A DNA stretch of 64,000 nt from Spirochaetia bacterium (GCA_963677925.2 CAXXYH010000004.1:2208001-2272000), one strand, 5' to 3'. Positions 1 through 64,000 are shown, numbered from the stretch's first letter. Made by a program: numbers and translations. Notes: generated by a model not told the origin, from the letters alone.

Positions 1-234
1 CTGCCGATGACTACGATAATCGCTATAAACCTGGGCCTTGTAATAGGAGGCGCAATTCAGGTTGAAACAATCTTCTCCTGGCCGGGGCTTGGTAGACTTA
101 TGTATGAGGCACTGATAAACAGGGATTATCCTCTGCTCCAGGGGATTTTCATGCTGGTAAGCATAGCAGTAATCGGGGCTAACCTCATCGCTGATATTCT
201 CTACAGTTATCTTGATCCGAGGGTAAAGGGATGA
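1..234 (+). CDS. Peptide/nickel ABC transporter permease, OppB/DppB family (5' truncated by window edge)
   Basis: C-terminal motifs VETIFSWPGLG, RDYPLLQG and DILYSYLDPRV; frame is open from base 1. Confidence 0.9.
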   Translation: MPMTTIIAINLGLVIGGAIQVETIFSWPGLGRLMYEALINRDYPLLQGIFMLVSIAVIGANLIADILYSYLDPRVKG

Positions 235-1127
235 TGGTTGATACAAATAAGTTAAACGACAGCAGCGTCAGTATTAAAAACAGGAATAAAGACCTTCTTG
301 ATGCCTTTTTGCAGAACCGTATGGGAATGGCCGGGTTTATCATGTTTTCATTTTTTCTTCTGATGGCTGTATTCGGGCCGCTGTTTCTTCCCTACGATCC
401 GCTTGAGTTCGGCAGCGGCTCCGATGTGTTTGCTGCACCAAGCCTCGAGCATCCGCTAGGACTTGATGATATGGGCAGGGATGTAATGAGGGCGCTCATT
501 TCCGGATCGCGGGTTTCCCTTCTGGTAGGGGTGCTTGCCACGGTTATTTCAATGATGCTCGGTACGGTAATAGGAATTGTTTCCGGATATTTCGGAGGCA
601 AAACCGACATGCTTCTCATGCGCTTTACCGATATCTTTCTTGTTCTGCCCTGGCTGCCTCTTATGCTGGTAATAGCCGCTATACTTGGCAGTAATATCTG
701 GAATATTATCTTTGTTATCGGTCTTACAAGCTGGTCGGGGACTGCAAGAGTAGTACGTGCCCAGACGCTTACCGTAAAAGAGAATCAGTATGTTGAAAGG
801 GCCAAGGCAATTGGAGCCGGACATCTGCATATAATGTTCAAGCATATAATGCCGAATGTTTTCCCGCTGGTATTTGCAAATACAATACTCATTGCCGCAG
901 TGGCTATTATATCCGAAACAACTCTAAGCTTTCTGGGGATGGGCGATACCCTTCGTCCGAGCTGGGGGATGATGCTGCATTTTGCATTCGAGTCCGGGGC
1001 TTCAAGTGCCGGCGCTTTCTGGTTTCTCATCCCGCCGGGAATCTGCGTAATTCTGGTTGTTCTGTCCTTTACATTCCTCGGATACGCATTTGATGAAATA
1101 CTGAATCCCAAACTGAGGCGCAGGTAG
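231..1127 (+). CDS. Peptide ABC transporter permease, OppC/DppC family
   Basis: HPLGLDDMGRD, EAA loop YVERAKAIGA, KHIMPNV, PSWGMML. Confidence 0.92.
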   Translation: MMVDTNKLNDSSVSIKNRNKDLLDAFLQNRMGMAGFIMFSFFLLMAVFGPLFLPYDPLEFGSGSDVFAAPSLEHPLGLDDMGRDVMRALISGSRVSLLVGVLATVISMMLGTVIGIVSGYFGGKTDMLLMRFTDIFLVLPWLPLMLVIAAILGSNIWNIIFVIGLTSWSGTARVVRAQTLTVKENQYVERAKAIGAGHLHIMFKHIMPNVFPLVFANTILIAAVAIISETTLSFLGMGDTLRPSWGMMLHFAFESGASSAGAFWFLIPPGICVILVVLSFTFLGYAFDEILNPKLRRR

Positions 1128-1131
1128 ATAA

Positions 1132-2097
1132 ATGGAATTACTTGAAATAAATAATCTTGTTACTAATTTTACTATAAAGGCCGGAGTTGTTCAGGCTGTA
1201 AACGGCGTGGGCTTCAGTCTTGGTAAAGGTGAAACCCTCGGCGTCGTAGGCGAATCCGGCTGCGGTAAATCCACACTTGCACTGTCGATTGCAAGGCTGC
1301 TCCCGAAAGAAGGAAAATCCACCGGTGGTGAGGTAATTCTTGACGGCACAGACCTGCTAAAACTTTCAGACGAAGAACTGAGACAGAGAAGGTGGAAGGA
1401 TTTTTCCATAGTGTTTCAGGGTGCGATGAATGCTCTTAATCCGGTAATGAAGGTCGGAGAGCAGATATCTGAGGTGATAATGCTTCATGAAAAATGTACT
1501 CCGAAGGCCGCAAAGGAAAAAGTCATTGAATTGTTTGAACTTGTGGAAATAGACAAGGCAAGGGTTAACAATTATCCGCATGAATTCAGCGGCGGTATGA
1601 AGCAGCGGGTAATGATTGCAATGGCGCTTGCCTGTTCTCCGAAACTGCTCATAGGTGATGAACCGACCACCGGCCTTGATGTTATTGTTCAGGCCCAGAT
1701 ACTTGATCTGCTTAGAAGGCTGTGCAGTTCAAAGGATATGGCTTTTATTCTAATTACACACGACCTTTCCATTCTCTCGGAGATTGCAGACAAGGTGGCA
1801 GTAATGTACGCGGGGAATATTGTTGAAATAGGTAAAACAGAAGATGTCCTTCAGAAAAGCGCTCATCCATACACCCGGAAACTGGCAGAATCATTTCCTG
1901 ATGTTAACGGAAAAAGGGAAATGGTGTCATCAATTCCCGGAACGCCGCCGAATCTGATTAATCCTCCCCACGGCTGCAGGTTTCATCCCCGATGTGAGTC
2001 GACCTGCGATATCTGCAGAACTGAGGTTCCTGAATATCAGGATCTTGGAAATGGTCACCTTGTAGCCTGCCACAGCGGGTCAGGAGTTTTAAAATGA
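1132..2097 (+). CDS. Peptide ABC transporter ATP-binding subunit, OppD family
   Basis: Walker A GESGCGKS, YPHEFSGGMKQR, DEPTT, C-terminal GCRFHPRC/VACH oligopeptide domain. Confidence 0.93.
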   Translation: MELLEINNLVTNFTIKAGVVQAVNGVGFSLGKGETLGVVGESGCGKSTLALSIARLLPKEGKSTGGEVILDGTDLLKLSDEELRQRRWKDFSIVFQGAMNALNPVMKVGEQISEVIMLHEKCTPKAAKEKVIELFELVEIDKARVNNYPHEFSGGMKQRVMIAMALACSPKLLIGDEPTTGLDVIVQAQILDLLRRLCSSKDMAFILITHDLSILSEIADKVAVMYAGNIVEIGKTEDVLQKSAHPYTRKLAESFPDVNGKREMVSSIPGTPPNLINPPHGCRFHPRCESTCDICRTEVPEYQDLGNGHLVACHSGSGVLK

Positions 2098-3098
2098 GTG
2101 CTGTAATTGAAGCCAGGGATCTTAAGATTCATTTTGACATACGAAAGAGTTTTATCGAAGAAGTTATAAAGAACAATAAAAGCCGGGTGAAGGCTGTAGA
2201 CGGAATCAACCTTGAAATAAAAAAAGGCGAGATTGTCTCACTGGTAGGTGAGAGCGGCAGCGGAAAGACCACTCTTGGAAAGGCTCTGCTTTCGCTGGTT
2301 CCTAAAACAGACGGTACAATACTTTTTGACGGGAATGAGGTCCATGCCAAAAAAGGGCGCGAGCTTTCACTTTTCAGACAGAAAGCGCAGATTATTTACC
2401 AGGATCCCTATAAATCGCTTAATCCGCGGTATCTTATTCAGGATATAGTCGCCGAACCGCTGGTGGTAAACAGGCTGGTAAAGACGGCAGCTGAACAGCG
2501 TGAAAGGGTTATCGAAGCACTTACCTGGGCCGGACTTACACCGGCAGAGGATTACCTTCACCGCTTTCCTCATGAACTTAGCGGCGGGCAGAGACAGCGT
2601 GTTGCCATTGCCACCACGCTGATCATGAAACCTGAATTCATCGTTGCTGATGAGCCGGTTTCTATGCTGGATGTGTCAATAAGGGCGGATATACTGAAAC
2701 TGATGGTAGGGCTTCGTGACCGAATGGGTATTTCATACTTGTTTATCACCCACGACCTGTCCCTTGCCTGGCTGATATCAGACCGGATTGCGATTATGTA
2801 CCTTGGGAAGATTGTAGAGATAGGTCCGCCCGCCCTGATTGTGGGTGATTCTCTTCATCCCTATACCCGGGCTCTCATTGATGTAATGCCCCATGTTAAA
2901 TCCTCGGGTAAGAGAAAAAAATCGATACTTAAAGGTGAAACTCCAAATCCGATAAACCTTCCTTCCGGCTGCAGATTCCATCCCAGATGCCCTGCTGCGC
3001 AGGATATATGCAGGAAGGAAGAGCCTGTTCTTCGAAAGATGAAGGATAATCATTTTGTTTCCTGCCACCTTGCAGAAAATTTTGCGGCGGAGGGCTGA
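2094..3098 (+). CDS. Peptide ABC transporter ATP-binding subunit, OppF family
   Basis: GESGSGKT, FPHELSGGQRQR, DEPVSMLDVS, GCRFHPRC. Confidence 0.93.
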   Translation: MSAVIEARDLKIHFDIRKSFIEEVIKNNKSRVKAVDGINLEIKKGEIVSLVGESGSGKTTLGKALLSLVPKTDGTILFDGNEVHAKKGRELSLFRQKAQIIYQDPYKSLNPRYLIQDIVAEPLVVNRLVKTAAEQRERVIEALTWAGLTPAEDYLHRFPHELSGGQRQRVAIATTLIMKPEFIVADEPVSMLDVSIRADILKLMVGLRDRMGISYLFITHDLSLAWLISDRIAIMYLGKIVEIGPPALIVGDSLHPYTRALIDVMPHVKSSGKRKKSILKGETPNPINLPSGCRFHPRCPAAQDICRKEEPVLRKMKDNHFVSCHLAENFAAEG

Positions 3099-3099
3099 A

Positions 3100-4272
3100 A
3101 TGGCAGGTTTGAAAGAGATTACAAATGCCGTTGAGAAATACAGGCAGGAACTGGTCGAGATGGCCGGAACCATTCACCATAATCCGGAAATCGGCGGTAA
3201 TGAGTTTATTGCCATGGAGGCAATCTGCGGTTTCCTTGAAAGACACGGCTTCGATGATGTTCAGCGCGGTGTCGGAGAGCTTAAAACAGCATTCACTGCT
3301 GTATGCAAGGTTAACGGCGGAGGCGGGCTGCGGATCGGTTTCTGTGCTGAATATGATGCCCTGCCCGAAATAGGTCATGCCTGCGGGCATAACCTGATAG
3401 GCGGCGCCAGTGTTGCCGCTGCGGTTGCCCTGGCGGAATGTGGTACTGATATTCCGTTTGAGGTAGTTCTGATCGGAACTCCGGATGAAGAGATAAGCGG
3501 CGGTAAGGTAGATTTGATAAAACTTGGTATATTCGATGATATCGATGCCGCCATGATGTTTCATTCCGGCTACGGCACTTCAATTCATACAGAGTCTCTT
3601 GCATGCAAGACCTGGCTGTTCGGTTACAGGGGCAGAAACGCGCATGCCGCATCCGAGCCGGAAAAGGGCAGGAATGCACTGGACGGTGTGATGCTTACTT
3701 TTACCAATATCAATTACCTGAGGCAGTATCTTAGAGAGGATACGCGCATTCACGGAATAATCAAGGAAGGCGGAAAAGCCAGCAACGTAGTTCCTGATTA
3801 CGCGGTTGCCGAAATATGCATTCGTTCAAAGGATAATGATTACCTGGCATATATTGAAGAGCGCGTCATGGACTGTGCGAAAGCCGGTGCTCTCGCATCG
3901 GGCACAGAGCTTGAAGTGACCCTTTACGGCAATCCATATGATGCAATGGAAAGCAATACCGTTATGGAAGGCCTTTTCAGTGAGAGTCTTGATGAAATTG
4001 CTTATGTTGATATAGCAAAGCATACCGAAAAAACCGGTTCGATAGATATGGGAAATGTAAGCAGGGTAGTCCCTGCGATTCATCCTGTGATTTCGATTTC
4101 TGAGGATGTAGTCATAGGCCATACCCGTGAATATGCGGCTTTATGCGACACACAGAAGGCGTACAATATTATGCTTGAAGTCGGTAAAGCCCTTGCTATG
4201 ACCGGTTATAAAATTATCACTACTTCCGGAATGATTGAGCAGATAAAATCAGAGTTCAGCAGCAGGGGCTGA
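3100..4272 (+). CDS. M20 amidohydrolase/dipeptidase (ACY1L2/PM20D2/AbgB-like)
   Basis: AEYDALPEIGHACGHNLIG, GTPDEE, GRNAHAA, GSIDMGNVS; ATG 3100 follows GGAGG and the oppF stop, so preferred over track start 3055. Confidence 0.85.
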   Translation: MAGLKEITNAVEKYRQELVEMAGTIHHNPEIGGNEFIAMEAICGFLERHGFDDVQRGVGELKTAFTAVCKVNGGGGLRIGFCAEYDALPEIGHACGHNLIGGASVAAAVALAECGTDIPFEVVLIGTPDEEISGGKVDLIKLGIFDDIDAAMMFHSGYGTSIHTESLACKTWLFGYRGRNAHAASEPEKGRNALDGVMLTFTNINYLRQYLREDTRIHGIIKEGGKASNVVPDYAVAEICIRSKDNDYLAYIEERVMDCAKAGALASGTELEVTLYGNPYDAMESNTVMEGLFSESLDEIAYVDIAKHTEKTGSIDMGNVSRVVPAIHPVISISEDVVIGHTREYAALCDTQKAYNIMLEVGKALAMTGYKIITTSGMIEQIKSEFSSRG

Positions 4273-4313
4273 GCTTTTCAGCTGATTGCTTTAAGCATTT
4301 GTGAGGTTAAAAA

Positions 4314-4332
4314 TCCGGGCATTCCGCCCGGA
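4314..4332. terminator. GC hairpin between convergent genes, probable intrinsic terminator
   Basis: TCCGGGC-attcc-GCCCGGA; A-run at 4309-4313 gives a U-tract on the minus strand. Confidence 0.6.
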
Positions 4333-4337
4333 ATATT

Positions 4338-5570
4338 TCAGATAATATCAACAGCCTCTCTGATCACTTTGACAGTATATTCCAGGTCTTCCTGAGTATG
4401 CCTGTAGCATATGTATCCATGATGATAGGGCTGCTGGAATACTCCGTTTCTAATCAGATAGGTATAGAAGTCATTTCTGCGTCTTTTATATGCGGGATCC
4501 ATGTCCTTATTGAATGTGATGAATGACATTGGAGGGATGCCTGAGAGTTCAATGCCCTTTCCGGAATTTTCAAGAATCCGGTTTACCTCATTCATATACC
4601 AGGTACCTTTTTCCCAAATCTTATCGAGGATGCTGTCACGTTCAAGAATCTCGATAGTTTTTAAAGCGGCCACATAGCCAAGACTGTTCGGGAAATAGGT
4701 GGAAGAGATAAATACATCCGATTCTCCCTGCTTCATTATTTCAGATTTTCCCGTGACAGCCGCAATGGAATAGCCGTTTGCCATGGCCTTTCCGAATACA
4801 GCCATATCAGGAGTTACTCCGTAGTATTTCTGGGCTCCTCCTATACTGACCCTGAAGCCAGAGCGAATCTCATCGAAAATCAGGACCGCCCCGTATTTCC
4901 GGGCCAGTTCCTGCACGCCCTCAAGGAAGCCTTCTGCGGGTTCCTCCATATTGTGAGCCAGCGGATGTCCCACAGGAGTAACTATGATTGCAGCTGTCTG
5001 ATCTCCGTGTTTTTTCATTAGATCTTCGAGTCCCTGCAGATCATTGTAGTGGAACTCAAATACATCCTCGTACAGTTTTGCAGGGATGCCTCCCTTAACC
5101 TCTACACACCAGTCATGCCATCCGTGGTAACCGCAGCGCATAATCTTGTCCCTTCCGGTGTAGCTTCTGGCAAGCCGTACAGCTGTGGTTGTAGCATCGG
5201 AGCCTGTTTTAACGAAGAGGCTCATCTCTGAGCAGGGAATTATTTCAGTAAGTTTTTCGGCCAGTTCATTCTGGTATGTCTGGGTCAGGGAGAAACAGAA
5301 CCCCCTGTCCCGAATCTGTTTTATTACAGCCTCATCCACCTCGGTTTCCCTGTAACCCAGGATAATAGGACCATAGGCGCACAGGTAGTCGATGTATTCG
5401 TTTCCATCGATATCGGTGATTTTCCCGCCTTTTCCCTCCTCGATAAAAACAGGATATTCTCCGTCCACGAAGTTATAGGGTCTTCTTATTCCGAGAACTC
5501 CTCCGGGAATAAGTTTTTTTGCTCTTTCAAGTTCTTTAAATGATTGGGTCAGTTTTTTTTCAGGCACCAT
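4338..5570 (-). CDS. kat: Class III PLP aminotransferase, 3-aminobutyryl-CoA aminotransferase (Kat)-like
   Basis: GGVLGIRRPYNFVDGEYP, GYHGWHDWCVEVKGGIP, FDEIRSGFR, FGKAMANG, QPYHHGYICYRH match my recollection of Cloacimonas Kat; next to kamDE-kce-kdd-kamA and no kal in the cluster. Confidence 0.8.
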   Translation of the reverse strand: MVPEKKLTQSFKELERAKKLIPGGVLGIRRPYNFVDGEYPVFIEEGKGGKITDIDGNEYIDYLCAYGPIILGYRETEVDEAVIKQIRDRGFCFSLTQTYQNELAEKLTEIIPCSEMSLFVKTGSDATTTAVRLARSYTGRDKIMRCGYHGWHDWCVEVKGGIPAKLYEDVFEFHYNDLQGLEDLMKKHGDQTAAIIVTPVGHPLAHNMEEPAEGFLEGVQELARKYGAVLIFDEIRSGFRVSIGGAQKYYGVTPDMAVFGKAMANGYSIAAVTGKSEIMKQGESDVFISSTYFPNSLGYVAALKTIEILERDSILDKIWEKGTWYMNEVNRILENSGKGIELSGIPPMSFITFNKDMDPAYKRRRNDFYTYLIRNGVFQQPYHHGYICYRHTQEDLEYTVKVIREAVDII

Positions 5571-5605
5571 TATTTTTACCTCTGAATTAGATTGTACAAA
5601 AATGA

Positions 5606-5622
5606 ATGCAGGAACTGTGCCA
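5606..5622 (-). promoter_or_regulatory. sigma54 (-24/-12) promoter of kat
   Basis: Minus strand reads TGGCACAGTTCCTGCAT (GG-N10-GC), about 36 nt upstream of the kat ATG. Confidence 0.8.
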
Positions 5623-5737
5623 GAAACAGGGCTTTATTTGACAGGTTTAATACGGGAAAAGGCTTATTTTTGGTAAAAAAGTCTGATCTTGTCTATAAAA
5701 ATCAACCATACTGAGCTTCAGGCTGTCAAAAAAAGGG

Positions 5738-5759
5738 GCTGATTCATTTATGAATCAGC
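5738..5759. promoter_or_regulatory. Perfect palindrome, candidate enhancer (UAS) for the kat sigma54 promoter
   Basis: GCTGATTCAT-tt-ATGAATCAGC; overlaps the activator stop codon, about 117 bp upstream of the -24 element. Confidence 0.6.
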
Positions 5760-7172
5760 TTGTTCGCCTATGCCGTAATACTTCATTTTCCGTACTATGG
5801 TTGACTGGCTGATCTCAAGTACGGCTGCCATTTTCCGTGTGAACCGGTGTTTCTGCCAGGCATTGGTTATCAGTTTCTTTTCAAAGGCTTCGACCGCTTC
5901 AGTAAGGGGCTGTATCTGCACAGACATTCCGTCAGATTTAATGATAAGCTCCTCTTTAATATAATCAGACAGATCCTCCCTGGTTATCAGTTTGCCAGAA
6001 GAAAGTACTGCTATTCTTTCAATTGTATTCTCCAGCTCCCTAGTATTTCCGGGCCAGTCGTAGGCCTCAAGCAGCACCAGAGCTTCAGGCGAGAATCGAA
6101 GCTGTTTGTTGAATTTAAGGTTGAACACCTCTATGAAATGATTTATAAGCGGGATAATATCATCCCTGCGATCCCGGAGAGGCGGAATATGAATAGGTAC
6201 AACATTGAGTCTGTAATAGAGATCCTGGCGGAATGTCCCTTCCTGTACCATTTTTTTTAGATTTTTATTGGTGGCTGAAATAATCCTGACATTAATCTTA
6301 ATCGGTTTCCGGCCCCCGATACGGGTTATTTCCTTTTCCTGTATGGCTCTCAGCAGTTTTACCTGCAGGTTCAGACTTATATCACCGATCTCATCGAGGA
6401 AGAGAGTTCCTCCCTCGGCTACTTCAAATAATCCCTGTTTCCCGCCGCGATCAGCTCCTGTAAACGAGCCTTTTTCGTACCCGAAAAGTTCACTTTCCAG
6501 CAGATTTTCGGGGATGGCACTGCAGACAGCGGTGATAAGCGGCTTATTCACGCTTGTCCCTGCGTTATGGATGGCGCGTGAAATAATTTCCTTACCGACT
6601 CCGGATTCTCCGGTTATAAGCACGGTGGAATCGACCTCTCCGAGCCTGAGGGCAAACTTCATAATGTCTTTCATCTGCTGTGATGAAATAATGACATGCT
6701 CCATTTTCATCTGCTGAAGCCGGAGATTAAGAACCTCCATTCTGTAAAGTTCATTTCTTTTTTCCGTCTGGGCAAGGCGGGTTTCAAGATTTTTAAGATC
6801 TGCCATATCACGGAGAGTTGTTACAACGCGGGTGATATTTCCGCTTTCATCGAAGATTGGCGTACCGGTTAGAATGATTTCTTTTCCGTTGGGAAGGGTT
6901 TCGGCAACGCTTGTTGTACATCTGGTTTCCAGAACCATTGTGCTGACCGATTTATTATACACACCGGTTTCTACAAGTTCATCCACCGTCTTCCCGGTGG
7001 TTTCGGATGATTTTATTCCGGTGATTTCTTCGAAGGCCTTATTTGTACGAAGTGTAATTCCGTTTCCGTCAGTAATATATATGCCGTCTGTGACAGAATC
7101 AATAATGGCGTCCAGCTCCCTTATAAGCTGCTGCCGGTTTGCAAGTTCCGCTTCAAGTTCCTTAATTTTCAA
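5748..7172 (-). CDS. PAS-domain sigma54-dependent transcriptional activator (bEBP) with TyrR-type HTH
   Basis: N-terminal PAS; GESGVGKE, ESELFGYEKGSFTGA, LFLDEIG, FRQDLYYRLNV, WPGNTREL; C-terminal TRKMAAVLEISQSTIVRKM. Confidence 0.92.
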   Translation of the reverse strand: MKIKELEAELANRQQLIRELDAIIDSVTDGIYITDGNGITLRTNKAFEEITGIKSSETTGKTVDELVETGVYNKSVSTMVLETRCTTSVAETLPNGKEIILTGTPIFDESGNITRVVTTLRDMADLKNLETRLAQTEKRNELYRMEVLNLRLQQMKMEHVIISSQQMKDIMKFALRLGEVDSTVLITGESGVGKEIISRAIHNAGTSVNKPLITAVCSAIPENLLESELFGYEKGSFTGADRGGKQGLFEVAEGGTLFLDEIGDISLNLQVKLLRAIQEKEITRIGGRKPIKINVRIISATNKNLKKMVQEGTFRQDLYYRLNVVPIHIPPLRDRRDDIIPLINHFIEVFNLKFNKQLRFSPEALVLLEAYDWPGNTRELENTIERIAVLSSGKLITREDLSDYIKEELIIKSDGMSVQIQPLTEAVEAFEKKLITNAWQKHRFTRKMAAVLEISQSTIVRKMKYYGIGEQADS

Positions 7173-7198
7173 TTCGGCCTCCGTCTGAATATTATCAC

Positions 7199-7236
7199 TG
7201 ATTCAAAAATAACTCAACTGAACTGAATATGACTCA
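7199..7236. promoter_or_regulatory. Two tandem TGA-N12-TCA boxes, candidate UAS for the kam operon
   Basis: TGATTCAAAAATAACTCA (7199-7216) and TGAACTGAATATGACTCA (7219-7236) resemble TGATTCATTTATGAATCA at 5740-5757. Confidence 0.55.
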
Positions 7237-7297
7237 GTAATCTTCTTGTATACCGCATAAATCGCCTGAAACAGCGGTAAATCGGGCTTTTTTGTGC

Positions 7298-7314
7298 TGG
7301 CATGCTTCTTGCAT
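7298..7314 (+). promoter_or_regulatory. sigma54 (-24/-12) promoter of the kam operon
   Basis: TGGCATGCTTCTTGCAT (GG-N10-GC), about 45 nt upstream of the kamD TTG, which has a GGAGG RBS. Confidence 0.85.
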
Positions 7315-7358
7315 TAAAATCTAAAGATAAATAGCAAGTCACCTTCGGAGGTTTCCTT

Positions 7359-8922
7359 TTGGAAGAAAAAATAAAAATTGATCATGAGCTTCTGGGCAGA
7401 TGCAGAAAAGCTGCTGTCAGAATTTCCGATAATGTCATGTCGTCCATAGCCGGCCGTACCACCACCTCGGTTGAACGTACAGTTGCAAGGCTGCTGGGGA
7501 TAGACGGTGTGGATGAGCAGGGAATTCCTCTGCCTAATGTTCTGGTTGAACAGCTTAAGACGCATGGAAAACTTGAGGACGGAATCTTTTACTGGTTAGT
7601 GAATTCAATGATAGAGACCGGTAAATCCCCGCGGGAAATAGCTTTGGCAGTAGGAAAGGGAGAGTATGTAATAACAGACTCAAGGCAATATTCCGATGAT
7701 GAAATCCGGCGTACTGCCGGTCCGCTTCTTGAAGAGCGGATCAGTCTTTTTGATGAATCAATTGAGCAGAGGAAAGAGCTTCATTCAAAATATCCGGCAG
7801 GGATAACACCTCTTCTGTATGTGATTGTAGCCACCGGGAATATCTACGAAGATACAGTTTCAGGCGAAGGCTGCCGCAAGGCAGGGGGCGGATATAATTG
7901 CAGTTATCCGTACAACGGCCCAGAGCCTTCTTGATTACGTCCCCTTCGGCCCTACAACCGAGGGCTTCGGCGGAACCTATGCTACCCAGGAAAATTTCCG
8001 CATTATGAGAAAGGCTCTGGATGAGGTCACCGAAGAAACCGGAAGATACATTCATCTGGTAAATTACGCGTCGGGACTCTGTATGCCCGAAATAGCAGTC
8101 ATGGGGGCCTTTGAAGGGCTTGATATGATGCTGAACGACGCAATGTACGGAATACTGTTCCGGGACATCAATATGCAGCGGACTTTTATCGATCAGTACT
8201 TTTCAAGAATGATAAACGCCTGCGCCGGAATTATTATAAACACCGGTGAAGACAATTATCTTACTACAGCTGATGCTCTTGAAAACGGTCACACGGTTCT
8301 TGCCTCTCAGTTTATAAACGAGGAACTTGCCCTGCGCTCGGGAATGCCTAAGAATCTGATAGGACTGGGGCATGCCTTTGAGATTAACCCTGATAAGGAA
8401 GACGGTTTTCTGCTTGAGATAGCACAGGCCCAGCTTATACGGCAGATCTTTCCTGACTGTCCGATAAAGTATATGCCTCCAACAAAGTATATGACCGGAA
8501 ATATCTTTAAGGGGCAGCTCATGGACGGGATGTTCAACCTGGCTTCTGTGATGACAGGGCAGAGTATTCAGCTGCTGGGAATGATGACAGAGGCCATTCA
8601 CACTCCATTTATTCAGGACAGGGCTCTCAGCATTCAGAATGCAAGGTACATCTTCAACAATGCCAGACATCTTCAGGATGAAATAAGCTACCGTCCCGAC
8701 GGAATTATTCAGACCAGAGCTGCTGAAATTCTCAGGCAGACTACTGATATGCTCGAAAAGATTGCGGAGAAGGGGCTGATGCAGGCTATAGAAGATAAAA
8801 TGTTTGCCGATATTTCCCGCCCGCGTGAAGGCGGCAAGGGTAATGACGGTGTTATAGGAATCAGCAGTAATTACAGCAATCCATTTTTGGACATCTTTAA
8901 AAAAAGGCTGGGACTGATATGA
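7359..8922 (+). pseudogene. kamD: D-lysine/beta-lysine 5,6-aminomutase alpha subunit, interrupted by a +1 frameshift at 7858-7860 (may be a sequencing error)
   Basis: 5' ORF has TTTSVERTVARLLGIDGVD and YVIVATGNIYED. Removing one T from GTTT restores QAKAAARQGADIIAVIRTTAQSLLDYVPFGPTTEGFGGTYATQENFRIMRKALD, in frame with ORF 8005-8922 (NYASGLCMPE, NTGEDNYLTT, KYMPPTK). Confidence 0.9.
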
Positions 8923-9674
8923 GCGGAAAGTCAGATATAAGACCCTACGGGGATACCCTTAATGACGGGATGGTGCAGGTAAGTTTCTCCGTCCCGATGC
9001 AGGCAGGGCCGGAAGCCTCTGAAGCGGCTAAGCAGCTTGCTGAGAAGATGGGGCTGCAGAATGTGAGCAATGTATCCAGTCAGGATTTGAGCGAGGGATT
9101 CAGCTTTCACATCCTCTACGGCAAATGCAGCGTTTCTGTAGATGCATCACAAATCAGCATTCCCAGGGTGGAGACCCCGGTTCTAAACTTCTATGAAATT
9201 AACGATCTCATAAAAGAAAAAATAGGAAGAAAGATTAATGTTGTCGGGGCCTGTACCGGCTTTGATGCCCATACAGTCGGTCTGGATGCAATAATGAATA
9301 TGAAAGGCTATGCAGGTGAATACGGGCTTGAACGCTACCCGGAAATCAACACCTGGAATCTCGGAAGTCAGGTGCCCAATGAGGAACTTATTAAAAAGGC
9401 TGTTGAGGTGGAAGCCGATGCGATACTTGTCTCTCAGGTGGTAACCCAGAAGGATATCCATATTAAAAACCTGACAAACCTTGTTGAACTGCTTGAGGCG
9501 GAAAATATAAGAGACCGATTTATTCTGATCGTCGGTGGCCCCCGGATAAGTCATGAGCTTGCCCTGGAACTCGGGTTTGATGCAGGTTTCGGTCCCGGCT
9601 CACTGCCTCCTGATGTTGCATCGTTTATAGCACAGCTTCTGGAGAAAAGGCTGCCGGAACAGAGGGGGTTGTAG
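8919..9674 (+). CDS. kamE: Lysine 5,6-aminomutase beta subunit (B12-binding)
   Basis: RPYGDTLNDGMVQ, B12 motif DAHTVG, PLP lysine in MNMKGYAGEYGLERY. Confidence 0.95.
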   Translation: MSGKSDIRPYGDTLNDGMVQVSFSVPMQAGPEASEAAKQLAEKMGLQNVSNVSSQDLSEGFSFHILYGKCSVSVDASQISIPRVETPVLNFYEINDLIKEKIGRKINVVGACTGFDAHTVGLDAIMNMKGYAGEYGLERYPEINTWNLGSQVPNEELIKKAVEVEADAILVSQVVTQKDIHIKNLTNLVELLEAENIRDRFILIVGGPRISHELALELGFDAGFGPGSLPPDVASFIAQLLEKRLPEQRGL

Positions 9675-9675
9675 A

Positions 9676-10500
9676 TTGGAAAAGCTGATAATTACAGCCG
9701 CGGTCTGCGGTGCGGAAGTTACAAAAGATGATAATCCCAATCTTCCGGTTACGGCTGCGGAGCTTGCGGCTGCAGCGCTTGAAGCAGAACTTGCAGGCGC
9801 CTCGGTTATACACCTCCATGTAAGGGATGAGCAAGGACTGCCGACCCAGAGGCTGCAGTATTTCAGAGCGGCATTCGAGGCGATGAAGCAGGCAGGAGTC
9901 AGTGCGATAATTCAGCCATCTACCGGAGGAGCCGCGGGTATGAGCGCCTCTGAACGAATAGAGGTTCTTGATCTGATTCCGGAAATGGCCACACTTGACT
10001 GCGGTACTATCAACTTCGGGGAAGAGGTTTTTACCAACGATCTGCCTCTGATGAGAAGTATCGCGCAGAGAATGAAGGCTGATAATATTATTCCCGAGCT
10101 TGAATGCTTTGAGACAGGCCATATTTACAACGCTCTCCGGCTTGGCAAGGATGGTCTTCTTCCGGAACATCTGCATTTCAACCTTGTTCTCGGCGTTCCG
10201 GGAGCAATGCCGGCATCGGTAAAAAACCTGCTCTTTCTTGTTGAGCAGCTGCCGCAGGGCGCTACATGGACAGCCTCCGGAATCGGATCTAATCAGCTGC
10301 CTGTTGCAATGCACACAATGATGCTCGGAGGTCATGTCAGGGTTGGATTTGAGGATAATATTTATTATTCAAGGGGCAGGCTTGCCGGAAGCAATGCGGA
10401 GCTTGTGGCAAGAATTGCAAGAATTGCGGAAGAAGCCGGACGGGAGATTGCCTCTCCGGCGGAGGCCAGAGTTATACTTAATATCAGGGAGAAGAAATAA
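9676..10500 (+). CDS. kce: 3-keto-5-aminohexanoate cleavage enzyme
   Basis: KLIITAAVCGAE, IHLHVRD, QPSTGGA, HVRVGFEDN (BKACE family) in a lysine cluster. Confidence 0.93.
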   Translation: MEKLIITAAVCGAEVTKDDNPNLPVTAAELAAAALEAELAGASVIHLHVRDEQGLPTQRLQYFRAAFEAMKQAGVSAIIQPSTGGAAGMSASERIEVLDLIPEMATLDCGTINFGEEVFTNDLPLMRSIAQRMKADNIIPELECFETGHIYNALRLGKDGLLPEHLHFNLVLGVPGAMPASVKNLLFLVEQLPQGATWTASGIGSNQLPVAMHTMMLGGHVRVGFEDNIYYSRGRLAGSNAELVARIARIAEEAGREIASPAEARVILNIREKK

Positions 10501-11535
10501 ATGAAGAAGGGAAATATTTTCGGCCTGCACAGGGTTATTGAGCCGGAAGGGGTACTGCCTCAGCCGGCGCTCAAGATAGATAATTCAATGGATATCTATG
10601 ATAACGAGATACTCATAGATGTTGATACACTTAATATAGATTCCGCGAGTTTTACACAGATAGAAAAAGCCTGCGGCGGGGATGAGAAAAAAATAAGTGA
10701 GATGATTCTATCTATAGTAAACGAGCGGGGCAAGATGCAGAATCCGGTTACCGGCTCAGGCGGAATGCTGATAGGGACTATTGCCGGTGTCGGCGAAAAG
10801 CTGAAAGATCGTGATTTGACCGTGGGGGAAAAAATCATAAGCCTCGTATCGCTATCTCTTACGCCTCTTAAGATTGAAAAGATCATCGAGGTGAAATCAG
10901 ATATCGATCAGGTTCGTGTTAAAGCCCGAGCAGTTCTCTTTGAATCGGGAATTTACGCCAAACTTCCGGAGGGCATGGAGGAGTCGCTTGCCCTGGCTGT
11001 CCTTGATGTAGCCGGGGCCCCCGCACAGACGGCGAAGCTTGTTCAACCAGGTGATACTGTACTGATTATCGGAGCCGGAGGAAAATCAGGACTGCTCTGT
11101 CTGCATGAGGCAAAAAAGCGTGCGGGTGTCAGTGGAAGGGTAATAGGCCTCTCCCACAGCAAAGGCGGGGTTGAGCGTATTAAGAAAACAGGCCTGGCTG
11201 ATATTGTCCTTCAGGCTGATGCATCGAAACCCGTTGAACTTTATGAAATGATCATGGAAGCGACAGCCGGCAGGCTTGCCGATATCGTTATAAACAATGT
11301 CAACGTTCCCGATACCGAGATGGGCTCAATTCTATGTACAAAAGATGAGGGCACCCTGTATTTCTTCAGCATGGCTACAAGCTTTACAAAGGCCGCTTTG
11401 GGCGCTGAGGGAGTCGGCAAGGATATCAACATGATAATCGGAAACGGATACACCAAGGACCACGCGGAAATTACTCTTCAGGTTCTTAAGGAAAATCCTG
11501 TACTCAGGAAAATGTTTGAGGAACTGTATACCTGA
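10501..11535 (+). CDS. kdd: L-erythro-3,5-diaminohexanoate dehydrogenase
   Basis: GLHRVIEPEGVLPQPA, LNIDSASF, GKMQNPVTGSGG, LDVAGAPAQ, FFSMATSF. Confidence 0.95.
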   Translation: MKKGNIFGLHRVIEPEGVLPQPALKIDNSMDIYDNEILIDVDTLNIDSASFTQIEKACGGDEKKISEMILSIVNERGKMQNPVTGSGGMLIGTIAGVGEKLKDRDLTVGEKIISLVSLSLTPLKIEKIIEVKSDIDQVRVKARAVLFESGIYAKLPEGMEESLALAVLDVAGAPAQTAKLVQPGDTVLIIGAGGKSGLLCLHEAKKRAGVSGRVIGLSHSKGGVERIKKTGLADIVLQADASKPVELYEMIMEATAGRLADIVINNVNVPDTEMGSILCTKDEGTLYFFSMATSFTKAALGAEGVGKDINMIIGNGYTKDHAEITLQVLKENPVLRKMFEELYT

Positions 11536-12746
11536 TGATACCGCAGGCAGCTGTCGAAAAATACATAAATTATGAAAGCGTAACCGGTCTTCTCTCGGAA
11601 CTTGTCGGTATACACAGCCCATATTTCAGGGAAACCGGGATTGTAGATTATGTTTACAGCTGGCTTGCGGACAGACATCTGCCTGTGGAACTTTACAGTT
11701 TTTCCGAAGCAAAGATTACCGGAGTAAGCGGCAGGAATGTCGTTGGCGAGCTGTGCGGAAGCAACGGCGGTCCGAAACTTCTTATAAACGGTCATCTTGA
11801 TACGGTGGATATATGCGAAGGGTGGACAAGAAATCCTCTTGACGCTGAAATTGCCGACGGCAGACTCTACGGTCTGGGTGCTCTGGATATGAAGGGCGGG
11901 GTTGCCGCTGCAATGCTTGCTATTGAGGCCTTCAGCATGATTAAACCGGAGTTCCGGGGACGTTTACAGTATACATTTGTAAGCGGCGAGGAAGGGCCCT
12001 ACGGACTTGGAACTGATGCCCTTATTAATGACGGAATAATCAGCAGGGCTGATGCCGCACTTGTTCCGGAGCCCAGCGCCGCCTTCTGCGGTGTCGAGTT
12101 TCCCTGCCTCTGCCTCGGAGCGAGGGGAGGCTGGCATTACACGGTGAAGTTTACCGGACGCAGCGCCCATGCCGCGGCTCCGGAGGACGGCCTGAATGCG
12201 GTCTCCGAGGCGTCAAGGTTTATATGCGAGCTTGAGAAAACAGCCCTTCCGGAAAGAGTGCCGCTTGGAAGGGGTTCGATCTGTATTACCGGAATCAGCG
12301 GAGGCGGGAAAACCTGCTCTGTTGCGGAGGATGCGTCTGTCACGGTGCTGCGGCATGTAACACTCGGTGAGGACCCGCAGCTGCTTATGAAAGAGATTAA
12401 TGCTGCAGCGCAGCGCGCCGGAATCCGCTGTGACTATGAGGTTAAATTCCGGGAGGCTCCGGGGCCGGGAAGTGAGGGCTTTCATCCCTATGTGGTGGAT
12501 AAAAACAGTCCTGAAAGCAGACTCCTGATGGAAAGCATCCTGGATGTTACCGGCCGGGAGGCTGATACAGCTTATTTTTCAAGCATCGGTGATTTTAATT
12601 ATATAAGCAGCAGAGCGGGAATCCCCGCATATATCTTCGGTCCGGACGGAGGAAATTATCACGGTCCGGATGAATACGTAATAATTGATTCAGTGGTGGA
12701 AACCGCGAAAGTAATACTTGATTTTATTATAAGATTTTTTAGGTAG
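11535..12746 (+). CDS. M20 metallopeptidase/deacylase (ArgE/DapE family)
   Basis: NGHLDTV, GLGALDMKGG, GEE, GRSAHAA, HGPDEY; start overlaps the kdd stop and it ends 6 nt before kamA. Confidence 0.88.
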   Translation: MIPQAAVEKYINYESVTGLLSELVGIHSPYFRETGIVDYVYSWLADRHLPVELYSFSEAKITGVSGRNVVGELCGSNGGPKLLINGHLDTVDICEGWTRNPLDAEIADGRLYGLGALDMKGGVAAAMLAIEAFSMIKPEFRGRLQYTFVSGEEGPYGLGTDALINDGIISRADAALVPEPSAAFCGVEFPCLCLGARGGWHYTVKFTGRSAHAAAPEDGLNAVSEASRFICELEKTALPERVPLGRGSICITGISGGGKTCSVAEDASVTVLRHVTLGEDPQLLMKEINAAAQRAGIRCDYEVKFREAPGPGSEGFHPYVVDKNSPESRLLMESILDVTGREADTAYFSSIGDFNYISSRAGIPAYIFGPDGGNYHGPDEYVIIDSVVETAKVILDFIIRFFR

Positions 12747-12752
12747 GTTACC

Positions 12753-14036
12753 ATGAAAGAATACAGCAGAGTCAGCTATAAGGATGTGCCGCTTTACAGC
12801 AATGTAACGGACGAGCAGTGGAATGACTGGCGATGGCAGATGAAGAACTGCATTACCGATATTGAAACACTTTCAAAGATTACAGAGCTTGATGAAAAAG
12901 AAATTGAAGATCTTGAAAAGACGCTTAAAAAGTTCAAGATGTCCATTACCCCCTATTACGCAATGCTTATGGACAGGAGCTACAAACTCTGCTCTGTCAG
13001 GCTTCAGGCAATTCCGAGGGTAGAGGAGCTTAATTACGATGAATCGGACATGGAGGATCCTCTTCATGAGGATGTTGATTCATCGGTGCCCGGACTGACT
13101 CACAGGTATCCTGACCGGGTTCTTCTTCTTGTTACGAGTATCTGTTCAATGAACTGCAGGCACTGTACACGGAGGAGACTTGTAGGCCAGAAGGATACCC
13201 ATATGAGCTGGGACCGGATACAGCTGGCAATTGATTATATTCGGGAGCATACAGAGGTAAGGGATGTTCTTATCTCAGGTGGAGATCCGCTTACGCTTGC
13301 TGATTCATATCTTGAGCGGATACTTAAGGCACTGCGGGAAATCCCGCATGTTGAGATAATCAGAATTGGAACAAGGACTCCTGTCGTAATGCCGATGAGG
13401 ATAACCGATGAACTCACGGACATGCTGAAAAAATATCATCCACTCTATATAAATACTCATTTTAACCATTACTCCGAGGTCACCCACGAGGCAAAGCAGG
13501 CATGCGAAAAACTTGCCAACGCAGGAATTCCGCTCGGCAACCAGAGTGTCCTTCTTCGTGATGTCAACGACTGTCCGAGAATTATGAAAAAGCTCGTGCA
13601 TGAGCTTCTGATGATCCGGGTCAAACCCTATTATATTTACCAGTGCGATCTTTCAAGCGGCATATCGCATTTCAGGGTTTCAGTTTCAAAGGGCATTGAG
13701 ATTGTTGAAAGCCTGCGCGGCCATACAACAGGTATGGCTGTTCCAACATACGTGGTTGATGCCCCAGGCGGCGGCGGAAAAATCCCCCTTATGCCTAATT
13801 ATCTTCTATCGCATTCAGACAAGCGCTATGTGCTCAGAAACTATGAGGGGGTAATTACCACCTATACCCAGCCGGCCAATATCTTTTCGGAATGCTGGTG
13901 CGAGCTGTGTAAAAATGATGAGTACGGGCCTCTGGACGGAGTAGCGAAACTGCTTAACGGAAAAAAGCTTGCCCTGGAACCCAAGGGTCTTGTCAGGAGG
14001 ATGAGGAGCCTGAATGGTAAAAAGCAGGGCGAATAG
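12753..14036 (+). CDS. kamA: L-lysine 2,3-aminomutase (radical SAM/PLP)
   Basis: WNDWRWQ, LTHRYPDR, CxxxCxxC (CSMNCRHC), SGGDPL, DAPGGGGKIP, C-terminal CWCELC Zn site. Confidence 0.96.
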   Translation: MKEYSRVSYKDVPLYSNVTDEQWNDWRWQMKNCITDIETLSKITELDEKEIEDLEKTLKKFKMSITPYYAMLMDRSYKLCSVRLQAIPRVEELNYDESDMEDPLHEDVDSSVPGLTHRYPDRVLLLVTSICSMNCRHCTRRRLVGQKDTHMSWDRIQLAIDYIREHTEVRDVLISGGDPLTLADSYLERILKALREIPHVEIIRIGTRTPVVMPMRITDELTDMLKKYHPLYINTHFNHYSEVTHEAKQACEKLANAGIPLGNQSVLLRDVNDCPRIMKKLVHELLMIRVKPYYIYQCDLSSGISHFRVSVSKGIEIVESLRGHTTGMAVPTYVVDAPGGGGKIPLMPNYLLSHSDKRYVLRNYEGVITTYTQPANIFSECWCELCKNDEYGPLDGVAKLLNGKKLALEPKGLVRRMRSLNGKKQGE

Positions 14037-15063
14037 GCTTATCGATATTATCAATGACAGCTGCGTCGAATCTCTTGCGATAATAGGTCTTGCCAAGAAC
14101 GCGGGAAAGACCGTTACAATGAATACCGTAATTAAGGAAACTCAGCAGCAGGGGCAGAAGATTACCGTAGTTTCATACGGACGTGACGGTGAGGATACTG
14201 ATGCTATAACTCTGAAAAAGAAACCTCATATTTATATCCCCGCCGGTTCATATTTCGTGACAGGCTCGGAAATTCTCAAGCGTACCGGCAGGCAGGCCAG
14301 GGTTATCTGTGAACTGGAAGACCGGGCCCGCATAGGAAGAGTCTGTCTGTATGAAAATGACTCTGAAGGTTTTGAGGTGGAACTGATAGGAGTTAACAGC
14401 AGAAGCGGTATTGCAGGGCTGAAAGAGCAGCTTCCGGATGATTCAGAGCTTCTGCTTATCGACGGGGCTCTTGACCGGCGCAGTTCCGCGGTGCCGGAGC
14501 TCTCCGACGGTATAATCCTTGCAACCGGAGCAGTAGTAGGAAATACAGAGGAGCTCATTGCAGAACGGACACTGGCAGAAATTGAACGCCTGACGCTCCC
14601 GGTATCTGAAGAGCATCCTGAATTAATCGGTAAAATTCTTGGTGATGGACTTTCAGCCGTTATTTATGATGGTGAGATAAAATCTGAAGGGAATACTCTT
14701 TTTAATCTTTCGGATTCTTTCGATTTCAGCAGTGTCGGCAGGAACAGCATCCTTGTCCTCAACGGGGCGCTCACCGACCGTCTTGCAGAAACTCTGCTTG
14801 CGGGGTGTGCCGAGAACTTTTCAATAGTTGTCAGGGACGGTACCCGTGTTTTTCTCAATCAGCGGAATATGAATTTATTCAGAAAGAACGGAATCAGACT
14901 TTCTGTTCAGTCCGGGATTAAACTGCTTGCCCTGACGGTTAATCCCTACAGCCCCTACGGGTTTTCTGCGGATTCGGAAACTCTTGCTGCGAAAATCAGT
15001 GAATACCTTGAAAGTGCAGGTCGGGATATTCCTGTTTATGATGTGCTGTCTGAATCTTATTAA
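14014..15063 (+). CDS. kamB: KamB-like lysine 5,6-aminomutase accessory/reactivase subunit
   Basis: IIGLAKNAGKT, SYGRDGE, LIDGALDR, ILATGA, TVNPYSP; directly after kamA. Confidence 0.75.
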   Translation: MVKSRANRLIDIINDSCVESLAIIGLAKNAGKTVTMNTVIKETQQQGQKITVVSYGRDGEDTDAITLKKKPHIYIPAGSYFVTGSEILKRTGRQARVICELEDRARIGRVCLYENDSEGFEVELIGVNSRSGIAGLKEQLPDDSELLLIDGALDRRSSAVPELSDGIILATGAVVGNTEELIAERTLAEIERLTLPVSEEHPELIGKILGDGLSAVIYDGEIKSEGNTLFNLSDSFDFSSVGRNSILVLNGALTDRLAETLLAGCAENFSIVVRDGTRVFLNQRNMNLFRKNGIRLSVQSGIKLLALTVNPYSPYGFSADSETLAAKISEYLESAGRDIPVYDVLSESY

Positions 15064-15103
15064 AAATTAATGATATTAACGATTATTAAGTTATAATGAT
15101 TTG

Positions 15104-16189
15104 ATGTCATTAAACGCTATTCTTCAGCAGCTCTATTTTACCGGTTTTGTTTTATTTTTCTTTTTTGGATTTCTGCAGCTTAGTCTGAGAAACCGGTTGC
15201 ATTTAAATTTTGCTCTTGCCTTGCTTTTCTTTTCGGGCGGATATGAGCTTTTCTATTATTGGGCATACATATCAAGAACTATCCTGAGAATTTCTTATCT
15301 GATGAATACAGAAATTGCATTAAGTTATCTTATCGGGCCGGTATTTTATTTTTATTTTTCTATGGCTCTGGGGTTTAACTCTCAATTTAAGAAACGGGAT
15401 ATAATACATGCGGTTCCTTTCATTCTTTCACTCTGCCTTATAGTAATTATCAATTATTTTGCACGTAGTGAAAACTTTTATGAACATTTTCGATATGAAT
15501 ATTTTCCTTTTTATGAACAAAGAAATCCTCTGTTTTTAATAGCAACATTCTCTGATATCTCCATTTCAGGCTATATCCTGATGACGCTTTTTAGAATATT
15601 TAAATTGCTGAAAGGAGAGACCCCCGAAAAGGAAATACGTCTGATGATTGTTTTTCTTTTCCTGATGATCATGAGTTCTGTTCTTTTAATATTAGGAGGC
15701 ATGTCAAGACTGATCTTTTTCCTGATTTTGGGAGTAGGCAGCTTTACAGTCATTGGAGCTGTCTATGTATTGTTTTCTTTCAGATATCCTGAACTCAGTA
15801 TGAAGGTTTTAAGGGAAGCAAAGATACTTCAGCAGAATAAATCCAATATTAAAAATATTGATGTTTCATCGATTCTGGAAAACCTGAATGCACTAATGGA
15901 AAACGAAAAACTATATCTTCAGGAGAACATAAACCTTAAATTTTTAAGTTCAAGACTGAAAATAACTTCTCACCAGCTGTCACGAATATTAAATGAATAT
16001 CTTCAAGTCAATTTCAGAACCTATATAAATTCATACCGTATAAAAGAAGCCATTGCTCTTTTGGAATCTTCTCCTGAGCTTGGGATTCTGGAAATATCAA
16101 TTGCAGCCGGATTTAATTCAAAATCATCGTTTTATACGGCATTTCAAAAAGAGACAGGCTGCCTTCCCGCTGAATACCGAAAAAAATGA
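15104..16189 (+). CDS. AraC-family regulator with N-terminal multi-pass membrane sensor domain
   Basis: About 7 hydrophobic segments, then LMENEKLYLQENINL, HQLSRILNE, NFRTYINSYRI, AGFNSKSSFYTAFQKETG; visibly AT-rich. Confidence 0.9.
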   Translation: MSLNAILQQLYFTGFVLFFFFGFLQLSLRNRLHLNFALALLFFSGGYELFYYWAYISRTILRISYLMNTEIALSYLIGPVFYFYFSMALGFNSQFKKRDIIHAVPFILSLCLIVIINYFARSENFYEHFRYEYFPFYEQRNPLFLIATFSDISISGYILMTLFRIFKLLKGETPEKEIRLMIVFLFLMIMSSVLLILGGMSRLIFFLILGVGSFTVIGAVYVLFSFRYPELSMKVLREAKILQQNKSNIKNIDVSSILENLNALMENEKLYLQENINLKFLSSRLKITSHQLSRILNEYLQVNFRTYINSYRIKEAIALLESSPELGILEISIAAGFNSKSSFYTAFQKETGCLPAEYRKK

Positions 16190-16211
16190 GTTCGGAATTA
16201 TAATTCCGGAC
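16190..16211. promoter_or_regulatory. Palindromic candidate operator between the AraC gene and the GLUG genes
   Basis: GTTCGGAATTA|TAATTCCGGAC, one mismatch, with a perfect 16-bp core CGGAATTATAATTCCG. Confidence 0.55.
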
Positions 16212-16268
16212 GAAATCAGACTCCCGTAATGTTAATGTTTTTATATAAAGACCTTTTACGGAGAGTCT

Positions 16269-18170
16269 ATGAAAAAGATAAAAGTTCCTTCAGTAATTAT
16301 TTTGATTGTCCTGTTGATTTCAGTATTGTTTTCAGGATGCGACCCCGATGATCCAGGGCTGGATAGTGATTTATATCTGTATATAGGCTTGTCCCATGAC
16401 AGTGCCGGAAACGGAGCACTTGATGAGGCCGTTACATCAGTGAACGGGATATATTCCGCCGGGGATGAAATAACAGCCACGGCCAAGGCAGATTCCGGCA
16501 GCACCTTTACCGGCTGGTATGATTCAAAGGGCGGCGGCATGCTTGTATCTGCTGAAAACCCTTATACTTTTAATATAGAAGCGGATACCTACTTATATGC
16601 CTATTTTTCTGATTCCGCAGCGGCTGTTGAGCCTTCAGATTCGAAGTCTCCGGCTGAGGTTGCGGATTTTTCCATCTCGCATATCGGCGGAGGCGTTGCT
16701 ATTATGGACTGGACTGATCCGGCGGACAGTGATTTTGACCATGTTGAGATTTCCGTATCGCCTGCCGACATAAGCTCTGTCACAGTACGCAGAGGTATAG
16801 AAAGCGGAACACTTACCGGGCTTAACAGTGAAACCACCTACACCATAACCCTGAAAGCCGTGGATACAGCGGGTGATACCTCTACTGGCATTGCTGTTAC
16901 TGTGGGTATACCTGCTTACTTTACAACGATCAACGTGGATATGCCGGAGAGTTTTACAGCAATAACCATTATCACTGACAGTAACGGGGCTGCGTTGAAC
17001 AGCACTCTCGCATCGGATCTTTCGGGGTACTATATACTGTTGGTTGATATAGATCTTGATGGCATTAGCTGGACACCGGTTGGTAGCGATTCAACCCCTT
17101 TTACCGGCATTTTTGACGGAGGCGGCCATACAATTTCCAATCTGACACTCAGCTCTTCTGATTACTACCAGGGCCTATTCGGATATTCCTCCGGTACATT
17201 GCTGAATGTCCTTCTTGAAAATGTATCCGTTACAGGTACCGGCCATGCGGGAGGTCTGGTGGGTAGGAGTGTCGACGGCTTTATTAGCAACTGCAGTGCA
17301 GTAGGCGACGTTTCGGGTACGAGCAGTGTAGGCGGTCTTGCGGGATCGAACACCGGCACAATAACCGAAAGCTATACCATAGGCAATATCTCAGGTACTA
17401 CGAGTAATGTGGGCGGTCTTGTGGGATACAATAATGGCCCTGTAATCGGCAGCCATGCTGCAGGAACGGTCTCTGGCCCTCAGCATATAGGCGGCTTGAT
17501 AGGAAAGAACGATAATACAGTAACCGGCAGCTATGCTGAAGCTGCAGTCTCGGGGACCTATGCCTACATAGGTGGCTTAACGGGAGAAAACAACGGCGGT
17601 ACAGTAAGCAACTGCCATGCCTCTGGAGATGTCTTAAGCACTGGTGACTGCATTTGCATAGGCGGTCTGATGGGAAGGAATACCGGCGGCACTGTAGCCA
17701 ACTGCTATGCTACAGGGGCCGTTTCTATAGCATCAGGCTTATGTACTAGCCAGTATGCAGGCGGCTTGGTGGGGCACAATAATGGGCAGGTAATCCGCAG
17801 CCATGCATCAGGAACAGTTTCAGGCTCTACCTATGGAGGAGGCTTGGTGGGACAGAATTACGATAACGGTACAATAACCAATTGCTACGCCACAGGAGCT
17901 GCCTCTGGAAATTACACATCAGGAGGCCTGGTAGGAAAGAACTATTCCACAGTAAATTATTCATATGCTAATGAAACGGTAAACAGCGGTTTCCCTTTAA
18001 TTGGACTGAATAGCACAACTGCTACATATACAGGTTCCATGCTTTCGACAGCTCAGATGCAGTCTTCGGGATTTTACGGCAGCAGTTGGGATTTTGTAAA
18101 TACTTGGGCGATCAGCAGCAGTGTTAACAGCGGTTATCCATATTTAAGAGAGCTGGCTGCTTCCTATTGA
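16269..18170 (+). CDS. Surface lipoprotein with Ig/InlB-B-like repeat, FN3-like domain and GLUG beta-helix repeats (copy 1)
   Basis: Lipobox LFSG-C; FTGWY...SAENPYTF; DFDHVEIS..YTITLKAVD; WTPVG..PFTGIFDGGGHTISNL; many GGLVG/GGLAG repeats; NSGYPYL terminus. Confidence 0.82.
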   Translation: MKKIKVPSVIILIVLLISVLFSGCDPDDPGLDSDLYLYIGLSHDSAGNGALDEAVTSVNGIYSAGDEITATAKADSGSTFTGWYDSKGGGMLVSAENPYTFNIEADTYLYAYFSDSAAAVEPSDSKSPAEVADFSISHIGGGVAIMDWTDPADSDFDHVEISVSPADISSVTVRRGIESGTLTGLNSETTYTITLKAVDTAGDTSTGIAVTVGIPAYFTTINVDMPESFTAITIITDSNGAALNSTLASDLSGYYILLVDIDLDGISWTPVGSDSTPFTGIFDGGGHTISNLTLSSSDYYQGLFGYSSGTLLNVLLENVSVTGTGHAGGLVGRSVDGFISNCSAVGDVSGTSSVGGLAGSNTGTITESYTIGNISGTTSNVGGLVGYNNGPVIGSHAAGTVSGPQHIGGLIGKNDNTVTGSYAEAAVSGTYAYIGGLTGENNGGTVSNCHASGDVLSTGDCICIGGLMGRNTGGTVANCYATGAVSIASGLCTSQYAGGLVGHNNGQVIRSHASGTVSGSTYGGGLVGQNYDNGTITNCYATGAASGNYTSGGLVGKNYSTVNYSYANETVNSGFPLIGLNSTTATYTGSMLSTAQMQSSGFYGSSWDFVNTWAISSSVNSGYPYLRELAASY

Positions 18171-18200
18171 TTGGTTTCGATTATGTATTACGGAGAAATT

Positions 18201-20042
18201 ATGAAAAAGATAAAAGTTACTTCAATGTTTATTATAATTGTTTTGCTGATTTCAGGCTTGTTTTTCGGATGCAGCCCCGATAATCCGGGGGTAGAGGGGG
18301 AGCTATACCTGTATATAGGTCTGTATCATGGCTGCGCCGGTAGCGGCGATCTTGACGAAGCAGCTACATCGGTGAACGGAATATATTCCGTCGGGGAGGG
18401 GGTAACTGCTGCTGCCGTGGCTGATTCAGGCAGTGTCTTTGCCGGCTGGTACGATGCTGAACAGGGCGGTAATCTCGTTTCGTCCGAAAACCCTTATAGC
18501 TTTGATATTGAAGCGGATACCTGCTTATATGCCTCGTTTTCTGATCCCGTACCCCCGGCCGAAGTTTCGGATTTTTCAATATCGCATATCGGCGAAGGGG
18601 TTGCCATAATGGACTGGAGCGATTCGCCGGACAGTGATTTTGACCACGTTGAGATTTCCGCATCGCCTGCAGATGTAAGCACAGTTACAGTAAGTGAAGG
18701 CATCGAAAGTGCAACCCTTACCGGACTTAGCAGTGAGACTTCCTATACAATAAGCCTGAAAACCGTGGATGCCGAGGGTAATAAATCTTCCGGTATATCG
18801 TTCAATATGTATATACCGGCTTCCTTTACAAGGGTAAGCTCGTTTATTACCGACAGCGACGGAGCTGTGTTGAATACTCTGCTTGGAAATGACGTGACAA
18901 ACGGAACAGGCGGCTACTATATTTTAGCTGTCGATGTGAACCTTGACGGCGTGAGCTGGACTCCAGTCGGTGATGATACATCTCCTTTCACCGGCACCTT
19001 TGACGGCGGCGGCCGCACCATCTCCAACCTGACAATCAATTCTTTGGAATACTACCAGGGGCTTTTCGGCTACACATCCGGTACATTGAGCAATGTCTGC
19101 CTGGAAGATGCCTCAGTTACCGGCACCGGTCATGCGGGAGCTCTGGCGGGAAGGAATGACGGAGGTACCATAAACAATTGTCTGGTTGCAGACGGCGATG
19201 TATCGGGTACGGGCGCTGTAGGCGGACTTGCGGGCTCGAATACCGGTTTAATAACCGGTAGTTCTGCGGCCGGCAGTATTTCAGGTACAGGAAGTAATAT
19301 AGGCGGCCTGGTGGGATATAACAATGGTCCGGTAAGCGGCAGCCATGCTGTAGGGACGGTTTCAGGACCTCAGCATGTCGGCGGTTTGATGGGGAAGAAC
19401 GAAAGCACGGTAACCGACAGCTATGCCGAAGCAGCTGTCTCGGGAACCGGATATTTCATAGGGGGGCTGGCTGGAGAAAACAACGGCGGCACAGTAAACA
19501 GCTGCTGTGCCACGGGGGAGGTTTCAGGCTCAGCCGACTATGCAGGGGGACTGCTCGGAGAAAACAACGGCGGTACGGTGACGGAAAGTTATGCTGCAGG
19601 GCCTGTCTCGATCTCAGGCAACTATGCCGGCGGTTTCATAGGAGAAAACAGCGGCGGTTCAGTGGCGGATTGCTACGCAACAGGGGCTGTATCCGGTTCA
19701 TTCCATGTCGGCGGCCTGGCGGGAACCAACAACAGCAGCGGGACCGTGACCAACAGCTATGCTGCTGGAGCGGTCTCCGGCTCCGGCAATGCAGGGGCCC
19801 TGGCGGGACAAAACCTCAGCAGCGCTGCAATAAACTATTGTTATGCCGATAGTACAGTCAACAGCAGTTTATCTTTGATTGCAGAAAGTAGCGGCTCCTT
19901 TACAGGCTCCATACTTTCTACAGTACAAATGCAGGATTCACAAAATTATCACAGCAGCTGGGATTTCACTAACACCTGGGAAATAAGCAGCAGCATCAAC
20001 AGCGGATATCCCTTTCTAAGAGTCCTTGCCGATACCTATTGA
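18201..20042 (+). CDS. Surface lipoprotein with GLUG repeats (copy 2, tandem paralog)
   Basis: MKKIKV start after the same TTACGGAGA RBS as copy 1; lipobox LFFG-C; same domain order. Confidence 0.82.
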   Translation: MKKIKVTSMFIIIVLLISGLFFGCSPDNPGVEGELYLYIGLYHGCAGSGDLDEAATSVNGIYSVGEGVTAAAVADSGSVFAGWYDAEQGGNLVSSENPYSFDIEADTCLYASFSDPVPPAEVSDFSISHIGEGVAIMDWSDSPDSDFDHVEISASPADVSTVTVSEGIESATLTGLSSETSYTISLKTVDAEGNKSSGISFNMYIPASFTRVSSFITDSDGAVLNTLLGNDVTNGTGGYYILAVDVNLDGVSWTPVGDDTSPFTGTFDGGGRTISNLTINSLEYYQGLFGYTSGTLSNVCLEDASVTGTGHAGALAGRNDGGTINNCLVADGDVSGTGAVGGLAGSNTGLITGSSAAGSISGTGSNIGGLVGYNNGPVSGSHAVGTVSGPQHVGGLMGKNESTVTDSYAEAAVSGTGYFIGGLAGENNGGTVNSCCATGEVSGSADYAGGLLGENNGGTVTESYAAGPVSISGNYAGGFIGENSGGSVADCYATGAVSGSFHVGGLAGTNNSSGTVTNSYAAGAVSGSGNAGALAGQNLSSAAINYCYADSTVNSSLSLIAESSGSFTGSILSTVQMQDSQNYHSSWDFTNTWEISSSINSGYPFLRVLADTY

Positions 20043-20066
20043 AGGTTAAAATTTAATTGTGTTATG

Positions 20067-20215
20067 AGCTTCTTGCAAAACTCGGTTAGTTTAGCAAGAA
20101 GCTTTGAAGCAAAATTTTACATAATTATGTAAATTATTATATAATAACAAATTGTAAAATTTTCTTCATTTACATTAAGGTAGCAATTTCAAAACTTTCT
20201 TAGTTTTGAAATTGC
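20067..20215. repeat. Cluster of inverted repeats; REP/MITE-like CAAAACT-N5-AGTTT(T/A)G hairpin pair around an AT-rich palindromic core
   Basis: AGCTTCTTGCAAAACT-cggtt-AGTTTAGCAAGAAGCT (20067-20103); TTTACATAATTATGTAAA (20116-20133); TTATTATATAATAA (20134-20147); GCAATTTCAAAACT-ttctt-AGTTTTGAAATTGC (20183-20215). Confidence 0.7.
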
Positions 20216-20237
20216 CTCTTATAACGGGTTTTTATCA

Positions 20238-20255
20238 GGGGGCGTTTCAGCCCCC
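20238..20255. terminator. GC hairpin between convergent genes
   Basis: GGGGGC-gtttca-GCCCCC in AT-rich flanks. Confidence 0.45.
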
Positions 20256-20296
20256 ATATTATTTAGTTTTGCGTATGAGAACCGATCCGGGGACGA

Positions 20297-21196
20297 CTAT
20301 TCCCCGTCCTCATCATCGTCATCATCACTAAGAACATTATCGTTCTCAAAAGCCACCTTTGCCGTTGCGCTTGCTCCCTGATTTGCATCGAGAAAGAAAT
20401 CAACATCAAAGTTCTGAATAATCGATTCTATTGTAGCTGTGCTTCCTACCTCTACAGTAAATGAACTCAAATCGATATCGATGTCCACTTCACTTATTGT
20501 TTCATCAACAAAAACTGAAGTAGTGCCGTCTTCATTTGCGATTGATATGGAAATTGGAATAAGAATCATGTCACCGAGAAAATCCTTATCTCTTGCATCT
20601 GCAAGCTGCTGAACATTGCTTGGCCTTGTTTCTGTTTCTGCAACAAGTGATGTAGAATCGGTGTCATACCATTTGAATACACCGCCGTCTTTTATAAGCA
20701 GATCGCCTTTCTGGTATGGCGCAACATTCCCGCCGGATACTCTAACTGTGTATTCGGTTGAGTCATAGGTAAAGGTGAAATCATAGTATTTTCCGTACAG
20801 GGCGATAGCGCTTGAATCTCCGCCGCTCCCCTGAAGATCTCCGGCATTATGCGACCATTCCACCGGTACACTCAGATCAAACTTCTCAAACAGACAGCCT
20901 TCCATGGCTACCGGCCCGCGTTCTTCATTTGCCGTGAAAACGGTATAAGCGTAGGGTTCTCCGTCAACCGGAAACAGTACCGCATTCATCTGGCCGCTGA
21001 TATTTGTCAGAACCGGCGGATCGGGCGGTGCTGCAGCTCTTGAGAGTCTTGCACCTGTTTCCAGATCACTGCTGTGAAGTGTTGTCAGAATCGGATATTC
21101 CAGATCCTGTTCCTCTTCACATGAAATTAGAATTACTGATATAAGTATCAGCAGCACTGCTATAAATCTCTTTTTATTCAATTTGTGCCTCCGCAT
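20297..21196 (-). CDS. Hypothetical acidic lipoprotein
   Basis: Basic N-terminus, hydrophobic stretch, lipobox LIS-C, acidic tail; no recognised domain. Confidence 0.65.
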   Translation of the reverse strand: MRRHKLNKKRFIAVLLILISVILISCEEEQDLEYPILTTLHSSDLETGARLSRAAAPPDPPVLTNISGQMNAVLFPVDGEPYAYTVFTANEERGPVAMEGCLFEKFDLSVPVEWSHNAGDLQGSGGDSSAIALYGKYYDFTFTYDSTEYTVRVSGGNVAPYQKGDLLIKDGGVFKWYDTDSTSLVAETETRPSNVQQLADARDKDFLGDMILIPISISIANEDGTTSVFVDETISEVDIDIDLSSFTVEVGSTATIESIIQNFDVDFFLDANQGASATAKVAFENDNVLSDDDDDEDGE

Positions 21197-21226
21197 ACGA
21201 TTTTCTTTATTTTAATAAAGAAAATT

Positions 21227-22969
21227 TCAGACCGCAAGCACAAAAAGCCATCCTGCCATGACGGCAAGACCGATTGAAAATGAGATGAAAAGACCGCTGT
21301 AGCTGCGTGGACGTTCTCTGATGATTCTGAGTACTGATTTCCCCGGTATTGTTTTAAACAGCAGATATATTATTAATCCGCATATAATTATTATTCCTGT
21401 TTTTATCAGGCTGTCTGCAGAATATAGTGCAGGCGGGATGACTTTTACCTTGGCATCAATCCCTGCAGGATTCAGCAGGTGCCCGGCCAGAACTGACAGC
21501 CGGGGTGCCGCAATTCCGGCTGCAAGGCAGAGGAGTGAAAGAAAAAGCTGTGCAATTTCAGCAGCAGGACTGACCCGCTTATCCAAAGGCTCAATCTTAT
21601 TAACTTTTTCCCTCCGGCCGGAGGGGAGAAATATTCTTGAAAGCTTGATAAATGAAGCAACTGTTCCTACACTGGCAATAGTCAGGATCGTGTATTCCCA
21701 TCTTCCTTTCAGGCCGTACAGGAGGGCCGATTTGCTGGCGAATCCGTTTAAAGGCGGAATGGCGGAAATTGCCATGGCGGCAAGAAAAAAGGCAATTGCA
21801 GTAAGCGGCAGACGTTCTCCCGCTTTTCGCAGAAGAGATGCACCGTTTCTTAGTTTATATACATCCCTCTCTCCGGCAAGATCAGTCAGACTTCCTACAG
21901 TAAGAAAGAGAGCGCCTTTGAACATAGCGTGATACATGGCATGCAGAAAGGCTGCTGTCATGAGGATCAGGCCTGCCTGACTGTGAAGACCTATGCTCAC
22001 AGCGGCTCCCCAGGCACAGACTATATAGCCGATCTGACTGATGGAATGATATGCAAGCAGACGTTTCGCATCTTTCTGTGAAAGTGCGATGATGACCGCC
22101 GCAAGGGCTGTGATTCCGCCGGCGTAACCAAGCAGTTGACCGGCTGCTGCTCCAAAGGGGAGTATAAGCAGAATTCTTGAAAGTGCAAAAAGCGGAGTTT
22201 TTATTAGTACTCCCGACAGAACTGCAGAAACTGCGTGCGGGGCCATTGCGTGGGCATCAGGCAGCCAGCCGTAGAGAGGCAGGACTGCAACCCTGAGGGC
22301 TACGGCTGCAACAACCAGGGCCAGAGAGATAGCCGCTGTTGTTCCTCCGTTGTTTTCAAGGACTGAAAGGCCGGCTGCAATACCTTCATAGGAGAGGGAA
22401 CCTGTCAGCCGGTAGAATCCGTAAAGTCCTGCCAGAAAGAATATCATAGCGGTGGCGCTGACCATCAAATAGGAAAATGCTGCAAGGTAGGCTCCCTTTT
22501 TTTCTGAAAATGTAACCAGTGTGTACGAAGCTATTCCCATAACTTCCAGACATACAAAAAGGTTGAACATATCTGCTGTTATAGCCGTTGCTGTCAGGGC
22601 CGCTGTCTGAATCAGAAATATTGCTGTGAATTTAGGGCCTCTGGGACCGGCTCCTGTTGAATAGAGCCAGGCAGGCATCGCAACTGAAAATCCTAGAAAT
22701 ATTACAAGCCATGCCAGACCGTCAAATTTGTAGGATATTCCGACACCGGAATGCCAGTCTCCGATTATTCCGGAATAAATCTTTCCCTGCAGCAGCCAGG
22801 GCAGTATTGAAAACAGTACCAGCCAGGGAAGCAGCAGTCCTATTGCTGCTCCCATATATTCGAGAATTTTCTGCAGCCGGTTTTTAAAAAAGGCTTTAGA
22901 GCAGAAGACCACTGCCGCCCCTAAGAGAGGCAGCAGAACAGGCAGGAAAATAATATCAGAACCCTTCAT
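21227..22969 (-). CDS. mnhD: Mrp/Mnh antiporter subunit D (NuoN/MbhH-like proton-conducting subunit)
   Basis: DMFNLFVCLEVMG, PLYGWLPDAHAMAP, KRLLAYHSISQIGY, PPLNGFASK. Confidence 0.85.
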   Translation of the reverse strand: MKGSDIIFLPVLLPLLGAAVVFCSKAFFKNRLQKILEYMGAAIGLLLPWLVLFSILPWLLQGKIYSGIIGDWHSGVGISYKFDGLAWLVIFLGFSVAMPAWLYSTGAGPRGPKFTAIFLIQTAALTATAITADMFNLFVCLEVMGIASYTLVTFSEKKGAYLAAFSYLMVSATAMIFFLAGLYGFYRLTGSLSYEGIAAGLSVLENNGGTTAAISLALVVAAVALRVAVLPLYGWLPDAHAMAPHAVSAVLSGVLIKTPLFALSRILLILPFGAAAGQLLGYAGGITALAAVIIALSQKDAKRLLAYHSISQIGYIVCAWGAAVSIGLHSQAGLILMTAAFLHAMYHAMFKGALFLTVGSLTDLAGERDVYKLRNGASLLRKAGERLPLTAIAFFLAAMAISAIPPLNGFASKSALLYGLKGRWEYTILTIASVGTVASFIKLSRIFLPSGRREKVNKIEPLDKRVSPAAEIAQLFLSLLCLAAGIAAPRLSVLAGHLLNPAGIDAKVKVIPPALYSADSLIKTGIIIICGLIIYLLFKTIPGKSVLRIIRERPRSYSGLFISFSIGLAVMAGWLFVLAV

Positions 22970-23310
22970 TTTGAGTCCCTGTTTATCTTTCTGCGTATTT
23001 CATCGATATCGAAGGTCCCGGTTGAATTATAAAGCCGGTAGGCTATGGAGAGTGCAAGAGCTGTAACACAGACACCGATTACTATTGCTGTTAGCATAAG
23101 GGCCTGAGGGACCGGATCAACGATTGATTTTACACCGTCTGTCAATATAGGAGCATTATCACCAATTATCGCTCCTTCCTTAACAAAAAGGATTACTATT
23201 GTGCTGTTAAGTATGCATAGTCCGAATATCTTCTTAATGATATTTTTCTTTCCTACAACTCCGTAAAATCCTGTAAGAAAGAGAACCAGCAGCAGGATAC
23301 GGTCTAACAT
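22966..23310 (-). CDS. mnhC: Mrp/Mnh antiporter subunit C
   Basis: NIIKKIFGL, VDPVPQALMLTAIVIG. Confidence 0.9.
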   Translation of the reverse strand: MLDRILLLVLFLTGFYGVVGKKNIIKKIFGLCILNSTIVILFVKEGAIIGDNAPILTDGVKSIVDPVPQALMLTAIVIGVCVTALALSIAYRLYNSTGTFDIDEIRRKINRDSK

Positions 23311-24074
23311 GCTTCAAAATCTCCCATCATGGCAACGCTCATGTAGGCAAGTCCGGAACCTACCTTAAGGCCTATTACCGCATTCAGCAGTATAATAAAA
23401 CCCACCTGCGGAATCTCAGTGCCTCTGAAAGGATTTGCAAAAAATCCGATCCCTGTGATAATACCGGCGCCGGAGGCTATTACAAATAAAAGAAAAGAAA
23501 GGGCTTCTATCCGGTTCAGGATATCGGCTCTTGCCAGCACATTGCTGTAATTGCCTCTTGTCCCCAGTGTTATAAATATTATTCCGGATGCAATTACAAC
23601 TCCGCCCTGAAAGCCTCCGCCCGGCGACATGTGCCCGAAGAGTATTACATAAAGACCGAAAATCAGAACTATCGGTCCCAGTTTTCCTGTTACAACTTCC
23701 ATAAGTACAGTACGTTTACGGGTTAGAAAAACCGGATTTTTCCCGGCTGCAGCAGCCCTGTTTGCAGAGTCTTCGCTGCAGTACTCCGGAGCGATGTTTT
23801 TACCGGTATAGGCAATCATCCCTATGGTACCGCTGATTGCAACCAGAAGGACAATTGTCTCCCCGAGGGTGTCATATGCTCTGTATCCAAGATATATTGA
23901 GCTCACAATGTTTACTGCACCGGTTTCTTCATGTCCGCTCTGCTCAAGATAGTCTCTGATTTTTGCCGGCCATCTTGAGTTCTCCATAAAAACCGGCAGC
24001 AGGACAGCAGTCACTAATAATACCGGAAGCAGAATCTGAAATATCCTTAAAAAAGATTTCAAAATAAATTTCAT
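23304..24074 (-). CDS. mnhB: Mrp/Mnh subunit B (MbhE+MbhF-like fusion)
   Basis: GAVNIVSSIYLGYRAYDTLGE and GHMSPGGGFQGG. Confidence 0.85.
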   Translation of the reverse strand: MKFILKSFLRIFQILLPVLLVTAVLLPVFMENSRWPAKIRDYLEQSGHEETGAVNIVSSIYLGYRAYDTLGETIVLLVAISGTIGMIAYTGKNIAPEYCSEDSANRAAAAGKNPVFLTRKRTVLMEVVTGKLGPIVLIFGLYVILFGHMSPGGGFQGGVVIASGIIFITLGTRGNYSNVLARADILNRIEALSFLLFVIASGAGIITGIGFFANPFRGTEIPQVGFIILLNAVIGLKVGSGLAYMSVAMMGDFEAC

Positions 24075-24307
24075 CAGCTTTTATCCCATTTATCAGTGAC
24101 CTTTATGGCCCAGACAAAGATGATGGTTGAAATCCCTGCTCCAACTGCCGCCTCTGTAATTGCAACATCAGGCGCTTTTAAAAGATAGAAAAGCATGGCT
24201 GAGATCAGACTGAAGGCGGAAAGTGCAAGTATACCATGCAGGAGATTCCGGCTTGTCAGGGTATATACTGCCAGAATGATAAGCATAAGTATCATTATTC
24301 TAACCAT
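24074..24307 (-). CDS. DUF4040/MbhD-like small membrane subunit (MrpA C-terminal-like)
   Basis: LKAPDVAITEAAVGAG; ATG at 24307 preferred over the longer track start. Confidence 0.8.
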   Translation of the reverse strand: MVRIMILMLIILAVYTLTSRNLLHGILALSAFSLISAMLFYLLKAPDVAITEAAVGAGISTIIFVWAIKVTDKWDKS

Positions 24308-24629
24308 TTTCCCTGCCTTTGCTTTTGGGAGGCTTTTGGCCGGAAACACCGGAGTTCCAGATAAATCTTGCCACTATATGTGAGCTGGTTGGTGAGGAGA
24401 CCATGAAAAAAGCGGCTATTATCAGAACTCTTGCGGCAATCGCCCAACCCGGTGATAGGGCGAGCGCTCCTATCATGATTGAAAATACTGCAGTTGTGCC
24501 GCAGAGCGAACCTGCCTGCAGTCTCTGGTAGGGATCTTTAAAACGGAACAGTCCGATAAGTCCTGCTGTTCCGAATATGACGGCACTTAGAAATGCCGCT
24601 GCTGCAATGATGTCAAGAGCAAGTCTCAT
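24300..24629 (-). CDS. mnhG: Mrp/Mnh antiporter subunit G
   Basis: GLFRFKDPYQRLQAGS, SPTSSHIVAR. Confidence 0.88.
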   Translation of the reverse strand: MRLALDIIAAAAFLSAVIFGTAGLIGLFRFKDPYQRLQAGSLCGTTAVFSIMIGALALSPGWAIAARVLIIAAFFMVSSPTSSHIVARFIWNSGVSGQKPPKSKGRENG

Positions 24630-24910
24630 CAGCTACCATCTCCGTCGCCTGAGAATTTATCCTTCAGAAAGCGTGCTATGGCAAGGAATCCCAGAAATCC
24701 GAATATATCATAGACAAGGGCCACATCAAGATAGAGGGCCCTTCCTTCGCTTACACCTCTTGTTACAAGAAAAGCCAGTACAACGCCTGACAGAATATTA
24801 AGGGCTACCAGTCTGTCTGATGAGGTCGGGCCGGAAATCATCCGGATGATGCAGATCAGAGCGCATAAAAGCAGGAACCACTTCATCCACTCAAGCATGA
24901 GCATACGCAT
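24629..24910 (-). CDS. mnhF: Mrp/Mnh antiporter subunit F
   Basis: RMISGPTSSDRLVALN, YLDVALVY, GFLAIARF. Confidence 0.88.
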   Translation of the reverse strand: MRMLMLEWMKWFLLLCALICIIRMISGPTSSDRLVALNILSGVVLAFLVTRGVSEGRALYLDVALVYDIFGFLGFLAIARFLKDKFSGDGDGS

Positions 24911-24916
24911 GACAGC

Positions 24917-25456
24917 TTACCTCCAAACCCGGTTAAGCATTGTTTCCATACGGCCCTTAACTGCATCTCCGGCTACCTTTGAGTGGTGGGTGTTGCAGAA
25001 CATCCAGTGAACTGTGAGATGGTCGTCGTTTAAATCAAGTGTGATTGTTCCGGGAGTAAAGGTTATTGAATTGGAGAGTATCATTCTGGCAAGATCCGAA
25101 CGGAGTCTAGTTTTAAAGTGAACTATCTTAGGTGAAATTTTTCCCGAGAATACAGCAGGAAGCATTTTCAAACTCGATGCATACATAGCGTATATAATGT
25201 AGAAAAGAAATATTGCAAGCCTGAAAGGACTCAGGAAAAAAAGGCTTCTTGATACCTCGTGTTCAGCTATAAATACTCCATAGGTTAGCCATGAAATGAG
25301 AATCGACCCGGCCAGTCCTGCAATAATTGAATAAATATTCCATGTGAAGGAGAACAGCAGCCAGACCGCGAAAAGTGCGGAGGTAGTAAGTAAGAAACGA
25401 ATCAGCTTCCAGAGGCGTGAAGCTGATTCAGAACTCAGTCTGCTTTTATCATTCAC
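24917..25456 (-). CDS. mnhE: Mrp/Mnh antiporter subunit E
   Basis: ISPKIV..KTRL, LSNSITFTPGTIT, LTVHW. Confidence 0.88.
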   Translation of the reverse strand: MNDKSRLSSESASRLWKLIRFLLTTSALFAVWLLFSFTWNIYSIIAGLAGSILISWLTYGVFIAEHEVSRSLFFLSPFRLAIFLFYIIYAMYASSLKMLPAVFSGKISPKIVHFKTRLRSDLARMILSNSITFTPGTITLDLNDDHLTVHWMFCNTHHSKVAGDAVKGRMETMLNRVWR

Positions 25457-25462
25457 CGGTAT

Positions 25463-25921
25463 TTATCCTTCTTCAGCAATGAAAACCGATAAAAGTTGCT
25501 GAGGTGACCCGGAGGAAATCAGACTGTTTCTAAAATCTTCGTTATGAAGCAGTCTCGCCGTTTTAGACAGAAGTTTCAGATGAGTTCTAACCCCGGATTT
25601 TGGTCCGATCATCATTAGTACGATTGTAACCGGTTCTCCGTCAGTAGATGAAAAATCTATTCCTCCGGGTATTACAGCCGCCGCCATCGCAGTTTTTTCT
25701 GTACTCTCTGTCAGAGCATGCGGAACCGCACAGCCTGAACCTATGGCAGTAACCGAGATATCCTCACGGGCCAGAACCTCTGAAAACAGTGCCTTGTTAT
25801 CTTCGATTTTAAGAAAATCAGCAAGTCTGTCCGTCATAAGCCTGAGCAGTTCCTCTTTCGACTTAGCAGGAGGGTTAATGAAAATACAGTCAGGAGATAT
25901 CAGCGGATATATTTTAATCAT
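25463..25921 (-). CDS. Stand-alone PTS EIIA (Fru/Ntr-type) protein
   Basis: REDISVTAIGSGCAVPHA (phospho-acceptor His), IDFSSTDGEPV, HLKLLSKTARLL. Confidence 0.88.
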   Translation of the reverse strand: MIKIYPLISPDCIFINPPAKSKEELLRLMTDRLADFLKIEDNKALFSEVLAREDISVTAIGSGCAVPHALTESTEKTAMAAAVIPGGIDFSSTDGEPVTIVLMMIGPKSGVRTHLKLLSKTARLLHNEDFRNSLISSGSPQQLLSVFIAEEG

Positions 25922-25923
25922 AT

Positions 25924-26271
25924 TCAGGACTCCTCATCGAATTCTATCAACCCTGCAGCCCAGTCTATAGGCAGCGTAAACATTATTCCGGTTCCGGGGT
26001 TTTTAAGGCCTCCGACAACCTCATCAATCAGCACTCTGACACGTTTTATAACTTCATCATCGGTAACTACAGAAATGATGGTTTTGTTATAGGGTTTATT
26101 GCCTTTCATGAATTCCTTGAATCCGGCAAAGAGAGGAACCTCATAGGCAAGGAACCTGCCCATTCCCTCTGAGTCAAACATTGTTGCTCCGTCAATACCA
26201 GCCTCCACATAGGCTTCAAGCACCTCTTCGAGCAGTTCTTCCTTGTTCAGAATAAAAACGAGCAGTTTCAT
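25924..26271 (-). CDS. PII-like (GlnB-fold) signalling protein
   Basis: MKLLVFILNK, AGIDGATMFDSEGMG, PLFAG, PGTGIMFTLPI; GTG at 26286 is an alternative start. Confidence 0.75.
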   Translation of the reverse strand: MKLLVFILNKEELLEEVLEAYVEAGIDGATMFDSEGMGRFLAYEVPLFAGFKEFMKGNKPYNKTIISVVTDDEVIKRVRVLIDEVVGGLKNPGTGIMFTLPIDWAAGLIEFDEES

Positions 26272-26312
26272 TAATTTATTATTCACCTAAAAGTAAGTTT
26301 CTGTCAAATTCC

Positions 26313-26867
26313 TTAGCTGATTAAAGCTACAGTTCCTTTTTTCTTTCTTTCACCAAGCATAAATTTATTTTCCGCTGCAGGGTAGCCTATAATTACTGCA
26401 CAGATAACCCTGTTGTTTTCGGGAATCCCGGCTTCTTTTTTGAGCTCTGCATTTTCAGGACTGTTTAAAATCATGGACGGAGATGCAAGAAAGCATGAAC
26501 CCAGACCAAGACCTGTAGCCTCAAGCAGCATGTTCTCTGCAGATAATGCTGTATTTACTGCAGTGTAGGGTGCCTCCTGCGGTCCTGAAAGAAGTATCAG
26601 TACTGGTGCACTGTACAGCGGCTGGTAACCGGGGAGTGCCGCCCTCTGTCTGAGGAATTCTCTTTCGGATTTTACCATTTTTTCATGTGTGAGGTTATTT
26701 ATCTTCTCAAGCAGCTGTGGATTTGTAATTGCTGAAATATGAAAGTCACCGGCTACCGGACCCCACTGTCCTGCTTCAAGAACCTGGTTGATAATATCCT
26801 CAGGAACTGTTTTCTCAATATAAGCTCTGGTACTTTTTCGTGCTCTTACTGCTTCGGTAATTGTCAT
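26313..26867 (-). CDS. Nitroreductase family protein
   Basis: RKSTRAY, ENMLLEATGLGLGSC, IIGYP. Confidence 0.88.
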   Translation of the reverse strand: MTITEAVRARKSTRAYIEKTVPEDIINQVLEAGQWGPVAGDFHISAITNPQLLEKINNLTHEKMVKSEREFLRQRAALPGYQPLYSAPVLILLSGPQEAPYTAVNTALSAENMLLEATGLGLGSCFLASPSMILNSPENAELKKEAGIPENNRVICAVIIGYPAAENKFMLGERKKKGTVALIS

Positions 26868-26960
26868 ATGATTTCCTTTGTTTTAATTTAATTCTTAATT
26901 TTATTACCTCTCAATTAAAGCATAAAACCATATCCGACTACAATAAATAAAAGGAAATCA

Positions 26961-26989
26961 TTGATAAAAATATTATTAGAATATACGAT
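26961..26989 (+). promoter_or_regulatory. sigma70-type promoter, probably producing a leaderless mRNA
   Basis: TTGATA-17-TACGAT ends 5 nt before ATG 26995; no SD sequence. Confidence 0.5.
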
Positions 26990-26994
26990 GCGGC

Positions 26995-27735
26995 ATGAAT
27001 AGAAAAACATTGATTATAATGAGCTCAGCGCTTATTGCGTCATCGGTATGCATGTTTGCCATCCATCTTCTGATTTTCAGAGATCTGCATCACATAATGA
27101 TCTATACCATTCATGATATCGCTTTTCTGCCGATTGAAGTACTTATAGTAAGCCTGTTTTTTCACAGGATAATAGAATCCGTACAGAAAAAGAATATGCT
27201 TGAGAAGATGAACATGGCTGTCGGCCTCTTTTTCAGTGAGGGAGGGACTGAGCTTCTGACCTTGATTGTAGCTATGGATCAGGACGCTGACGAGATCAGC
27301 AGTGAGCTTATAGTTGCACCGCAATGGAAAAAGAAAGAGTATGAAACAGCTTTGAAGCGGGTTGAGAAACTCGAAGGTGATCTGCAGATTACTCCGGATA
27401 CGCTTCTTGAGATAAGGGAGCTTCTTAATTCAAGGAGGGAATTCCTGCTTTCGCTTCTTGGTAATCCTAATCTGATTGAGCATGAAACCTTTACGGATAT
27501 GGTTCTTGCGGTATTTCATCTTTCGGAGGAACTTGCTGCACGTGATGATTTTTATTTTCTTCCGGAGAGCGATCTCAGGCATCTTGATATTGATATAATG
27601 AGAGCCTATAAACTGCTGGTAAAGGAATGGCTGCGTTATATGGAAAACATACAGAGGAATTATCCCTATCTGTTTTCAATGGCTGTGAGAACCAATCCGC
27701 TTAAGAAAAATCCGGACCCTGTATTCAGGCAGTAA
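26995..27735 (+). CDS. Hypothetical membrane-anchored protein (2 TM plus helical cytoplasmic domain)
   Basis: AFLPIEVLIVS, LEKMNMAVGLFFSEGG, NPNLIEHETFTD, YPYLFSMAVRTNP look like a conserved uncharacterised family. Confidence 0.7.
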   Translation: MNRKTLIIMSSALIASSVCMFAIHLLIFRDLHHIMIYTIHDIAFLPIEVLIVSLFFHRIIESVQKKNMLEKMNMAVGLFFSEGGTELLTLIVAMDQDADEISSELIVAPQWKKKEYETALKRVEKLEGDLQITPDTLLEIRELLNSRREFLLSLLGNPNLIEHETFTDMVLAVFHLSEELAARDDFYFLPESDLRHLDIDIMRAYKLLVKEWLRYMENIQRNYPYLFSMAVRTNPLKKNPDPVFRQ

Positions 27736-28885
27736 AATCCTCAGGAAGCGGGACAGGGAGCTCAAAACTGCTTTCCATTTCATAGAACTCATGGGTTTTG
27801 GCTGATTCAAGCATCTTAATCATTACTTCAAGGGCGTGAAAGGCCATCTTTCCGCTTGCTCTTGGGGATCGCTTGTCCCTGATTGCGTAAGCCATATCTA
27901 CAAGGCCGATACCCCGGCTGTTTTTTGCATGCGATGTAGAGCTGAAGGGTTTGTTTACCGGCACTTTAATCCAAGGTTCGGGTTTTTCATCACGCGGAAA
28001 ACCGAACCAACGGTATTCCTTCTGTGTTTTCAGGAGAACCTCACCACCGAAGATGTTGGGTCCGTCAAGAGGATCCGGATCCTTCATGCAGATGGTTCCC
28101 TTAGTACCGTAAATCTCGATTCGCGGCATTTCAGAGTCCCAGACATCAAAGCTGGTGATTACAGACGCTATTGCACCGCTTGCAAATTCAAGATTTCCAA
28201 GAATATGAGTATCAACTTCTACATCAAGGATCTCTCCCTTGTAGGGACCTCCGAGAACCTCTCTGCGATTAAATGATTTTTTTGCCATTGCACTGCAGCG
28301 TTTTACAGGCCCCATCAGTGAAAACAATGCTGTAAGATAATACGGGCCCATATCAAGAAGCGGGCCTGCACCTTCTTTGAAATAGAAAAAGGGGCTGTTG
28401 TGGAAGGTGTCAATACCATGATAGAGGCAGTAGGCTCCCGCCCCGATGATATCGCCGATTTTCCCCTGATCAATTATTTCACGGCAGGTCTGAAGTCTTG
28501 CTCCAAGAAAGGTATCAGGTGCACATCCAATGTACAAGCCCTTTTCCTCCGCCAGCCGCATGGTTTCCCTTGCACTTTCAAGGTCGGTTCCAAGAGGCTT
28601 TTCGCTGTAGACATGTTTGCCGGCCTTCAGCGCAGCATTATTTATCCCGCTGTGAGCTCCGGGGACTGTAAGATTTAAAACTATATCAATATCTACATCA
28701 TTTATCAGCTCAGCGGCCGAGCCGTAGGCTCTGGGGATGCCAAGTTCTGCTGCTCTTTTCTCAGCCTTCTCTTTGCTCCTGGCCGCACAGGCAAGAACAT
28801 TTACTATGTCATACTGTTTAAGGTTGTTGATATACTTATCACTAATATCTCCAACACCGATTACACCTACATTATATTTATTCAT
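27725..28885 (-). CDS. Gfo/Idh/MocA family oxidoreductase
   Basis: VGVIGVGDIS, GKHVYSEKP, GCAPDTFLG, GPLLDMGPY; ATG 28885 follows a GAAGGAG RBS. Confidence 0.9.
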   Translation of the reverse strand: MNKYNVGVIGVGDISDKYINNLKQYDIVNVLACAARSKEKAEKRAAELGIPRAYGSAAELINDVDIDIVLNLTVPGAHSGINNAALKAGKHVYSEKPLGTDLESARETMRLAEEKGLYIGCAPDTFLGARLQTCREIIDQGKIGDIIGAGAYCLYHGIDTFHNSPFFYFKEGAGPLLDMGPYYLTALFSLMGPVKRCSAMAKKSFNRREVLGGPYKGEILDVEVDTHILGNLEFASGAIASVITSFDVWDSEMPRIEIYGTKGTICMKDPDPLDGPNIFGGEVLLKTQKEYRWFGFPRDEKPEPWIKVPVNKPFSSTSHAKNSRGIGLVDMAYAIRDKRSPRASGKMAFHALEVMIKMLESAKTHEFYEMESSFELPVPLPEDFTA

Positions 28886-28955
28886 CGTAACTCCTTCTGA
28901 CAATGATGAATGCCGTTATCTCCAATCATATATCCTGAAGGGGGCTGAACACAAA

Positions 28956-29819
28956 TTATTTCGGGCTTTTTTTAAGTCTTATTAGTTCAATATGCGGATC
29001 CGCGAAGAATCTTACCGGCATACTTGATACACCGACTCCGTTCGAGACAATCAGCCGGTTGATATCGCTGAAATAGCAGCCCCTCCAGTATTGCCGGTTC
29101 TGCAGCGGCAGTACTGGTGCATACCATCCAAGGAAGGTTATCTGCCCGCCGTGTGTATGCCCGGAAAGCATCAGGTCAACCCGTTTGTCATTCCTTATTA
29201 TCGAATACATTTCAGGCGAATGAGAAAGCAGAATGCATAGATCATCTTTTTCAACATCACTTAAGGTCAGCTGTATTCCCGGAAAATCAGTGTAATAATC
29301 CGCCAGCCCTGCAACCGTTAATTTCTGTCCGTCTATTTGAAACTGTACCGTACTGTTGTCCAGTACCTGAAACCCCATAGATTCAAGTTTGTCCCGGACA
29401 TTATAGGGGGAAACAAAATTATCGTGATTTCCCATCACTACAGCGTTTTTTAATGCAGCAAGAGGAGCCAGCTTTTCAAGCGCAGCGTCAAAATCCTCAG
29501 TATGTCCGTCAATATAGTCACCGCCCAGAAGTACAATATCCGGCTCGAGCGCCAGAATCTTTTCCACGGCCCCGGTGAAATACCCTTCAGGAAGCAGGCG
29601 GCTGATGTGGAGATCAGATACAAAGACTATTCGAATTACCTCTGATTCTTCTGCTAACTCATCAGCGTAAACAGTTGATTCTTTTACTGTGAGAATGCTT
29701 GCGCAGCCGGAAAAAATCAGGACGAATAATGCTGTTAAAATGAACTGCAGGCTGACTGGAGGTTTCAGGTACTTTGTCACGTTTCTATAGATAACATAAA
29801 ACAGCTTCAGTTTCATCAC
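28956..29819 (-). CDS. Calcineurin-like metallophosphoesterase (YkuE/YaeI family), probable lipoprotein
   Basis: SDLH, GGDY, GNHD, LSHSP, SGHTHGGQ; IFSG-C lipobox. Confidence 0.88.
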   Translation of the reverse strand: MMKLKLFYVIYRNVTKYLKPPVSLQFILTALFVLIFSGCASILTVKESTVYADELAEESEVIRIVFVSDLHISRLLPEGYFTGAVEKILALEPDIVLLGGDYIDGHTEDFDAALEKLAPLAALKNAVVMGNHDNFVSPYNVRDKLESMGFQVLDNSTVQFQIDGQKLTVAGLADYYTDFPGIQLTLSDVEKDDLCILLSHSPEMYSIIRNDKRVDLMLSGHTHGGQITFLGWYAPVLPLQNRQYWRGCYFSDINRLIVSNGVGVSSMPVRFFADPHIELIRLKKSPK

Positions 29820-29877
29820 ATTAAACGATTTTTATGGCGAAGCCCCGGCTTTTCTGATAAAATACCTCTCATTATCT

Positions 29878-31140
29878 ATGAAAATCAGAAGACAAATTTT
29901 TTCTATAATAACTATTGTTCTCGCGGTATCAGGCTGCGCCAGTTATGCAAAACTTTCGGGAATATCTGATGATTATGATTCCGCACAGGAATTTTTTGCA
30001 GCCGAAGAAATCCCTGTTTTTGAGGCCGAAAGCCGGGGAATTTATTTTGACGGAAGACAGTGGTACGAACGGAGTCTGGAACTGATAGAATCGGCAGAAG
30101 ACTATATTCTGATAAATTCCTTTCTGACAACCGAGCATGAGCACTGCCGTGAGATATTCCGCGCCCTCAAGCGTAAAATGGATGAAGGCGTACGGGTTTA
30201 CTGTATATTTGACAGCGCGTCCTCCTACAGGACCTATCCAAGGTCGACGGAGGTCATACGCGCAGCTATTCCCTATGTCCGGGAACTCGGTATTCCCTAC
30301 ACAGAATACAGCCCTATCCGGGGAAGACGTGTTCCTACTTTTCTGGGGCTCTTCGACAGAGACCACCGTAAATTCTGGATAGTAGACGGAAAGGCTGTTG
30401 TTGAGGGCGGCCAGAACATCGACTATGACAGCCTCAGTTTTCCTGAAGATGGCGGCTGCATTGATACAATGGTAGAAATTGCTTCAGCGGAGTATGTATC
30501 GATGATGCAGGATGCTTTTTTCACAAGCTGGAACCGCTACTCGGTCACAAAGCTAAATAAGGAAGATTTCAGAATAAGGGCGCCTGAAAAAGGTGAACCT
30601 GTATGGGTGTTTAATCAGGACCGCGGCGATGCTTCAACGGTGACCGCCATGTTTGACGGGCTTTTCACATATGCAGAAGATGAACTCTGGCTGGTTCAGT
30701 GCTATACCTATGTTACACCCTCACTTCTGGATAAGATAAAATTTGCCGTCGATCGGGGTGTAAAGGTAAATTTTATAATATCCGAAAACCAGATCGGTGA
30801 GAGATTTGAAAAGGCCGCATTATATTCCATTAAAACTCTGCTTGAAACCGGGGCCAATGTTTATCTTTTTAACTCACCCTACAAAGCTTTGCTGCATTAC
30901 AAGCTGATTCTGGCCGACGGCAGATACGCTTCAATCGGGTCGGCAAACTATAACTTCAGATCACAGTCTCTATCGAGAGAGCTTTCGGTCATCTCTGATG
31001 ATCCTGTCCTTGTTGAAACCGTCTCCGATAATCTTGACCAGCTTATGCTCAACTGCAGACAGGTCTACCTCGAAGAGGCGGAAAACTATCAGGGGATGAA
31101 ATATCTGCTCAATTATATTCTGATGCAGTTCTGGGGATAA
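29878..31140 (+). CDS. Phospholipase D superfamily (cardiolipin-synthase-like) lipoprotein
   Basis: Two HKD motifs (HRKFWIVDG..GGQN; HYKLILADG..GSANY); lipobox VSG-C. Confidence 0.88.
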   Translation: MKIRRQIFSIITIVLAVSGCASYAKLSGISDDYDSAQEFFAAEEIPVFEAESRGIYFDGRQWYERSLELIESAEDYILINSFLTTEHEHCREIFRALKRKMDEGVRVYCIFDSASSYRTYPRSTEVIRAAIPYVRELGIPYTEYSPIRGRRVPTFLGLFDRDHRKFWIVDGKAVVEGGQNIDYDSLSFPEDGGCIDTMVEIASAEYVSMMQDAFFTSWNRYSVTKLNKEDFRIRAPEKGEPVWVFNQDRGDASTVTAMFDGLFTYAEDELWLVQCYTYVTPSLLDKIKFAVDRGVKVNFIISENQIGERFEKAALYSIKTLLETGANVYLFNSPYKALLHYKLILADGRYASIGSANYNFRSQSLSRELSVISDDPVLVETVSDNLDQLMLNCRQVYLEEAENYQGMKYLLNYILMQFWG

Positions 31141-31141
31141 T

Positions 31142-31681
31142 ATGAGAAACAGGTTTATTATTTTAATTGCAGCAGTTCTCCTTTTTGTTTCGGCAGCTGC
31201 CGGCTTCGGTGAAACAAGCGGGTGGACTGCAGGCTTTCAGATATCATCAGAAGGTTTTACTGAGGGATTCAGTTTCGAGGACTCGGAATATGTGGGCATT
31301 GAGCTTTTTCTGGAACCCTGGAGTTTTGATTTTCTAACTCCGGCACTGAACACCGGGTTTCTTCTTCCTGTCAGTTCAACTATGTTCGCAGATTCCGTTT
31401 ATAAAGCTGAAATATCACTGGAGCTTTTTGCTCTGAAAAAACATATATTCAAGAACTTTATTGATCTTGAAAACCGCTGGGCTCCTTTAATCAGCGGCGG
31501 GATAATGTTCCCGGTAAGCAATCCTGATCAGCTGCTTCTGAATCTCGGAGTTTCTCCTTTCAGGCTGAAAACCGGATCAGGCCGCTACAGCATACTGGCT
31601 CTTGATGTCGTAACGGACACCGCGTTCAGCGGAGTTGCTTTCGGAATAAAAATCTTTGATTTCAGGTTGTTCCTGTTTTAG
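31142..31681 (+). CDS. Hypothetical secreted protein, possible small outer-membrane beta-barrel
   Basis: Signal peptide, amphipathic beta-like segments, C-terminal FDFRLFLF. Confidence 0.55.
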   Translation: MRNRFIILIAAVLLFVSAAAGFGETSGWTAGFQISSEGFTEGFSFEDSEYVGIELFLEPWSFDFLTPALNTGFLLPVSSTMFADSVYKAEISLELFALKKHIFKNFIDLENRWAPLISGGIMFPVSNPDQLLLNLGVSPFRLKTGSGRYSILALDVVTDTAFSGVAFGIKIFDFRLFLF

Positions 31682-31688
31682 GTAAGTT

Positions 31689-32225
31689 ATGAAGAGAATA
31701 CTGCTTTTAATTATATTCTGTTTATCATTCGCTTTTCCTGCCGCAGCTCAGGATATAAGCCTGACCTACGGGCCATGGTCTTTTATTTCTGAAGATGATG
31801 CGGTTTCCGGAGGGGTTTATCCATATGCCGGAATTAACTTCGGTCTGAACGACCGGCTCGAAGCCCAGATCTTTGCAATTGCAGAGGCAGCCCCGGTTCC
31901 TCTTGAAAGAATCATGATGGGAGCAGGCCTCTCTGCCGGAATTCTCGGCGGGCGCCACATAACATACTTCAATATGTATGCAGATCTTGATTTTATCTAC
32001 GGACTTCGTTTTACAGATTCCGGAGTTGAACATAACCGTTTTGCGGCATTCAGGCTGTCACCTCTGGCTATAGGCAATGATTACAACGGCTACCGGGACA
32101 GGATCTTTACTATGGGTGTTCTGTATAACTTTGACAGCGGTATGTTCTCGTTTACCTGGAATCTGCTTATTTTTGATATGTTTCTTAATACTGAATCTGT
32201 ACTTGATGAAAAAGATCGAATATAG
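31689..32225 (+). CDS. Hypothetical secreted protein, possible small outer-membrane beta-barrel
   Basis: Signal peptide ending AAA-Q; alternating hydrophobic strands (YAGINFG, MGAGLSAG, MGVLYNF, FSFTWNL). Confidence 0.55.
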   Translation: MKRILLLIIFCLSFAFPAAAQDISLTYGPWSFISEDDAVSGGVYPYAGINFGLNDRLEAQIFAIAEAAPVPLERIMMGAGLSAGILGGRHITYFNMYADLDFIYGLRFTDSGVEHNRFAAFRLSPLAIGNDYNGYRDRIFTMGVLYNFDSGMFSFTWNLLIFDMFLNTESVLDEKDRI

Positions 32226-33288
32226 GCTTTTAAAATTTATACTGCTTGGCTATATTTTTCTCTGTATAGTGATTGCCGGTCTTAATTTCGGTATGGCTCC
32301 GGGAAGCAGTAATGAGGTCTCCGGGCTGATTGCTCGGATATGGCATATCTACGAGAATCAGTTTAAAACTGTAATGCTCATAATCTCGGCCTATCTTAGT
32401 CTGCGGCTTCTGCGCAGGGAGCGGAACAGCAGAATGAGGCGGCAGAATCTTGCTGCAATTACAGTATCTGCTGTGCTGCTTCATGTCGCCGGTCCGCTTA
32501 TTGTCGGAACGGATGAACTGTACTTTTTCAGCATGCCTGTTCCCTGGTCTTCATATCCGCTCCAGATGCTGGCGGAAAGTTCAGCATTCAGGCAGAATTT
32601 TCTCAGCCACTGGGGTGTCTCATCACTGATTCCGGTCCTCGTTTTTTCCGCGGCCTATACTCTGCTTCTTTTTGCAGCAACTCTCTTATTCGGGAGGAGG
32701 GTGCAATGCAGTTTTATATGCATGTTCAACGGCTTTGTAGCTGAAGTTTTTGCTCCGGTTTTTCCTGTATTCGGAAAAAAAAGAAAGCCGGGTAAAATGT
32801 ACAGCACAGCAATGGAGCGGGGATTAAGAATATTGCGGGTACTGCTACTGCTGCTTTCGCTGCTCTTCTGCATTTTTTGGATTATTGAGATTTTACATCC
32901 CGGTAATGCATCAACAGCTTCCGTGGCCGGAAAGACTGAAACCTTTAAGTATCTTTTGATAGAGCTTTTTGCCGCCATGTTTTTCTGGCTTGTTTACAGC
33001 GGCAGAGGTTACTGCAGATACTGCCCTCTGGGTACCTTTCTGTCGCTACTTGCTAAGGCAGGCGGACAGAAAATATCAGCGCAATCCGGGTGCACCAAAT
33101 GCGGCCGCTGCGACAGTGCCTGTCCCATGGGTATCAGCATCCGTGAAAATGCGTTCGAAGCAAAACCTGTGAAAAGCCTTTCCTGTGTAGGCTGCTGTCA
33201 CTGTGTCGACGCCTGTCCAGAAAATGTACTGAAATATTCAACAGCTTTTATCGATTTCACCGGCAAAGCTGGTTCAAAAGGTCTATAA
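32206..33288 (+). CDS. Membrane polyferredoxin / 4Fe-4S binding protein (NapH/RdxA-like)
   Basis: FGRRVQCSFIC, GRGYCRYCPLG, CTKCGRCDSACP, CVGCCHCVDACP; ATG 32206 preferred. Confidence 0.82.
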   Translation: MKKIEYRLLKFILLGYIFLCIVIAGLNFGMAPGSSNEVSGLIARIWHIYENQFKTVMLIISAYLSLRLLRRERNSRMRRQNLAAITVSAVLLHVAGPLIVGTDELYFFSMPVPWSSYPLQMLAESSAFRQNFLSHWGVSSLIPVLVFSAAYTLLLFAATLLFGRRVQCSFICMFNGFVAEVFAPVFPVFGKKRKPGKMYSTAMERGLRILRVLLLLLSLLFCIFWIIEILHPGNASTASVAGKTETFKYLLIELFAAMFFWLVYSGRGYCRYCPLGTFLSLLAKAGGQKISAQSGCTKCGRCDSACPMGISIRENAFEAKPVKSLSCVGCCHCVDACPENVLKYSTAFIDFTGKAGSKGL

Positions 33289-33298
33289 TTAGGTGGAT

Positions 33299-34273
33299 AT
33301 GCGAAAGACTTATTATCTGTTTTTCCTTGAACCTGAGAATAATGCCCCCGAGATTCAGATCTTTCCCGGTCAGATGTACACGATTGGGCGTTCTCCTTCA
33401 AGCAATATTCTTCTTTCTGACAGCAATGTCTCACGAAATCACGCAAAACTCGAGTTTATAAATGGAAACTTTTACCTCACAGATCTGGAAAGTACGAATG
33501 GAACATTCGTAAATGATAAAAAGGTAAAAAAAGCGGTTCTTAACAGTCTGGACAAGCTGACCTTCGGGAAGGCTGTATTCACTTTCTGGGTTAAGCAGGA
33601 GTTTGAAAAGGGTGTCGAGGCATCGGCATCTTCAAGTTCAGGCAGGGATACTTTCAATGCCCATACAATTAACGGAGAACTCGAAGAGCTGATATCAGAG
33701 GTAAGCGATCCGCTTTTACAGCAGAAATTGAATATGATCAAACAGAAACTTTCAAATAGCAGGAAAAATCTGATGGTTATGGCATTCAGGGATGAGCTGA
33801 CCGGACTTTTTAATAGAAGATATTTTGATAAAATCCTTGCACAGGAGCTGAAAAGAGCAAACCGATACAGACGTGATATGTCACTGATTATGGTTGATAT
33901 TGATCATTTCAAAAAATTCAATGATCAGTACGGTCACCAGAAAGGTGACTCGGTATTAAGAACTGTAGGTACCATAATCAGGGAAAATGTCCGCTCAACC
34001 GATGTCGCATGCAGATACGGCGGTGAAGAGATTGCAGTCGTCCTACCCGAGCAGGATTTGAAGCAAGCCTGCATGATAGCTGAAAAGCTGCGAATTAAAC
34101 TCGAGTCACTCGCAAAGGAAATTGAGGGTGTTTCTGTTACCGCAAGTTTCGGCGTCGGTTCGGCAGGCATAAAGCAGCTGAGTGCTGAAGAGCTGATAAA
34201 AAGAACCGATACAGCGCTCTATTCCGCCAAAAAAGCCGGACGTAACTGCACGCGCTGTATGAAAGAAGGCTGA
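33299..34273 (+). CDS. FHA-domain diguanylate cyclase (GGEE-type)
   Basis: FHA motifs IGRS, VSRNHA, DLESTNGTFVN; DELTGLFNRR, DIDHFKKFND, I-site RSTD, RYGGEEI. Confidence 0.9.
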   Translation: MRKTYYLFFLEPENNAPEIQIFPGQMYTIGRSPSSNILLSDSNVSRNHAKLEFINGNFYLTDLESTNGTFVNDKKVKKAVLNSLDKLTFGKAVFTFWVKQEFEKGVEASASSSSGRDTFNAHTINGELEELISEVSDPLLQQKLNMIKQKLSNSRKNLMVMAFRDELTGLFNRRYFDKILAQELKRANRYRRDMSLIMVDIDHFKKFNDQYGHQKGDSVLRTVGTIIRENVRSTDVACRYGGEEIAVVLPEQDLKQACMIAEKLRIKLESLAKEIEGVSVTASFGVGSAGIKQLSAEELIKRTDTALYSAKKAGRNCTRCMKEG

Positions 34274-34284
34274 GAACCGGCTTT

Positions 34285-35322
34285 CTATAAAGCCGGCTGC
34301 TGCTGGGTTACACAGTGAATACCGCCGCCTCCGTGGAATATTGTAGCTGCCCTTTTAAAGGGAACTATCTCCCGATCCGGAAATACTCTGGTAAAAATCT
34401 GTATTACCTCCGAATCAGTGTTTTCCCCGAAGACAGGAAGAATCACGGCACCGTTGGCAAAGTAGAAATTCATGTAGCTTATTGCAAGCCTGCGATCTCC
34501 TTCAAACCGGGCCGGCGGCTGTGGAATCCTTATCACCTCAAGCCTTCTTCCCATAGCATCGGTACTGCTTTCAAGCACTCTTATATTTTCACGGAATATA
34601 CTATAGTTAGGATCCGCGGGATCATCGCATGAAAGATGCATAATTTTTCCCGGGGCGGCAAATGCTGTAATCACATCTATATGGCCGCCGGTCTCATCCT
34701 GATCATATCCTTCATCAAGCCAGATGACCTTTTCAGCCCCGAGGTATCTGCATAAAATTTCAGCAACCTCGGCCTCGTTTTTTCCGGAATTCCGGTTCTC
34801 ATTAAGCAGGGTGTTTCTGGTACAGATTACGGTTCCTTCCCCGTCGACATGGACTGCGCCGCCCTCGTTGAAGATCGGCGCCTTGTAGCATGGTATCTCC
34901 AGCTTCCTGCACAGACTTTCTGCAAGATGCTGATCCCTGTCCCAGTTGCAGTATTCCATGTCGCCCCAACCGTTAAATTTCCAGTCGGTACCTGCAAGAT
35001 TTTTTCCAGGGCCGACAAGGAAGCTCGGTAAAGTGTCCCTTGCCCAGGCATCATTCAGATCCTGGACAATAAGCTCAATACCTGCACCGCAGACTTTACG
35101 GGCTTCTTCGAGAGACTGTTCAGGGACAAGCATCCGCACGGGTTCGTATACTGAAATTGTCTGCGCCAGTGAGGCTATAACTTCTTTAATTTCAGCATGC
35201 CGTCCCCGCCATGCAATTTCATCATGCGGCCAGGCCATCCAGCAGCAGCTGTGGTGTTCCCATTCAGCCGGCATTCTGAAGCCGTCGTCTGCGGGTCTTA
35301 GTGTTTTCTCTGTTTTAAACAT
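34285..35322 (-). CDS. aguA: Agmatine deiminase
   Basis: FRMPAEWE, DAWARD, EGGAVHVDGEG, TGGHID, SYMNFY, GGGGIHCVTQQQP. Confidence 0.93.
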   Translation of the reverse strand: MFKTEKTLRPADDGFRMPAEWEHHSCCWMAWPHDEIAWRGRHAEIKEVIASLAQTISVYEPVRMLVPEQSLEEARKVCGAGIELIVQDLNDAWARDTLPSFLVGPGKNLAGTDWKFNGWGDMEYCNWDRDQHLAESLCRKLEIPCYKAPIFNEGGAVHVDGEGTVICTRNTLLNENRNSGKNEAEVAEILCRYLGAEKVIWLDEGYDQDETGGHIDVITAFAAPGKIMHLSCDDPADPNYSIFRENIRVLESSTDAMGRRLEVIRIPQPPARFEGDRRLAISYMNFYFANGAVILPVFGENTDSEVIQIFTRVFPDREIVPFKRAATIFHGGGGIHCVTQQQPAL

Positions 35323-35323
35323 A

Positions 35324-36175
35324 TCAGTAGCTCATCAGCCTTCCGTAATTTTCCGGTCTGCGATCCCTCAGAAGCCCCCATTCCGCCCGGTCCTGCTCAA
35401 TCTGCTTCAAGTCAAAGGAAGCGGTGAGGATAGTCTCTTCGGTTTTGTCAGCCCTTGCCTGGAACTCGGCCCGGGCACCGGCAATAAAGGATGAACCATA
35501 AAATGTCATCGTTACCCCGTCCTGGCTTTCAGTCCCTATTCTGTTAGCCGCCGCAAGCGGAACCATGTTAGCTCCGGCATGACCGCGCTGGACTGTCTGC
35601 CAGTGGTCTGATGAATCCAGTCCCGGAGTTTCAGGTTCGGAGCCGATTGCAGTGGGGTAGAAAAGAAGTTCCGCACCCATAAGCGACATCGCGCGTGCGG
35701 CTTCCGGAAACCATTGATCCCAGCAGATCCCAACACCTATCCTGGCGTATGCTGTCTGCCAGACTTTCAGCCCCAGATCTCCCGGCGAGAAGTAGAATTT
35801 CTCCTCGTAGCCTGGTCCCTGCGGAATATGATTTTTACGGTAGATGCCGAGGGTCTTTCCGTCTACGTCAATTACAGCCACGGAGTTGAAATATGCCTTT
35901 CCGGCCTTTTCAAAAAAACTGATCGGAAGAACAACTTTTTTTTTCCTGGCCATTGCCTCAAAATCAGCTCTGCCTGGATGTTCCTCCCAGCTGAAGGCGC
36001 GCGTGAATTCGCGGCCTTTCTGAGTCTTGCAGAAGTACGGGCCCTCGAAAAGTTCAGGCAGCAGAATTATCTGAGCTCCCTGCTCCGCAGCCTCTCTAAT
36101 CTTCTGCAGGGCTTTTTTTCTGTTTTCTTCAGCTGATTCTGAACAGCTCATCTGTACAGCGGCAATTTTTACCAT
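35324..36175 (-). CDS. aguB: N-carbamoylputrescine amidase
   Basis: LPELFEGPYFC, YRKNHIP, YEEKFYFSPGD, GICWDQWFPE, YPTAIGSEP. Confidence 0.93.
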   Translation of the reverse strand: MVKIAAVQMSCSESAEENRKKALQKIREAAEQGAQIILLPELFEGPYFCKTQKGREFTRAFSWEEHPGRADFEAMARKKKVVLPISFFEKAGKAYFNSVAVIDVDGKTLGIYRKNHIPQGPGYEEKFYFSPGDLGLKVWQTAYARIGVGICWDQWFPEAARAMSLMGAELLFYPTAIGSEPETPGLDSSDHWQTVQRGHAGANMVPLAAANRIGTESQDGVTMTFYGSSFIAGARAEFQARADKTEETILTASFDLKQIEQDRAEWGLLRDRRPENYGRLMSY

Positions 36176-36200
36176 CGTTTTAATCCTTTACCCCTCAGTT

Positions 36201-37550
36201 TTATATAGCCAGTTCTTTCAGTGTGTCATCGAGCCTGTTCAGAATCTCATCAAGAAGATTCATCGGAATATTCAATGCAGGTTCGATTCTTATTACCTTT
36301 GAGTTGTTCAGCGTTCCGCTTGTCAGCACGTTTCTTTTGAATAAACCTGCTGCAACCTGATAGCCTACATCTCCGTCGGTGAATTCCATACCTATGAGCA
36401 TTCCCTTTCCTCTGACGTTTTTCAGTACTGAGGGATATTTTTCTTTCATCTTGTTCAGTGCATCAATGGTGTAAACACCCTTTTCTGCCGCCTGGGCGGG
36501 AGTGTCTTCCTCAAGCATTACTTCGATTCCTGCAAGTGCCGCAGCGCAGGCAATCGGGTTGCCTCCGGTTGTTGTTGTATGCATGAACGGGTTCGGTTCC
36601 ATACAGGACCAGATTTCCGGTGTAGAAAAGAATCCGCTGCAGGCCACGACTCCGCCGCCGAGAGCCTTTCCGAAACACATGATGTCGGGTGCCGTATCCC
36701 ATACATCGACTGCGAATGTTTCTCCTACACGGCCGAAGCCTGTCTGTACTTCATCGGCAATAAGCAGTACTCCGTACTTGTCGCAGATTTTTCTGAGTTT
36801 CGGCCAGAAATCATCAGGCGGTACAATGGCTCCTGCTTCTCCCTGAACGGGTTCGGCGATAACCGCAGCAATGCCTTTTCCAACCTGCGCCGCTTTTTTC
36901 AGTTCCATCTCAACGGCATCTGCATCTCCGAAAGGAGCGTAATCTACATTACCAAGTAATGGAAGCAGGGGTTCCCTGAATACCGATTTTCCCATTAATG
37001 AGAGTGAGCCGGCTGTTTTACCGTGAAAACTGTTGAGCATTGAAATAAAGCCCGGTTTTCCCGTATACAGTTTTGCAAGCTTCATTGCACCCTCAACCGC
37101 CTCTGTTCCGCTGTTCGCAAAGAAGCCGTACTGAATATCACCGGGGGTAAGGTTTGCAAGGACACGTCCAAGCTGGGCCCGTACCGGATCCAGCATCTCC
37201 TGGCTGTACTGGGGAGAGCGTTCAAGCTGCGCCTTTACATTTGCAACAACAGCAGGATGGGCTATTCCGAGACTGTAGAGACCAAAGCCTCCCAGGGCAT
37301 CAATAAATTCCCTGCCCATTACATCCTTTATAATGGAACCCTGTCCCGTCCATTCGGTAAGGGCATAATCACCTGCTATAGTCGCTGATTTTCTGTGTTC
37401 AAGAAAACCCTTGTTTATGTAGTCAGCGAAGTTTTCCGTTGTCTTGGTTACGATCTCTTTTTTAATTTCGTCGGTTAAAGCTGTTTTTCCTGTAATGATG
37501 GAGTTCATCCATTTGGCTTCTGCTAAAGCCGCCTGTTTATCTCTGCTCAT
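36201..37550 (-). CDS. patA: Putrescine aminotransferase
   Basis: YINKGFLEHRKS, SQEMLDP, NSGTEAVE, FHGKTAGSLS, EPVQGEAG, DEVQTG, NPFMHTTTTGGNP. Confidence 0.88.
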   Translation of the reverse strand: MSRDKQAALAEAKWMNSIITGKTALTDEIKKEIVTKTTENFADYINKGFLEHRKSATIAGDYALTEWTGQGSIIKDVMGREFIDALGGFGLYSLGIAHPAVVANVKAQLERSPQYSQEMLDPVRAQLGRVLANLTPGDIQYGFFANSGTEAVEGAMKLAKLYTGKPGFISMLNSFHGKTAGSLSLMGKSVFREPLLPLLGNVDYAPFGDADAVEMELKKAAQVGKGIAAVIAEPVQGEAGAIVPPDDFWPKLRKICDKYGVLLIADEVQTGFGRVGETFAVDVWDTAPDIMCFGKALGGGVVACSGFFSTPEIWSCMEPNPFMHTTTTGGNPIACAAALAGIEVMLEEDTPAQAAEKGVYTIDALNKMKEKYPSVLKNVRGKGMLIGMEFTDGDVGYQVAAGLFKRNVLTSGTLNNSKVIRIEPALNIPMNLLDEILNRLDDTLKELAI

Positions 37551-37609
37551 TTTGTAACTGTATCTCCTGTCTTTATTTAAAACATTTTGTAATAATCGAA
37601 TATTACGGG

Positions 37610-37645
37610 GAAGTATATTCAGCCTATTGGAGCTGAATATACTTC
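37610..37645. terminator. Strong intergenic hairpin downstream of the binding-protein gene (attenuator/mRNA stabiliser)
   Basis: GAAGTATATTCAGC-8nt-GCTGAATATACTTC; a second IR TTAAAATCA..TGATTTTAA lies at 37658-37678. Confidence 0.55.
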
Positions 37646-37684
37646 AATCATAAGCCTTTAAAATCAGAATGATTTTAAGATTTA

Positions 37685-38749
37685 TTACCGGGTCTTAATC
37701 ATCTGCCAGAGTTCTGAATAGATCTGGTTGTTCTTTCCGAGATCCTGAATGTACTGCAGTTTTTTCTGTGTTTCCTCATCAGGATAGATTGCAGGATTTT
37801 CAAGAGCTTCCGGATCGATCATCTGCAGTGATGCGGCGTTTGGTGTTGCAAAGTAAATATAGTTGGACAGTCTTGCTCCGACTTCAGGATCAAGAATGAA
37901 CTGAATGAATTTGTTTGCCAGAGTCGGGTTCGGAGCTTCGGCCGGTATACAGAGGCTGTCCATCCAGATTACCGTTCCTTCCTTCGGTACAATAAATCCG
38001 AAATCAGGGCTTTCGTCAACAGCAATCATACCGTCACCGTTGTAGGCCATTGCAATCTCTACGGTATCTGCCATCAGTTTGTTTCGTCCGCCTACGTTGG
38101 CTTCAAATCCCTGAAAACCGGGGTTCTTTTTTGCCTTGATTAGCACATCTGCGGCTTCCATCAGCTCATCCTTGTCGAGGGTGTTTATATCATAGCCGAG
38201 GTAGGCTAGGACTATACCAATCTGTTCACGTTCAGAATCCATAAGAACAAAGGGGACGTCATCCGGATTTTCAAAGATGGCAGCCCAGCTGCTGTAATCG
38301 CTTACCGAAGTCTTATCAAAAACCATTCCGACGGTACCCCACTGATAGGCTGCAGAATAGACGTTGCCTTCGTCGAATGGCGGGCTTATGAAATTATCGC
38401 TTAAGTTGGATACGTTTGTTACAACGCTTTTATCCATCGGCTGAAGCAGTCCCAGTTCGATCAGGCTGACCATTATGTAGTCGGAAGGAACTACCAGATC
38501 GTACTGGCTTACACCGCCTGCCTGCAGTTTTGCGAGCATTTCCTCGTTGGATTCGTAATAGTCGATTACAACTGTGCAGTCATACATTTCTTCAAAATCA
38601 GTGATGATTTCAGGATCCATGTATTCGGTCCAGATGTACAGGTGAAGTTCCTTGCTGTCCTTCGGAGCTTCCGATTCAGACTGTCCTCCGGCAAAAACCT
38701 GGGACATTACAACCGCGAGCATTACCAGTGCAAGCATCAGTTTTTTCAT
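37685..38749 (-). CDS. potD: Polyamine ABC transporter substrate-binding protein
   Basis: LYIWTEYMDP, YESNEEMLAKL, YDLVVPSDY, YQWGTVG, PKEGTVIWMD. Confidence 0.9.
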   Translation of the reverse strand: MKKLMLALVMLAVVMSQVFAGGQSESEAPKDSKELHLYIWTEYMDPEIITDFEEMYDCTVVIDYYESNEEMLAKLQAGGVSQYDLVVPSDYIMVSLIELGLLQPMDKSVVTNVSNLSDNFISPPFDEGNVYSAAYQWGTVGMVFDKTSVSDYSSWAAIFENPDDVPFVLMDSEREQIGIVLAYLGYDINTLDKDELMEAADVLIKAKKNPGFQGFEANVGGRNKLMADTVEIAMAYNGDGMIAVDESPDFGFIVPKEGTVIWMDSLCIPAEAPNPTLANKFIQFILDPEVGARLSNYIYFATPNAASLQMIDPEALENPAIYPDEETQKKLQYIQDLGKNNQIYSELWQMIKTR

Positions 38750-38794
38750 TCTATTCTCCTATTTATTTGTTGTTTTCTATATACGGCAGCAATC

Positions 38795-39607
38795 CTAAAA
38801 AGCTATGGATGCTGTTTTCTCCGCTCCGATAACCTTCTGCATTACCATTACAGAGGTAACCGTTATTGCCATAACCAGTGTCGAAAGTGCGTGGATTTCC
38901 GGTGTAACTCCGCGTCGTACCGATGCGTAAATAAACAGCGGCAGGGTTGTTGACTTCGGACCTGCTGTAAAAAAGCTGATTACGAAGTCGTCAAGAGACA
39001 GGGTGAATGCAAGCATTGCACCGGCCATAATACCAGGTCCAAGCATGGGCAGCAGAACCTTGCGAAGCATCCTTCCGTAGCCGGCGTAGAGATCGTACGA
39101 GGCTTCCTCGACCTCTGTTCCAATCAGTTCGAGTCTGCTGTAAACAGCCAGGGCAACAAAGGCAATCTGGAATGTTACATGGCCTACAATCATCGTAGCA
39201 AGGCCCAGTTCAAAAAGGCCTGTAAGCGCGCGAATCGCCCCGAATGCAATAACAAGTGCAACCGCAAAAACTATATCCGGCGTAATCACCGGCAGATGCA
39301 TTACCATATCCAGACCGCGTTTCATTTTCCGCGGCCAGGGATATCTGTATAGGCCGATGGCTGCGGCTGTCCCCAGTATTGTTGAAATGGCGGTAGATAC
39401 CACTGCCAGAATAAGGGTGTTAACTGCAATCCTCAGAATATATTCATTATGAAAGAGCTTCTGATACCATCCGAGTGTAAAGCCTCCCCATGTAAGGCCA
39501 ATCTTGGAGGCGTTAACCGAAAATACAGCTATTGAGAGCATTGGAACATAAAGAAAGAATATGCACATAATTGCCAGAAAAGAGATTATCCTGCTGTTTT
39601 TATTCAT
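38795..39607 (-). CDS. potC: Polyamine ABC transporter permease
   Basis: FLYVP, GFTLGWY, EEASYDL, AFTLSLDDFVISFF, GVTPEIHAL. Confidence 0.9.
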   Translation of the reverse strand: MNKNSRIISFLAIMCIFFLYVPMLSIAVFSVNASKIGLTWGGFTLGWYQKLFHNEYILRIAVNTLILAVVSTAISTILGTAAAIGLYRYPWPRKMKRGLDMVMHLPVITPDIVFAVALVIAFGAIRALTGLFELGLATMIVGHVTFQIAFVALAVYSRLELIGTEVEEASYDLYAGYGRMLRKVLLPMLGPGIMAGAMLAFTLSLDDFVISFFTAGPKSTTLPLFIYASVRRGVTPEIHALSTLVMAITVTSVMVMQKVIGAEKTASIAF

Positions 39608-40545
39608 TTTGATGCTCCCTCTGCCTTCATTTCATTTTTTCTGGTGATAAAAAGAATAACCAGCGTCATTATCATCATTGTCAGGCTGACCATTGCGCCG
39701 AAAGGCCAGTCACGGCTTGTTCCGAACTGCTGCTGTATCAGGTTTCCGACCAGCATGTATTTGGCGCCGCTGAGCATATCCGGAACAACAAACATTCCCA
39801 TTGCCGGGATCAGGGTAAGGGTTATTCCGACAGAAAGGCCCGGCATAGTCTGCGGCAGTATCCCGTGGCGGAATATCCTCCAGGGCCCGCCGTAAAGATC
39901 GGAAATCGCCTCAATTAGGCTCCAGTCCATTTTTTCCACTGAGGCGTAGAGCGGCAGTGTCACAAAAGGAAGAAAAGTTGAAATCATTCCCAGGTATACG
40001 GCAAAGGCGCTGGGATAGAGCGCAGCCCCCTCCTTGATGAACCCGAGTGCCGCAGCAAGTCTTGAAAGAGGCATTTGCGGTGCAAGAACCAGAAGCCATG
40101 CGTAGGTCCGTATTACCAGGTTTGTCCAGAATGGTACAAGAAGAAGCGCCAGCCACATACCCCGTTTCTTCTTCGGCTGTGTGGCAATGAAGATTGCAAG
40201 GGGGTAGGACATAACTGTGCACAGAAACGTAGTTACAACAGCTACCACAATGCTCCGCCAGATAATAAGCAGATTATCAGCGGACCAGCCGAAAAAACTG
40301 AATCCGAGCAGCCGTTTAACATTGGCAAAAGAAAATGTCCAGTCAACATCACCGTAAGTTCCGCGCTGGGCAAAACTCATAACGGCAAGCGACAGAATCG
40401 GTATTGTCAGAAAGATAACCACCCATACAAGGCCGGGAGTCAGAAAGACGCTTCCCCTTGTAAGCATTTTTTTCCTGCTGTTCAGTTCTCCGTTGAAAAC
40501 AATGTAATCTTCCGGCACCGTGTTTTCAGAATGATCCTTATTCAT
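39604..40545 (-). CDS. potB: Polyamine ABC transporter permease
   Basis: VPFWTNLVIRTYAW, LPLYASVEK, IQQQFGTSRDWPFGA. Confidence 0.9.
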   Translation of the reverse strand: MNKDHSENTVPEDYIVFNGELNSRKKMLTRGSVFLTPGLVWVVIFLTIPILSLAVMSFAQRGTYGDVDWTFSFANVKRLLGFSFFGWSADNLLIIWRSIVVAVVTTFLCTVMSYPLAIFIATQPKKKRGMWLALLLVPFWTNLVIRTYAWLLVLAPQMPLSRLAAALGFIKEGAALYPSAFAVYLGMISTFLPFVTLPLYASVEKMDWSLIEAISDLYGGPWRIFRHGILPQTMPGLSVGITLTLIPAMGMFVVPDMLSGAKYMLVGNLIQQQFGTSRDWPFGAMVSLTMMIMTLVILFITRKNEMKAEGASK

Positions 40546-41557
40546 AAAGCACCGCCAGAGATTCTTCGGGGAGCTGCAGGTTGAGAAGGTCGCCCTTACG
40601 TACTGACATATTTACCGAACTTTTTACCTGCAGTCCGTTATCCATGAGAAGCAGCTGTTCAGTTCCCCTGTATATGGCTGTTTCAACCTTAGCGCTTATT
40701 ATATTGTCTCCTTTTCCGGGAACTATCTCTATATCCTCAGGTCTGATGCCTAATTTACAGTCAATAACCGGCATCTTCTGCCTCACTTTAAACTTTCCAA
40801 GAACTGTTTTTGCTGCATATTCGCCTTCGGGGGATGCATCAATAAAATTTTCCATACCCAGGAAGTCAGCAACAAAGTGTGAGCGCGGGGTGGAGTAGAC
40901 ATCCCTTACATCGCCCATCTGCGCAACAAGGCCGTTTTTCATTACCGCCATACGGTCCGACACCGTGAGCGCCTCGGACTGGTCATGGGTAACCATTAGA
41001 AAGGTTTTTCCAAGTCTCTGCTGCAGCTGTCTCAGTTCAACCTGTACCTGGGTCCTGAGCTTCGCATCAAGTGCCGACATCGGTTCATCAAGCAGAAGAA
41101 GTTCCGGTTCATTTACCAGAGCGCGCGCCAGAGCCACCCTCTGCTGCTGTCCTCCGGAAAGCTGTTTCGGCATACGATCTCCGTAGCCGTTGAGCTGAAC
41201 CATATCAAGGCTTTTTTTTGCTTTTTCAACTGCCTCGGCCTTTGATACCTTTCTTGAAATAAGACCGAAGCAGACATTTTCAATTACGCTCATATGTGGA
41301 AAAAGAGCATAGCTCTGGAATACCGTATTTACAGGTCTTTTTTTTGCGGGGATCCCGGTAACCGGGCGGTCGTTCAGAATTATCACACCGTGATCAGGAA
41401 GTTCCAGCCCTGCTATGATCCTCAGTAAAGTTGTCTTGCCGCAGCCGGAGGGGCCGAGCAGGGTAAAGAATTCCCCTGCTTTCACTTCAATATCAACGCC
41501 TTTCAGGGCTTCTACATCCCCGAATCTTTTCTGTATCGCAAATGCTTTCAGACTCAT
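40538..41557 (-). CDS. potA: Polyamine ABC transporter ATP-binding protein
   Basis: GPSGCGKT, RPVNTVFQSYALFPHM, LSGGQQQRVALARA, TOBE-like C-terminus. Confidence 0.9.
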   Translation of the reverse strand: MSLKAFAIQKRFGDVEALKGVDIEVKAGEFFTLLGPSGCGKTTLLRIIAGLELPDHGVIILNDRPVTGIPAKKRPVNTVFQSYALFPHMSVIENVCFGLISRKVSKAEAVEKAKKSLDMVQLNGYGDRMPKQLSGGQQQRVALARALVNEPELLLLDEPMSALDAKLRTQVQVELRQLQQRLGKTFLMVTHDQSEALTVSDRMAVMKNGLVAQMGDVRDVYSTPRSHFVADFLGMENFIDASPEGEYAAKTVLGKFKVRQKMPVIDCKLGIRPEDIEIVPGKGDNIISAKVETAIYRGTEQLLLMDNGLQVKSSVNMSVRKGDLLNLQLPEESLAVLYE

Positions 41558-41591
41558 TAAGCACACCTTGGGTTATTTATTGAGAAATCAA

Positions 41592-41608
41592 TTGCAGAAG
41601 CTGTGCCA
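41592..41608 (-). promoter_or_regulatory. sigma54 (-24/-12) promoter of the polyamine operon
   Basis: Minus strand reads TGGCACAGCTTCTGCAA (GG-N10-GC), about 35 nt upstream of the potA ATG. Confidence 0.8.
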
Positions 41609-41647
41609 AGTTCCGGAGATTGAGGCTGTGTACGGGAGAACTGTTAG

Positions 41648-41665
41648 TGTAAATAGAGTTATACA
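41648..41665. promoter_or_regulatory. TyrR/PhhR-like box, candidate bEBP site
   Basis: TGTAAA-TAGAGT-TATACA, one mismatch to TGTAAA-N6-TTTACA. Confidence 0.4.
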
Positions 41666-41676
41666 AAGGAGTTATT

Positions 41677-41716
41677 TTTTTATATATACATACACCCGTG
41701 AATGTATATATAAAAA
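41677..41716. promoter_or_regulatory. Long palindrome containing an AcrR-type operator
   Basis: TTTTTATATATACATACAC-cc-GTGAATGTATATATAAAAA, 19-bp arms with one mismatch; adjacent to an AcrR-like TetR gene. Confidence 0.65.
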
Positions 41717-41752
41717 GGAAAAATACATTAATGTAAGAAGATCTTTTTCGTC

Positions 41753-42379
41753 CTACAAATCGGTGGGATTTTCAGGTATGAGTCTTATGAAAAGTTCATC
41801 CAGCAGGGATGATACTGTTCGGACATCGGGAAACATTGATTCATCAATTCCCCAGCTGTCGAGAATTCCGTCGATGAAGGTATATAGTATTATTGCAAAT
41901 GAACGGCAGTTAACATCAGAACGGATTTCACCTTTTTTCTTCAGATCCAGAAGGGTCTGCTCATAGGCGCTGATCATTGCATTCTGCTTCTTCTTTTCAT
42001 TTTCAATAATCATGTTCATCTCCTCGATATATTCCATTCTGGAGTACATTATCTGAATGAACTGGTGAAACTGGCGGTCATTTACGAAGGTGTCGAAAAA
42101 GCGGCAGAGAGCCTGTTTGAATTCGGGAAGGCTGGAGTAGGTATACGCAGCGTAGTCTTCCGGACGAACCTTGAATCTTTCAGTCAGACTGTCGTAAAGG
42201 GTAAAATACAGTTCAAACTTGTCCTTGAAATGCCAGTATACGGCACCGCGTGTCACTCCGGCCTGCTGCGCCACCTCTGCCAGGCTTGTACGTGTAACTC
42301 CGCGCCTGTAGAAGACTTCAAGCGCTGCGTCGAGTATAGCCTGTCTGGTTTTTTCTGCATCCTCTTTGGTTCTGCGCAT
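41753..42379 (-). CDS. TetR family regulator, AcrR/TtgR-type HTH
   Basis: MRRTKEDAEKTRQAILDAALEVF..TSLAEVAQQAGVTRGAVYWHFKDK. Confidence 0.93.
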   Translation of the reverse strand: MRRTKEDAEKTRQAILDAALEVFYRRGVTRTSLAEVAQQAGVTRGAVYWHFKDKFELYFTLYDSLTERFKVRPEDYAAYTYSSLPEFKQALCRFFDTFVNDRQFHQFIQIMYSRMEYIEEMNMIIENEKKKQNAMISAYEQTLLDLKKKGEIRSDVNCRSFAIILYTFIDGILDSWGIDESMFPDVRTVSSLLDELFIRLIPENPTDL

Positions 42380-42504
42380 ACAGCAGATATATCCTAATTA
42401 TTAAGCTTGTACAATAGGCAGTAAAATCGTTCACATTAATCTGTCAAATTGCTAAAATGATAAATAGTTTATGAAAGATTGTACAGCCGGGAGATTTTAC
42501 GGAC

Positions 42505-43344
42505 ATGGAATATAAAATAATCAGACTTTTCAACGGTTCCGAAGCAGAACTTCAAGCATATATACCCGATCCTGATGAAGCCAGGCGGCATGAGAGGCTT
42601 CGTCCGGCAATGATCGTATGCCCCGGCGGCGGTTACAGGCTTATTGCTGGGATTGAAGGTGAGCCGGTAGCCCTTGCCTGGGCCAGGGCAGGCTATTGCT
42701 CCTTTGTACTGAAATATTCAGTGGGTATGGAAAATCCCTTTCCCCGTGCTCTGACCGAACTTGCCGCGGCGATGAAGCTTATAAGGCAGAATGCCGGAAC
42801 GTGGATGATCGACAGCGAAAATTTGAGTGTCAACGGTTTCAGCGCGGGCGGTCATCTTGCCCTGAGTCTCGGAGCCTTCTACAAGGAATCCTTCCTATGG
42901 CAGGAGCTGGAAACTGCGCCTGAAATACTGAGACCCAGGAACCTTGTCTTAAGCTATCCTTCAGTTACTGCCAGGGCAAGAGCGGATATTGCCGCCCAGC
43001 TTCCCCGGCCCAGAATGTCCGAGATTCTATGCGGAATGCCCGATCCTCCTTCTACTGAGGTTGAGAAAATGAACGTTCTCAATTATATTTCCCCTTCATT
43101 TCCTCCCTGTTTTATCTGGGGAACACAGATGGATGATATTCTGGCTTCTGCCGATTACCTGAAGCTTGCGGCAGCTGTGGATGAGGCTGGAGTAGACTGT
43201 GAGTTTCATATGTTTCAAAACGGCGGTCATGCAATGTCGCTGGGTGATGAGACTGTAAGATCCCCTGAAGAAGTTGAAAATCTCAGCCTGAAGGCCTGGT
43301 TCGATCTTGCTCTGCAATGGCTTGCGCAGCAGCGGGTAAATTGA
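42505..43344 (+). CDS. Alpha/beta hydrolase (acetyl esterase-like)
   Basis: CPGGGY, nucleophile GFSAGGHLA, PPCFIW, GGHAMSL. Confidence 0.88.
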   Translation: MEYKIIRLFNGSEAELQAYIPDPDEARRHERLRPAMIVCPGGGYRLIAGIEGEPVALAWARAGYCSFVLKYSVGMENPFPRALTELAAAMKLIRQNAGTWMIDSENLSVNGFSAGGHLALSLGAFYKESFLWQELETAPEILRPRNLVLSYPSVTARARADIAAQLPRPRMSEILCGMPDPPSTEVEKMNVLNYISPSFPPCFIWGTQMDDILASADYLKLAAAVDEAGVDCEFHMFQNGGHAMSLGDETVRSPEEVENLSLKAWFDLALQWLAQQRVN

Positions 43345-43356
43345 AATAAATAAAAT

Positions 43357-43599
43357 TCAGCCTGAGGTTTTTTCGGACTGGATTTTATTCAGAAAAACCT
43401 GATATGCCAGGATAGCTCCGGCAATTTCCGATTGCTTGAGCTCTCCGCGGCCTGCCCAGTCCTGACCTTCATAAATATAGAGGGCGTTAAGCTCATTTTT
43501 TACAGTCTCAAGTGAGAAGTCCGGCCGTTCTGCAGATGCTGCAAGTTTTTCCATGGTTTTTTCATAATTTTCGTCAAAAACAATTTCTTCGGTATTCAT
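43357..43599 (-). CDS. Small hypothetical protein
   Basis: 80 aa with GGAG RBS; motif LYIYEGQDWAGRG. Confidence 0.6.
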   Translation of the reverse strand: MNTEEIVFDENYEKTMEKLAASAERPDFSLETVKNELNALYIYEGQDWAGRGELKQSEIAGAILAYQVFLNKIQSEKTSG

Positions 43600-43673
43600 A
43601 TAGCTGTACTCCGTTAATGAAATATAATAAACCTGAGTGTTATCATCAAGGAATAACTGAGAATTGTCTTTCC

Positions 43674-43702
43674 TTGACGGAAGATGCTGAAACTCTTAAT
43701 CT
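43674..43702 (+). promoter_or_regulatory. sigma70-type promoter, probably producing a leaderless photolyase mRNA
   Basis: TTGACG-17-TAATCT ends 6 nt before ATG 43709; no SD sequence. Confidence 0.5.
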
Positions 43703-43708
43703 GAAACT

Positions 43709-45058
43709 ATGATTGAAACCGAAAGAGTCAAAAGGCTTAATGATAAATCTGAATCGGGAGGCCAGTTTGTAATTTACTGGATGCAGGCTGCGCAGAGAAG
43801 CAGGTACAATCAGGCTCTTGAGGCGGCTGTAATTAAATCAAACAGACTCGGTCAGCCGCTGCTGGTTGTTTTCTGTATTGATTCATCTTTTCCGGAGGCT
43901 AACTCAAGGCATTTTTATTTCATGCTGCAGGGGCTGAGTGATGTATCCCGGGCGCTGCATGATCGTGGAATCGGCTTCACTGTGATACAGGGAAGCCCTT
44001 CCGATATAATCCCTGAAATTGCAAAAAAGGCTTCGTGGCTAATTACAGATGCGGGCTATACAAGGGTTCAGAAGCTATGGCGAAAGGCTGTCGCCGGTGC
44101 AGTGGATATTCCCTTTGTGCAGGTTGCAACCGAGGCGGTTGTTCCTGTTGAAACTGCTATGCAGAAAGAAAGCTGGACAGCCGCAACGCTCAGACCCCGT
44201 ATAATGAAGCAGCTTGGTTATTTTCTTAATCCCCTGAATGAAAACGAACTGAAGAATAAATCCGCTGTAGAATCGGAGTTTGAATCATTCGATGTTTCAG
44301 ATCCGGCTGCTGCACTAGAAAAACTCGAACTTGATTTCAGTATTAGTCCTGTGGAGGGCATAGCAGGGGGACAGACTGAAGCTGACCGGGCTCTCGAGTA
44401 TTTTATCGGCAAAAGACTCGACCGCTACGATGAGTTTCAGCGTGATCCGGTCCTCGGCGGAGCATCGGGAATGAGCCCCTTCCTTCATTTCGGACAGATA
44501 TCGCCGCTTGATACAGCCCTGAGGGTGATAGAAGCCGGAAGTCCGGGCACCGACAAGTATATTGAGCAGCTGATTGTACGGCGTGAGCTCAGCATGAATT
44601 TCTGTCATTATAATCCCGAGTATGATCGATACGGAGCACTGCCTGCGTGGGCTCTAAAAACTCTTGGTGAGCATTCCGGTGATGAGCGGCCGTATCTGTA
44701 TACTTCCGCACAGCTTGAAGCGGCGGAAACGCATGACCCGTACTGGAATGCGGCTCAGATGGAAATGGTTAAAACCGGATTTATGCATAACTACATGCGG
44801 ATGTACTGGGGCAAGAAGATCCTGGAATGGATGAAATCACCTGAAGAGGCTTTCAATACAGCTGTTTACCTGAATAATAAATATCAGCTTGACGGACGCG
44901 ACCCTAACGGATTTGCCGGTGTTGCCTGGTGTTTCGGAAAGCATGATCAGGGCTGGAAGGAACGTCCTGTGTTCGGAAAGATCAGGTACATGAATGCCGC
45001 CGGCCTTAAAAGAAAGTTTGATATTGATCTTTACGTCGGCAGGGTGGAGAATATCTGA
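43709..45058 (+). CDS. phr: Class II CPD DNA photolyase
   Basis: VIYWMQAAQR, SGMSPFLHFGQIS, EQLIVRRELS, THDPYWNAAQ, MHNYMRMYWGKKILEW, LDGRDPNG, FGKIRYM. Confidence 0.93.
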   Translation: MIETERVKRLNDKSESGGQFVIYWMQAAQRSRYNQALEAAVIKSNRLGQPLLVVFCIDSSFPEANSRHFYFMLQGLSDVSRALHDRGIGFTVIQGSPSDIIPEIAKKASWLITDAGYTRVQKLWRKAVAGAVDIPFVQVATEAVVPVETAMQKESWTAATLRPRIMKQLGYFLNPLNENELKNKSAVESEFESFDVSDPAAALEKLELDFSISPVEGIAGGQTEADRALEYFIGKRLDRYDEFQRDPVLGGASGMSPFLHFGQISPLDTALRVIEAGSPGTDKYIEQLIVRRELSMNFCHYNPEYDRYGALPAWALKTLGEHSGDERPYLYTSAQLEAAETHDPYWNAAQMEMVKTGFMHNYMRMYWGKKILEWMKSPEEAFNTAVYLNNKYQLDGRDPNGFAGVAWCFGKHDQGWKERPVFGKIRYMNAAGLKRKFDIDLYVGRVENI

Positions 45059-45069
45059 AAGAAAAGCTA

Positions 45070-45098
45070 TTGAAATAGAAAGGTAAGCATATTACAAT
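45070..45098 (+). promoter_or_regulatory. sigma70-type promoter of the cheW-recN operon
   Basis: TTGAAA-17-TACAAT, with GGAGG RBS before ATG 45128. Confidence 0.55.
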
Positions 45099-45127
45099 AT
45101 TATCTATAGAAAACATCCGGAGGGCGC

Positions 45128-45604
45128 ATGGCAGAAAATGATCTGATACAGTTGGTCACGTTCCAGTTGGGCGATGAATTGTATGGAATTGATATAATGA
45201 ATGTCAAAGAAATACAGAAAGTTAAAGAAATAAGGGCAATCCCTAATGCGCCCATGTATGTTGAAGGTATTTTCAATCTGCGCGGTAATATAATTCCTGT
45301 AATAAATCTTCACAAAAGATTTCATATTAAAAAAGCCGAACTTAGCGAAGAAGACAAGATGCTCAGCGGATTTCTTATCATTAGCATAAACGGCCGGATG
45401 CTCGGGGTTTATATTGATAAGGTTTCAAGGGTTATGACAATCGAAAAAAGTGATATCCAGCCGCCTCCGCAGATGATAGCCGGAATAGGTACAGAATACA
45501 TACAGGGTGTAGTCAAAGAAGAAGACGGGTACCTGATCATTCTGGATATAAACCGGCTATTTGATCCTAAAGAGCTGCAGCAGCTTGGAAAGCTTAATAA
45601 CTGA
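45128..45604 (+). CDS. cheW: Chemotaxis coupling protein CheW
   Basis: QLVTFQLGDELYGIDI, IPNAPMYVEGIFNLRGNIIPVINL. Confidence 0.93.
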   Translation: MAENDLIQLVTFQLGDELYGIDIMNVKEIQKVKEIRAIPNAPMYVEGIFNLRGNIIPVINLHKRFHIKKAELSEEDKMLSGFLIISINGRMLGVYIDKVSRVMTIEKSDIQPPPQMIAGIGTEYIQGVVKEEDGYLIILDINRLFDPKELQQLGKLNN

Positions 45605-45621
45605 CAGGGATAAACTACTGA

Positions 45622-46644
45622 ATGAATATATCTGTATATAAACCGTCCATCAGAAGAAAAGAAATGGACGCTGTTCTCACATGCATGGTCTCCGACCGTA
45701 TCGGTTTCGGGGAGGCCGCTTCACAGCTTGTAAAGGATCTTTCGGCATACATCGGCTGTAAGGGCGGCTTTGCATACAAAGAGTATTACAGGGCAATTTC
45801 CACAGCTCTTGAGGCTCTCGGTCTTGAACCTGGGAGCGGGATAATTGTGTCTGCTCTTGCACCTGAATTATACGAAATGGTTATCCGGGACTGCGGATTT
45901 ACCCCGGTAATCCTGGATGTTGATCCGGATACCGGCTGTCTGAGTGCTGAGCTTGCGGAGCAGAATGCCGAATCAGCTGCCGCAATTATTATGCATTACA
46001 CCATGGGTTTTGTTCCCGATGCTGAAAGGCTCCTTGGAATTGGACTTCCCGTTATTGAAGATATCTCAATGGCTCTCGGTGCCGAAATAGGCGAGGCCAA
46101 AGCAGGTTCTCTCGGCCGCTTTACCATTCTGAACATGGATGAAGACGGTATGATTACATCAGGCGGGGGCGCAGTGGTTCTATCAGGTTCAAACAAGGAC
46201 AGGGCAGCACTGAAAGCTGCTGCAGAGAAGCTTCATCCTTCAATGTTTCTTCCCGATATGAATGCTTCCCTTGCTATTGCCCAGCTGAATAATATTTCCG
46301 ACTATCTTGATGCCCGGGCTGAGATTGCTGATATTTTCGTTAAATCGGTAATGAGGTCAAAGCATAAAATCCTTATGCAGAAATCAGAAGATAAAAACGT
46401 TTACTACAGCTTTCCGGTTATTCTGGAAACCGGGCTTGCTGAAGTTGCAGCCTATGCCAGGAAGAAGAATATTCTTACTGAACCGGCGTTTGCCGGGGCA
46501 ATTGCAGCCTACTCCGATGAAGCACAGGGCAGCTGTCCCGAGGCAAAGGCTCTGCTTCTGCGCTGTGTGAATTTCCCGCTCTATCCGATGCTCGGGAAAA
46601 AGAATATCGCAGAAATCTCAAAAGTTCTGTCTTCTCTTCCGTAA
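45622..46644 (+). CDS. DegT/DnrJ/EryC1/StrS-family protein, apparently lacking the PLP lysine
   Basis: PVILDVDPDT, IEDISMALGA, GSLG, PLYPML; the FSF..K.ITTGEGG motif reads LNMDEDGMITSGGG. Confidence 0.75.
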   Translation: MNISVYKPSIRRKEMDAVLTCMVSDRIGFGEAASQLVKDLSAYIGCKGGFAYKEYYRAISTALEALGLEPGSGIIVSALAPELYEMVIRDCGFTPVILDVDPDTGCLSAELAEQNAESAAAIIMHYTMGFVPDAERLLGIGLPVIEDISMALGAEIGEAKAGSLGRFTILNMDEDGMITSGGGAVVLSGSNKDRAALKAAAEKLHPSMFLPDMNASLAIAQLNNISDYLDARAEIADIFVKSVMRSKHKILMQKSEDKNVYYSFPVILETGLAEVAAYARKKNILTEPAFAGAIAAYSDEAQGSCPEAKALLLRCVNFPLYPMLGKKNIAEISKVLSSLP

Positions 46645-46663
46645 GGGGCCGGAATATCCTATT

Positions 46664-47518
46664 ATGCGGAAAGTGATTAAAAAAGCGGCAATTATAGTAA
46701 ATATGCTCAAGCCTGAAGCCAGTGAACTGGTGAAGGATATTGTAGCGTACCTTGAAACCCGCAGCATAGCATCAGCCGTTTTCGGCTATACCGGCGATCC
46801 TATTAAACCGGAAATTGATGACATTGATATTGCCTTTTCTCTCGGCGGTGACGGGACAGTCCTTTTCTGCGCGAGAATTCTGGCTGATTCTGATGTTCCG
46901 GTTTTTGCAGTAAATATCGGGAACTTCGGCTTTATAACTGAAGTGTCCAAGGATGAATGGCGGGAAACCTTCGAAGACTATCTTGAAGGCCGTCTTGGCT
47001 TAAGCCGAAGGCTCATGCTTGAAGTTGAAGTTGAGCGAAAGGGTAAGATTGTATCAAAATTTGCCTGCCTCAATGATTCGGTAATTTCAGCATACGGCAT
47101 ATCAAAGATGATCAGGCTTTCAGTTGCTCTTGATGACACTCCGCTTGGTGAATACCGGGCTGATGGAATAATTGTCTCCACTCCTACCGGCGCTACCGCC
47201 TATTCAGCTGCCGCCGGAGGGCCTCTTCTGGATCCTGAGATGGATGCTATCCTGATTAACCCGATTTGTCCGTTTACGCTCTCCAACCGTCCAATAGTTG
47301 TTCAAGCAGACCGAGAAATCAGCGTTATAGTTGAACAGGAGCAGAGGGCCCGTGTTATACTGACTATAGACGGGCAGATGGTTTTTCCTCTGAATCCGAT
47401 GGATCGAATAATCTACCGCCAGGCAGCTAAAAAGGCTCAGATTATCAGGTCCGGCCGAAGGAATTTCTATGAAATTCTTAGAAGCAAGCTGAAGTGGTCT
47501 GGAGGTCCGGATGCTTGA
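46664..47518 (+). CDS. nadK: NAD kinase
   Basis: GGDGT, GNFGFI, LND, DGIIVSTPTGATAYS. Confidence 0.95.
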   Translation: MRKVIKKAAIIVNMLKPEASELVKDIVAYLETRSIASAVFGYTGDPIKPEIDDIDIAFSLGGDGTVLFCARILADSDVPVFAVNIGNFGFITEVSKDEWRETFEDYLEGRLGLSRRLMLEVEVERKGKIVSKFACLNDSVISAYGISKMIRLSVALDDTPLGEYRADGIIVSTPTGATAYSAAAGGPLLDPEMDAILINPICPFTLSNRPIVVQADREISVIVEQEQRARVILTIDGQMVFPLNPMDRIIYRQAAKKAQIIRSGRRNFYEILRSKLKWSGGPDA

Positions 47519-49223
47519 GGTTATAAACATCAGAAATTACGCTCTTGCAGAAAATCTCTCAGTTGAATTTCATGAGGGGCTTAATATTCTGTCCGGGGAA
47601 ACCGGTTCAGGAAAATCGGTTATTATCGGGGCTCTCGGCCTTGTCCTGGGCGAAAAAGGTGATTCCGGAGTTATCAGGACCGGCACTGATGAAACCGAAG
47701 TTTCTGCTGTTGTAAATCTTGAAGGGAATACCGAAGCCCTGGAGTGGCTTGAATCCAGGGCAATTGAACCTGACGACGGCAGTATTATCCTCCGCAGAAT
47801 CCTTAAAAGTACCGGCCGGGGAAGCATTTTTATTCAGTCTGTTCCGGTAACCAGAAATGATATTGCCGAGTTTACATCGCTTCTTTTTGATATCCATGGA
47901 CAGCATGAGCATCAGTCCCTTCTTTCCGCGGACAAGCATCTTAAGCTTCTCGATCTGTACGGCGGAACTCAGGAGCTTGCGTCCGGCCTTCGGGATGATT
48001 TTACCGAGCTTTCCGCTGTAAAAAAGGAATACCAGAGTCTTGTCTCCGACGAGAGGGAAATGCTTCGTGAAGCAGAGCTTGCCGAATTTGCGGTACGTGA
48101 GATTGAAGCTGCCGGACTTAAACCCGGCGAGATAGAAGCTCTTGAAACCGAACACAGTATGCTCTCGCAGGCTGAGAAGCTGTTTATCTACTTTGAGGAT
48201 ATCCACAGGGGCTTGAGCAGCGGAAGCGGCGCAATGGGCGGACTGCGGAAAGCGCTTGATGCTCTAAGGGAAATAAGCAGGATCAATCCTGAGTTTGCTG
48301 AATATACCGGCAGGCTTGAAAATATATATTATGAAACTGAAGACATTCAGAACAGTGTGGAATCCTACCGGTCAGATTTTGATTTCAGCCCGCAGAGACT
48401 GGAAGCCTGTGAAACCAGGCTTTCCGACATCCTTAAGCTGAAAAAGAAATACGGCGATACCGAGGAGGAGATTCTCGAATTTCTCGAAACAAGCCGGAGG
48501 CGGATTGACAGCATAGAGAATCGGGAGGAGCTTAAAGCCGAATACGGTGAAAAAGTTTCAGTGCTTGAAAAGAAAGTCCTTGCAAGCGCCTCGGAACTTT
48601 CGTCACAACGGAAAAAGAGTGCTCTGGCACTTCAAAAAGCTATCCAGCAGCAGCTTAAAGCCCTGGGTATGCCCAAAGCCGAGTTTTCTGTTTCAGTTGA
48701 ACCCCGGCTCGGAGTAAACGGCAAGCCGGCCTGCGGTCCGCAGGGCTATGACCAGGTAGAGTTCATGATCGCCCCCAATCAGGGTGAAACTGCAAAAAAA
48801 CTGCGAAGTATAGCCTCCGGAGGAGAAATTTCACGCGTAATGCTTGCAATTAAGTCAATTCTTGCCGAAATTGATAATATAAGCTGTCTTGTCTTTGATG
48901 AGATTGATGCCGGAATCGGCGGTGAAATTGCTGTAGCTGTGGGAGAGCATCTGCATAAATTATCTTTATGCAAGCAGATTATCTGCATTACACATCTTGC
49001 CTCCATCGGTGTCCGAGCGGATAACCACATCAAAGTAAGCAAGATTACAAGAGACGGTCGAACTTTTACCGAGATCAGCAGGATTGAAGGTGAGGAACAA
49101 ATCACTGAAATAGCCAGAATGCTTTCCGGTGACAGTAACGAGGATGCATCGCTCCAGCATGCAAGGCAGCTTCTGGATAAGTACAGCAGCATTGAAGGAA
49201 TAGGAACCTGTGGGAAAGATTAG
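47511..49223 (+). CDS. recN: DNA repair protein RecN
   Basis: SGETGSGKS, DIHGQHEHQ, ASGGEISRVMLA, FDEIDAGIGG, CITHL, EIARMLSG. Confidence 0.96.
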   Translation: MLEVINIRNYALAENLSVEFHEGLNILSGETGSGKSVIIGALGLVLGEKGDSGVIRTGTDETEVSAVVNLEGNTEALEWLESRAIEPDDGSIILRRILKSTGRGSIFIQSVPVTRNDIAEFTSLLFDIHGQHEHQSLLSADKHLKLLDLYGGTQELASGLRDDFTELSAVKKEYQSLVSDEREMLREAELAEFAVREIEAAGLKPGEIEALETEHSMLSQAEKLFIYFEDIHRGLSSGSGAMGGLRKALDALREISRINPEFAEYTGRLENIYYETEDIQNSVESYRSDFDFSPQRLEACETRLSDILKLKKKYGDTEEEILEFLETSRRRIDSIENREELKAEYGEKVSVLEKKVLASASELSSQRKKSALALQKAIQQQLKALGMPKAEFSVSVEPRLGVNGKPACGPQGYDQVEFMIAPNQGETAKKLRSIASGGEISRVMLAIKSILAEIDNISCLVFDEIDAGIGGEIAVAVGEHLHKLSLCKQIICITHLASIGVRADNHIKVSKITRDGRTFTEISRIEGEEQITEIARMLSGDSNEDASLQHARQLLDKYSSIEGIGTCGKD

Positions 49224-50028
49224 TGCTCAGGCCAAAGAGGAATATACAGATAAACTCAAGGATTTTAAGGTTGAACTGGAACGTCTCAGGGAATCTGAAT
49301 ATAACCTCGGAACGATTGCAAGGCGGGAACGGGATAAAACAGGTGCCGGATTTCTAAGGGTTGCTGATGAAAACCTCAATATCGTATCCTATCTGGTCCT
49401 GATGAATAACCTTTCTGTTGCAATGCTGGGAATTAAAAATGATGCTTATCTTAATGAGGCTAGAAAAACCTGTTATAAAGCCATTATCAGCATAGAAGAT
49501 GCTGTCTCGAATTTTATAGATGTGCCGTATTCTGAATATGAAGATCGGCTTGAAAAACTGAAAAATGTGGATCAGAAACAGCGATGGACTTTAATCCGGA
49601 AACTCGGTTTTGCAATTCAGTCGGTCAAAGAGGGGTTCGGCGAAAATACAAAATGGAGATGGTCTTTTGCGGAAATTGAAGCAAGATTTGCAATCGTTGC
49701 AAAGAATCTTCTGGATCTGAAAACTCTCACTGCAGGCCTTGACCCCAGGGCTGAGTTCTACCGGGAGAGACAGGCTCATCTGAAGCTTGTAAAGAAACTG
49801 CTTCAGTCCGCGGCTGACGGCTATCGGGAGAAATATGAGCTTTCCACACTTCGTATCGATGATTTCAAACTTGCAATAAATTATCTTGGTGCACTCAGAC
49901 GCCTCAACGCGATTGTCGGCGAACCCGAAGAGGCGAATGATCTGAAAAAGAAAATCGATGTCTGGAAAAGTAAAATGGATCAGGATATCAAGAAAAAAGA
50001 ATCAGCCTCGAAATCCGGTTCTATATAG
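49210..50028 (+). CDS. Conserved hypothetical helical protein
   Basis: GTG start overlapping the recN end; GENTKWRWSF and YREKYELST motifs; all-helical character. Confidence 0.7.
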   Translation: MGKISAQAKEEYTDKLKDFKVELERLRESEYNLGTIARRERDKTGAGFLRVADENLNIVSYLVLMNNLSVAMLGIKNDAYLNEARKTCYKAIISIEDAVSNFIDVPYSEYEDRLEKLKNVDQKQRWTLIRKLGFAIQSVKEGFGENTKWRWSFAEIEARFAIVAKNLLDLKTLTAGLDPRAEFYRERQAHLKLVKKLLQSAADGYREKYELSTLRIDDFKLAINYLGALRRLNAIVGEPEEANDLKKKIDVWKSKMDQDIKKKESASKSGSI

Positions 50029-50035
50029 TCTTCCT

Positions 50036-50452
50036 TTATTCGGAATATTTTCCGTCTTTAAGTTCTTCCAATGCGTCAAATGGCATCAGTTCCCCTGTTG
50101 TGGTGCTTACGAAGTTATTCATATCTTCTCCGCAAAAATAAACCGGAAAATCTTTAAGCGTGAATTCCGAAATAACCTGTCTGCATGCGCCGCAGGGTGA
50201 AACAGGATATTCGGCTCTGGGGCATGCTATTGCAAGGGCTTTAAAATTTCTTATTCCCAGAGATATCGCTTTTACTATAGCGCTTCGTTCCGCACATATT
50301 GTTAGTCCGAATGAACGGTTCTCAACATTTGCTCCGGTAATTACCTCACCGTTTTCACAGAGCAGTGCAGCCCCAACCGGGAAATGTGAATATGGTGAAT
50401 AAGTTTCTTCAGCAGCTTTTCTTGCTTCCTGCAGCAGTTCTTCTGGTTTCAC
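50036..50452 (-). CDS. cdd: Cytidine deaminase
   Basis: YSPYSHFPVGAA, GANVEN, CAERSA, SPCGACRQ. Confidence 0.95.
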   Translation of the reverse strand: MKPEELLQEARKAAEETYSPYSHFPVGAALLCENGEVITGANVENRSFGLTICAERSAIVKAISLGIRNFKALAIACPRAEYPVSPCGACRQVISEFTLKDFPVYFCGEDMNNFVSTTTGELMPFDALEELKDGKYSE

Positions 50453-50543
50453 AGTGTACTCCTTGGGTGAAATTGCCGAAACTGTAAACAGTGTTTGACA
50501 GTGTCACACCTAATAGTATAGGATGCAATTGAATGTGGGAGCA

Positions 50544-51599
50544 ATGAAAAAAAGATTTACTATCGGAATATTTTTTATCGTACTTGCTGCATACACCTTG
50601 ATTTTTCCCCATTTTATCAGGAAAGAGTTGGTGTTTCTGCCTTCATGGGCAACCGTGATACCGGAAGAACATACTGCAGCCCCGGCGGATCCAGGAGATT
50701 TGGTACCTTTCAAGTTCAGCGGAAAGTTCGGCTATATCAGCCCCTCCGGAATGCTTGCCTACTCAGACAGCTTTCTCTCTGATGCCGCTGTTGCCGGAGA
50801 TTTTTTTATTAACTATTCAAATGTCTCGGAACGCCTGGTTATGCAGGATCAGAACGGCCGAATTCTCAACAGTATCGATACTGAAGGATATCCGTTTTTT
50901 CTTAATGAAAGATTCTATGTAATATCGGCCGACAGAATGACAGTTTCGGAATATGATGAGGAGGGGGAGGTTTTGTGGACTGTCTCTCCCGGAGCAATGA
51001 TCACCTGTGCTGATGCCAGCTCCAAATACACACTGCTTGGACTTCTTAACGGAGATGTTCTTCTCTTTGATCATGACGGAACTCAGCTTTTCTCTTTCTT
51101 CTCGACAGAGAGCAGATACAGTGCCGTTTACGGCTGCTCGATTACCGCTGACGGCAGCAGTTTTGCTGTAGTCTCCGGGCTTAATCCTCAGAAACTTATC
51201 GTTTTTCAGAAACGGAATGAAAAATACAGCCGGATCTTTACATCTGATACTGCTGAACAGGTCAGACGTAACCTTTACCTGGATTTTTCCAGAGACGGTA
51301 AGTACTTGTATCTGGAAACATCAGAAGGCCTGGCTTTTTATCATACTGTCAAATTTGAAGACGGAATGAAACCTCTTGAGGGAAGGATAGTTTACTCCAG
51401 TATTGCTTCAGAAAAAGGTCTGTCCTATGTTGTCACCCACGAAGGCAGTAAAGCCCTGCTTAATGTTTACAGAAATGACATTGGCAGTCTTGCGGATTTC
51501 AGTTTTCCGTTTGAGGATTTTTTCTTTTATCCAGCTGACGGATGTCTCTATGTAGGATCAGGCGATACATTGGTCAGAATTGACATAATTGAAGGATAA
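50544..51599 (+). CDS. Membrane-anchored beta-propeller (WD40-like) hypothetical protein
   Basis: N-terminal TM; repeated blades (GEVLW, LGLLNGDVLLFD, ITADGS, FSRDGKYL); GGGAG RBS before ATG 50544. Confidence 0.6.
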   Translation: MKKRFTIGIFFIVLAAYTLIFPHFIRKELVFLPSWATVIPEEHTAAPADPGDLVPFKFSGKFGYISPSGMLAYSDSFLSDAAVAGDFFINYSNVSERLVMQDQNGRILNSIDTEGYPFFLNERFYVISADRMTVSEYDEEGEVLWTVSPGAMITCADASSKYTLLGLLNGDVLLFDHDGTQLFSFFSTESRYSAVYGCSITADGSSFAVVSGLNPQKLIVFQKRNEKYSRIFTSDTAEQVRRNLYLDFSRDGKYLYLETSEGLAFYHTVKFEDGMKPLEGRIVYSSIASEKGLSYVVTHEGSKALLNVYRNDIGSLADFSFPFEDFFFYPADGCLYVGSGDTLVRIDIIEG

Positions 51600-52482
51600 C
51601 GGATTGAAGAATAAAAGCTTCTTTTTGATATTTATATTTATTCTCACGGGATTAAGCGGTCTATCCGCTTTTGACTGGCCTGTTTCGGACGCCTTGATCA
51701 CAAGTACATTCGGTACTGAAAAATGGGGCGGATTTTCTTCCGGGATCGATTTATCGTCGGATTCTGCAGAGGTCAGCCCGTCAGAGGCCGGTGAGGTAAT
51801 ATTCTATGCTGATGAGAATTCCATTTGTGCAATCCCGGCAGGTCTTGGTTCTTTTGTCGTTATTGAGCATGAACGCAAGCTCCGAACCATATATGGAAAT
51901 CTTGAAGAGGGCAGCATTGAAACCGAAAAGACTTCGGTGAATACCGATGATATAATAGGAAAAGCCGGACAATCCGGAAACTCAGTTAAACCGCATCTTT
52001 TCTTTGCTGTTCTTGACAGCGAATTTGAACAGTATGTAAATCCTCTGCTTGTACTTAATTCCATATCAGATACCGAGAAACCGGTTATACGTGAAATCGG
52101 CTTTTCTACTGCCTCAGGCTACTATCCAGTAAGCGGAAAACCTGTCCTGCAGGCCGGAAATGCTGAACTTACCGCTGAAATATTTGATCCTTCACTTTCA
52201 TCAGCCTATTTTGCGCAGATGGCTCCATATAAGATACATCTTTTCCTCAACGGTGAGGAAATATTCTATATCGGCTTTGAATCTGTCGTAACGAACGGCG
52301 GTATTAGTATGACTAAGACCCCGGTAGAATTTTCGGCTCCTGACTTTTTCAAGGCGGACGGCAAGGTTTCTCTCGGACGGATTAATCTTGTTCCAGGAGA
52401 GTCCAGATTTGAAATCCTGGTAAGCGACTATGCGGGTAATGAAACAAGCAGCAGCTTTCGTATAACTGTAACCGGTAACTGA
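51589..52482 (+). CDS. M23 peptidase-like protein with degenerate Zn site and C-terminal Ig-like domain
   Basis: WPV..ITSTFG, GIDL, G.FVVIEH, IIGKAGQSG, PHLFF; C-terminal VSDYAGNE. Confidence 0.75.
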   Translation: MKDNGLKNKSFFLIFIFILTGLSGLSAFDWPVSDALITSTFGTEKWGGFSSGIDLSSDSAEVSPSEAGEVIFYADENSICAIPAGLGSFVVIEHERKLRTIYGNLEEGSIETEKTSVNTDDIIGKAGQSGNSVKPHLFFAVLDSEFEQYVNPLLVLNSISDTEKPVIREIGFSTASGYYPVSGKPVLQAGNAELTAEIFDPSLSSAYFAQMAPYKIHLFLNGEEIFYIGFESVVTNGGISMTKTPVEFSAPDFFKADGKVSLGRINLVPGESRFEILVSDYAGNETSSSFRITVTGN

Positions 52483-53352
52483 GTGAAAACATTCTCCAGA
52501 ATTCCTTCTGAAAAAAACAGCAGGGAAATTCCCTGCAGCCTCTGCGGAGCTGAAAATCACCGCCTTCTGTGGCAGTTTGACGGTTGGCAGTATGTGAAAT
52601 GCCGAAGCTGCGGCCTGGTTTACCAGTCTCCCCAGCCCGTAGCTGATGAGCTGGTTGAAAGATATGACGGTGAATACTGCAGTTATGAACTTGAGAACCA
52701 GGAAGCCTTTTTTAATCTTATGCTGCTGGGGCTGCGCGATGCCGGCTTTTACAGGCTTGAGAGCAAGCTCCTGGCTGATAGTAGTGATAATCCGGAGTCC
52801 GAACCGCTTTCCTTTATAGATGTGGGCTGTGCAACTGGTAAACTTGTTGAATATATGCAGAACCGGGGCTGGAATTCCTCCGGTATTGAAGTTTGTGAAT
52901 CGGCTGCACAGTACGGAATCGAGCACAGAGGCGTATCTATTCACATCGGGCCTGCAGAAAGTTCCGGAATTAACGATTCCTCAGTTGATCTTATCCACTG
53001 TTCTCATTTGATAGAGCACCTTAACAATCCTGATGCATATTTAAAATGGTGCTTTAGGGTTCTCAAACCAGGCGGGCATCTGATAGTAGTTACCCCGGAT
53101 ATCAGTGGAATGCAGGCGGTATTGTTCGGGCATGAATGGCGTTCTGCAATAGCTGATCATATGTATCTGTTTTCAGGCAGGACCCTACGCAGAATGCTTG
53201 AGAAAAACGGTTTCAAAATTAAAAAGCAAAAAACATGGGGTGGTCTTGCAGCCGGAACGGCACCTTTGCCCTTAAAAAAAGCAGCAGACAAACTGGTAAA
53301 ATTTACCGGCTGGGGTGATGTAGTCTGTATATTGGCTACCAAAGCTGCCTGA
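52483..53352 (+). CDS. Class I SAM-dependent methyltransferase with N-terminal Zn ribbon
   Basis: CSLCG..CRSCG, IDVGCATG, HLIEHL, LKPGG. Confidence 0.88.
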   Translation: MKTFSRIPSEKNSREIPCSLCGAENHRLLWQFDGWQYVKCRSCGLVYQSPQPVADELVERYDGEYCSYELENQEAFFNLMLLGLRDAGFYRLESKLLADSSDNPESEPLSFIDVGCATGKLVEYMQNRGWNSSGIEVCESAAQYGIEHRGVSIHIGPAESSGINDSSVDLIHCSHLIEHLNNPDAYLKWCFRVLKPGGHLIVVTPDISGMQAVLFGHEWRSAIADHMYLFSGRTLRRMLEKNGFKIKKQKTWGGLAAGTAPLPLKKAADKLVKFTGWGDVVCILATKAA

Positions 53353-53356
53353 TGTA

Positions 53357-53385
53357 TTGACATAACATATTCATTTATCTAGGAT
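53357..53385 (+). promoter_or_regulatory. sigma70-type promoter
   Basis: TTGACA-17-TAGGAT upstream of GGAGG RBS and ATG 53413. Confidence 0.6.
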
Positions 53386-53412
53386 AAACGTTGGTTGTAC
53401 TGGAGGAAGTAA

Positions 53413-54141
53413 ATGACTGAAGAGCGCCTGCAGCTTCTGCCCGAGGATTTCCTGAGAGAAATAGCAGCGAAAGAGGGTATCAGCTTTGATGATTCAATTG
53501 ATAAGGCTGAGCTTATCGATTTGATTCTTGATGCAATTGAGGAAGATCGTTCCGAGAAGGACCTTGCCAATAATCCGGCAATGCGTATCAAAGAAACCAA
53601 ATTTGACATCACACTAAACGAACAGTTTGATTTTGACGAAGATAAATATCCCCTGCCTGAAAAATATAATGAAACAAGAATAATGATGCTTCTTAGGGAT
53701 CCGGCCTGGGCATATACCTACTGGGATGTTAAGGAATCCGATATTGCCGCCGTTAAATATGGTGCAGCAAAGGGATCTCTTTTTCTCAGAGTCTATGAAC
53801 TGCTTGAAGGCGAGTTTAGTAAGAAAAACATCGCGGATTTCTTCGATATTCCGGTAAAACTTGATGATAATGACTGGTATATCAACCTTCCTGAGCCGGG
53901 AATCCATTATTGTGCAGAACTTATTCTGGATACTTCAAAGAATGAGAAAGTTCTATGCCGCTCGAATGTGGTACTAAGCCCTCTGTGGGAAGTTTCTGAA
54001 CCCGACGACCTTGCAATACTTAAAGGATCAGGCAATGATCTTCTGCTGGTTGCCGGCTTATATGACCTGGGGCTGGAGGGATCGTCTAGTAAGGTTCCCC
54101 AGCGGATTATATCTATGATAGATACCGAATTTCTGGAGTAA
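53413..54141 (+). CDS. DUF4912 family protein with Rho-N-like helical N-terminus
   Basis: LREIA..GI..KAELI, LPEKYNETRI.MLLRDP.WAYTYWD, WYINLP, RSNVV; usual partner of GH57 branching enzymes. Confidence 0.8.
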   Translation: MTEERLQLLPEDFLREIAAKEGISFDDSIDKAELIDLILDAIEEDRSEKDLANNPAMRIKETKFDITLNEQFDFDEDKYPLPEKYNETRIMMLLRDPAWAYTYWDVKESDIAAVKYGAAKGSLFLRVYELLEGEFSKKNIADFFDIPVKLDDNDWYINLPEPGIHYCAELILDTSKNEKVLCRSNVVLSPLWEVSEPDDLAILKGSGNDLLLVAGLYDLGLEGSSSKVPQRIISMIDTEFLE

Positions 54142-54148
54142 ACAGTTT

Positions 54149-55747
54149 ATGAGCATCGAAAAAGGATATCTTAGTCTTGTTCTGCATTCCCATCTTCCCT
54201 ATGTACATCATCCAGAGAAAGAAAACTGTCTTGAAGAACACTGGTTTTTTGACGCACTGGCTGAAACTTACCTTCCGATGCTGAAGATGCTTACATCGCT
54301 GCATGAAGAGGGTGTTCCTTACAGACTTACTCTGTCAATTTCACCGACACTTACCACAATGCTGATGGATGAACTTCTGCAGGAGAGATTTGTAACCTAT
54401 CTTGAAAACAGAATACTTCTTGGCGAAAAAGAACTCGTAAGAACCCAGAATAATCCGGAGCTTTATAAGCTTGCACAGATGTACAAGGCTCATTATGAGC
54501 AGGATCTTGATGATTTCGAAAATTTATATAAAAGAAACCTCATAAAAGGTTTTAAATATCTTGAAAAAGCGGGCTGTATAGAAATTATAACAACAGCAGC
54601 TACACATGCATTTCTTCCGCTTTACCAGGAATTTCCCCGTATTATTGAAGCCCAGATACACACTGCCGTTATTTCATACAGCAGGGTATTCGGGAAGGCT
54701 CCGAAGGGTATGTGGATTCCTGAGCTTGGCTATTTTCCGGGGCTTGGAAAATACCTTAAGCAGCATGGAATTGATTACAGTTTTATTGCTGCTCATGGGC
54801 AGCTCTTCGCAAAGAAAAAATCAAAATACGGAGTATATGCTCCTGTCCAGACAAGCAGCGGAATACTTGCCTTTTCAAGGGATATTCCTGCATCCAGAGC
54901 AGTATGGTCCGATGAAGACGGATATCCTGCAGATCAGGTTTACCGTGATTTTACGCAGGATATTGGTTTTAATCTTGATTTTGATTATATAGGTCCCCAT
55001 ATTTATGAAGATAAGGTCAGGCTTTCAACCGGATACAAATACTATAGAATTGACGGCGGAGAAAAAGGTCATATCTACAGACCGGAAGCTGCTGCTAAAA
55101 AAGCTTTGGAGCATGCAGACAATTTCATTTATATGCGCCGTAAACAGGTTAAGAAACTTGCACCTCTTCTTGATCGTCCGCCTATTATTGTCTGCCCCAA
55201 CGACTCCGAAATATTCGGGCGCTGGTGGTATGAGGGCTTAATCTGGCTGGAAAAAGTACTCCGGTATGCTTCTACTGCAGAAGACCTAGGACTTAGAACT
55301 CCTAGTGATTATATAGAAGAATTTCCCACAACTGAAAAGGTTGAGCCTATATACTCCAGCTGGGGCAACAAGGGGTATGGAGCAGTCTGGCTTGACGGAA
55401 GCAATGACTGGGTCTACCGACATGTTCACAAGGCTTCTGAGCGTATGCAGGAACTTGTGGCCAGATTCCCTGATGAGTCGGGACTGAAAAAGAGAGTTCT
55501 TGATCAGGCAGCCAGGGAGGTTCTCCTTGCTCAGGCTTCAGACTGGCCCTTTATAATGAAGACCTGCCGCAGTGCTGATTATGCACAGATGCGTGTAAAG
55601 CGCCATCTGTTCAACTTTAACCAGATTTACGATAATCTCTGCAGAAATACTGTTAATACCGAGTGGCTGACAAGGATAGAGAAGGAGAATAAGATTTTTC
55701 CGGATCTTGATTACAGAATATTCGGGGGAAGACAGTCAATAACCTGA
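54149..55747 (+). CDS. GH57 1,4-alpha-glucan branching enzyme (DUF1957)
   Basis: LVLHSHLPYV, ATHAFLP, WIPE nucleophile, DSEIFGRWWYEG acid/base, AREVLLAQASDWPF. Confidence 0.9.
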   Translation: MSIEKGYLSLVLHSHLPYVHHPEKENCLEEHWFFDALAETYLPMLKMLTSLHEEGVPYRLTLSISPTLTTMLMDELLQERFVTYLENRILLGEKELVRTQNNPELYKLAQMYKAHYEQDLDDFENLYKRNLIKGFKYLEKAGCIEIITTAATHAFLPLYQEFPRIIEAQIHTAVISYSRVFGKAPKGMWIPELGYFPGLGKYLKQHGIDYSFIAAHGQLFAKKKSKYGVYAPVQTSSGILAFSRDIPASRAVWSDEDGYPADQVYRDFTQDIGFNLDFDYIGPHIYEDKVRLSTGYKYYRIDGGEKGHIYRPEAAAKKALEHADNFIYMRRKQVKKLAPLLDRPPIIVCPNDSEIFGRWWYEGLIWLEKVLRYASTAEDLGLRTPSDYIEEFPTTEKVEPIYSSWGNKGYGAVWLDGSNDWVYRHVHKASERMQELVARFPDESGLKKRVLDQAAREVLLAQASDWPFIMKTCRSADYAQMRVKRHLFNFNQIYDNLCRNTVNTEWLTRIEKENKIFPDLDYRIFGGRQSIT

Positions 55748-55765
55748 GGACGGGCCTGTCCTCAG
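55744..55765. terminator. Hairpin containing the stop codons of both convergent genes
   Basis: CTGAGGAC-gggcct-GTCCTCAG. Confidence 0.45.
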
Positions 55766-56004
55766 CGGCAGAGTTCCGCAGTTTCATTCACAGACAGCTG
55801 CTCAAGATAGTACCTGATAACCGGTCCGTTGTTGGTATTCTCAGTTGATTTTCGGTAGACCCGATATACGATCATCCTGGGGGTTGGAAGCGGAAGACTC
55901 TGCGGGAATCCATTAATATCTACAAGTTCGTTAAATCTCAGTTCACGCTCAACTTCCCTGGTGTCTCCTTCCGGGTAGACTATAATGCATGTTGTGAATG
56001 TCAG
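55762..56004 (-). CDS. Unannotated 80-aa hypothetical protein with probable CTG start
   Basis: Open frame (M)TFTTCIIVYPEGDTREVERELRFNELVDINGFPQSLPLPTPRMIVYRVYRKSTENTNNGPVIRYYLEQLSVNETAELCR*; the CTG overlaps the upstream TGA (CTGA) and lies 7 nt after GGAGG. Confidence 0.65.
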   Translation of the reverse strand: MTFTTCIIVYPEGDTREVERELRFNELVDINGFPQSLPLPTPRMIVYRVYRKSTENTNNGPVIRYYLEQLSVNETAELCR

Positions 56005-56303
56005 AGCTCATCCTCCATTTCCTGCTTATCAATCAGTTTGAAATTCATCATCTTTTTAGCGGGTTTTTCCTCTTCTTTTAGTTCCTCGATAAGTGAAACT
56101 GTCTGAAAGGGGATCATTAGATGCTCTGCCTTTCCGAAAAATCTTCTCACATCATCTTCTGCCGGATCAATTATGAGCTTTGATTCGCTGTTGAAGATGA
56201 GATCTTTTATTGAAACGAAGTAGGGATGTGTAAGATCAAGGCTTGCCGCCTTAAGCTGGATATCTTTTTCCTTCCATTTAAAGTGAACCCGGTAAACTGA
56301 CAT
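56001..56303 (-). CDS. DUF1820 family protein
   Basis: YRVHF, FVSIKDLIF, LIIDPAEDDVRRFF, LMIPFQTV..IEEL. Confidence 0.7.
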   Translation of the reverse strand: MSVYRVHFKWKEKDIQLKAASLDLTHPYFVSIKDLIFNSESKLIIDPAEDDVRRFFGKAEHLMIPFQTVSLIEELKEEEKPAKKMMNFKLIDKQEMEDEL

Positions 56304-56442
56304 AGTTTATTGATAATGATAAATCGCTAAAAAAGCTACTATACAAAAGTTAAGCTGATATTATCGGTTAATCCGGACTTATTCTTTAATTCTTTTAAAA
56401 AAAGGTTTAAAAAAGGAATTTGATGGTTTACTATAAAAATGG

Positions 56443-56477
56443 GTGGGGAAAAGTGGGAAAAAATAGGAGTTTGTGGA
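56443..56477 (+). promoter_or_regulatory. MraZ binding repeats
   Basis: GTGGG (56443), GTGGG (56453), ATAGG (56463), GTGGA (56473) at 10-bp spacing upstream of mraZ. Confidence 0.7.
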
Positions 56478-56486
56478 TCAACTGAT

Positions 56487-56927
56487 ATGATTACCGGTGA
56501 ATTCAGGAATAATCTTGACGATAAGGGCAGAATGCAGGTCCCGTCCCGTATTCGAAATCTTATCCCGGGAAATGTTCTGGTAATTACACGGGGTATCGAT
56601 AAATGTCTGTGGGTTTACACTCCTGAAGAATGGAAGCGTGTTGCTTCACTGATTCTTGATTCCACTTCAGTTTTTAAATCCAAGACGAGACTTCTGCAGA
56701 GAAGAATTATTGCCCCCGCCCATGAATGTGAAATTGATAAGTCCGGAAGAATTAATATTCCCCCGTCATTGAGGGAGGCTGCCGGGCTTCAGAAGGAAGT
56801 TGTCCTTCTGGCAATGGAAAAATATATGGAAATCTGGGATGAGTCTGAATACAGTACTTATCTGGATGAGAGTGAGGAGGAGTTTCTTGCTGCTGCAGAA
56901 GATCTGGGTGATCTTCTTAATATGTAG
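56487..56927 (+). CDS. mraZ: Transcriptional regulator MraZ
   Basis: GEFRNNLDDKGR, IDKSGRINIP, MEIWD; start 56487 chosen because the longer ORF runs through the operator repeats. Confidence 0.93.
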   Translation: MITGEFRNNLDDKGRMQVPSRIRNLIPGNVLVITRGIDKCLWVYTPEEWKRVASLILDSTSVFKSKTRLLQRRIIAPAHECEIDKSGRINIPPSLREAAGLQKEVVLLAMEKYMEIWDESEYSTYLDESEEEFLAAAEDLGDLLNM

Positions 56928-56947
56928 CTGCGGGAACAGGGCCGTTC

Positions 56948-57892
56948 ATGGATATTGTTCATACATCGGTGCTTCGGGAGGAAGTCTTTGAGCTTCTGAA
57001 ACCTGAGGCGGAAGAAAAACTGCTTATTGACTGTACCCTTGGCGAGGGTGGTCATTCCGAGATGTTTCTGCAGAGATGTCCCGGACTGAATGTTGTAGGG
57101 CTTGATGCCGACAGCACGATCATGTCTGTCGCCAAAGAGCGTCTTTCGGTTTTCGGCGGAAGGATGCGTTTTTACAATGAGTGGTTCAACCAGTTTTTCA
57201 GAACTTATCCTCTGGGAGATGAACGGCCCGACCTCATTCTTTTTGATCTGGGGATCTCTGTTTATCATTATGAAAAATCAGGCAGGGGGTTTTCCTTTCT
57301 TCGGGAGGAAGCTCTTGATATGCGTCTTAATCCGTCGCTTGAAATAAGTGCTGCTGATATCATTAATACTTATCCCGAGTCTGAAATAGCTGATCTAATC
57401 TATAAATATGGAGAAGAGAGGTATTCCAGACGCTTTGCGAAAGCAATTTGTGAAGACAGACAGAAGGAGAAAATCCTGACTACTAAAGCCCTTGCAGATC
57501 TGATAAGCAGGGTTTCTCCTCCGGAATACAGGCGCGGACGCATTCATCCGGCAACCAGAACCTTTCAGGCATTGAGAATTTCCGTTAACGGAGAGCTCGC
57601 AAGGCTTGAGAACGCATTAGAGAATGCATTGAAAACCCTGAAACCCGGCGGGCGGATGGGAGTTATTACTTTTCATTCTCTTGAAGACCGCATTGTTAAA
57701 CACTTTTTTAAAGATAAAAACAGATCCTGTACTTGTCCTCCTGAACAGCCGATATGTAACTGTGGGGGTGAAAGGGTTGTTGAAATACTTACCCGTAAAC
57801 CCGTTCGACCGCTTGATGAGGAAATTAAAACAAATGCCCCGTCAAGAAGTTCGAAATTCAGAGTTATTCGGAAACTCAGGGATGAAGACTGA
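56948..57892 (+). CDS. rsmH: 16S rRNA m4C1402 methyltransferase
   Basis: HTSVL, DCTLGEGGHS, DLGIS, RGFSF, LDMR, HPATRTFQALRI, FHSLEDR. Confidence 0.96.
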   Translation: MDIVHTSVLREEVFELLKPEAEEKLLIDCTLGEGGHSEMFLQRCPGLNVVGLDADSTIMSVAKERLSVFGGRMRFYNEWFNQFFRTYPLGDERPDLILFDLGISVYHYEKSGRGFSFLREEALDMRLNPSLEISAADIINTYPESEIADLIYKYGEERYSRRFAKAICEDRQKEKILTTKALADLISRVSPPEYRRGRIHPATRTFQALRISVNGELARLENALENALKTLKPGGRMGVITFHSLEDRIVKHFFKDKNRSCTCPPEQPICNCGGERVVEILTRKPVRPLDEEIKTNAPSRSSKFRVIRKLRDED

Positions 57893-58187
57893 TATGATAA
57901 AGAGGATTGTAATAGTACTGCTTGTACTGCTGCTGCCGGCGCTACTGTTTGCCGCAGTCTGGCAGTCTTACAGGTATGACAGCCTGGAGGCTTCGGTTAC
58001 CGAACTTGAGGGGCGGCAGAAAGAGCTTTTTGAAGAAAATAAGAAAATTGTAATGGGGATAGAGTTTCTGAAATCCCCTTTCAGGATTAACAAGATAGCA
58101 GAAGAAAAACTGAAGCTCGAAAAAATCAAACCCGAGAAGGTTATCCGGATTGAGCTGCTTCCGCAGGGAGGCCGGCAGGATGGCTGA
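57882..58187 (+). CDS. ftsL: Cell division protein FtsL
   Basis: Single TM plus coiled coil, LKSPFRINKIAEEKL; position after rsmH. Confidence 0.78.
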   Translation: MKTDMIKRIVIVLLVLLLPALLFAAVWQSYRYDSLEASVTELEGRQKELFEENKKIVMGIEFLKSPFRINKIAEEKLKLEKIKPEKVIRIELLPQGGRQDG

Positions 58188-59598
58188 GAAGTCACGGGTT
58201 CTGTTCAGTGTAAGACAGGCCGGAGTCTGGTCGCGTGCGATAGTGTTCGGCAATGACCTGGCGGAAATTACTTCTGTTGTAACTGATTCAAGAGACGCTG
58301 TCCCCGGCTGTCTCTTTGTTGCTATTAAAGGGGAGAGAACCGACGGGCATAAATATATCGGTCAGGTCTGTGATGCGGGAGCCTCTGCTGTAATAGTTGC
58401 TCAGGACTGGCTTAAAATGAATTCCGGGGTTCTTGATGAATATGAAAATACTGCTTTTATAGTAGGTGAAGAACCTGTTCGTCTTATGCAGGATATTTCC
58501 GCCGGATATATGCGCGGTTTGTCACATCCTGTGAGGATTGGTGTTACCGGAAGCAGTGGAAAGACAACTGTTAAGGAAGTTATTGCTGCAGTTCTTTCTG
58601 CTGCCGGTTCGGTTGTGAAGACAAGGGGTAATCTGAACTCTGAGATAGGACTGCCGGTTGCGGTTCTTGATATTGAAGAATCTTCAGATTACGCCGTTAT
58701 AGAAATGGGCATTAACCGTGTGGGTGAAATGGATATCCTAGCTGAGATATTCCGTCCGGATGTGGTTGTCATTACCAACATCGGGACTGCCCATATCGGT
58801 ATTTTAGGCAGCAGGGAAAATATTGCTGCCGAAAAGAAAAAGGCAGCTATTAATTTTAACGGCAGCCAGGTTCTTTTTGTATCAGAAGAAGAGGCATATT
58901 CAAATATCCTCGGTGAGGGTCTGAATGGAAGGCTGCTGAAGTACGGTAAAAACCAGATTAAGGCTGATTTCAGCTGTTCAGATATGGGGCTTGCCGGATG
59001 GGAGATTAGGCTTGACGGCCATAAAGCTGTATATCCGCTTCCCGGTACTCATAATCTGATGAATGCAGTATGCGCAGTCTGTGTTGCCGAATACTTCGGT
59101 CTTGATTCTGAGAGTATCTGCATGGGGCTTGCTGCAGCCGGAACACTTTCAGGAAGAAGTGAAATTATTGAAGGCGTTGTAACTGTAATTCAGGATGCCT
59201 ACAATTCCAATGCCGATTCACTTTCAAAAGCTATGAAATTTGCCGATTCAGTAAGCTGGAGCGGCAGGAAGCTTTATGTTATAGGCGATATGAAGGAGCT
59301 TGGCGATAACTCTGCAGAAATTCATAAGGCTGCAGGGAAAGAGGCGGCAGAGAGCCGTGCAGATGAGCTTTTCTTCTTCGGCGAAGATTCAAAGGCGGCT
59401 TATGAAGCGGCCGTCTCTGTGAAAAACACTGCTGGAGACGGAAATGACATTGTGTCATGGACCGCTGATTATGCAGAACTGGAGGAAATGGTTCTTGAAA
59501 CGCTTCAGGAGGGGGATCTTCTTCTGCTGAAAGCGTCAAGATCCATGAATCTTGAAAGGCTTGTTAAGCCTGTAACTGAGAAATTCGGGAGAAAATAG
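58180..59598 (+). CDS. murF: UDP-MurNAc-tripeptide:D-Ala-D-Ala ligase
   Basis: TDSR, GVTGSSGKTTVKE, GNLNSEIGLP, EMG, NIGTAH, DAYNSN, GDMKELG, KASR. Confidence 0.94.
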   Translation: MAEKSRVLFSVRQAGVWSRAIVFGNDLAEITSVVTDSRDAVPGCLFVAIKGERTDGHKYIGQVCDAGASAVIVAQDWLKMNSGVLDEYENTAFIVGEEPVRLMQDISAGYMRGLSHPVRIGVTGSSGKTTVKEVIAAVLSAAGSVVKTRGNLNSEIGLPVAVLDIEESSDYAVIEMGINRVGEMDILAEIFRPDVVVITNIGTAHIGILGSRENIAAEKKKAAINFNGSQVLFVSEEEAYSNILGEGLNGRLLKYGKNQIKADFSCSDMGLAGWEIRLDGHKAVYPLPGTHNLMNAVCAVCVAEYFGLDSESICMGLAAAGTLSGRSEIIEGVVTVIQDAYNSNADSLSKAMKFADSVSWSGRKLYVIGDMKELGDNSAEIHKAAGKEAAESRADELFFFGEDSKAAYEAAVSVKNTAGDGNDIVSWTADYAELEEMVLETLQEGDLLLLKASRSMNLERLVKPVTEKFGRK

Positions 59599-60678
59599 AT
59601 GTTAAAAGAATTGCTGTATCCGCTGGTAGATTATTTTACAGCGTTCAATATATTTCAGTACATTACTTTCAGGGCCGCATATGCAGCGGTAACTGCTCTG
59701 TTTATCTCCTTTCTTTTTGGTCCCAAGATAATCAGCGGGCTTCGGAAGTTTAAACTCGGCCAGATGGTCAGGAAGGACGGGCCGCAGTCACATCTTTCCA
59801 AAACAGGTACCCCGACAATGGGCGGGCTGATAATTATTCTTGCTATCCTGGTTGCCTGTCTTTTATGGATGGATATGACAAATCCATACATGTGGATCGG
59901 TATTGTTTCTATGCTGGGTTTCGGCTTTGTAGGCTTCATGGATGATTACCTTAAGATTACAAGAAAAAGTTCGGAAGGACTTCAGGCCAGATTCAAGCTC
60001 TATGGTCAGATTCTGGTCTCTCTAGTTATAGTTCTTTTCCTTTATTTTAATGCGAATGAGCATACGACCCTGCTGTATCTTCCGTTTCTTAAGAAGCCGG
60101 TTCTTGATTTAGGAGTATTCTACATCCCTGCAGCTGTTTTCCTGCTTGTTTATTCAACTAATTCGGTAAATCTGACTGACGGTCTGGACGGACTTGCGGT
60201 GGGGCTTGTGATGCTTGTAGGCATTGCCTTCGGTATTCTTACTTATATAGTGGGAAGGGCGGATTTTGCAGAATATCTTCAGGTTCCCTACCTGCCTGAG
60301 AGCAGCGAGCTTCCTGTCTATTGCTTTGCGCTGATAGGCGCTGCGGTGGGTTTTCTGTGGTTTAACGCTCATCCGGCTGAAGTTTTTATGGGTGATACCG
60401 GTTCGCTTGCACTGGGCGGAGCACTCGGTGTTGTTGCTCTTATGATTAAGAAAGAAATCCTGTTTGTCATTATCGGCGGTGTTTTTCTTCTGGAAACACT
60501 CTCGGTAATAATTCAGGTTGTCTCATATAAAACCAGGGGAAAGAGGGTGTTTAAAATGGCGCCTCTTCACCATCATTTTGAGCTGAAAGGCTGGGCTGAA
60601 ACAAAAGTTGTTATCAGGTTCTGGATAATGGGCGGGATGTTTGCGATTCTTGCCCTGTCTACATTGAAATTACAGTAG
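59599..60678 (+). CDS. mraY: Phospho-MurNAc-pentapeptide transferase
   Basis: KTGTPTMGG, DDYLK, NLTDGLDGL, FMGDTGS, MAPLHHHFE. Confidence 0.96.
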   Translation: MLKELLYPLVDYFTAFNIFQYITFRAAYAAVTALFISFLFGPKIISGLRKFKLGQMVRKDGPQSHLSKTGTPTMGGLIIILAILVACLLWMDMTNPYMWIGIVSMLGFGFVGFMDDYLKITRKSSEGLQARFKLYGQILVSLVIVLFLYFNANEHTTLLYLPFLKKPVLDLGVFYIPAAVFLLVYSTNSVNLTDGLDGLAVGLVMLVGIAFGILTYIVGRADFAEYLQVPYLPESSELPVYCFALIGAAVGFLWFNAHPAEVFMGDTGSLALGGALGVVALMIKKEILFVIIGGVFLLETLSVIIQVVSYKTRGKRVFKMAPLHHHFELKGWAETKVVIRFWIMGGMFAILALSTLKLQ

Positions 60679-60684
60679 GAAATA

Positions 60685-61824
60685 ATGGGCGGAAAGTTCG
60701 AACTGGAAAAAGTTCAGGGTGGAAAATGTGACTATATTTTATTTCTCCTTATTGCAGTGCTTGCGGGTGTAGGCTTTTCTGCGCTTTTTTCATCTTCATA
60801 TTTCTATGCCGGAAAGTATTTTGATGACAGCCTTCTGTTTATTAGAAAGCAGCTTATACTCGGCGGAGCCGGTATTGTGTGCGGAGTAGTTGCAAGCAGG
60901 ATATCTATTGATTTTATCAGAAGGTATACTCCTGCATTTCTTCTTCTGACCATGGTGCTGATTCTTGTAACCTTTATTCCGGGCGTCGGTGAGCGTGTTC
61001 TTGGTGCCCGGAGGTGGATCTTCTTTTTCGGTTTTTCATTTCAGCCCTCCGAGCTCGCAAAACTTGCAGTTATACTTTATCTCGCTCATATTTTCGATAA
61101 AAAGCAGGATCGGATGGGTGATATTGCCAATTCTGTAATTCCTCCGTTTATTATCGTAGGTGTAACAGTGGGGCTGGTATTTCTGCAGAATGACTTTTCA
61201 ACAGCTTTGTTTATACTGGTCGTGAGTCTGCTGATGTTCTATCTTGCCGGAGTTCCTTTCCTGTATTTTATCTTTCTGCTGACAGCAATAGTTCCGCTGT
61301 CAGTCATCCTTCTGTTTACAAAACCTCACAGGGTTGAAAGGCTTATAGCCTTCATTAATCCGGAAACCGATCCTGTAGGTTCGGGATATCAGATTATGGC
61401 GGCTCAGTCTGCACTTGAGAACGGAGGATTCTGGGGGCTTGGTATAGGGCAGGGGATAAAAAAGATGGGGGGGCTTCCCGAGGTTTATTCAGACTTTATC
61501 TTTGCTTCACTTGCCGAGGAAGCCGGGTTTGTCGGAATTTTTTGTGTTATCGCGCTCTTTGTCGGGTTTGCGATCCGTGCATACTACAGAGGGGTGAAAA
61601 CCGAAAGCCGATATGAATTTCTGCTGGTATTCGGTCTAACAACATGTATTCTTTATCAGGCCATGTTCAATATTGCTGTTGTTTCCGGGCTTGTCCCGGC
61701 TACAGGTATACCGCTTCCGTTTTTTTCATCAGGCGGTTCTTCAATTTTTGTAACTTTTATTATGTGCGGTCTTCTTATGGGGATAACGCGTCGTCAGAAT
61801 GAATCCGAGGCAGGACTACTATGA
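60685..61824 (+). CDS. ftsW: SEDS peptidoglycan polymerase FtsW
   Basis: GARRW, FQPSELAK, GYQ, LPEVYSDFIF, TGIPLPFFSSGGS. Confidence 0.93.
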   Translation: MGGKFELEKVQGGKCDYILFLLIAVLAGVGFSALFSSSYFYAGKYFDDSLLFIRKQLILGGAGIVCGVVASRISIDFIRRYTPAFLLLTMVLILVTFIPGVGERVLGARRWIFFFGFSFQPSELAKLAVILYLAHIFDKKQDRMGDIANSVIPPFIIVGVTVGLVFLQNDFSTALFILVVSLLMFYLAGVPFLYFIFLLTAIVPLSVILLFTKPHRVERLIAFINPETDPVGSGYQIMAAQSALENGGFWGLGIGQGIKKMGGLPEVYSDFIFASLAEEAGFVGIFCVIALFVGFAIRAYYRGVKTESRYEFLLVFGLTTCILYQAMFNIAVVSGLVPATGIPLPFFSSGGSSIFVTFIMCGLLMGITRRQNESEAGLL

Positions 61825-62720
61825 GTAATTTACAGCATTTTGAGCATTACAATGATTTTACTTATTCTTCAGGGCATGGTGCCCATAAGGGAACTGTCAA
61901 GGCTCCGGAAAACTCCCGCAGGCTCACCGAGGCTGCCAGGATTGAGAATAAAAAGGCTAAAGCAGTAAAGATTCTCAAGGCTTCAATAATAGTTCTCGCA
62001 TTCATTCTTGTTATGCAGCTTGCCTACCACCTGTATTTTGCCGGAAATATTGTAATTAAGCATCTGGTAATCGATACAGGCACTGATCTGCAGCTTTCAG
62101 AATCCCAATTGCTCAAGATGGCAGGACTTAAAAGCAGTCAGTCATTTTTCAGTGTGGATACTGCCGTAATTGAGCAGAATCTGGAACGGTATCCTCAGGT
62201 TCAGTCTGCCTATGCTCAGAAGAAATTCCCCGACACTCTCGTTGTTTCCGTCAAAGGCAGAACTCCGCTTGCACTCTGTATAGTTGAAAACGGCGAAGGA
62301 ACTCTTCCGGTAACGGTGGATAAAGAAGGAGTGATATTTCAGGCCGGTGAAAACGTTACGGATTTGAATCTCCCTGTTCTGTCGGGAATAAAGTTCTCTG
62401 ATGCAGGTCTTGGGGTAGTTCTTCCGGGACCGGTTGTAAGCTTTTTGTCGGGGCTGGACAGCCTGAACCGGGAGTCGCCGGAGTTTTACAATATGATTTC
62501 GGAACTCAAGTTCATAAAAAAAGACAATGATGATTTCGATGTGTTGATGTATCCTCAAAATTATAGTATCCCTGTGAGGATAGGAAAAAGAATAGACAAG
62601 GAACTGTTGACCTACGTGGTTCTTGTTCTTGATGTAGTTAAGACTCAGGGGCTTGAATCACAGATTGAAGAACTCGATTTCAGAACAGATGAAGTTGTCT
62701 ACAGGGTTAGGGGGAACTGA
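61821..62720 (+). CDS. ftsQ: Cell division protein FtsQ/DivIB
   Basis: TM followed by POTRA (YPQVQSAYAQKKFPDTL), C-terminal ELDFR. Confidence 0.85.
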   Translation: MSNLQHFEHYNDFTYSSGHGAHKGTVKAPENSRRLTEAARIENKKAKAVKILKASIIVLAFILVMQLAYHLYFAGNIVIKHLVIDTGTDLQLSESQLLKMAGLKSSQSFFSVDTAVIEQNLERYPQVQSAYAQKKFPDTLVVSVKGRTPLALCIVENGEGTLPVTVDKEGVIFQAGENVTDLNLPVLSGIKFSDAGLGVVLPGPVVSFLSGLDSLNRESPEFYNMISELKFIKKDNDDFDVLMYPQNYSIPVRIGKRIDKELLTYVVLVLDVVKTQGLESQIEELDFRTDEVVYRVRGN

Positions 62721-62721
62721 C

Positions 62722-63957
62722 TTGCCAGCTGAAGATTTAATTGTCGGTCTTGATATAGGTACAACCAAGGTTTGCGCCGTTATCGGTGAAATAAACGACA
62801 GCGGTAAAATTGAAATAGTCGGTATCGGAACCGCGCCTTCTGAAGGTCTTAGAAAGGGTGTAGTAATCAATATTGAATCTACTCTAAAGGCTGTGACAAA
62901 GGCTATTGAGGCTGCCGAGATGATGTCCGGTCGTGAAGTGTCCTCAGTGATTACTGGTATCGCGGGCTCTCATGTCGAAGGCATCAATTCCAGGGGCGTT
63001 GTTGCGGTCTCCGGGCGAGATCGAGAAATAACTGCAGAAGATGTGCGGCGTGTCATTGAGGCGGCCCGGGCGGTTGTGATTCCGATGGACCGGGAAGTTC
63101 TGCATGTAATCCCACAGGAATATATAGTTGATGACCAGGGCGGCATAAAAGATCCGCTTGATATGATAGGAATCAGGCTTGAGGCAGAAGTCCATATAAT
63201 TACTGGTTCGGTAACTTCCGCCCAGAATCTGCTTAAATGCGTCAACAGGGCCGGTTTCAGGGTAGAAGATATAGTTCTGGAGTCAATTGCCTCTGCCAGA
63301 GCCGTTCTTTCCGAAGAGGAAAAGGAGCTCGGGGTCCTGATGATCGATCTCGGCGGCGGAACAACTGATGTGCTGGTTTATGTAGACGGTTCTCCCTACC
63401 ATACAGATGTTGTTGCTGTAGGCGGCGAGCAGGTTACAAGCGATATTTCCATAGTGCTGAAAACTCCGGCTGAGTTTGCTGAAAAGCTTAAAAAGGAATC
63501 AGGCTGCTGCTATATGCCTCTTGTTGATCCGACCGAGGACATCCTTCTTCCGGGTGTCGGTGGATGGCCTTCGGCATCAATTCCCAAGGCTGAACTCTGC
63601 AAGATTATACAGCCGAGGATGGCTGAAACCTTCTCTATGATACGCGATAAGATGCACCGTAAGGGCTACCTTAATCACCTGCGCGGCGGCGTTGTGCTGA
63701 CCGGCGGCGGTTCGATGATGCCCGGTGCTGCTGAACTTGCAAGGGAGATATTCGGAGTACCGGCAAGAATAGGCTATCCCTTTGAACTTGGAGGGCTGGT
63801 GCAGGAATACCGGAATCCGATGTATTCGACTGCAGTCGGCCTTGTGATGTACGGGGATGAGATAGCCGACAAGGATAAAATTCATAAAAAAGGCGGAAGA
63901 CGGTCAAAAGACGGTGCCGGAAGCCGGTTTATGAACTGGATGAAAGAATTTTTTTAA
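62722..63957 (+). CDS. ftsA: Cell division protein FtsA
   Basis: VGLDIGTTKV, IDLGGGTTD, GVVLTGGG, C-terminal amphipathic WMKEFF; TTG start just after the ftsQ stop. Confidence 0.96.
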   Translation: MPAEDLIVGLDIGTTKVCAVIGEINDSGKIEIVGIGTAPSEGLRKGVVINIESTLKAVTKAIEAAEMMSGREVSSVITGIAGSHVEGINSRGVVAVSGRDREITAEDVRRVIEAARAVVIPMDREVLHVIPQEYIVDDQGGIKDPLDMIGIRLEAEVHIITGSVTSAQNLLKCVNRAGFRVEDIVLESIASARAVLSEEEKELGVLMIDLGGGTTDVLVYVDGSPYHTDVVAVGGEQVTSDISIVLKTPAEFAEKLKKESGCCYMPLVDPTEDILLPGVGGWPSASIPKAELCKIIQPRMAETFSMIRDKMHRKGYLNHLRGGVVLTGGGSMMPGAAELAREIFGVPARIGYPFELGGLVQEYRNPMYSTAVGLVMYGDEIADKDKIHKKGGRRSKDGAGSRFMNWMKEFF

Positions 63958-64000
63958 AAAAGGTTCTGTTTTGTTCTGGTAAAAAGGGGCAGGACCGTTG

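Follow-up and report, generated by a model that had tools for sequence, protein, structure and literature searches.

A probable Kat-variant lysine fermentation cluster with an embedded M20 hydrolase, and an adjoining peptide-import operon, in a Spirochaetia bacterium

Lysine fermentation is a main route from protein to butyrate and acetate in anoxic habitats, and its core enzymes are all known. In one Spirochaetia genome (GCA_963677925.2), genes of this pathway lie next to genes for a peptide importer and M20 hydrolases. The arrangement raises the question of whether these genes form a single system for scavenging bound lysine, as an earlier note on this DNA had proposed, or whether they are neighbors with separate roles. 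The window analyzed here is a stretch of 64,000 nucleotides (CAXXYH010000004.1:2208001-2272000). With moderate confidence, we read the locus as two units lying side by side: a sigma54-controlled, Kat-variant lysine regulon with an accessory M20 deacylase (unit A, window 4314–15063) and an independent Opp operon (unit B, which starts 5.6 kb before the window does and ends at window 4272). The cluster type is already known from lysine fermentation, and what is added is an extra hydrolase that probably frees lysine from a small blocked form.

Lysine pathway genes and their predicted control

Searches with Pfam and NCBIfam profiles identified in unit A a monocistronic kat, an activator gene, and an operon in the order given by the earlier note, kamD-kamE-kce-kdd-M20-kamA-kamB, with kamD split by one extra base. 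The features are as follows.

4314–4332, minus strand: terminator-like hairpin 3' of kat (8 pairs, 6 of them G-C, and a T run)
4338–5570, minus strand: kat, HemL-like class-III aminotransferase (3-aminobutyryl-CoA transaminase by similarity; Pfam/NCBIfam)
5607–5622, minus strand: predicted sigma54 -24/-12 promoter of kat, TGGCACAGTTCCTGCA (motif search, one mismatch; kept in L004, L024, and L097)
5738–5759, minus strand: perfect palindrome GCTGATTCATAAATGAATCAGC, possibly a site for the activator at kat, a terminator of the activator gene, or both
5748–7172, minus strand: enhancer-binding protein with PAS, sigma54 AAA+, and HTH domains, PrdR-like (PF00158, 2e-67; PAS; HTH_50)
7198–7237, plus strand: half-palindromes CTGATTCA ... 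TGACTCAG, where the activator of the kam operon may bind
7298–7313, plus strand: predicted sigma54 -24/-12 promoter of the kam operon, TGGCATGCTTCTTGCA (motif search, one mismatch)
[quoted passage not shown]
9676–10500, plus strand: kce (NF052387, 396.7 bits, cut-off 382)
10501–11535, plus strand: kdd, 3,5-diaminohexanoate dehydrogenase (NF052381, 269.5 bits, cut-off 200)
11535–12746, plus strand: M20A dimetallohydrolase, ArgE/DapE-like, inside the kam operon (Pfam/NCBIfam)
12753–14036, plus strand: kamA, lysine 2,3-aminomutase (TIGR03820, 597.1 bits, cut-off 525.4)
14014–15063, plus strand: kamB, aminomutase reactivase subunit (NF052386, 266.9 bits, cut-off 210)

Three Kal proteins gave no tblastn match in the genome, and the best score against the Kal model NF052388 was 41.6 bits (cut-off 160). 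The absence of Kal makes this cluster a probable Kat variant (Perret et al. 2011), as had been claimed. HemL-type models are the best matches of the kat product, all below cut-off, and no curated model exists for the name. It is taken from homologues at 70–77% identity, three of which, among 120 matches listed, are named 3-aminobutanoyl-CoA transaminase by JGI, and from the HemL-like character of the enzyme in the available text of Perret et al. (PMC3149608). The reactivase pair is incomplete, with KamB over cut-off and KamC not; in this genome and four related ones, no KamC exceeds the cut-off and only MutS-size paralogues match. Genes for thiolase, CoA-transferase, hbd, and crt lie elsewhere in the genome, outside the cluster. 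In the predicted pathway, KamA would convert lysine to beta-lysine, KamDE, reactivated by KamB, would yield 3,5-diaminohexanoate, and Kdd would oxidize it. [quoted passage not shown]

The break in kamD bears on whether this pathway operates. One frame (7359–7934) covers model positions 1–173 and a second, ending at 8922, covers positions 213–510; they score 159.8 and 557.1 bits (cut-off 600), both below cut-off because of a single extra base near 7858–7862. If kamD were a true pseudogene, the cluster would be decaying and the pathway off in this organism, as the frameshift in the deposited sequence would allow. That reading is very unlikely, given that all other genes of the cluster are intact in the profile search and that three further sequences are free of the extra base: the sister locus L004, a relative in X2, and a contig from the near-identical run X1 (depth about 6, and possibly derived from the window's own sample) with 1,201 bases identical to the window except for one base fewer at 7858. 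Its absence from the sister genome and the X1 contig indicates that the break is probably an assembly error.

Sigma54 control through a PAS-domain enhancer-binding protein, also proposed in the earlier note, agrees with several features. The exact sigma54 consensus has no match in the window, and both promoters, which carry the -24 GG and -12 GC elements, were found with one mismatch allowed. The site ahead of kamD is kept in L004, L015, L024, L090, and L097; in the spirochaete loci inspected, a promoter precedes kamD in six of six and kat/ctf in five of five. The AAA+ activator, PrdR-like at 432.7 bits against NF041552 (below the cut-off of 795), has a GAFTGA-type loop (GSFTGA) at residue 235, and rpoN is present in the genome. 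Of the genome's 54 sigma54-like sites, only the one at kat has a clear copy of the palindrome, and the one at kamD has it in part; the copy at 5738–5759 is compatible with a terminator too. Judged from sequence, kat and the kam operon are one sigma54/PAS-bEBP regulon, in which the activator would switch on one promoter for kat alone and another for kamD through kamB. This gives a testable sigma54 regulon for the lysine pathway in Spirochaetia, with an activator, two promoters, and a palindrome. A third one-mismatch site, at 41593–41608, lies ahead of an unrelated ABC-transporter operon.

The adjoining peptide operon

Unit B enters the window within oppB.

1–231, plus strand: oppB permease, C-terminal 76 codons (translation); the gene begins upstream of the window
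231–1127, plus strand: oppC permease (PF00528 and OppC_N)
1132–2097, plus strand: oppD ATPase (ABC_tran and oligo_HPY)
2094–3098, plus strand: oppF ATPase (ABC_tran and oligo_HPY)
3100–4272, plus strand: M20D amidohydrolase, last gene of the operon (TIGR01891, 177.9 bits, cut-off 153.75)

The earlier note described oppBCDF and an M20 gene converging on kat. These genes are present and do converge on kat, across the terminator; the window holds only the last 76 codons of oppB (full gene at L003 9254–10234, BPD_transp_1), and the block extends upstream to iclR, giving the order iclR-M20-S66 LD-carboxypeptidase-oppABCDF-M20D. The solute-binding gene expected upstream is recovered as oppA, and the two M20 enzymes of that note, both found, become three with the upstream M20 (TIGR01910, 245.4 bits, cut-off 217.6). 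The Opp/Dpp-type importer is complete, with a family-5 binding protein, two permeases, and two ATPases with the oligo_HPY tail. The S66 protein has both its N- and C-terminal Pfam domains and scores 158 bits against the LdcA model NF008424 (cut-off 378). The M20D reading frame opens at 3055, with a likely start at ATG 3100, and its product matches HmrA (3ram, 1.6e-63) and the Xaa-Arg dipeptidase PM20D2 (7yh4, 7.3e-57) over nearly the full length. PM20D2 acts on beta-alanyl-lysine.

No sigma54 site was found ahead of or inside the opp operon. The operon is kept whole in two other genera, 312 kb from kam in G414 and on a different contig in G420. Because it has its own IclR regulator, lacks a sigma54 site, and is unlinked in these genomes, the opp block finds no support as part of the kam system; it is an autonomous IclR-type operon outside the sigma54 regulon, and the peptide importer is a separate unit and a mere neighbor of the kam cluster. 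The earlier note had named missing linkage of the opp-M20 block to kam genes in relatives as the first part of what would speak against its proposal; in G414 and G420 the linkage is missing, and kam or kat was found near M20D relatives in none of 80 metagenome loci. Unit B would import and dismantle peptides, plausibly of cell-wall type or Xaa-basic, and may enlarge the lysine pool while remaining outside the regulon. The adjoining peptide operon should not carry a lysine-pathway annotation.

The M20 hydrolase within the kam operon

The embedded M20 starts on the last base of the kdd stop. Fifteen sequences share H87, D89, D118, E152, E153, E179, H212, and H376 without exception, and these residues line up with the corresponding motifs of DapE 7uoi and 3pfo; their roles as metal ligands (His, Asp, Glu, Glu, and His), catalytic Asp and Glu, and dimerization-domain His were assigned by analogy with the available text of PMC10699109. 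By these residues, the protein is an intact, catalytically complete M20A hydrolase. It does not score as DapE or ArgE proper, with 186.6 bits against the ArgE/DapE subfamily model TIGR01910 (cut-off 217.6), and it stays under the cut-off of every equivalog model, by a wide margin for those of DapE/ArgE. Protein-atlas clusters name a homologue only as generic M20, and further M20 paralogues are present in the genome. The available text of PMC10699109 describes epsilon-lysine acylases as YtcJ-like and alpha-aminoacylases as M20A. The best reading of the sequence is a deacylase that feeds blocked lysine into the pathway: as an accessory entry enzyme between kdd and kamA, the protein would most likely act on a small lysine derivative taken up from outside, strip off its acyl (or aminoacyl) group, and yield lysine for KamA.

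The same operon occurs without M20 in two related genera (G385 and G410), and the family has no member in 15 other Kdd-positive Spirochaetota at E<=1e-40, so the M20 is an add-on. From 565 confirmed relatives we surveyed the best 80, which gave 78 full-length loci with genes called crudely as longest ORFs; the counts that follow, up to the Kdd comparison, refer to this set. The family is found within kam loci of four phyla, and kam genes lie within 10 kb in 15/78 loci. Of the 16 kam-linked entries (window counted), 13 fall in one 26-member clade (SH-aLRT 95) that spans Spirochaetia, Desulfatiglandales, Synergistales, and Halanaerobiales. An NhaC, SSF, or AgcS carrier is at most two genes away in 52/78 loci and an Amidohydro_3 (YtcJ-like) partner is present in 33/78. 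Kdd was detected in 15/15 genomes with a kam-unlinked M20 copy vs 23/301 in the class sample, and the family is rare there (3/300 genomes, two of the three Kdd-positive), all counts ignoring kinship; G507 has the M20, on a small contig, without Kdd. Presence in the kam loci of four phyla and nesting in Kdd-positive genomes indicate that the M20 is not a passenger, and its usual place beside a small-solute carrier fits the deblocking of an imported lysine derivative. No NhaC or SSF gene lies beside the M20 in the window's genome, and no close NhaC occurs anywhere in it. The carrier argument is thus borrowed from relatives, and the sole adjacent importer is Opp.

That missing carrier is one reason to consider a single cross-feeding module, in which lysine-containing peptides or isopeptides brought in by Opp would be deblocked by M20 enzymes from both units and their lysine then fermented. 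The opp and kam operons adjoin in the window's genome and its sister, M20D resembles Xaa-Arg/Lys-type dipeptidases, and the opp operon, found in 4/41 relatives from three genera, occurs only in Kdd-positive genomes (4/4 vs 8/41 overall, kinship ignored), a restriction that gives a slight hint of a functional tie. We nevertheless regard one module as unlikely in view of the separate IclR, the lack of a sigma54 site, the terminator facing kat, and the unlinked copies and metagenome loci described above; in addition, the M20D orthologue is absent from all 400 other genomes of the phylum sample, 15 of them Kdd-positive. The earlier proposal of one integrated system is supported in part: the Kat-type pathway, sigma54 control, and the link of the kam M20 to lysine fermenters stand, and the importer finds no support as a member of the same system.

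The substrate of the embedded M20 could also differ from the one we favor. A deacylase for N-epsilon-acetyl-beta-lysine or another acyl-beta-lysine would let the pathway start at beta-lysine and consume a methanogen osmolyte. In G001 and G002, M20 and an NhaC carrier sit where kamA stands in M20-less operons, and in G001 (5.2 Mb, single contig), which encodes kamDE, kce, kdd, and kal, the best KamA score is 286.4 bits, short of the cut-off of 525.4; record names place many close homologues in halophilic or alkaliphilic anaerobes. This is improbable, however, since KamA is over cut-off in most M20 carriers (G000, the window's genome, and G002, G003, G406, G407, and G408), a KamA-family paralogue kept in G001 might serve, and neither an acetyltransferase nor any other marker of beta-lysine turned up. 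The M20 also directly adjoins kamA in the window and in Synergistales, which suggests alpha-lysine as its product. As a general replacement for KamA, the M20 was rejected: KamA is missing only in G001 and G004 (a 1.9 Mb MAG), with a fragment at a contig end in G005. A housekeeping or repair role, in DapE/ArgE-like biosynthesis or in clearing N-acylated intermediates formed by side reactions of acetyl-CoA and acetoacetyl-CoA, would draw on the ArgE/DapE subfamily as top curated match, on the established chemistry of free amines alongside reactive thioesters, and on operons that function without M20 in relatives. We consider it highly improbable given the sub-threshold subfamily score, the other M20 paralogues, a distribution nested in lysine fermenters that is not expected of a biosynthetic enzyme, and the frequent pairing with carriers and amidohydrolases, which indicates an imported substrate.

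Under our preferred reading, an accessory deacylase, a recurrent hydrolase paired with carriers would widen the substrates of lysine fermentation to blocked lysines. To our knowledge, the pool of acetyl-lysine and acetyl-beta-lysine has no known anaerobic sink. It is conceivable, though doubtful, that the M20 family is an undescribed entry enzyme with which, together with the carrier, fermenters in several phyla eat acetylated lysine-type osmolytes (N-epsilon-acetyl-beta-lysine of methanogens; N-epsilon- or N-alpha-acetyl-lysine of halophiles and protein turnover), and that it replaces KamA as the source of beta-lysine in G001-like genomes. The literature covered, which excludes most subscription journals and so does not prove absence, held no report of M20 in kam clusters or of acetyl-beta-lysine deacetylases.

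Comparison with known systems

Unit B presumably resembles murein-peptide units (LdcA/Mpp-Opp of Escherichia coli; dpp-ykfABCD of Bacillus subtilis), in which an S66 carboxypeptidase stands beside an Opp/Dpp importer and peptidases. It differs in having M20 enzymes instead of an epimerase and an NlpC/P60 peptidase, and in an S66 protein that falls short of the LdcA cut-off. For unit A, a comparable case is the B. subtilis kamA-yodP-yodQ-yodRS-yodT operon, which combines KamA with a deacylase of the M20 family, an aminotransferase of class III, and a CoA-transferase; it differs in including an acetyltransferase and is not known to carry kamDE, kdd, or kce. The gene yodQ is named in primer tables of PMC12361552, in the part of that paper available.

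The other comparisons likewise draw on the available parts of the papers cited. Streptomyces has an M20A alpha-aminoacylase and a YtcJ-like epsilon-lysine acylase, with N-alpha- and N-epsilon-acyl-lysines as substrates (PMC10699109), and the same two families adjoin in the 33 of 78 loci noted above (best 80 of 565 relatives); the likeness is at family level only, and the window cluster has no YtcJ-like partner. The OrdR/sigma54 operon ord-ortBA-oraSEF-orr-nhaC of Clostridiales (Nie et al. 2019, PMC6615313) has in common with unit A a PrdR-like activator, a sigma54 promoter, and the fermentation of a basic amino acid by way of a B12-aminomutase. It includes its own NhaC carrier and serves ornithine instead of lysine, and the words "kam" and "aminomutase" are absent from the text available. 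Classical Kal-type clusters (Fusobacterium nucleatum and Clostridium sticklandii; figures 1–2 of PMC3149608) have the first four steps and enzymes identical to those here; unlike unit A, they have Kal and a mutS-like gene, with no M20 reported in that text. Kat clusters are described in 'Ca. Cloacamonas acidaminovorans' and on a Bacteroidetes contig from a digester (Perret et al. 2011, PMC3149608). They share with unit A kamA, kamDE, kdd, and kce, as well as, by similarity, a HemL-like class-III aminotransferase in place of kal. Unit A differs from them in its lack of a KamC/MutS-like gene, its Spirochaetia host, kat as a predicted separate sigma54 transcript, and the embedded M20.

Gene content of the locus

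The locus is a known Kat-type lysine fermentation system with an accessory M20 hydrolase gene as its new element. An ORF listing and Pfam/NCBIfam scans confirmed the gene order described in the earlier note, subject to three corrections.

Genes at the locus, in window coordinates
Plus strand: oppB (tail), oppC, oppD, oppF, then the M20D amidohydrolase (3100-4272; above the TIGR01891 cut-off)
4338-5570, minus strand: class-III aminotransferase (kat)
5748-7172, minus strand: PAS/sigma54-AAA+/HTH activator
Plus strand: kamD, kamE, kce, kdd, M20 of ArgE/DapE type (the embedded M20, 11535-12746), kamA, kamB (Pfam/NCBIfam)

KamE, Kce, Kdd, KamA, and KamB exceeded their curated cut-offs in the NCBIfam scan. 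Within the kam operon, neighboring genes touch or overlap; a single base belongs to both the kdd stop and the start of the embedded M20, and the overlap between kamA and kamB is 23 bases long. Homologs of thiolase, atoDA, hbd, and crt are found on another contig of the window's genome (C3, ~753–759 kb and 915–918 kb). KamC above the cut-off was absent from this genome and four others searched whole (G001, G002, G385, and G414), and KamB was present in their kam clusters. kamB-kamC pairs occur in Clostridium and Desulfatiglandales loci (L079, L055). An AraC-family regulator gene (15101-16189, plus strand) has a G+C content of 33.7%, compared with ~47% in its surroundings, and is kept at 95% in the sister genome; large GLUG/fn3 surface-protein genes follow (16269-20042).

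The core of the pathway is the already published Kat variant, in which a "HemL-like" protein takes the place of Kal (Perret et al., PMC3149608, in excerpt). Three Kal proteins from other loci, each above the cut-off for the Kal model, gave no tblastn match in the window's genome, where that model reached 41.6 bits at most against a cut-off of 160. A Kat-type locus without Kal was thus correctly recognized, but the name kat is given by similarity only, with no model above its cut-off. The best curated models for its product were HemL-type, every one below cut-off, and three of its 70%–77% identical homologs are named 3-aminobutanoyl-CoA transaminase by JGI. kamD is present as described, but is split over two frames in the window. 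Alignment to the sister genome (95% identical) revealed one additional base in the window at GTTTCAG. A contig independently assembled from public run X1 (depth ~6), possibly from the same sample as the source of the window's genome, is identical over 1,201 bases minus one base at 7858, and a less closely related sequence in run X2 also lacks the additional base. The break is probably an assembly error.

The embedded M20 hydrolase and its family

The embedded M20 has the full set of M20A metal and catalytic residues and scores below the DapE and ArgE cut-offs. It is an addition to an older operon: genomes G385 and G410 have kamD-kamE-kce-kdd-kamA-kamB without M20, and no ortholog was identified at E ≤ 1e-40 in 15 other Kdd-positive Spirochaetota. 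Gene order is kamDE-kce-kdd-M20-nhaC-kamB in G001 and G002 (L015 and L024), so that M20 and a carrier occupy the slot held elsewhere by kamA; M20 adjoins kamA in the window and in Synergistales. Two genomes of the same genus differ strongly: the cluster of G414 (L091) reads kce-kdd-kamA-kamB-kamDE-kat without M20, and L015 (G415/G001) has kal-ctfBA-activator and kamDE-kce-kdd-M20-nhaC-kamB without kamA. This difference suggests that whole kam cluster variants may be exchanged between genomes.

A family scan with one genome per species identified 565 relatives; the analysis covered the best 80, which yielded 78 loci with a full-length gene. Going by record titles, cultivated organisms with a family member include Clostridium subterminale, Natronincola peptidivorans, Anaerovirgula multivorans, and Acetomicrobium hydrogeniformans. 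Among these best-scoring loci, an NhaC, SSF, or AgcS carrier lies at most two genes away in 52, an Amidohydro_3 (YtcJ-like) gene is present in 33, and kam genes occur within 10 kb in 15. A quick maximum-likelihood tree placed 13 of 16 kam-linked rows, window included, in one 26-row clade (SH-aLRT 95) of Spirochaetia, a Desulfatiglandales MAG, Synergistales (arranged kamA-M20-SSF), and Halanaerobiales (activator, M20, carrier, hbd, crt, atoD, thl, atoA, kamB, kamDE). Taken together, family members follow the distribution of the lysine fermentation pathway. In raw counts that ignore shared ancestry, Kdd exceeded its cut-off in all 15 genomes with a kam-unlinked M20 copy and in only 23 of 301 genomes from an even class sample. 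The M20 family was found in three of the 300 genomes scored from that sample of 301 (at most six candidates per genome), two of them Kdd-positive, again as raw counts regardless of shared ancestry.

Two Clostridiaceae MAGs (L034, L035) carry a family member <10 kb from a sigma54 activator and from a gene whose product shares 29% identity with KamD and could be the ornithine aminomutase OraE; ornithine fermentation may be a further role of the family. In another Clostridiaceae MAG (L029) and Anaerovirgula multivorans (L030), a carrier-M20-amidohydrolase module is near a Kce-like BKACE protein (39%–41% identity) and a distant class-III aminotransferase (24%), genes that may represent a different beta-keto-acid cleavage pathway.

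The carrier types found beside the family transport solutes the size of amino acids rather than oligopeptides. According to an excerpt of PMC10699109, the only cloned epsilon-lysine acylases belong to the same family as the frequent YtcJ-like partner, and alpha-aminoacylases are M20A enzymes. Given the small-solute carriers, the acylase-family partner, and the adjacency to kamA in the window and Synergistales, the simplest reading is that the embedded M20 is a putative deacylase or dipeptidase freeing L-lysine from a small imported conjugate. Counting against this reading, the window's genome has no NhaC/SSF/AgcS-type carrier near M20 and no close NhaC anywhere. Release of beta-lysine from acyl-beta-lysine is an unlikely alternative that draws mainly on G001, a single-contig 5.2 Mb genome with kal, kamDE, kce, kdd, M20, and NhaC in which KamA above the cut-off is absent; however, a KamA paralog (41% identical) is present both there and in KamA-positive relatives, and other M20 carriers have KamA. 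The accessory M20 is a real lead, a predicted hydrolase with a candidate role in lysine release. No description of M20 in kam clusters was found in the literature, which is weak evidence of novelty because subscription journals were mostly outside the search.

The opp operon

The earlier note had joined the opp importer, both M20 enzymes, and the kam cluster into one system for scavenging lysine conjugates. The opp-M20 block is present but larger than described, with a third M20 and its own IclR-type regulator upstream of the window. The 10 kb there encode this regulator, the third M20 (above the TIGR01910 cut-off), an S66 LD-carboxypeptidase, a family-5 binding protein, which is the solute-binding gene sought, and full-length oppB; the complete unit is iclR-M20-S66-oppABCDF-M20D. 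The nearest solved structures to M20D are HmrA (E 1.6e-63) and Xaa-Arg dipeptidase (7.3e-57).

Physical linkage of opp and kam is confined to the window's genus. The complete nine-gene operon is kept in G414 (54%–75% identity per protein), 312 kb from its kam cluster, and in G420, on a different contig from kam. No opp genes lie near the kam operon twins of G385 and G410, and in G385 atoDA follows kat instead. Neither kam genes nor kat flank any of 80 metagenome loci with M20D relatives (38%–55% identity), and about five of these loci retain opp genes 5' of M20D. In favor of a tie, M20D orthologs occur in four of 41 relatives (three genera), all four among the eight Kdd-positive genomes. None was found in 400 other genomes of a wider phylum sample, 15 of them Kdd-positive. 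Across C4:2198000-2224500 on the window's contig, no sigma54-like site was identified beyond the pair at kat and kamD and an antisense one within kamA, which by motif places the opp operon outside the kat/kam sigma54 regulon. A single physical or regulatory unit is thus largely refuted, and we conclude that the opp genes form a peptide-uptake operon of their own. Its candidate substrates, judging from the LD-carboxypeptidase and the dipeptidase-like M20D, are peptides of cell-wall or Xaa-basic type.

Predicted sigma54 regulation of kat and kam

Two sites, each one base off TGGCAC-N5-TTGCA, precede kat (by 36 nt) and kamD (by 45 nt). The genome encodes rpoN, and the activator protein contains a GSFTGA loop. 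Among the related spirochaete loci inspected, sigma54-like sites were present 5' of kamD in 6/6 and 5' of kat or the ctf-kal operon in 5/5. A palindrome of the type TGATTCAT-AAA-TGAATCA (5738-5759) is situated ~120 nt 5' of the kat promoter, and half-sites (7198-7237) occur 60–100 nt 5' of the kamD promoter; comparable palindromes precede kamD in L004 (the sister genome), L015, L024, and L097. Genome-wide, 54 sigma54-like sites were identified, and a convincing copy of the palindrome accompanies only those at kat and kamD. The kat-side copy may be an activator site or a terminator of the activator gene, since it scores as the latter too. A strong hairpin marks the kat end (4314-4332).

A third sigma54-like site with one mismatch (41593-41608, minus strand) is 5' of an operon (35324-41566, minus strand) for an ABC ATPase, permeases, an SBP_bac_8 binding protein, a class-III aminotransferase, and a CN-hydrolase, with a TetR gene upstream; the gene set resembles a system for importing and degrading polyamines or amines. 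In a Halanaerobium MAG (L008, 9500-10005), M20 leads its operon and is preceded by TGGCACATTTAATGCA and TGATTCA-type half-sites, and sigma54 control of the embedded-M20 family may extend beyond spirochaetes. Ornithine fermentation in Clostridiales is under sigma54/PrdR-like control (PMC6615313, a paper in which kam is not mentioned). The kat/kam locus resembles that system in its predicted sigma54/PrdR-like control of basic-amino-acid fermentation and differs in the amino acid, there ornithine.
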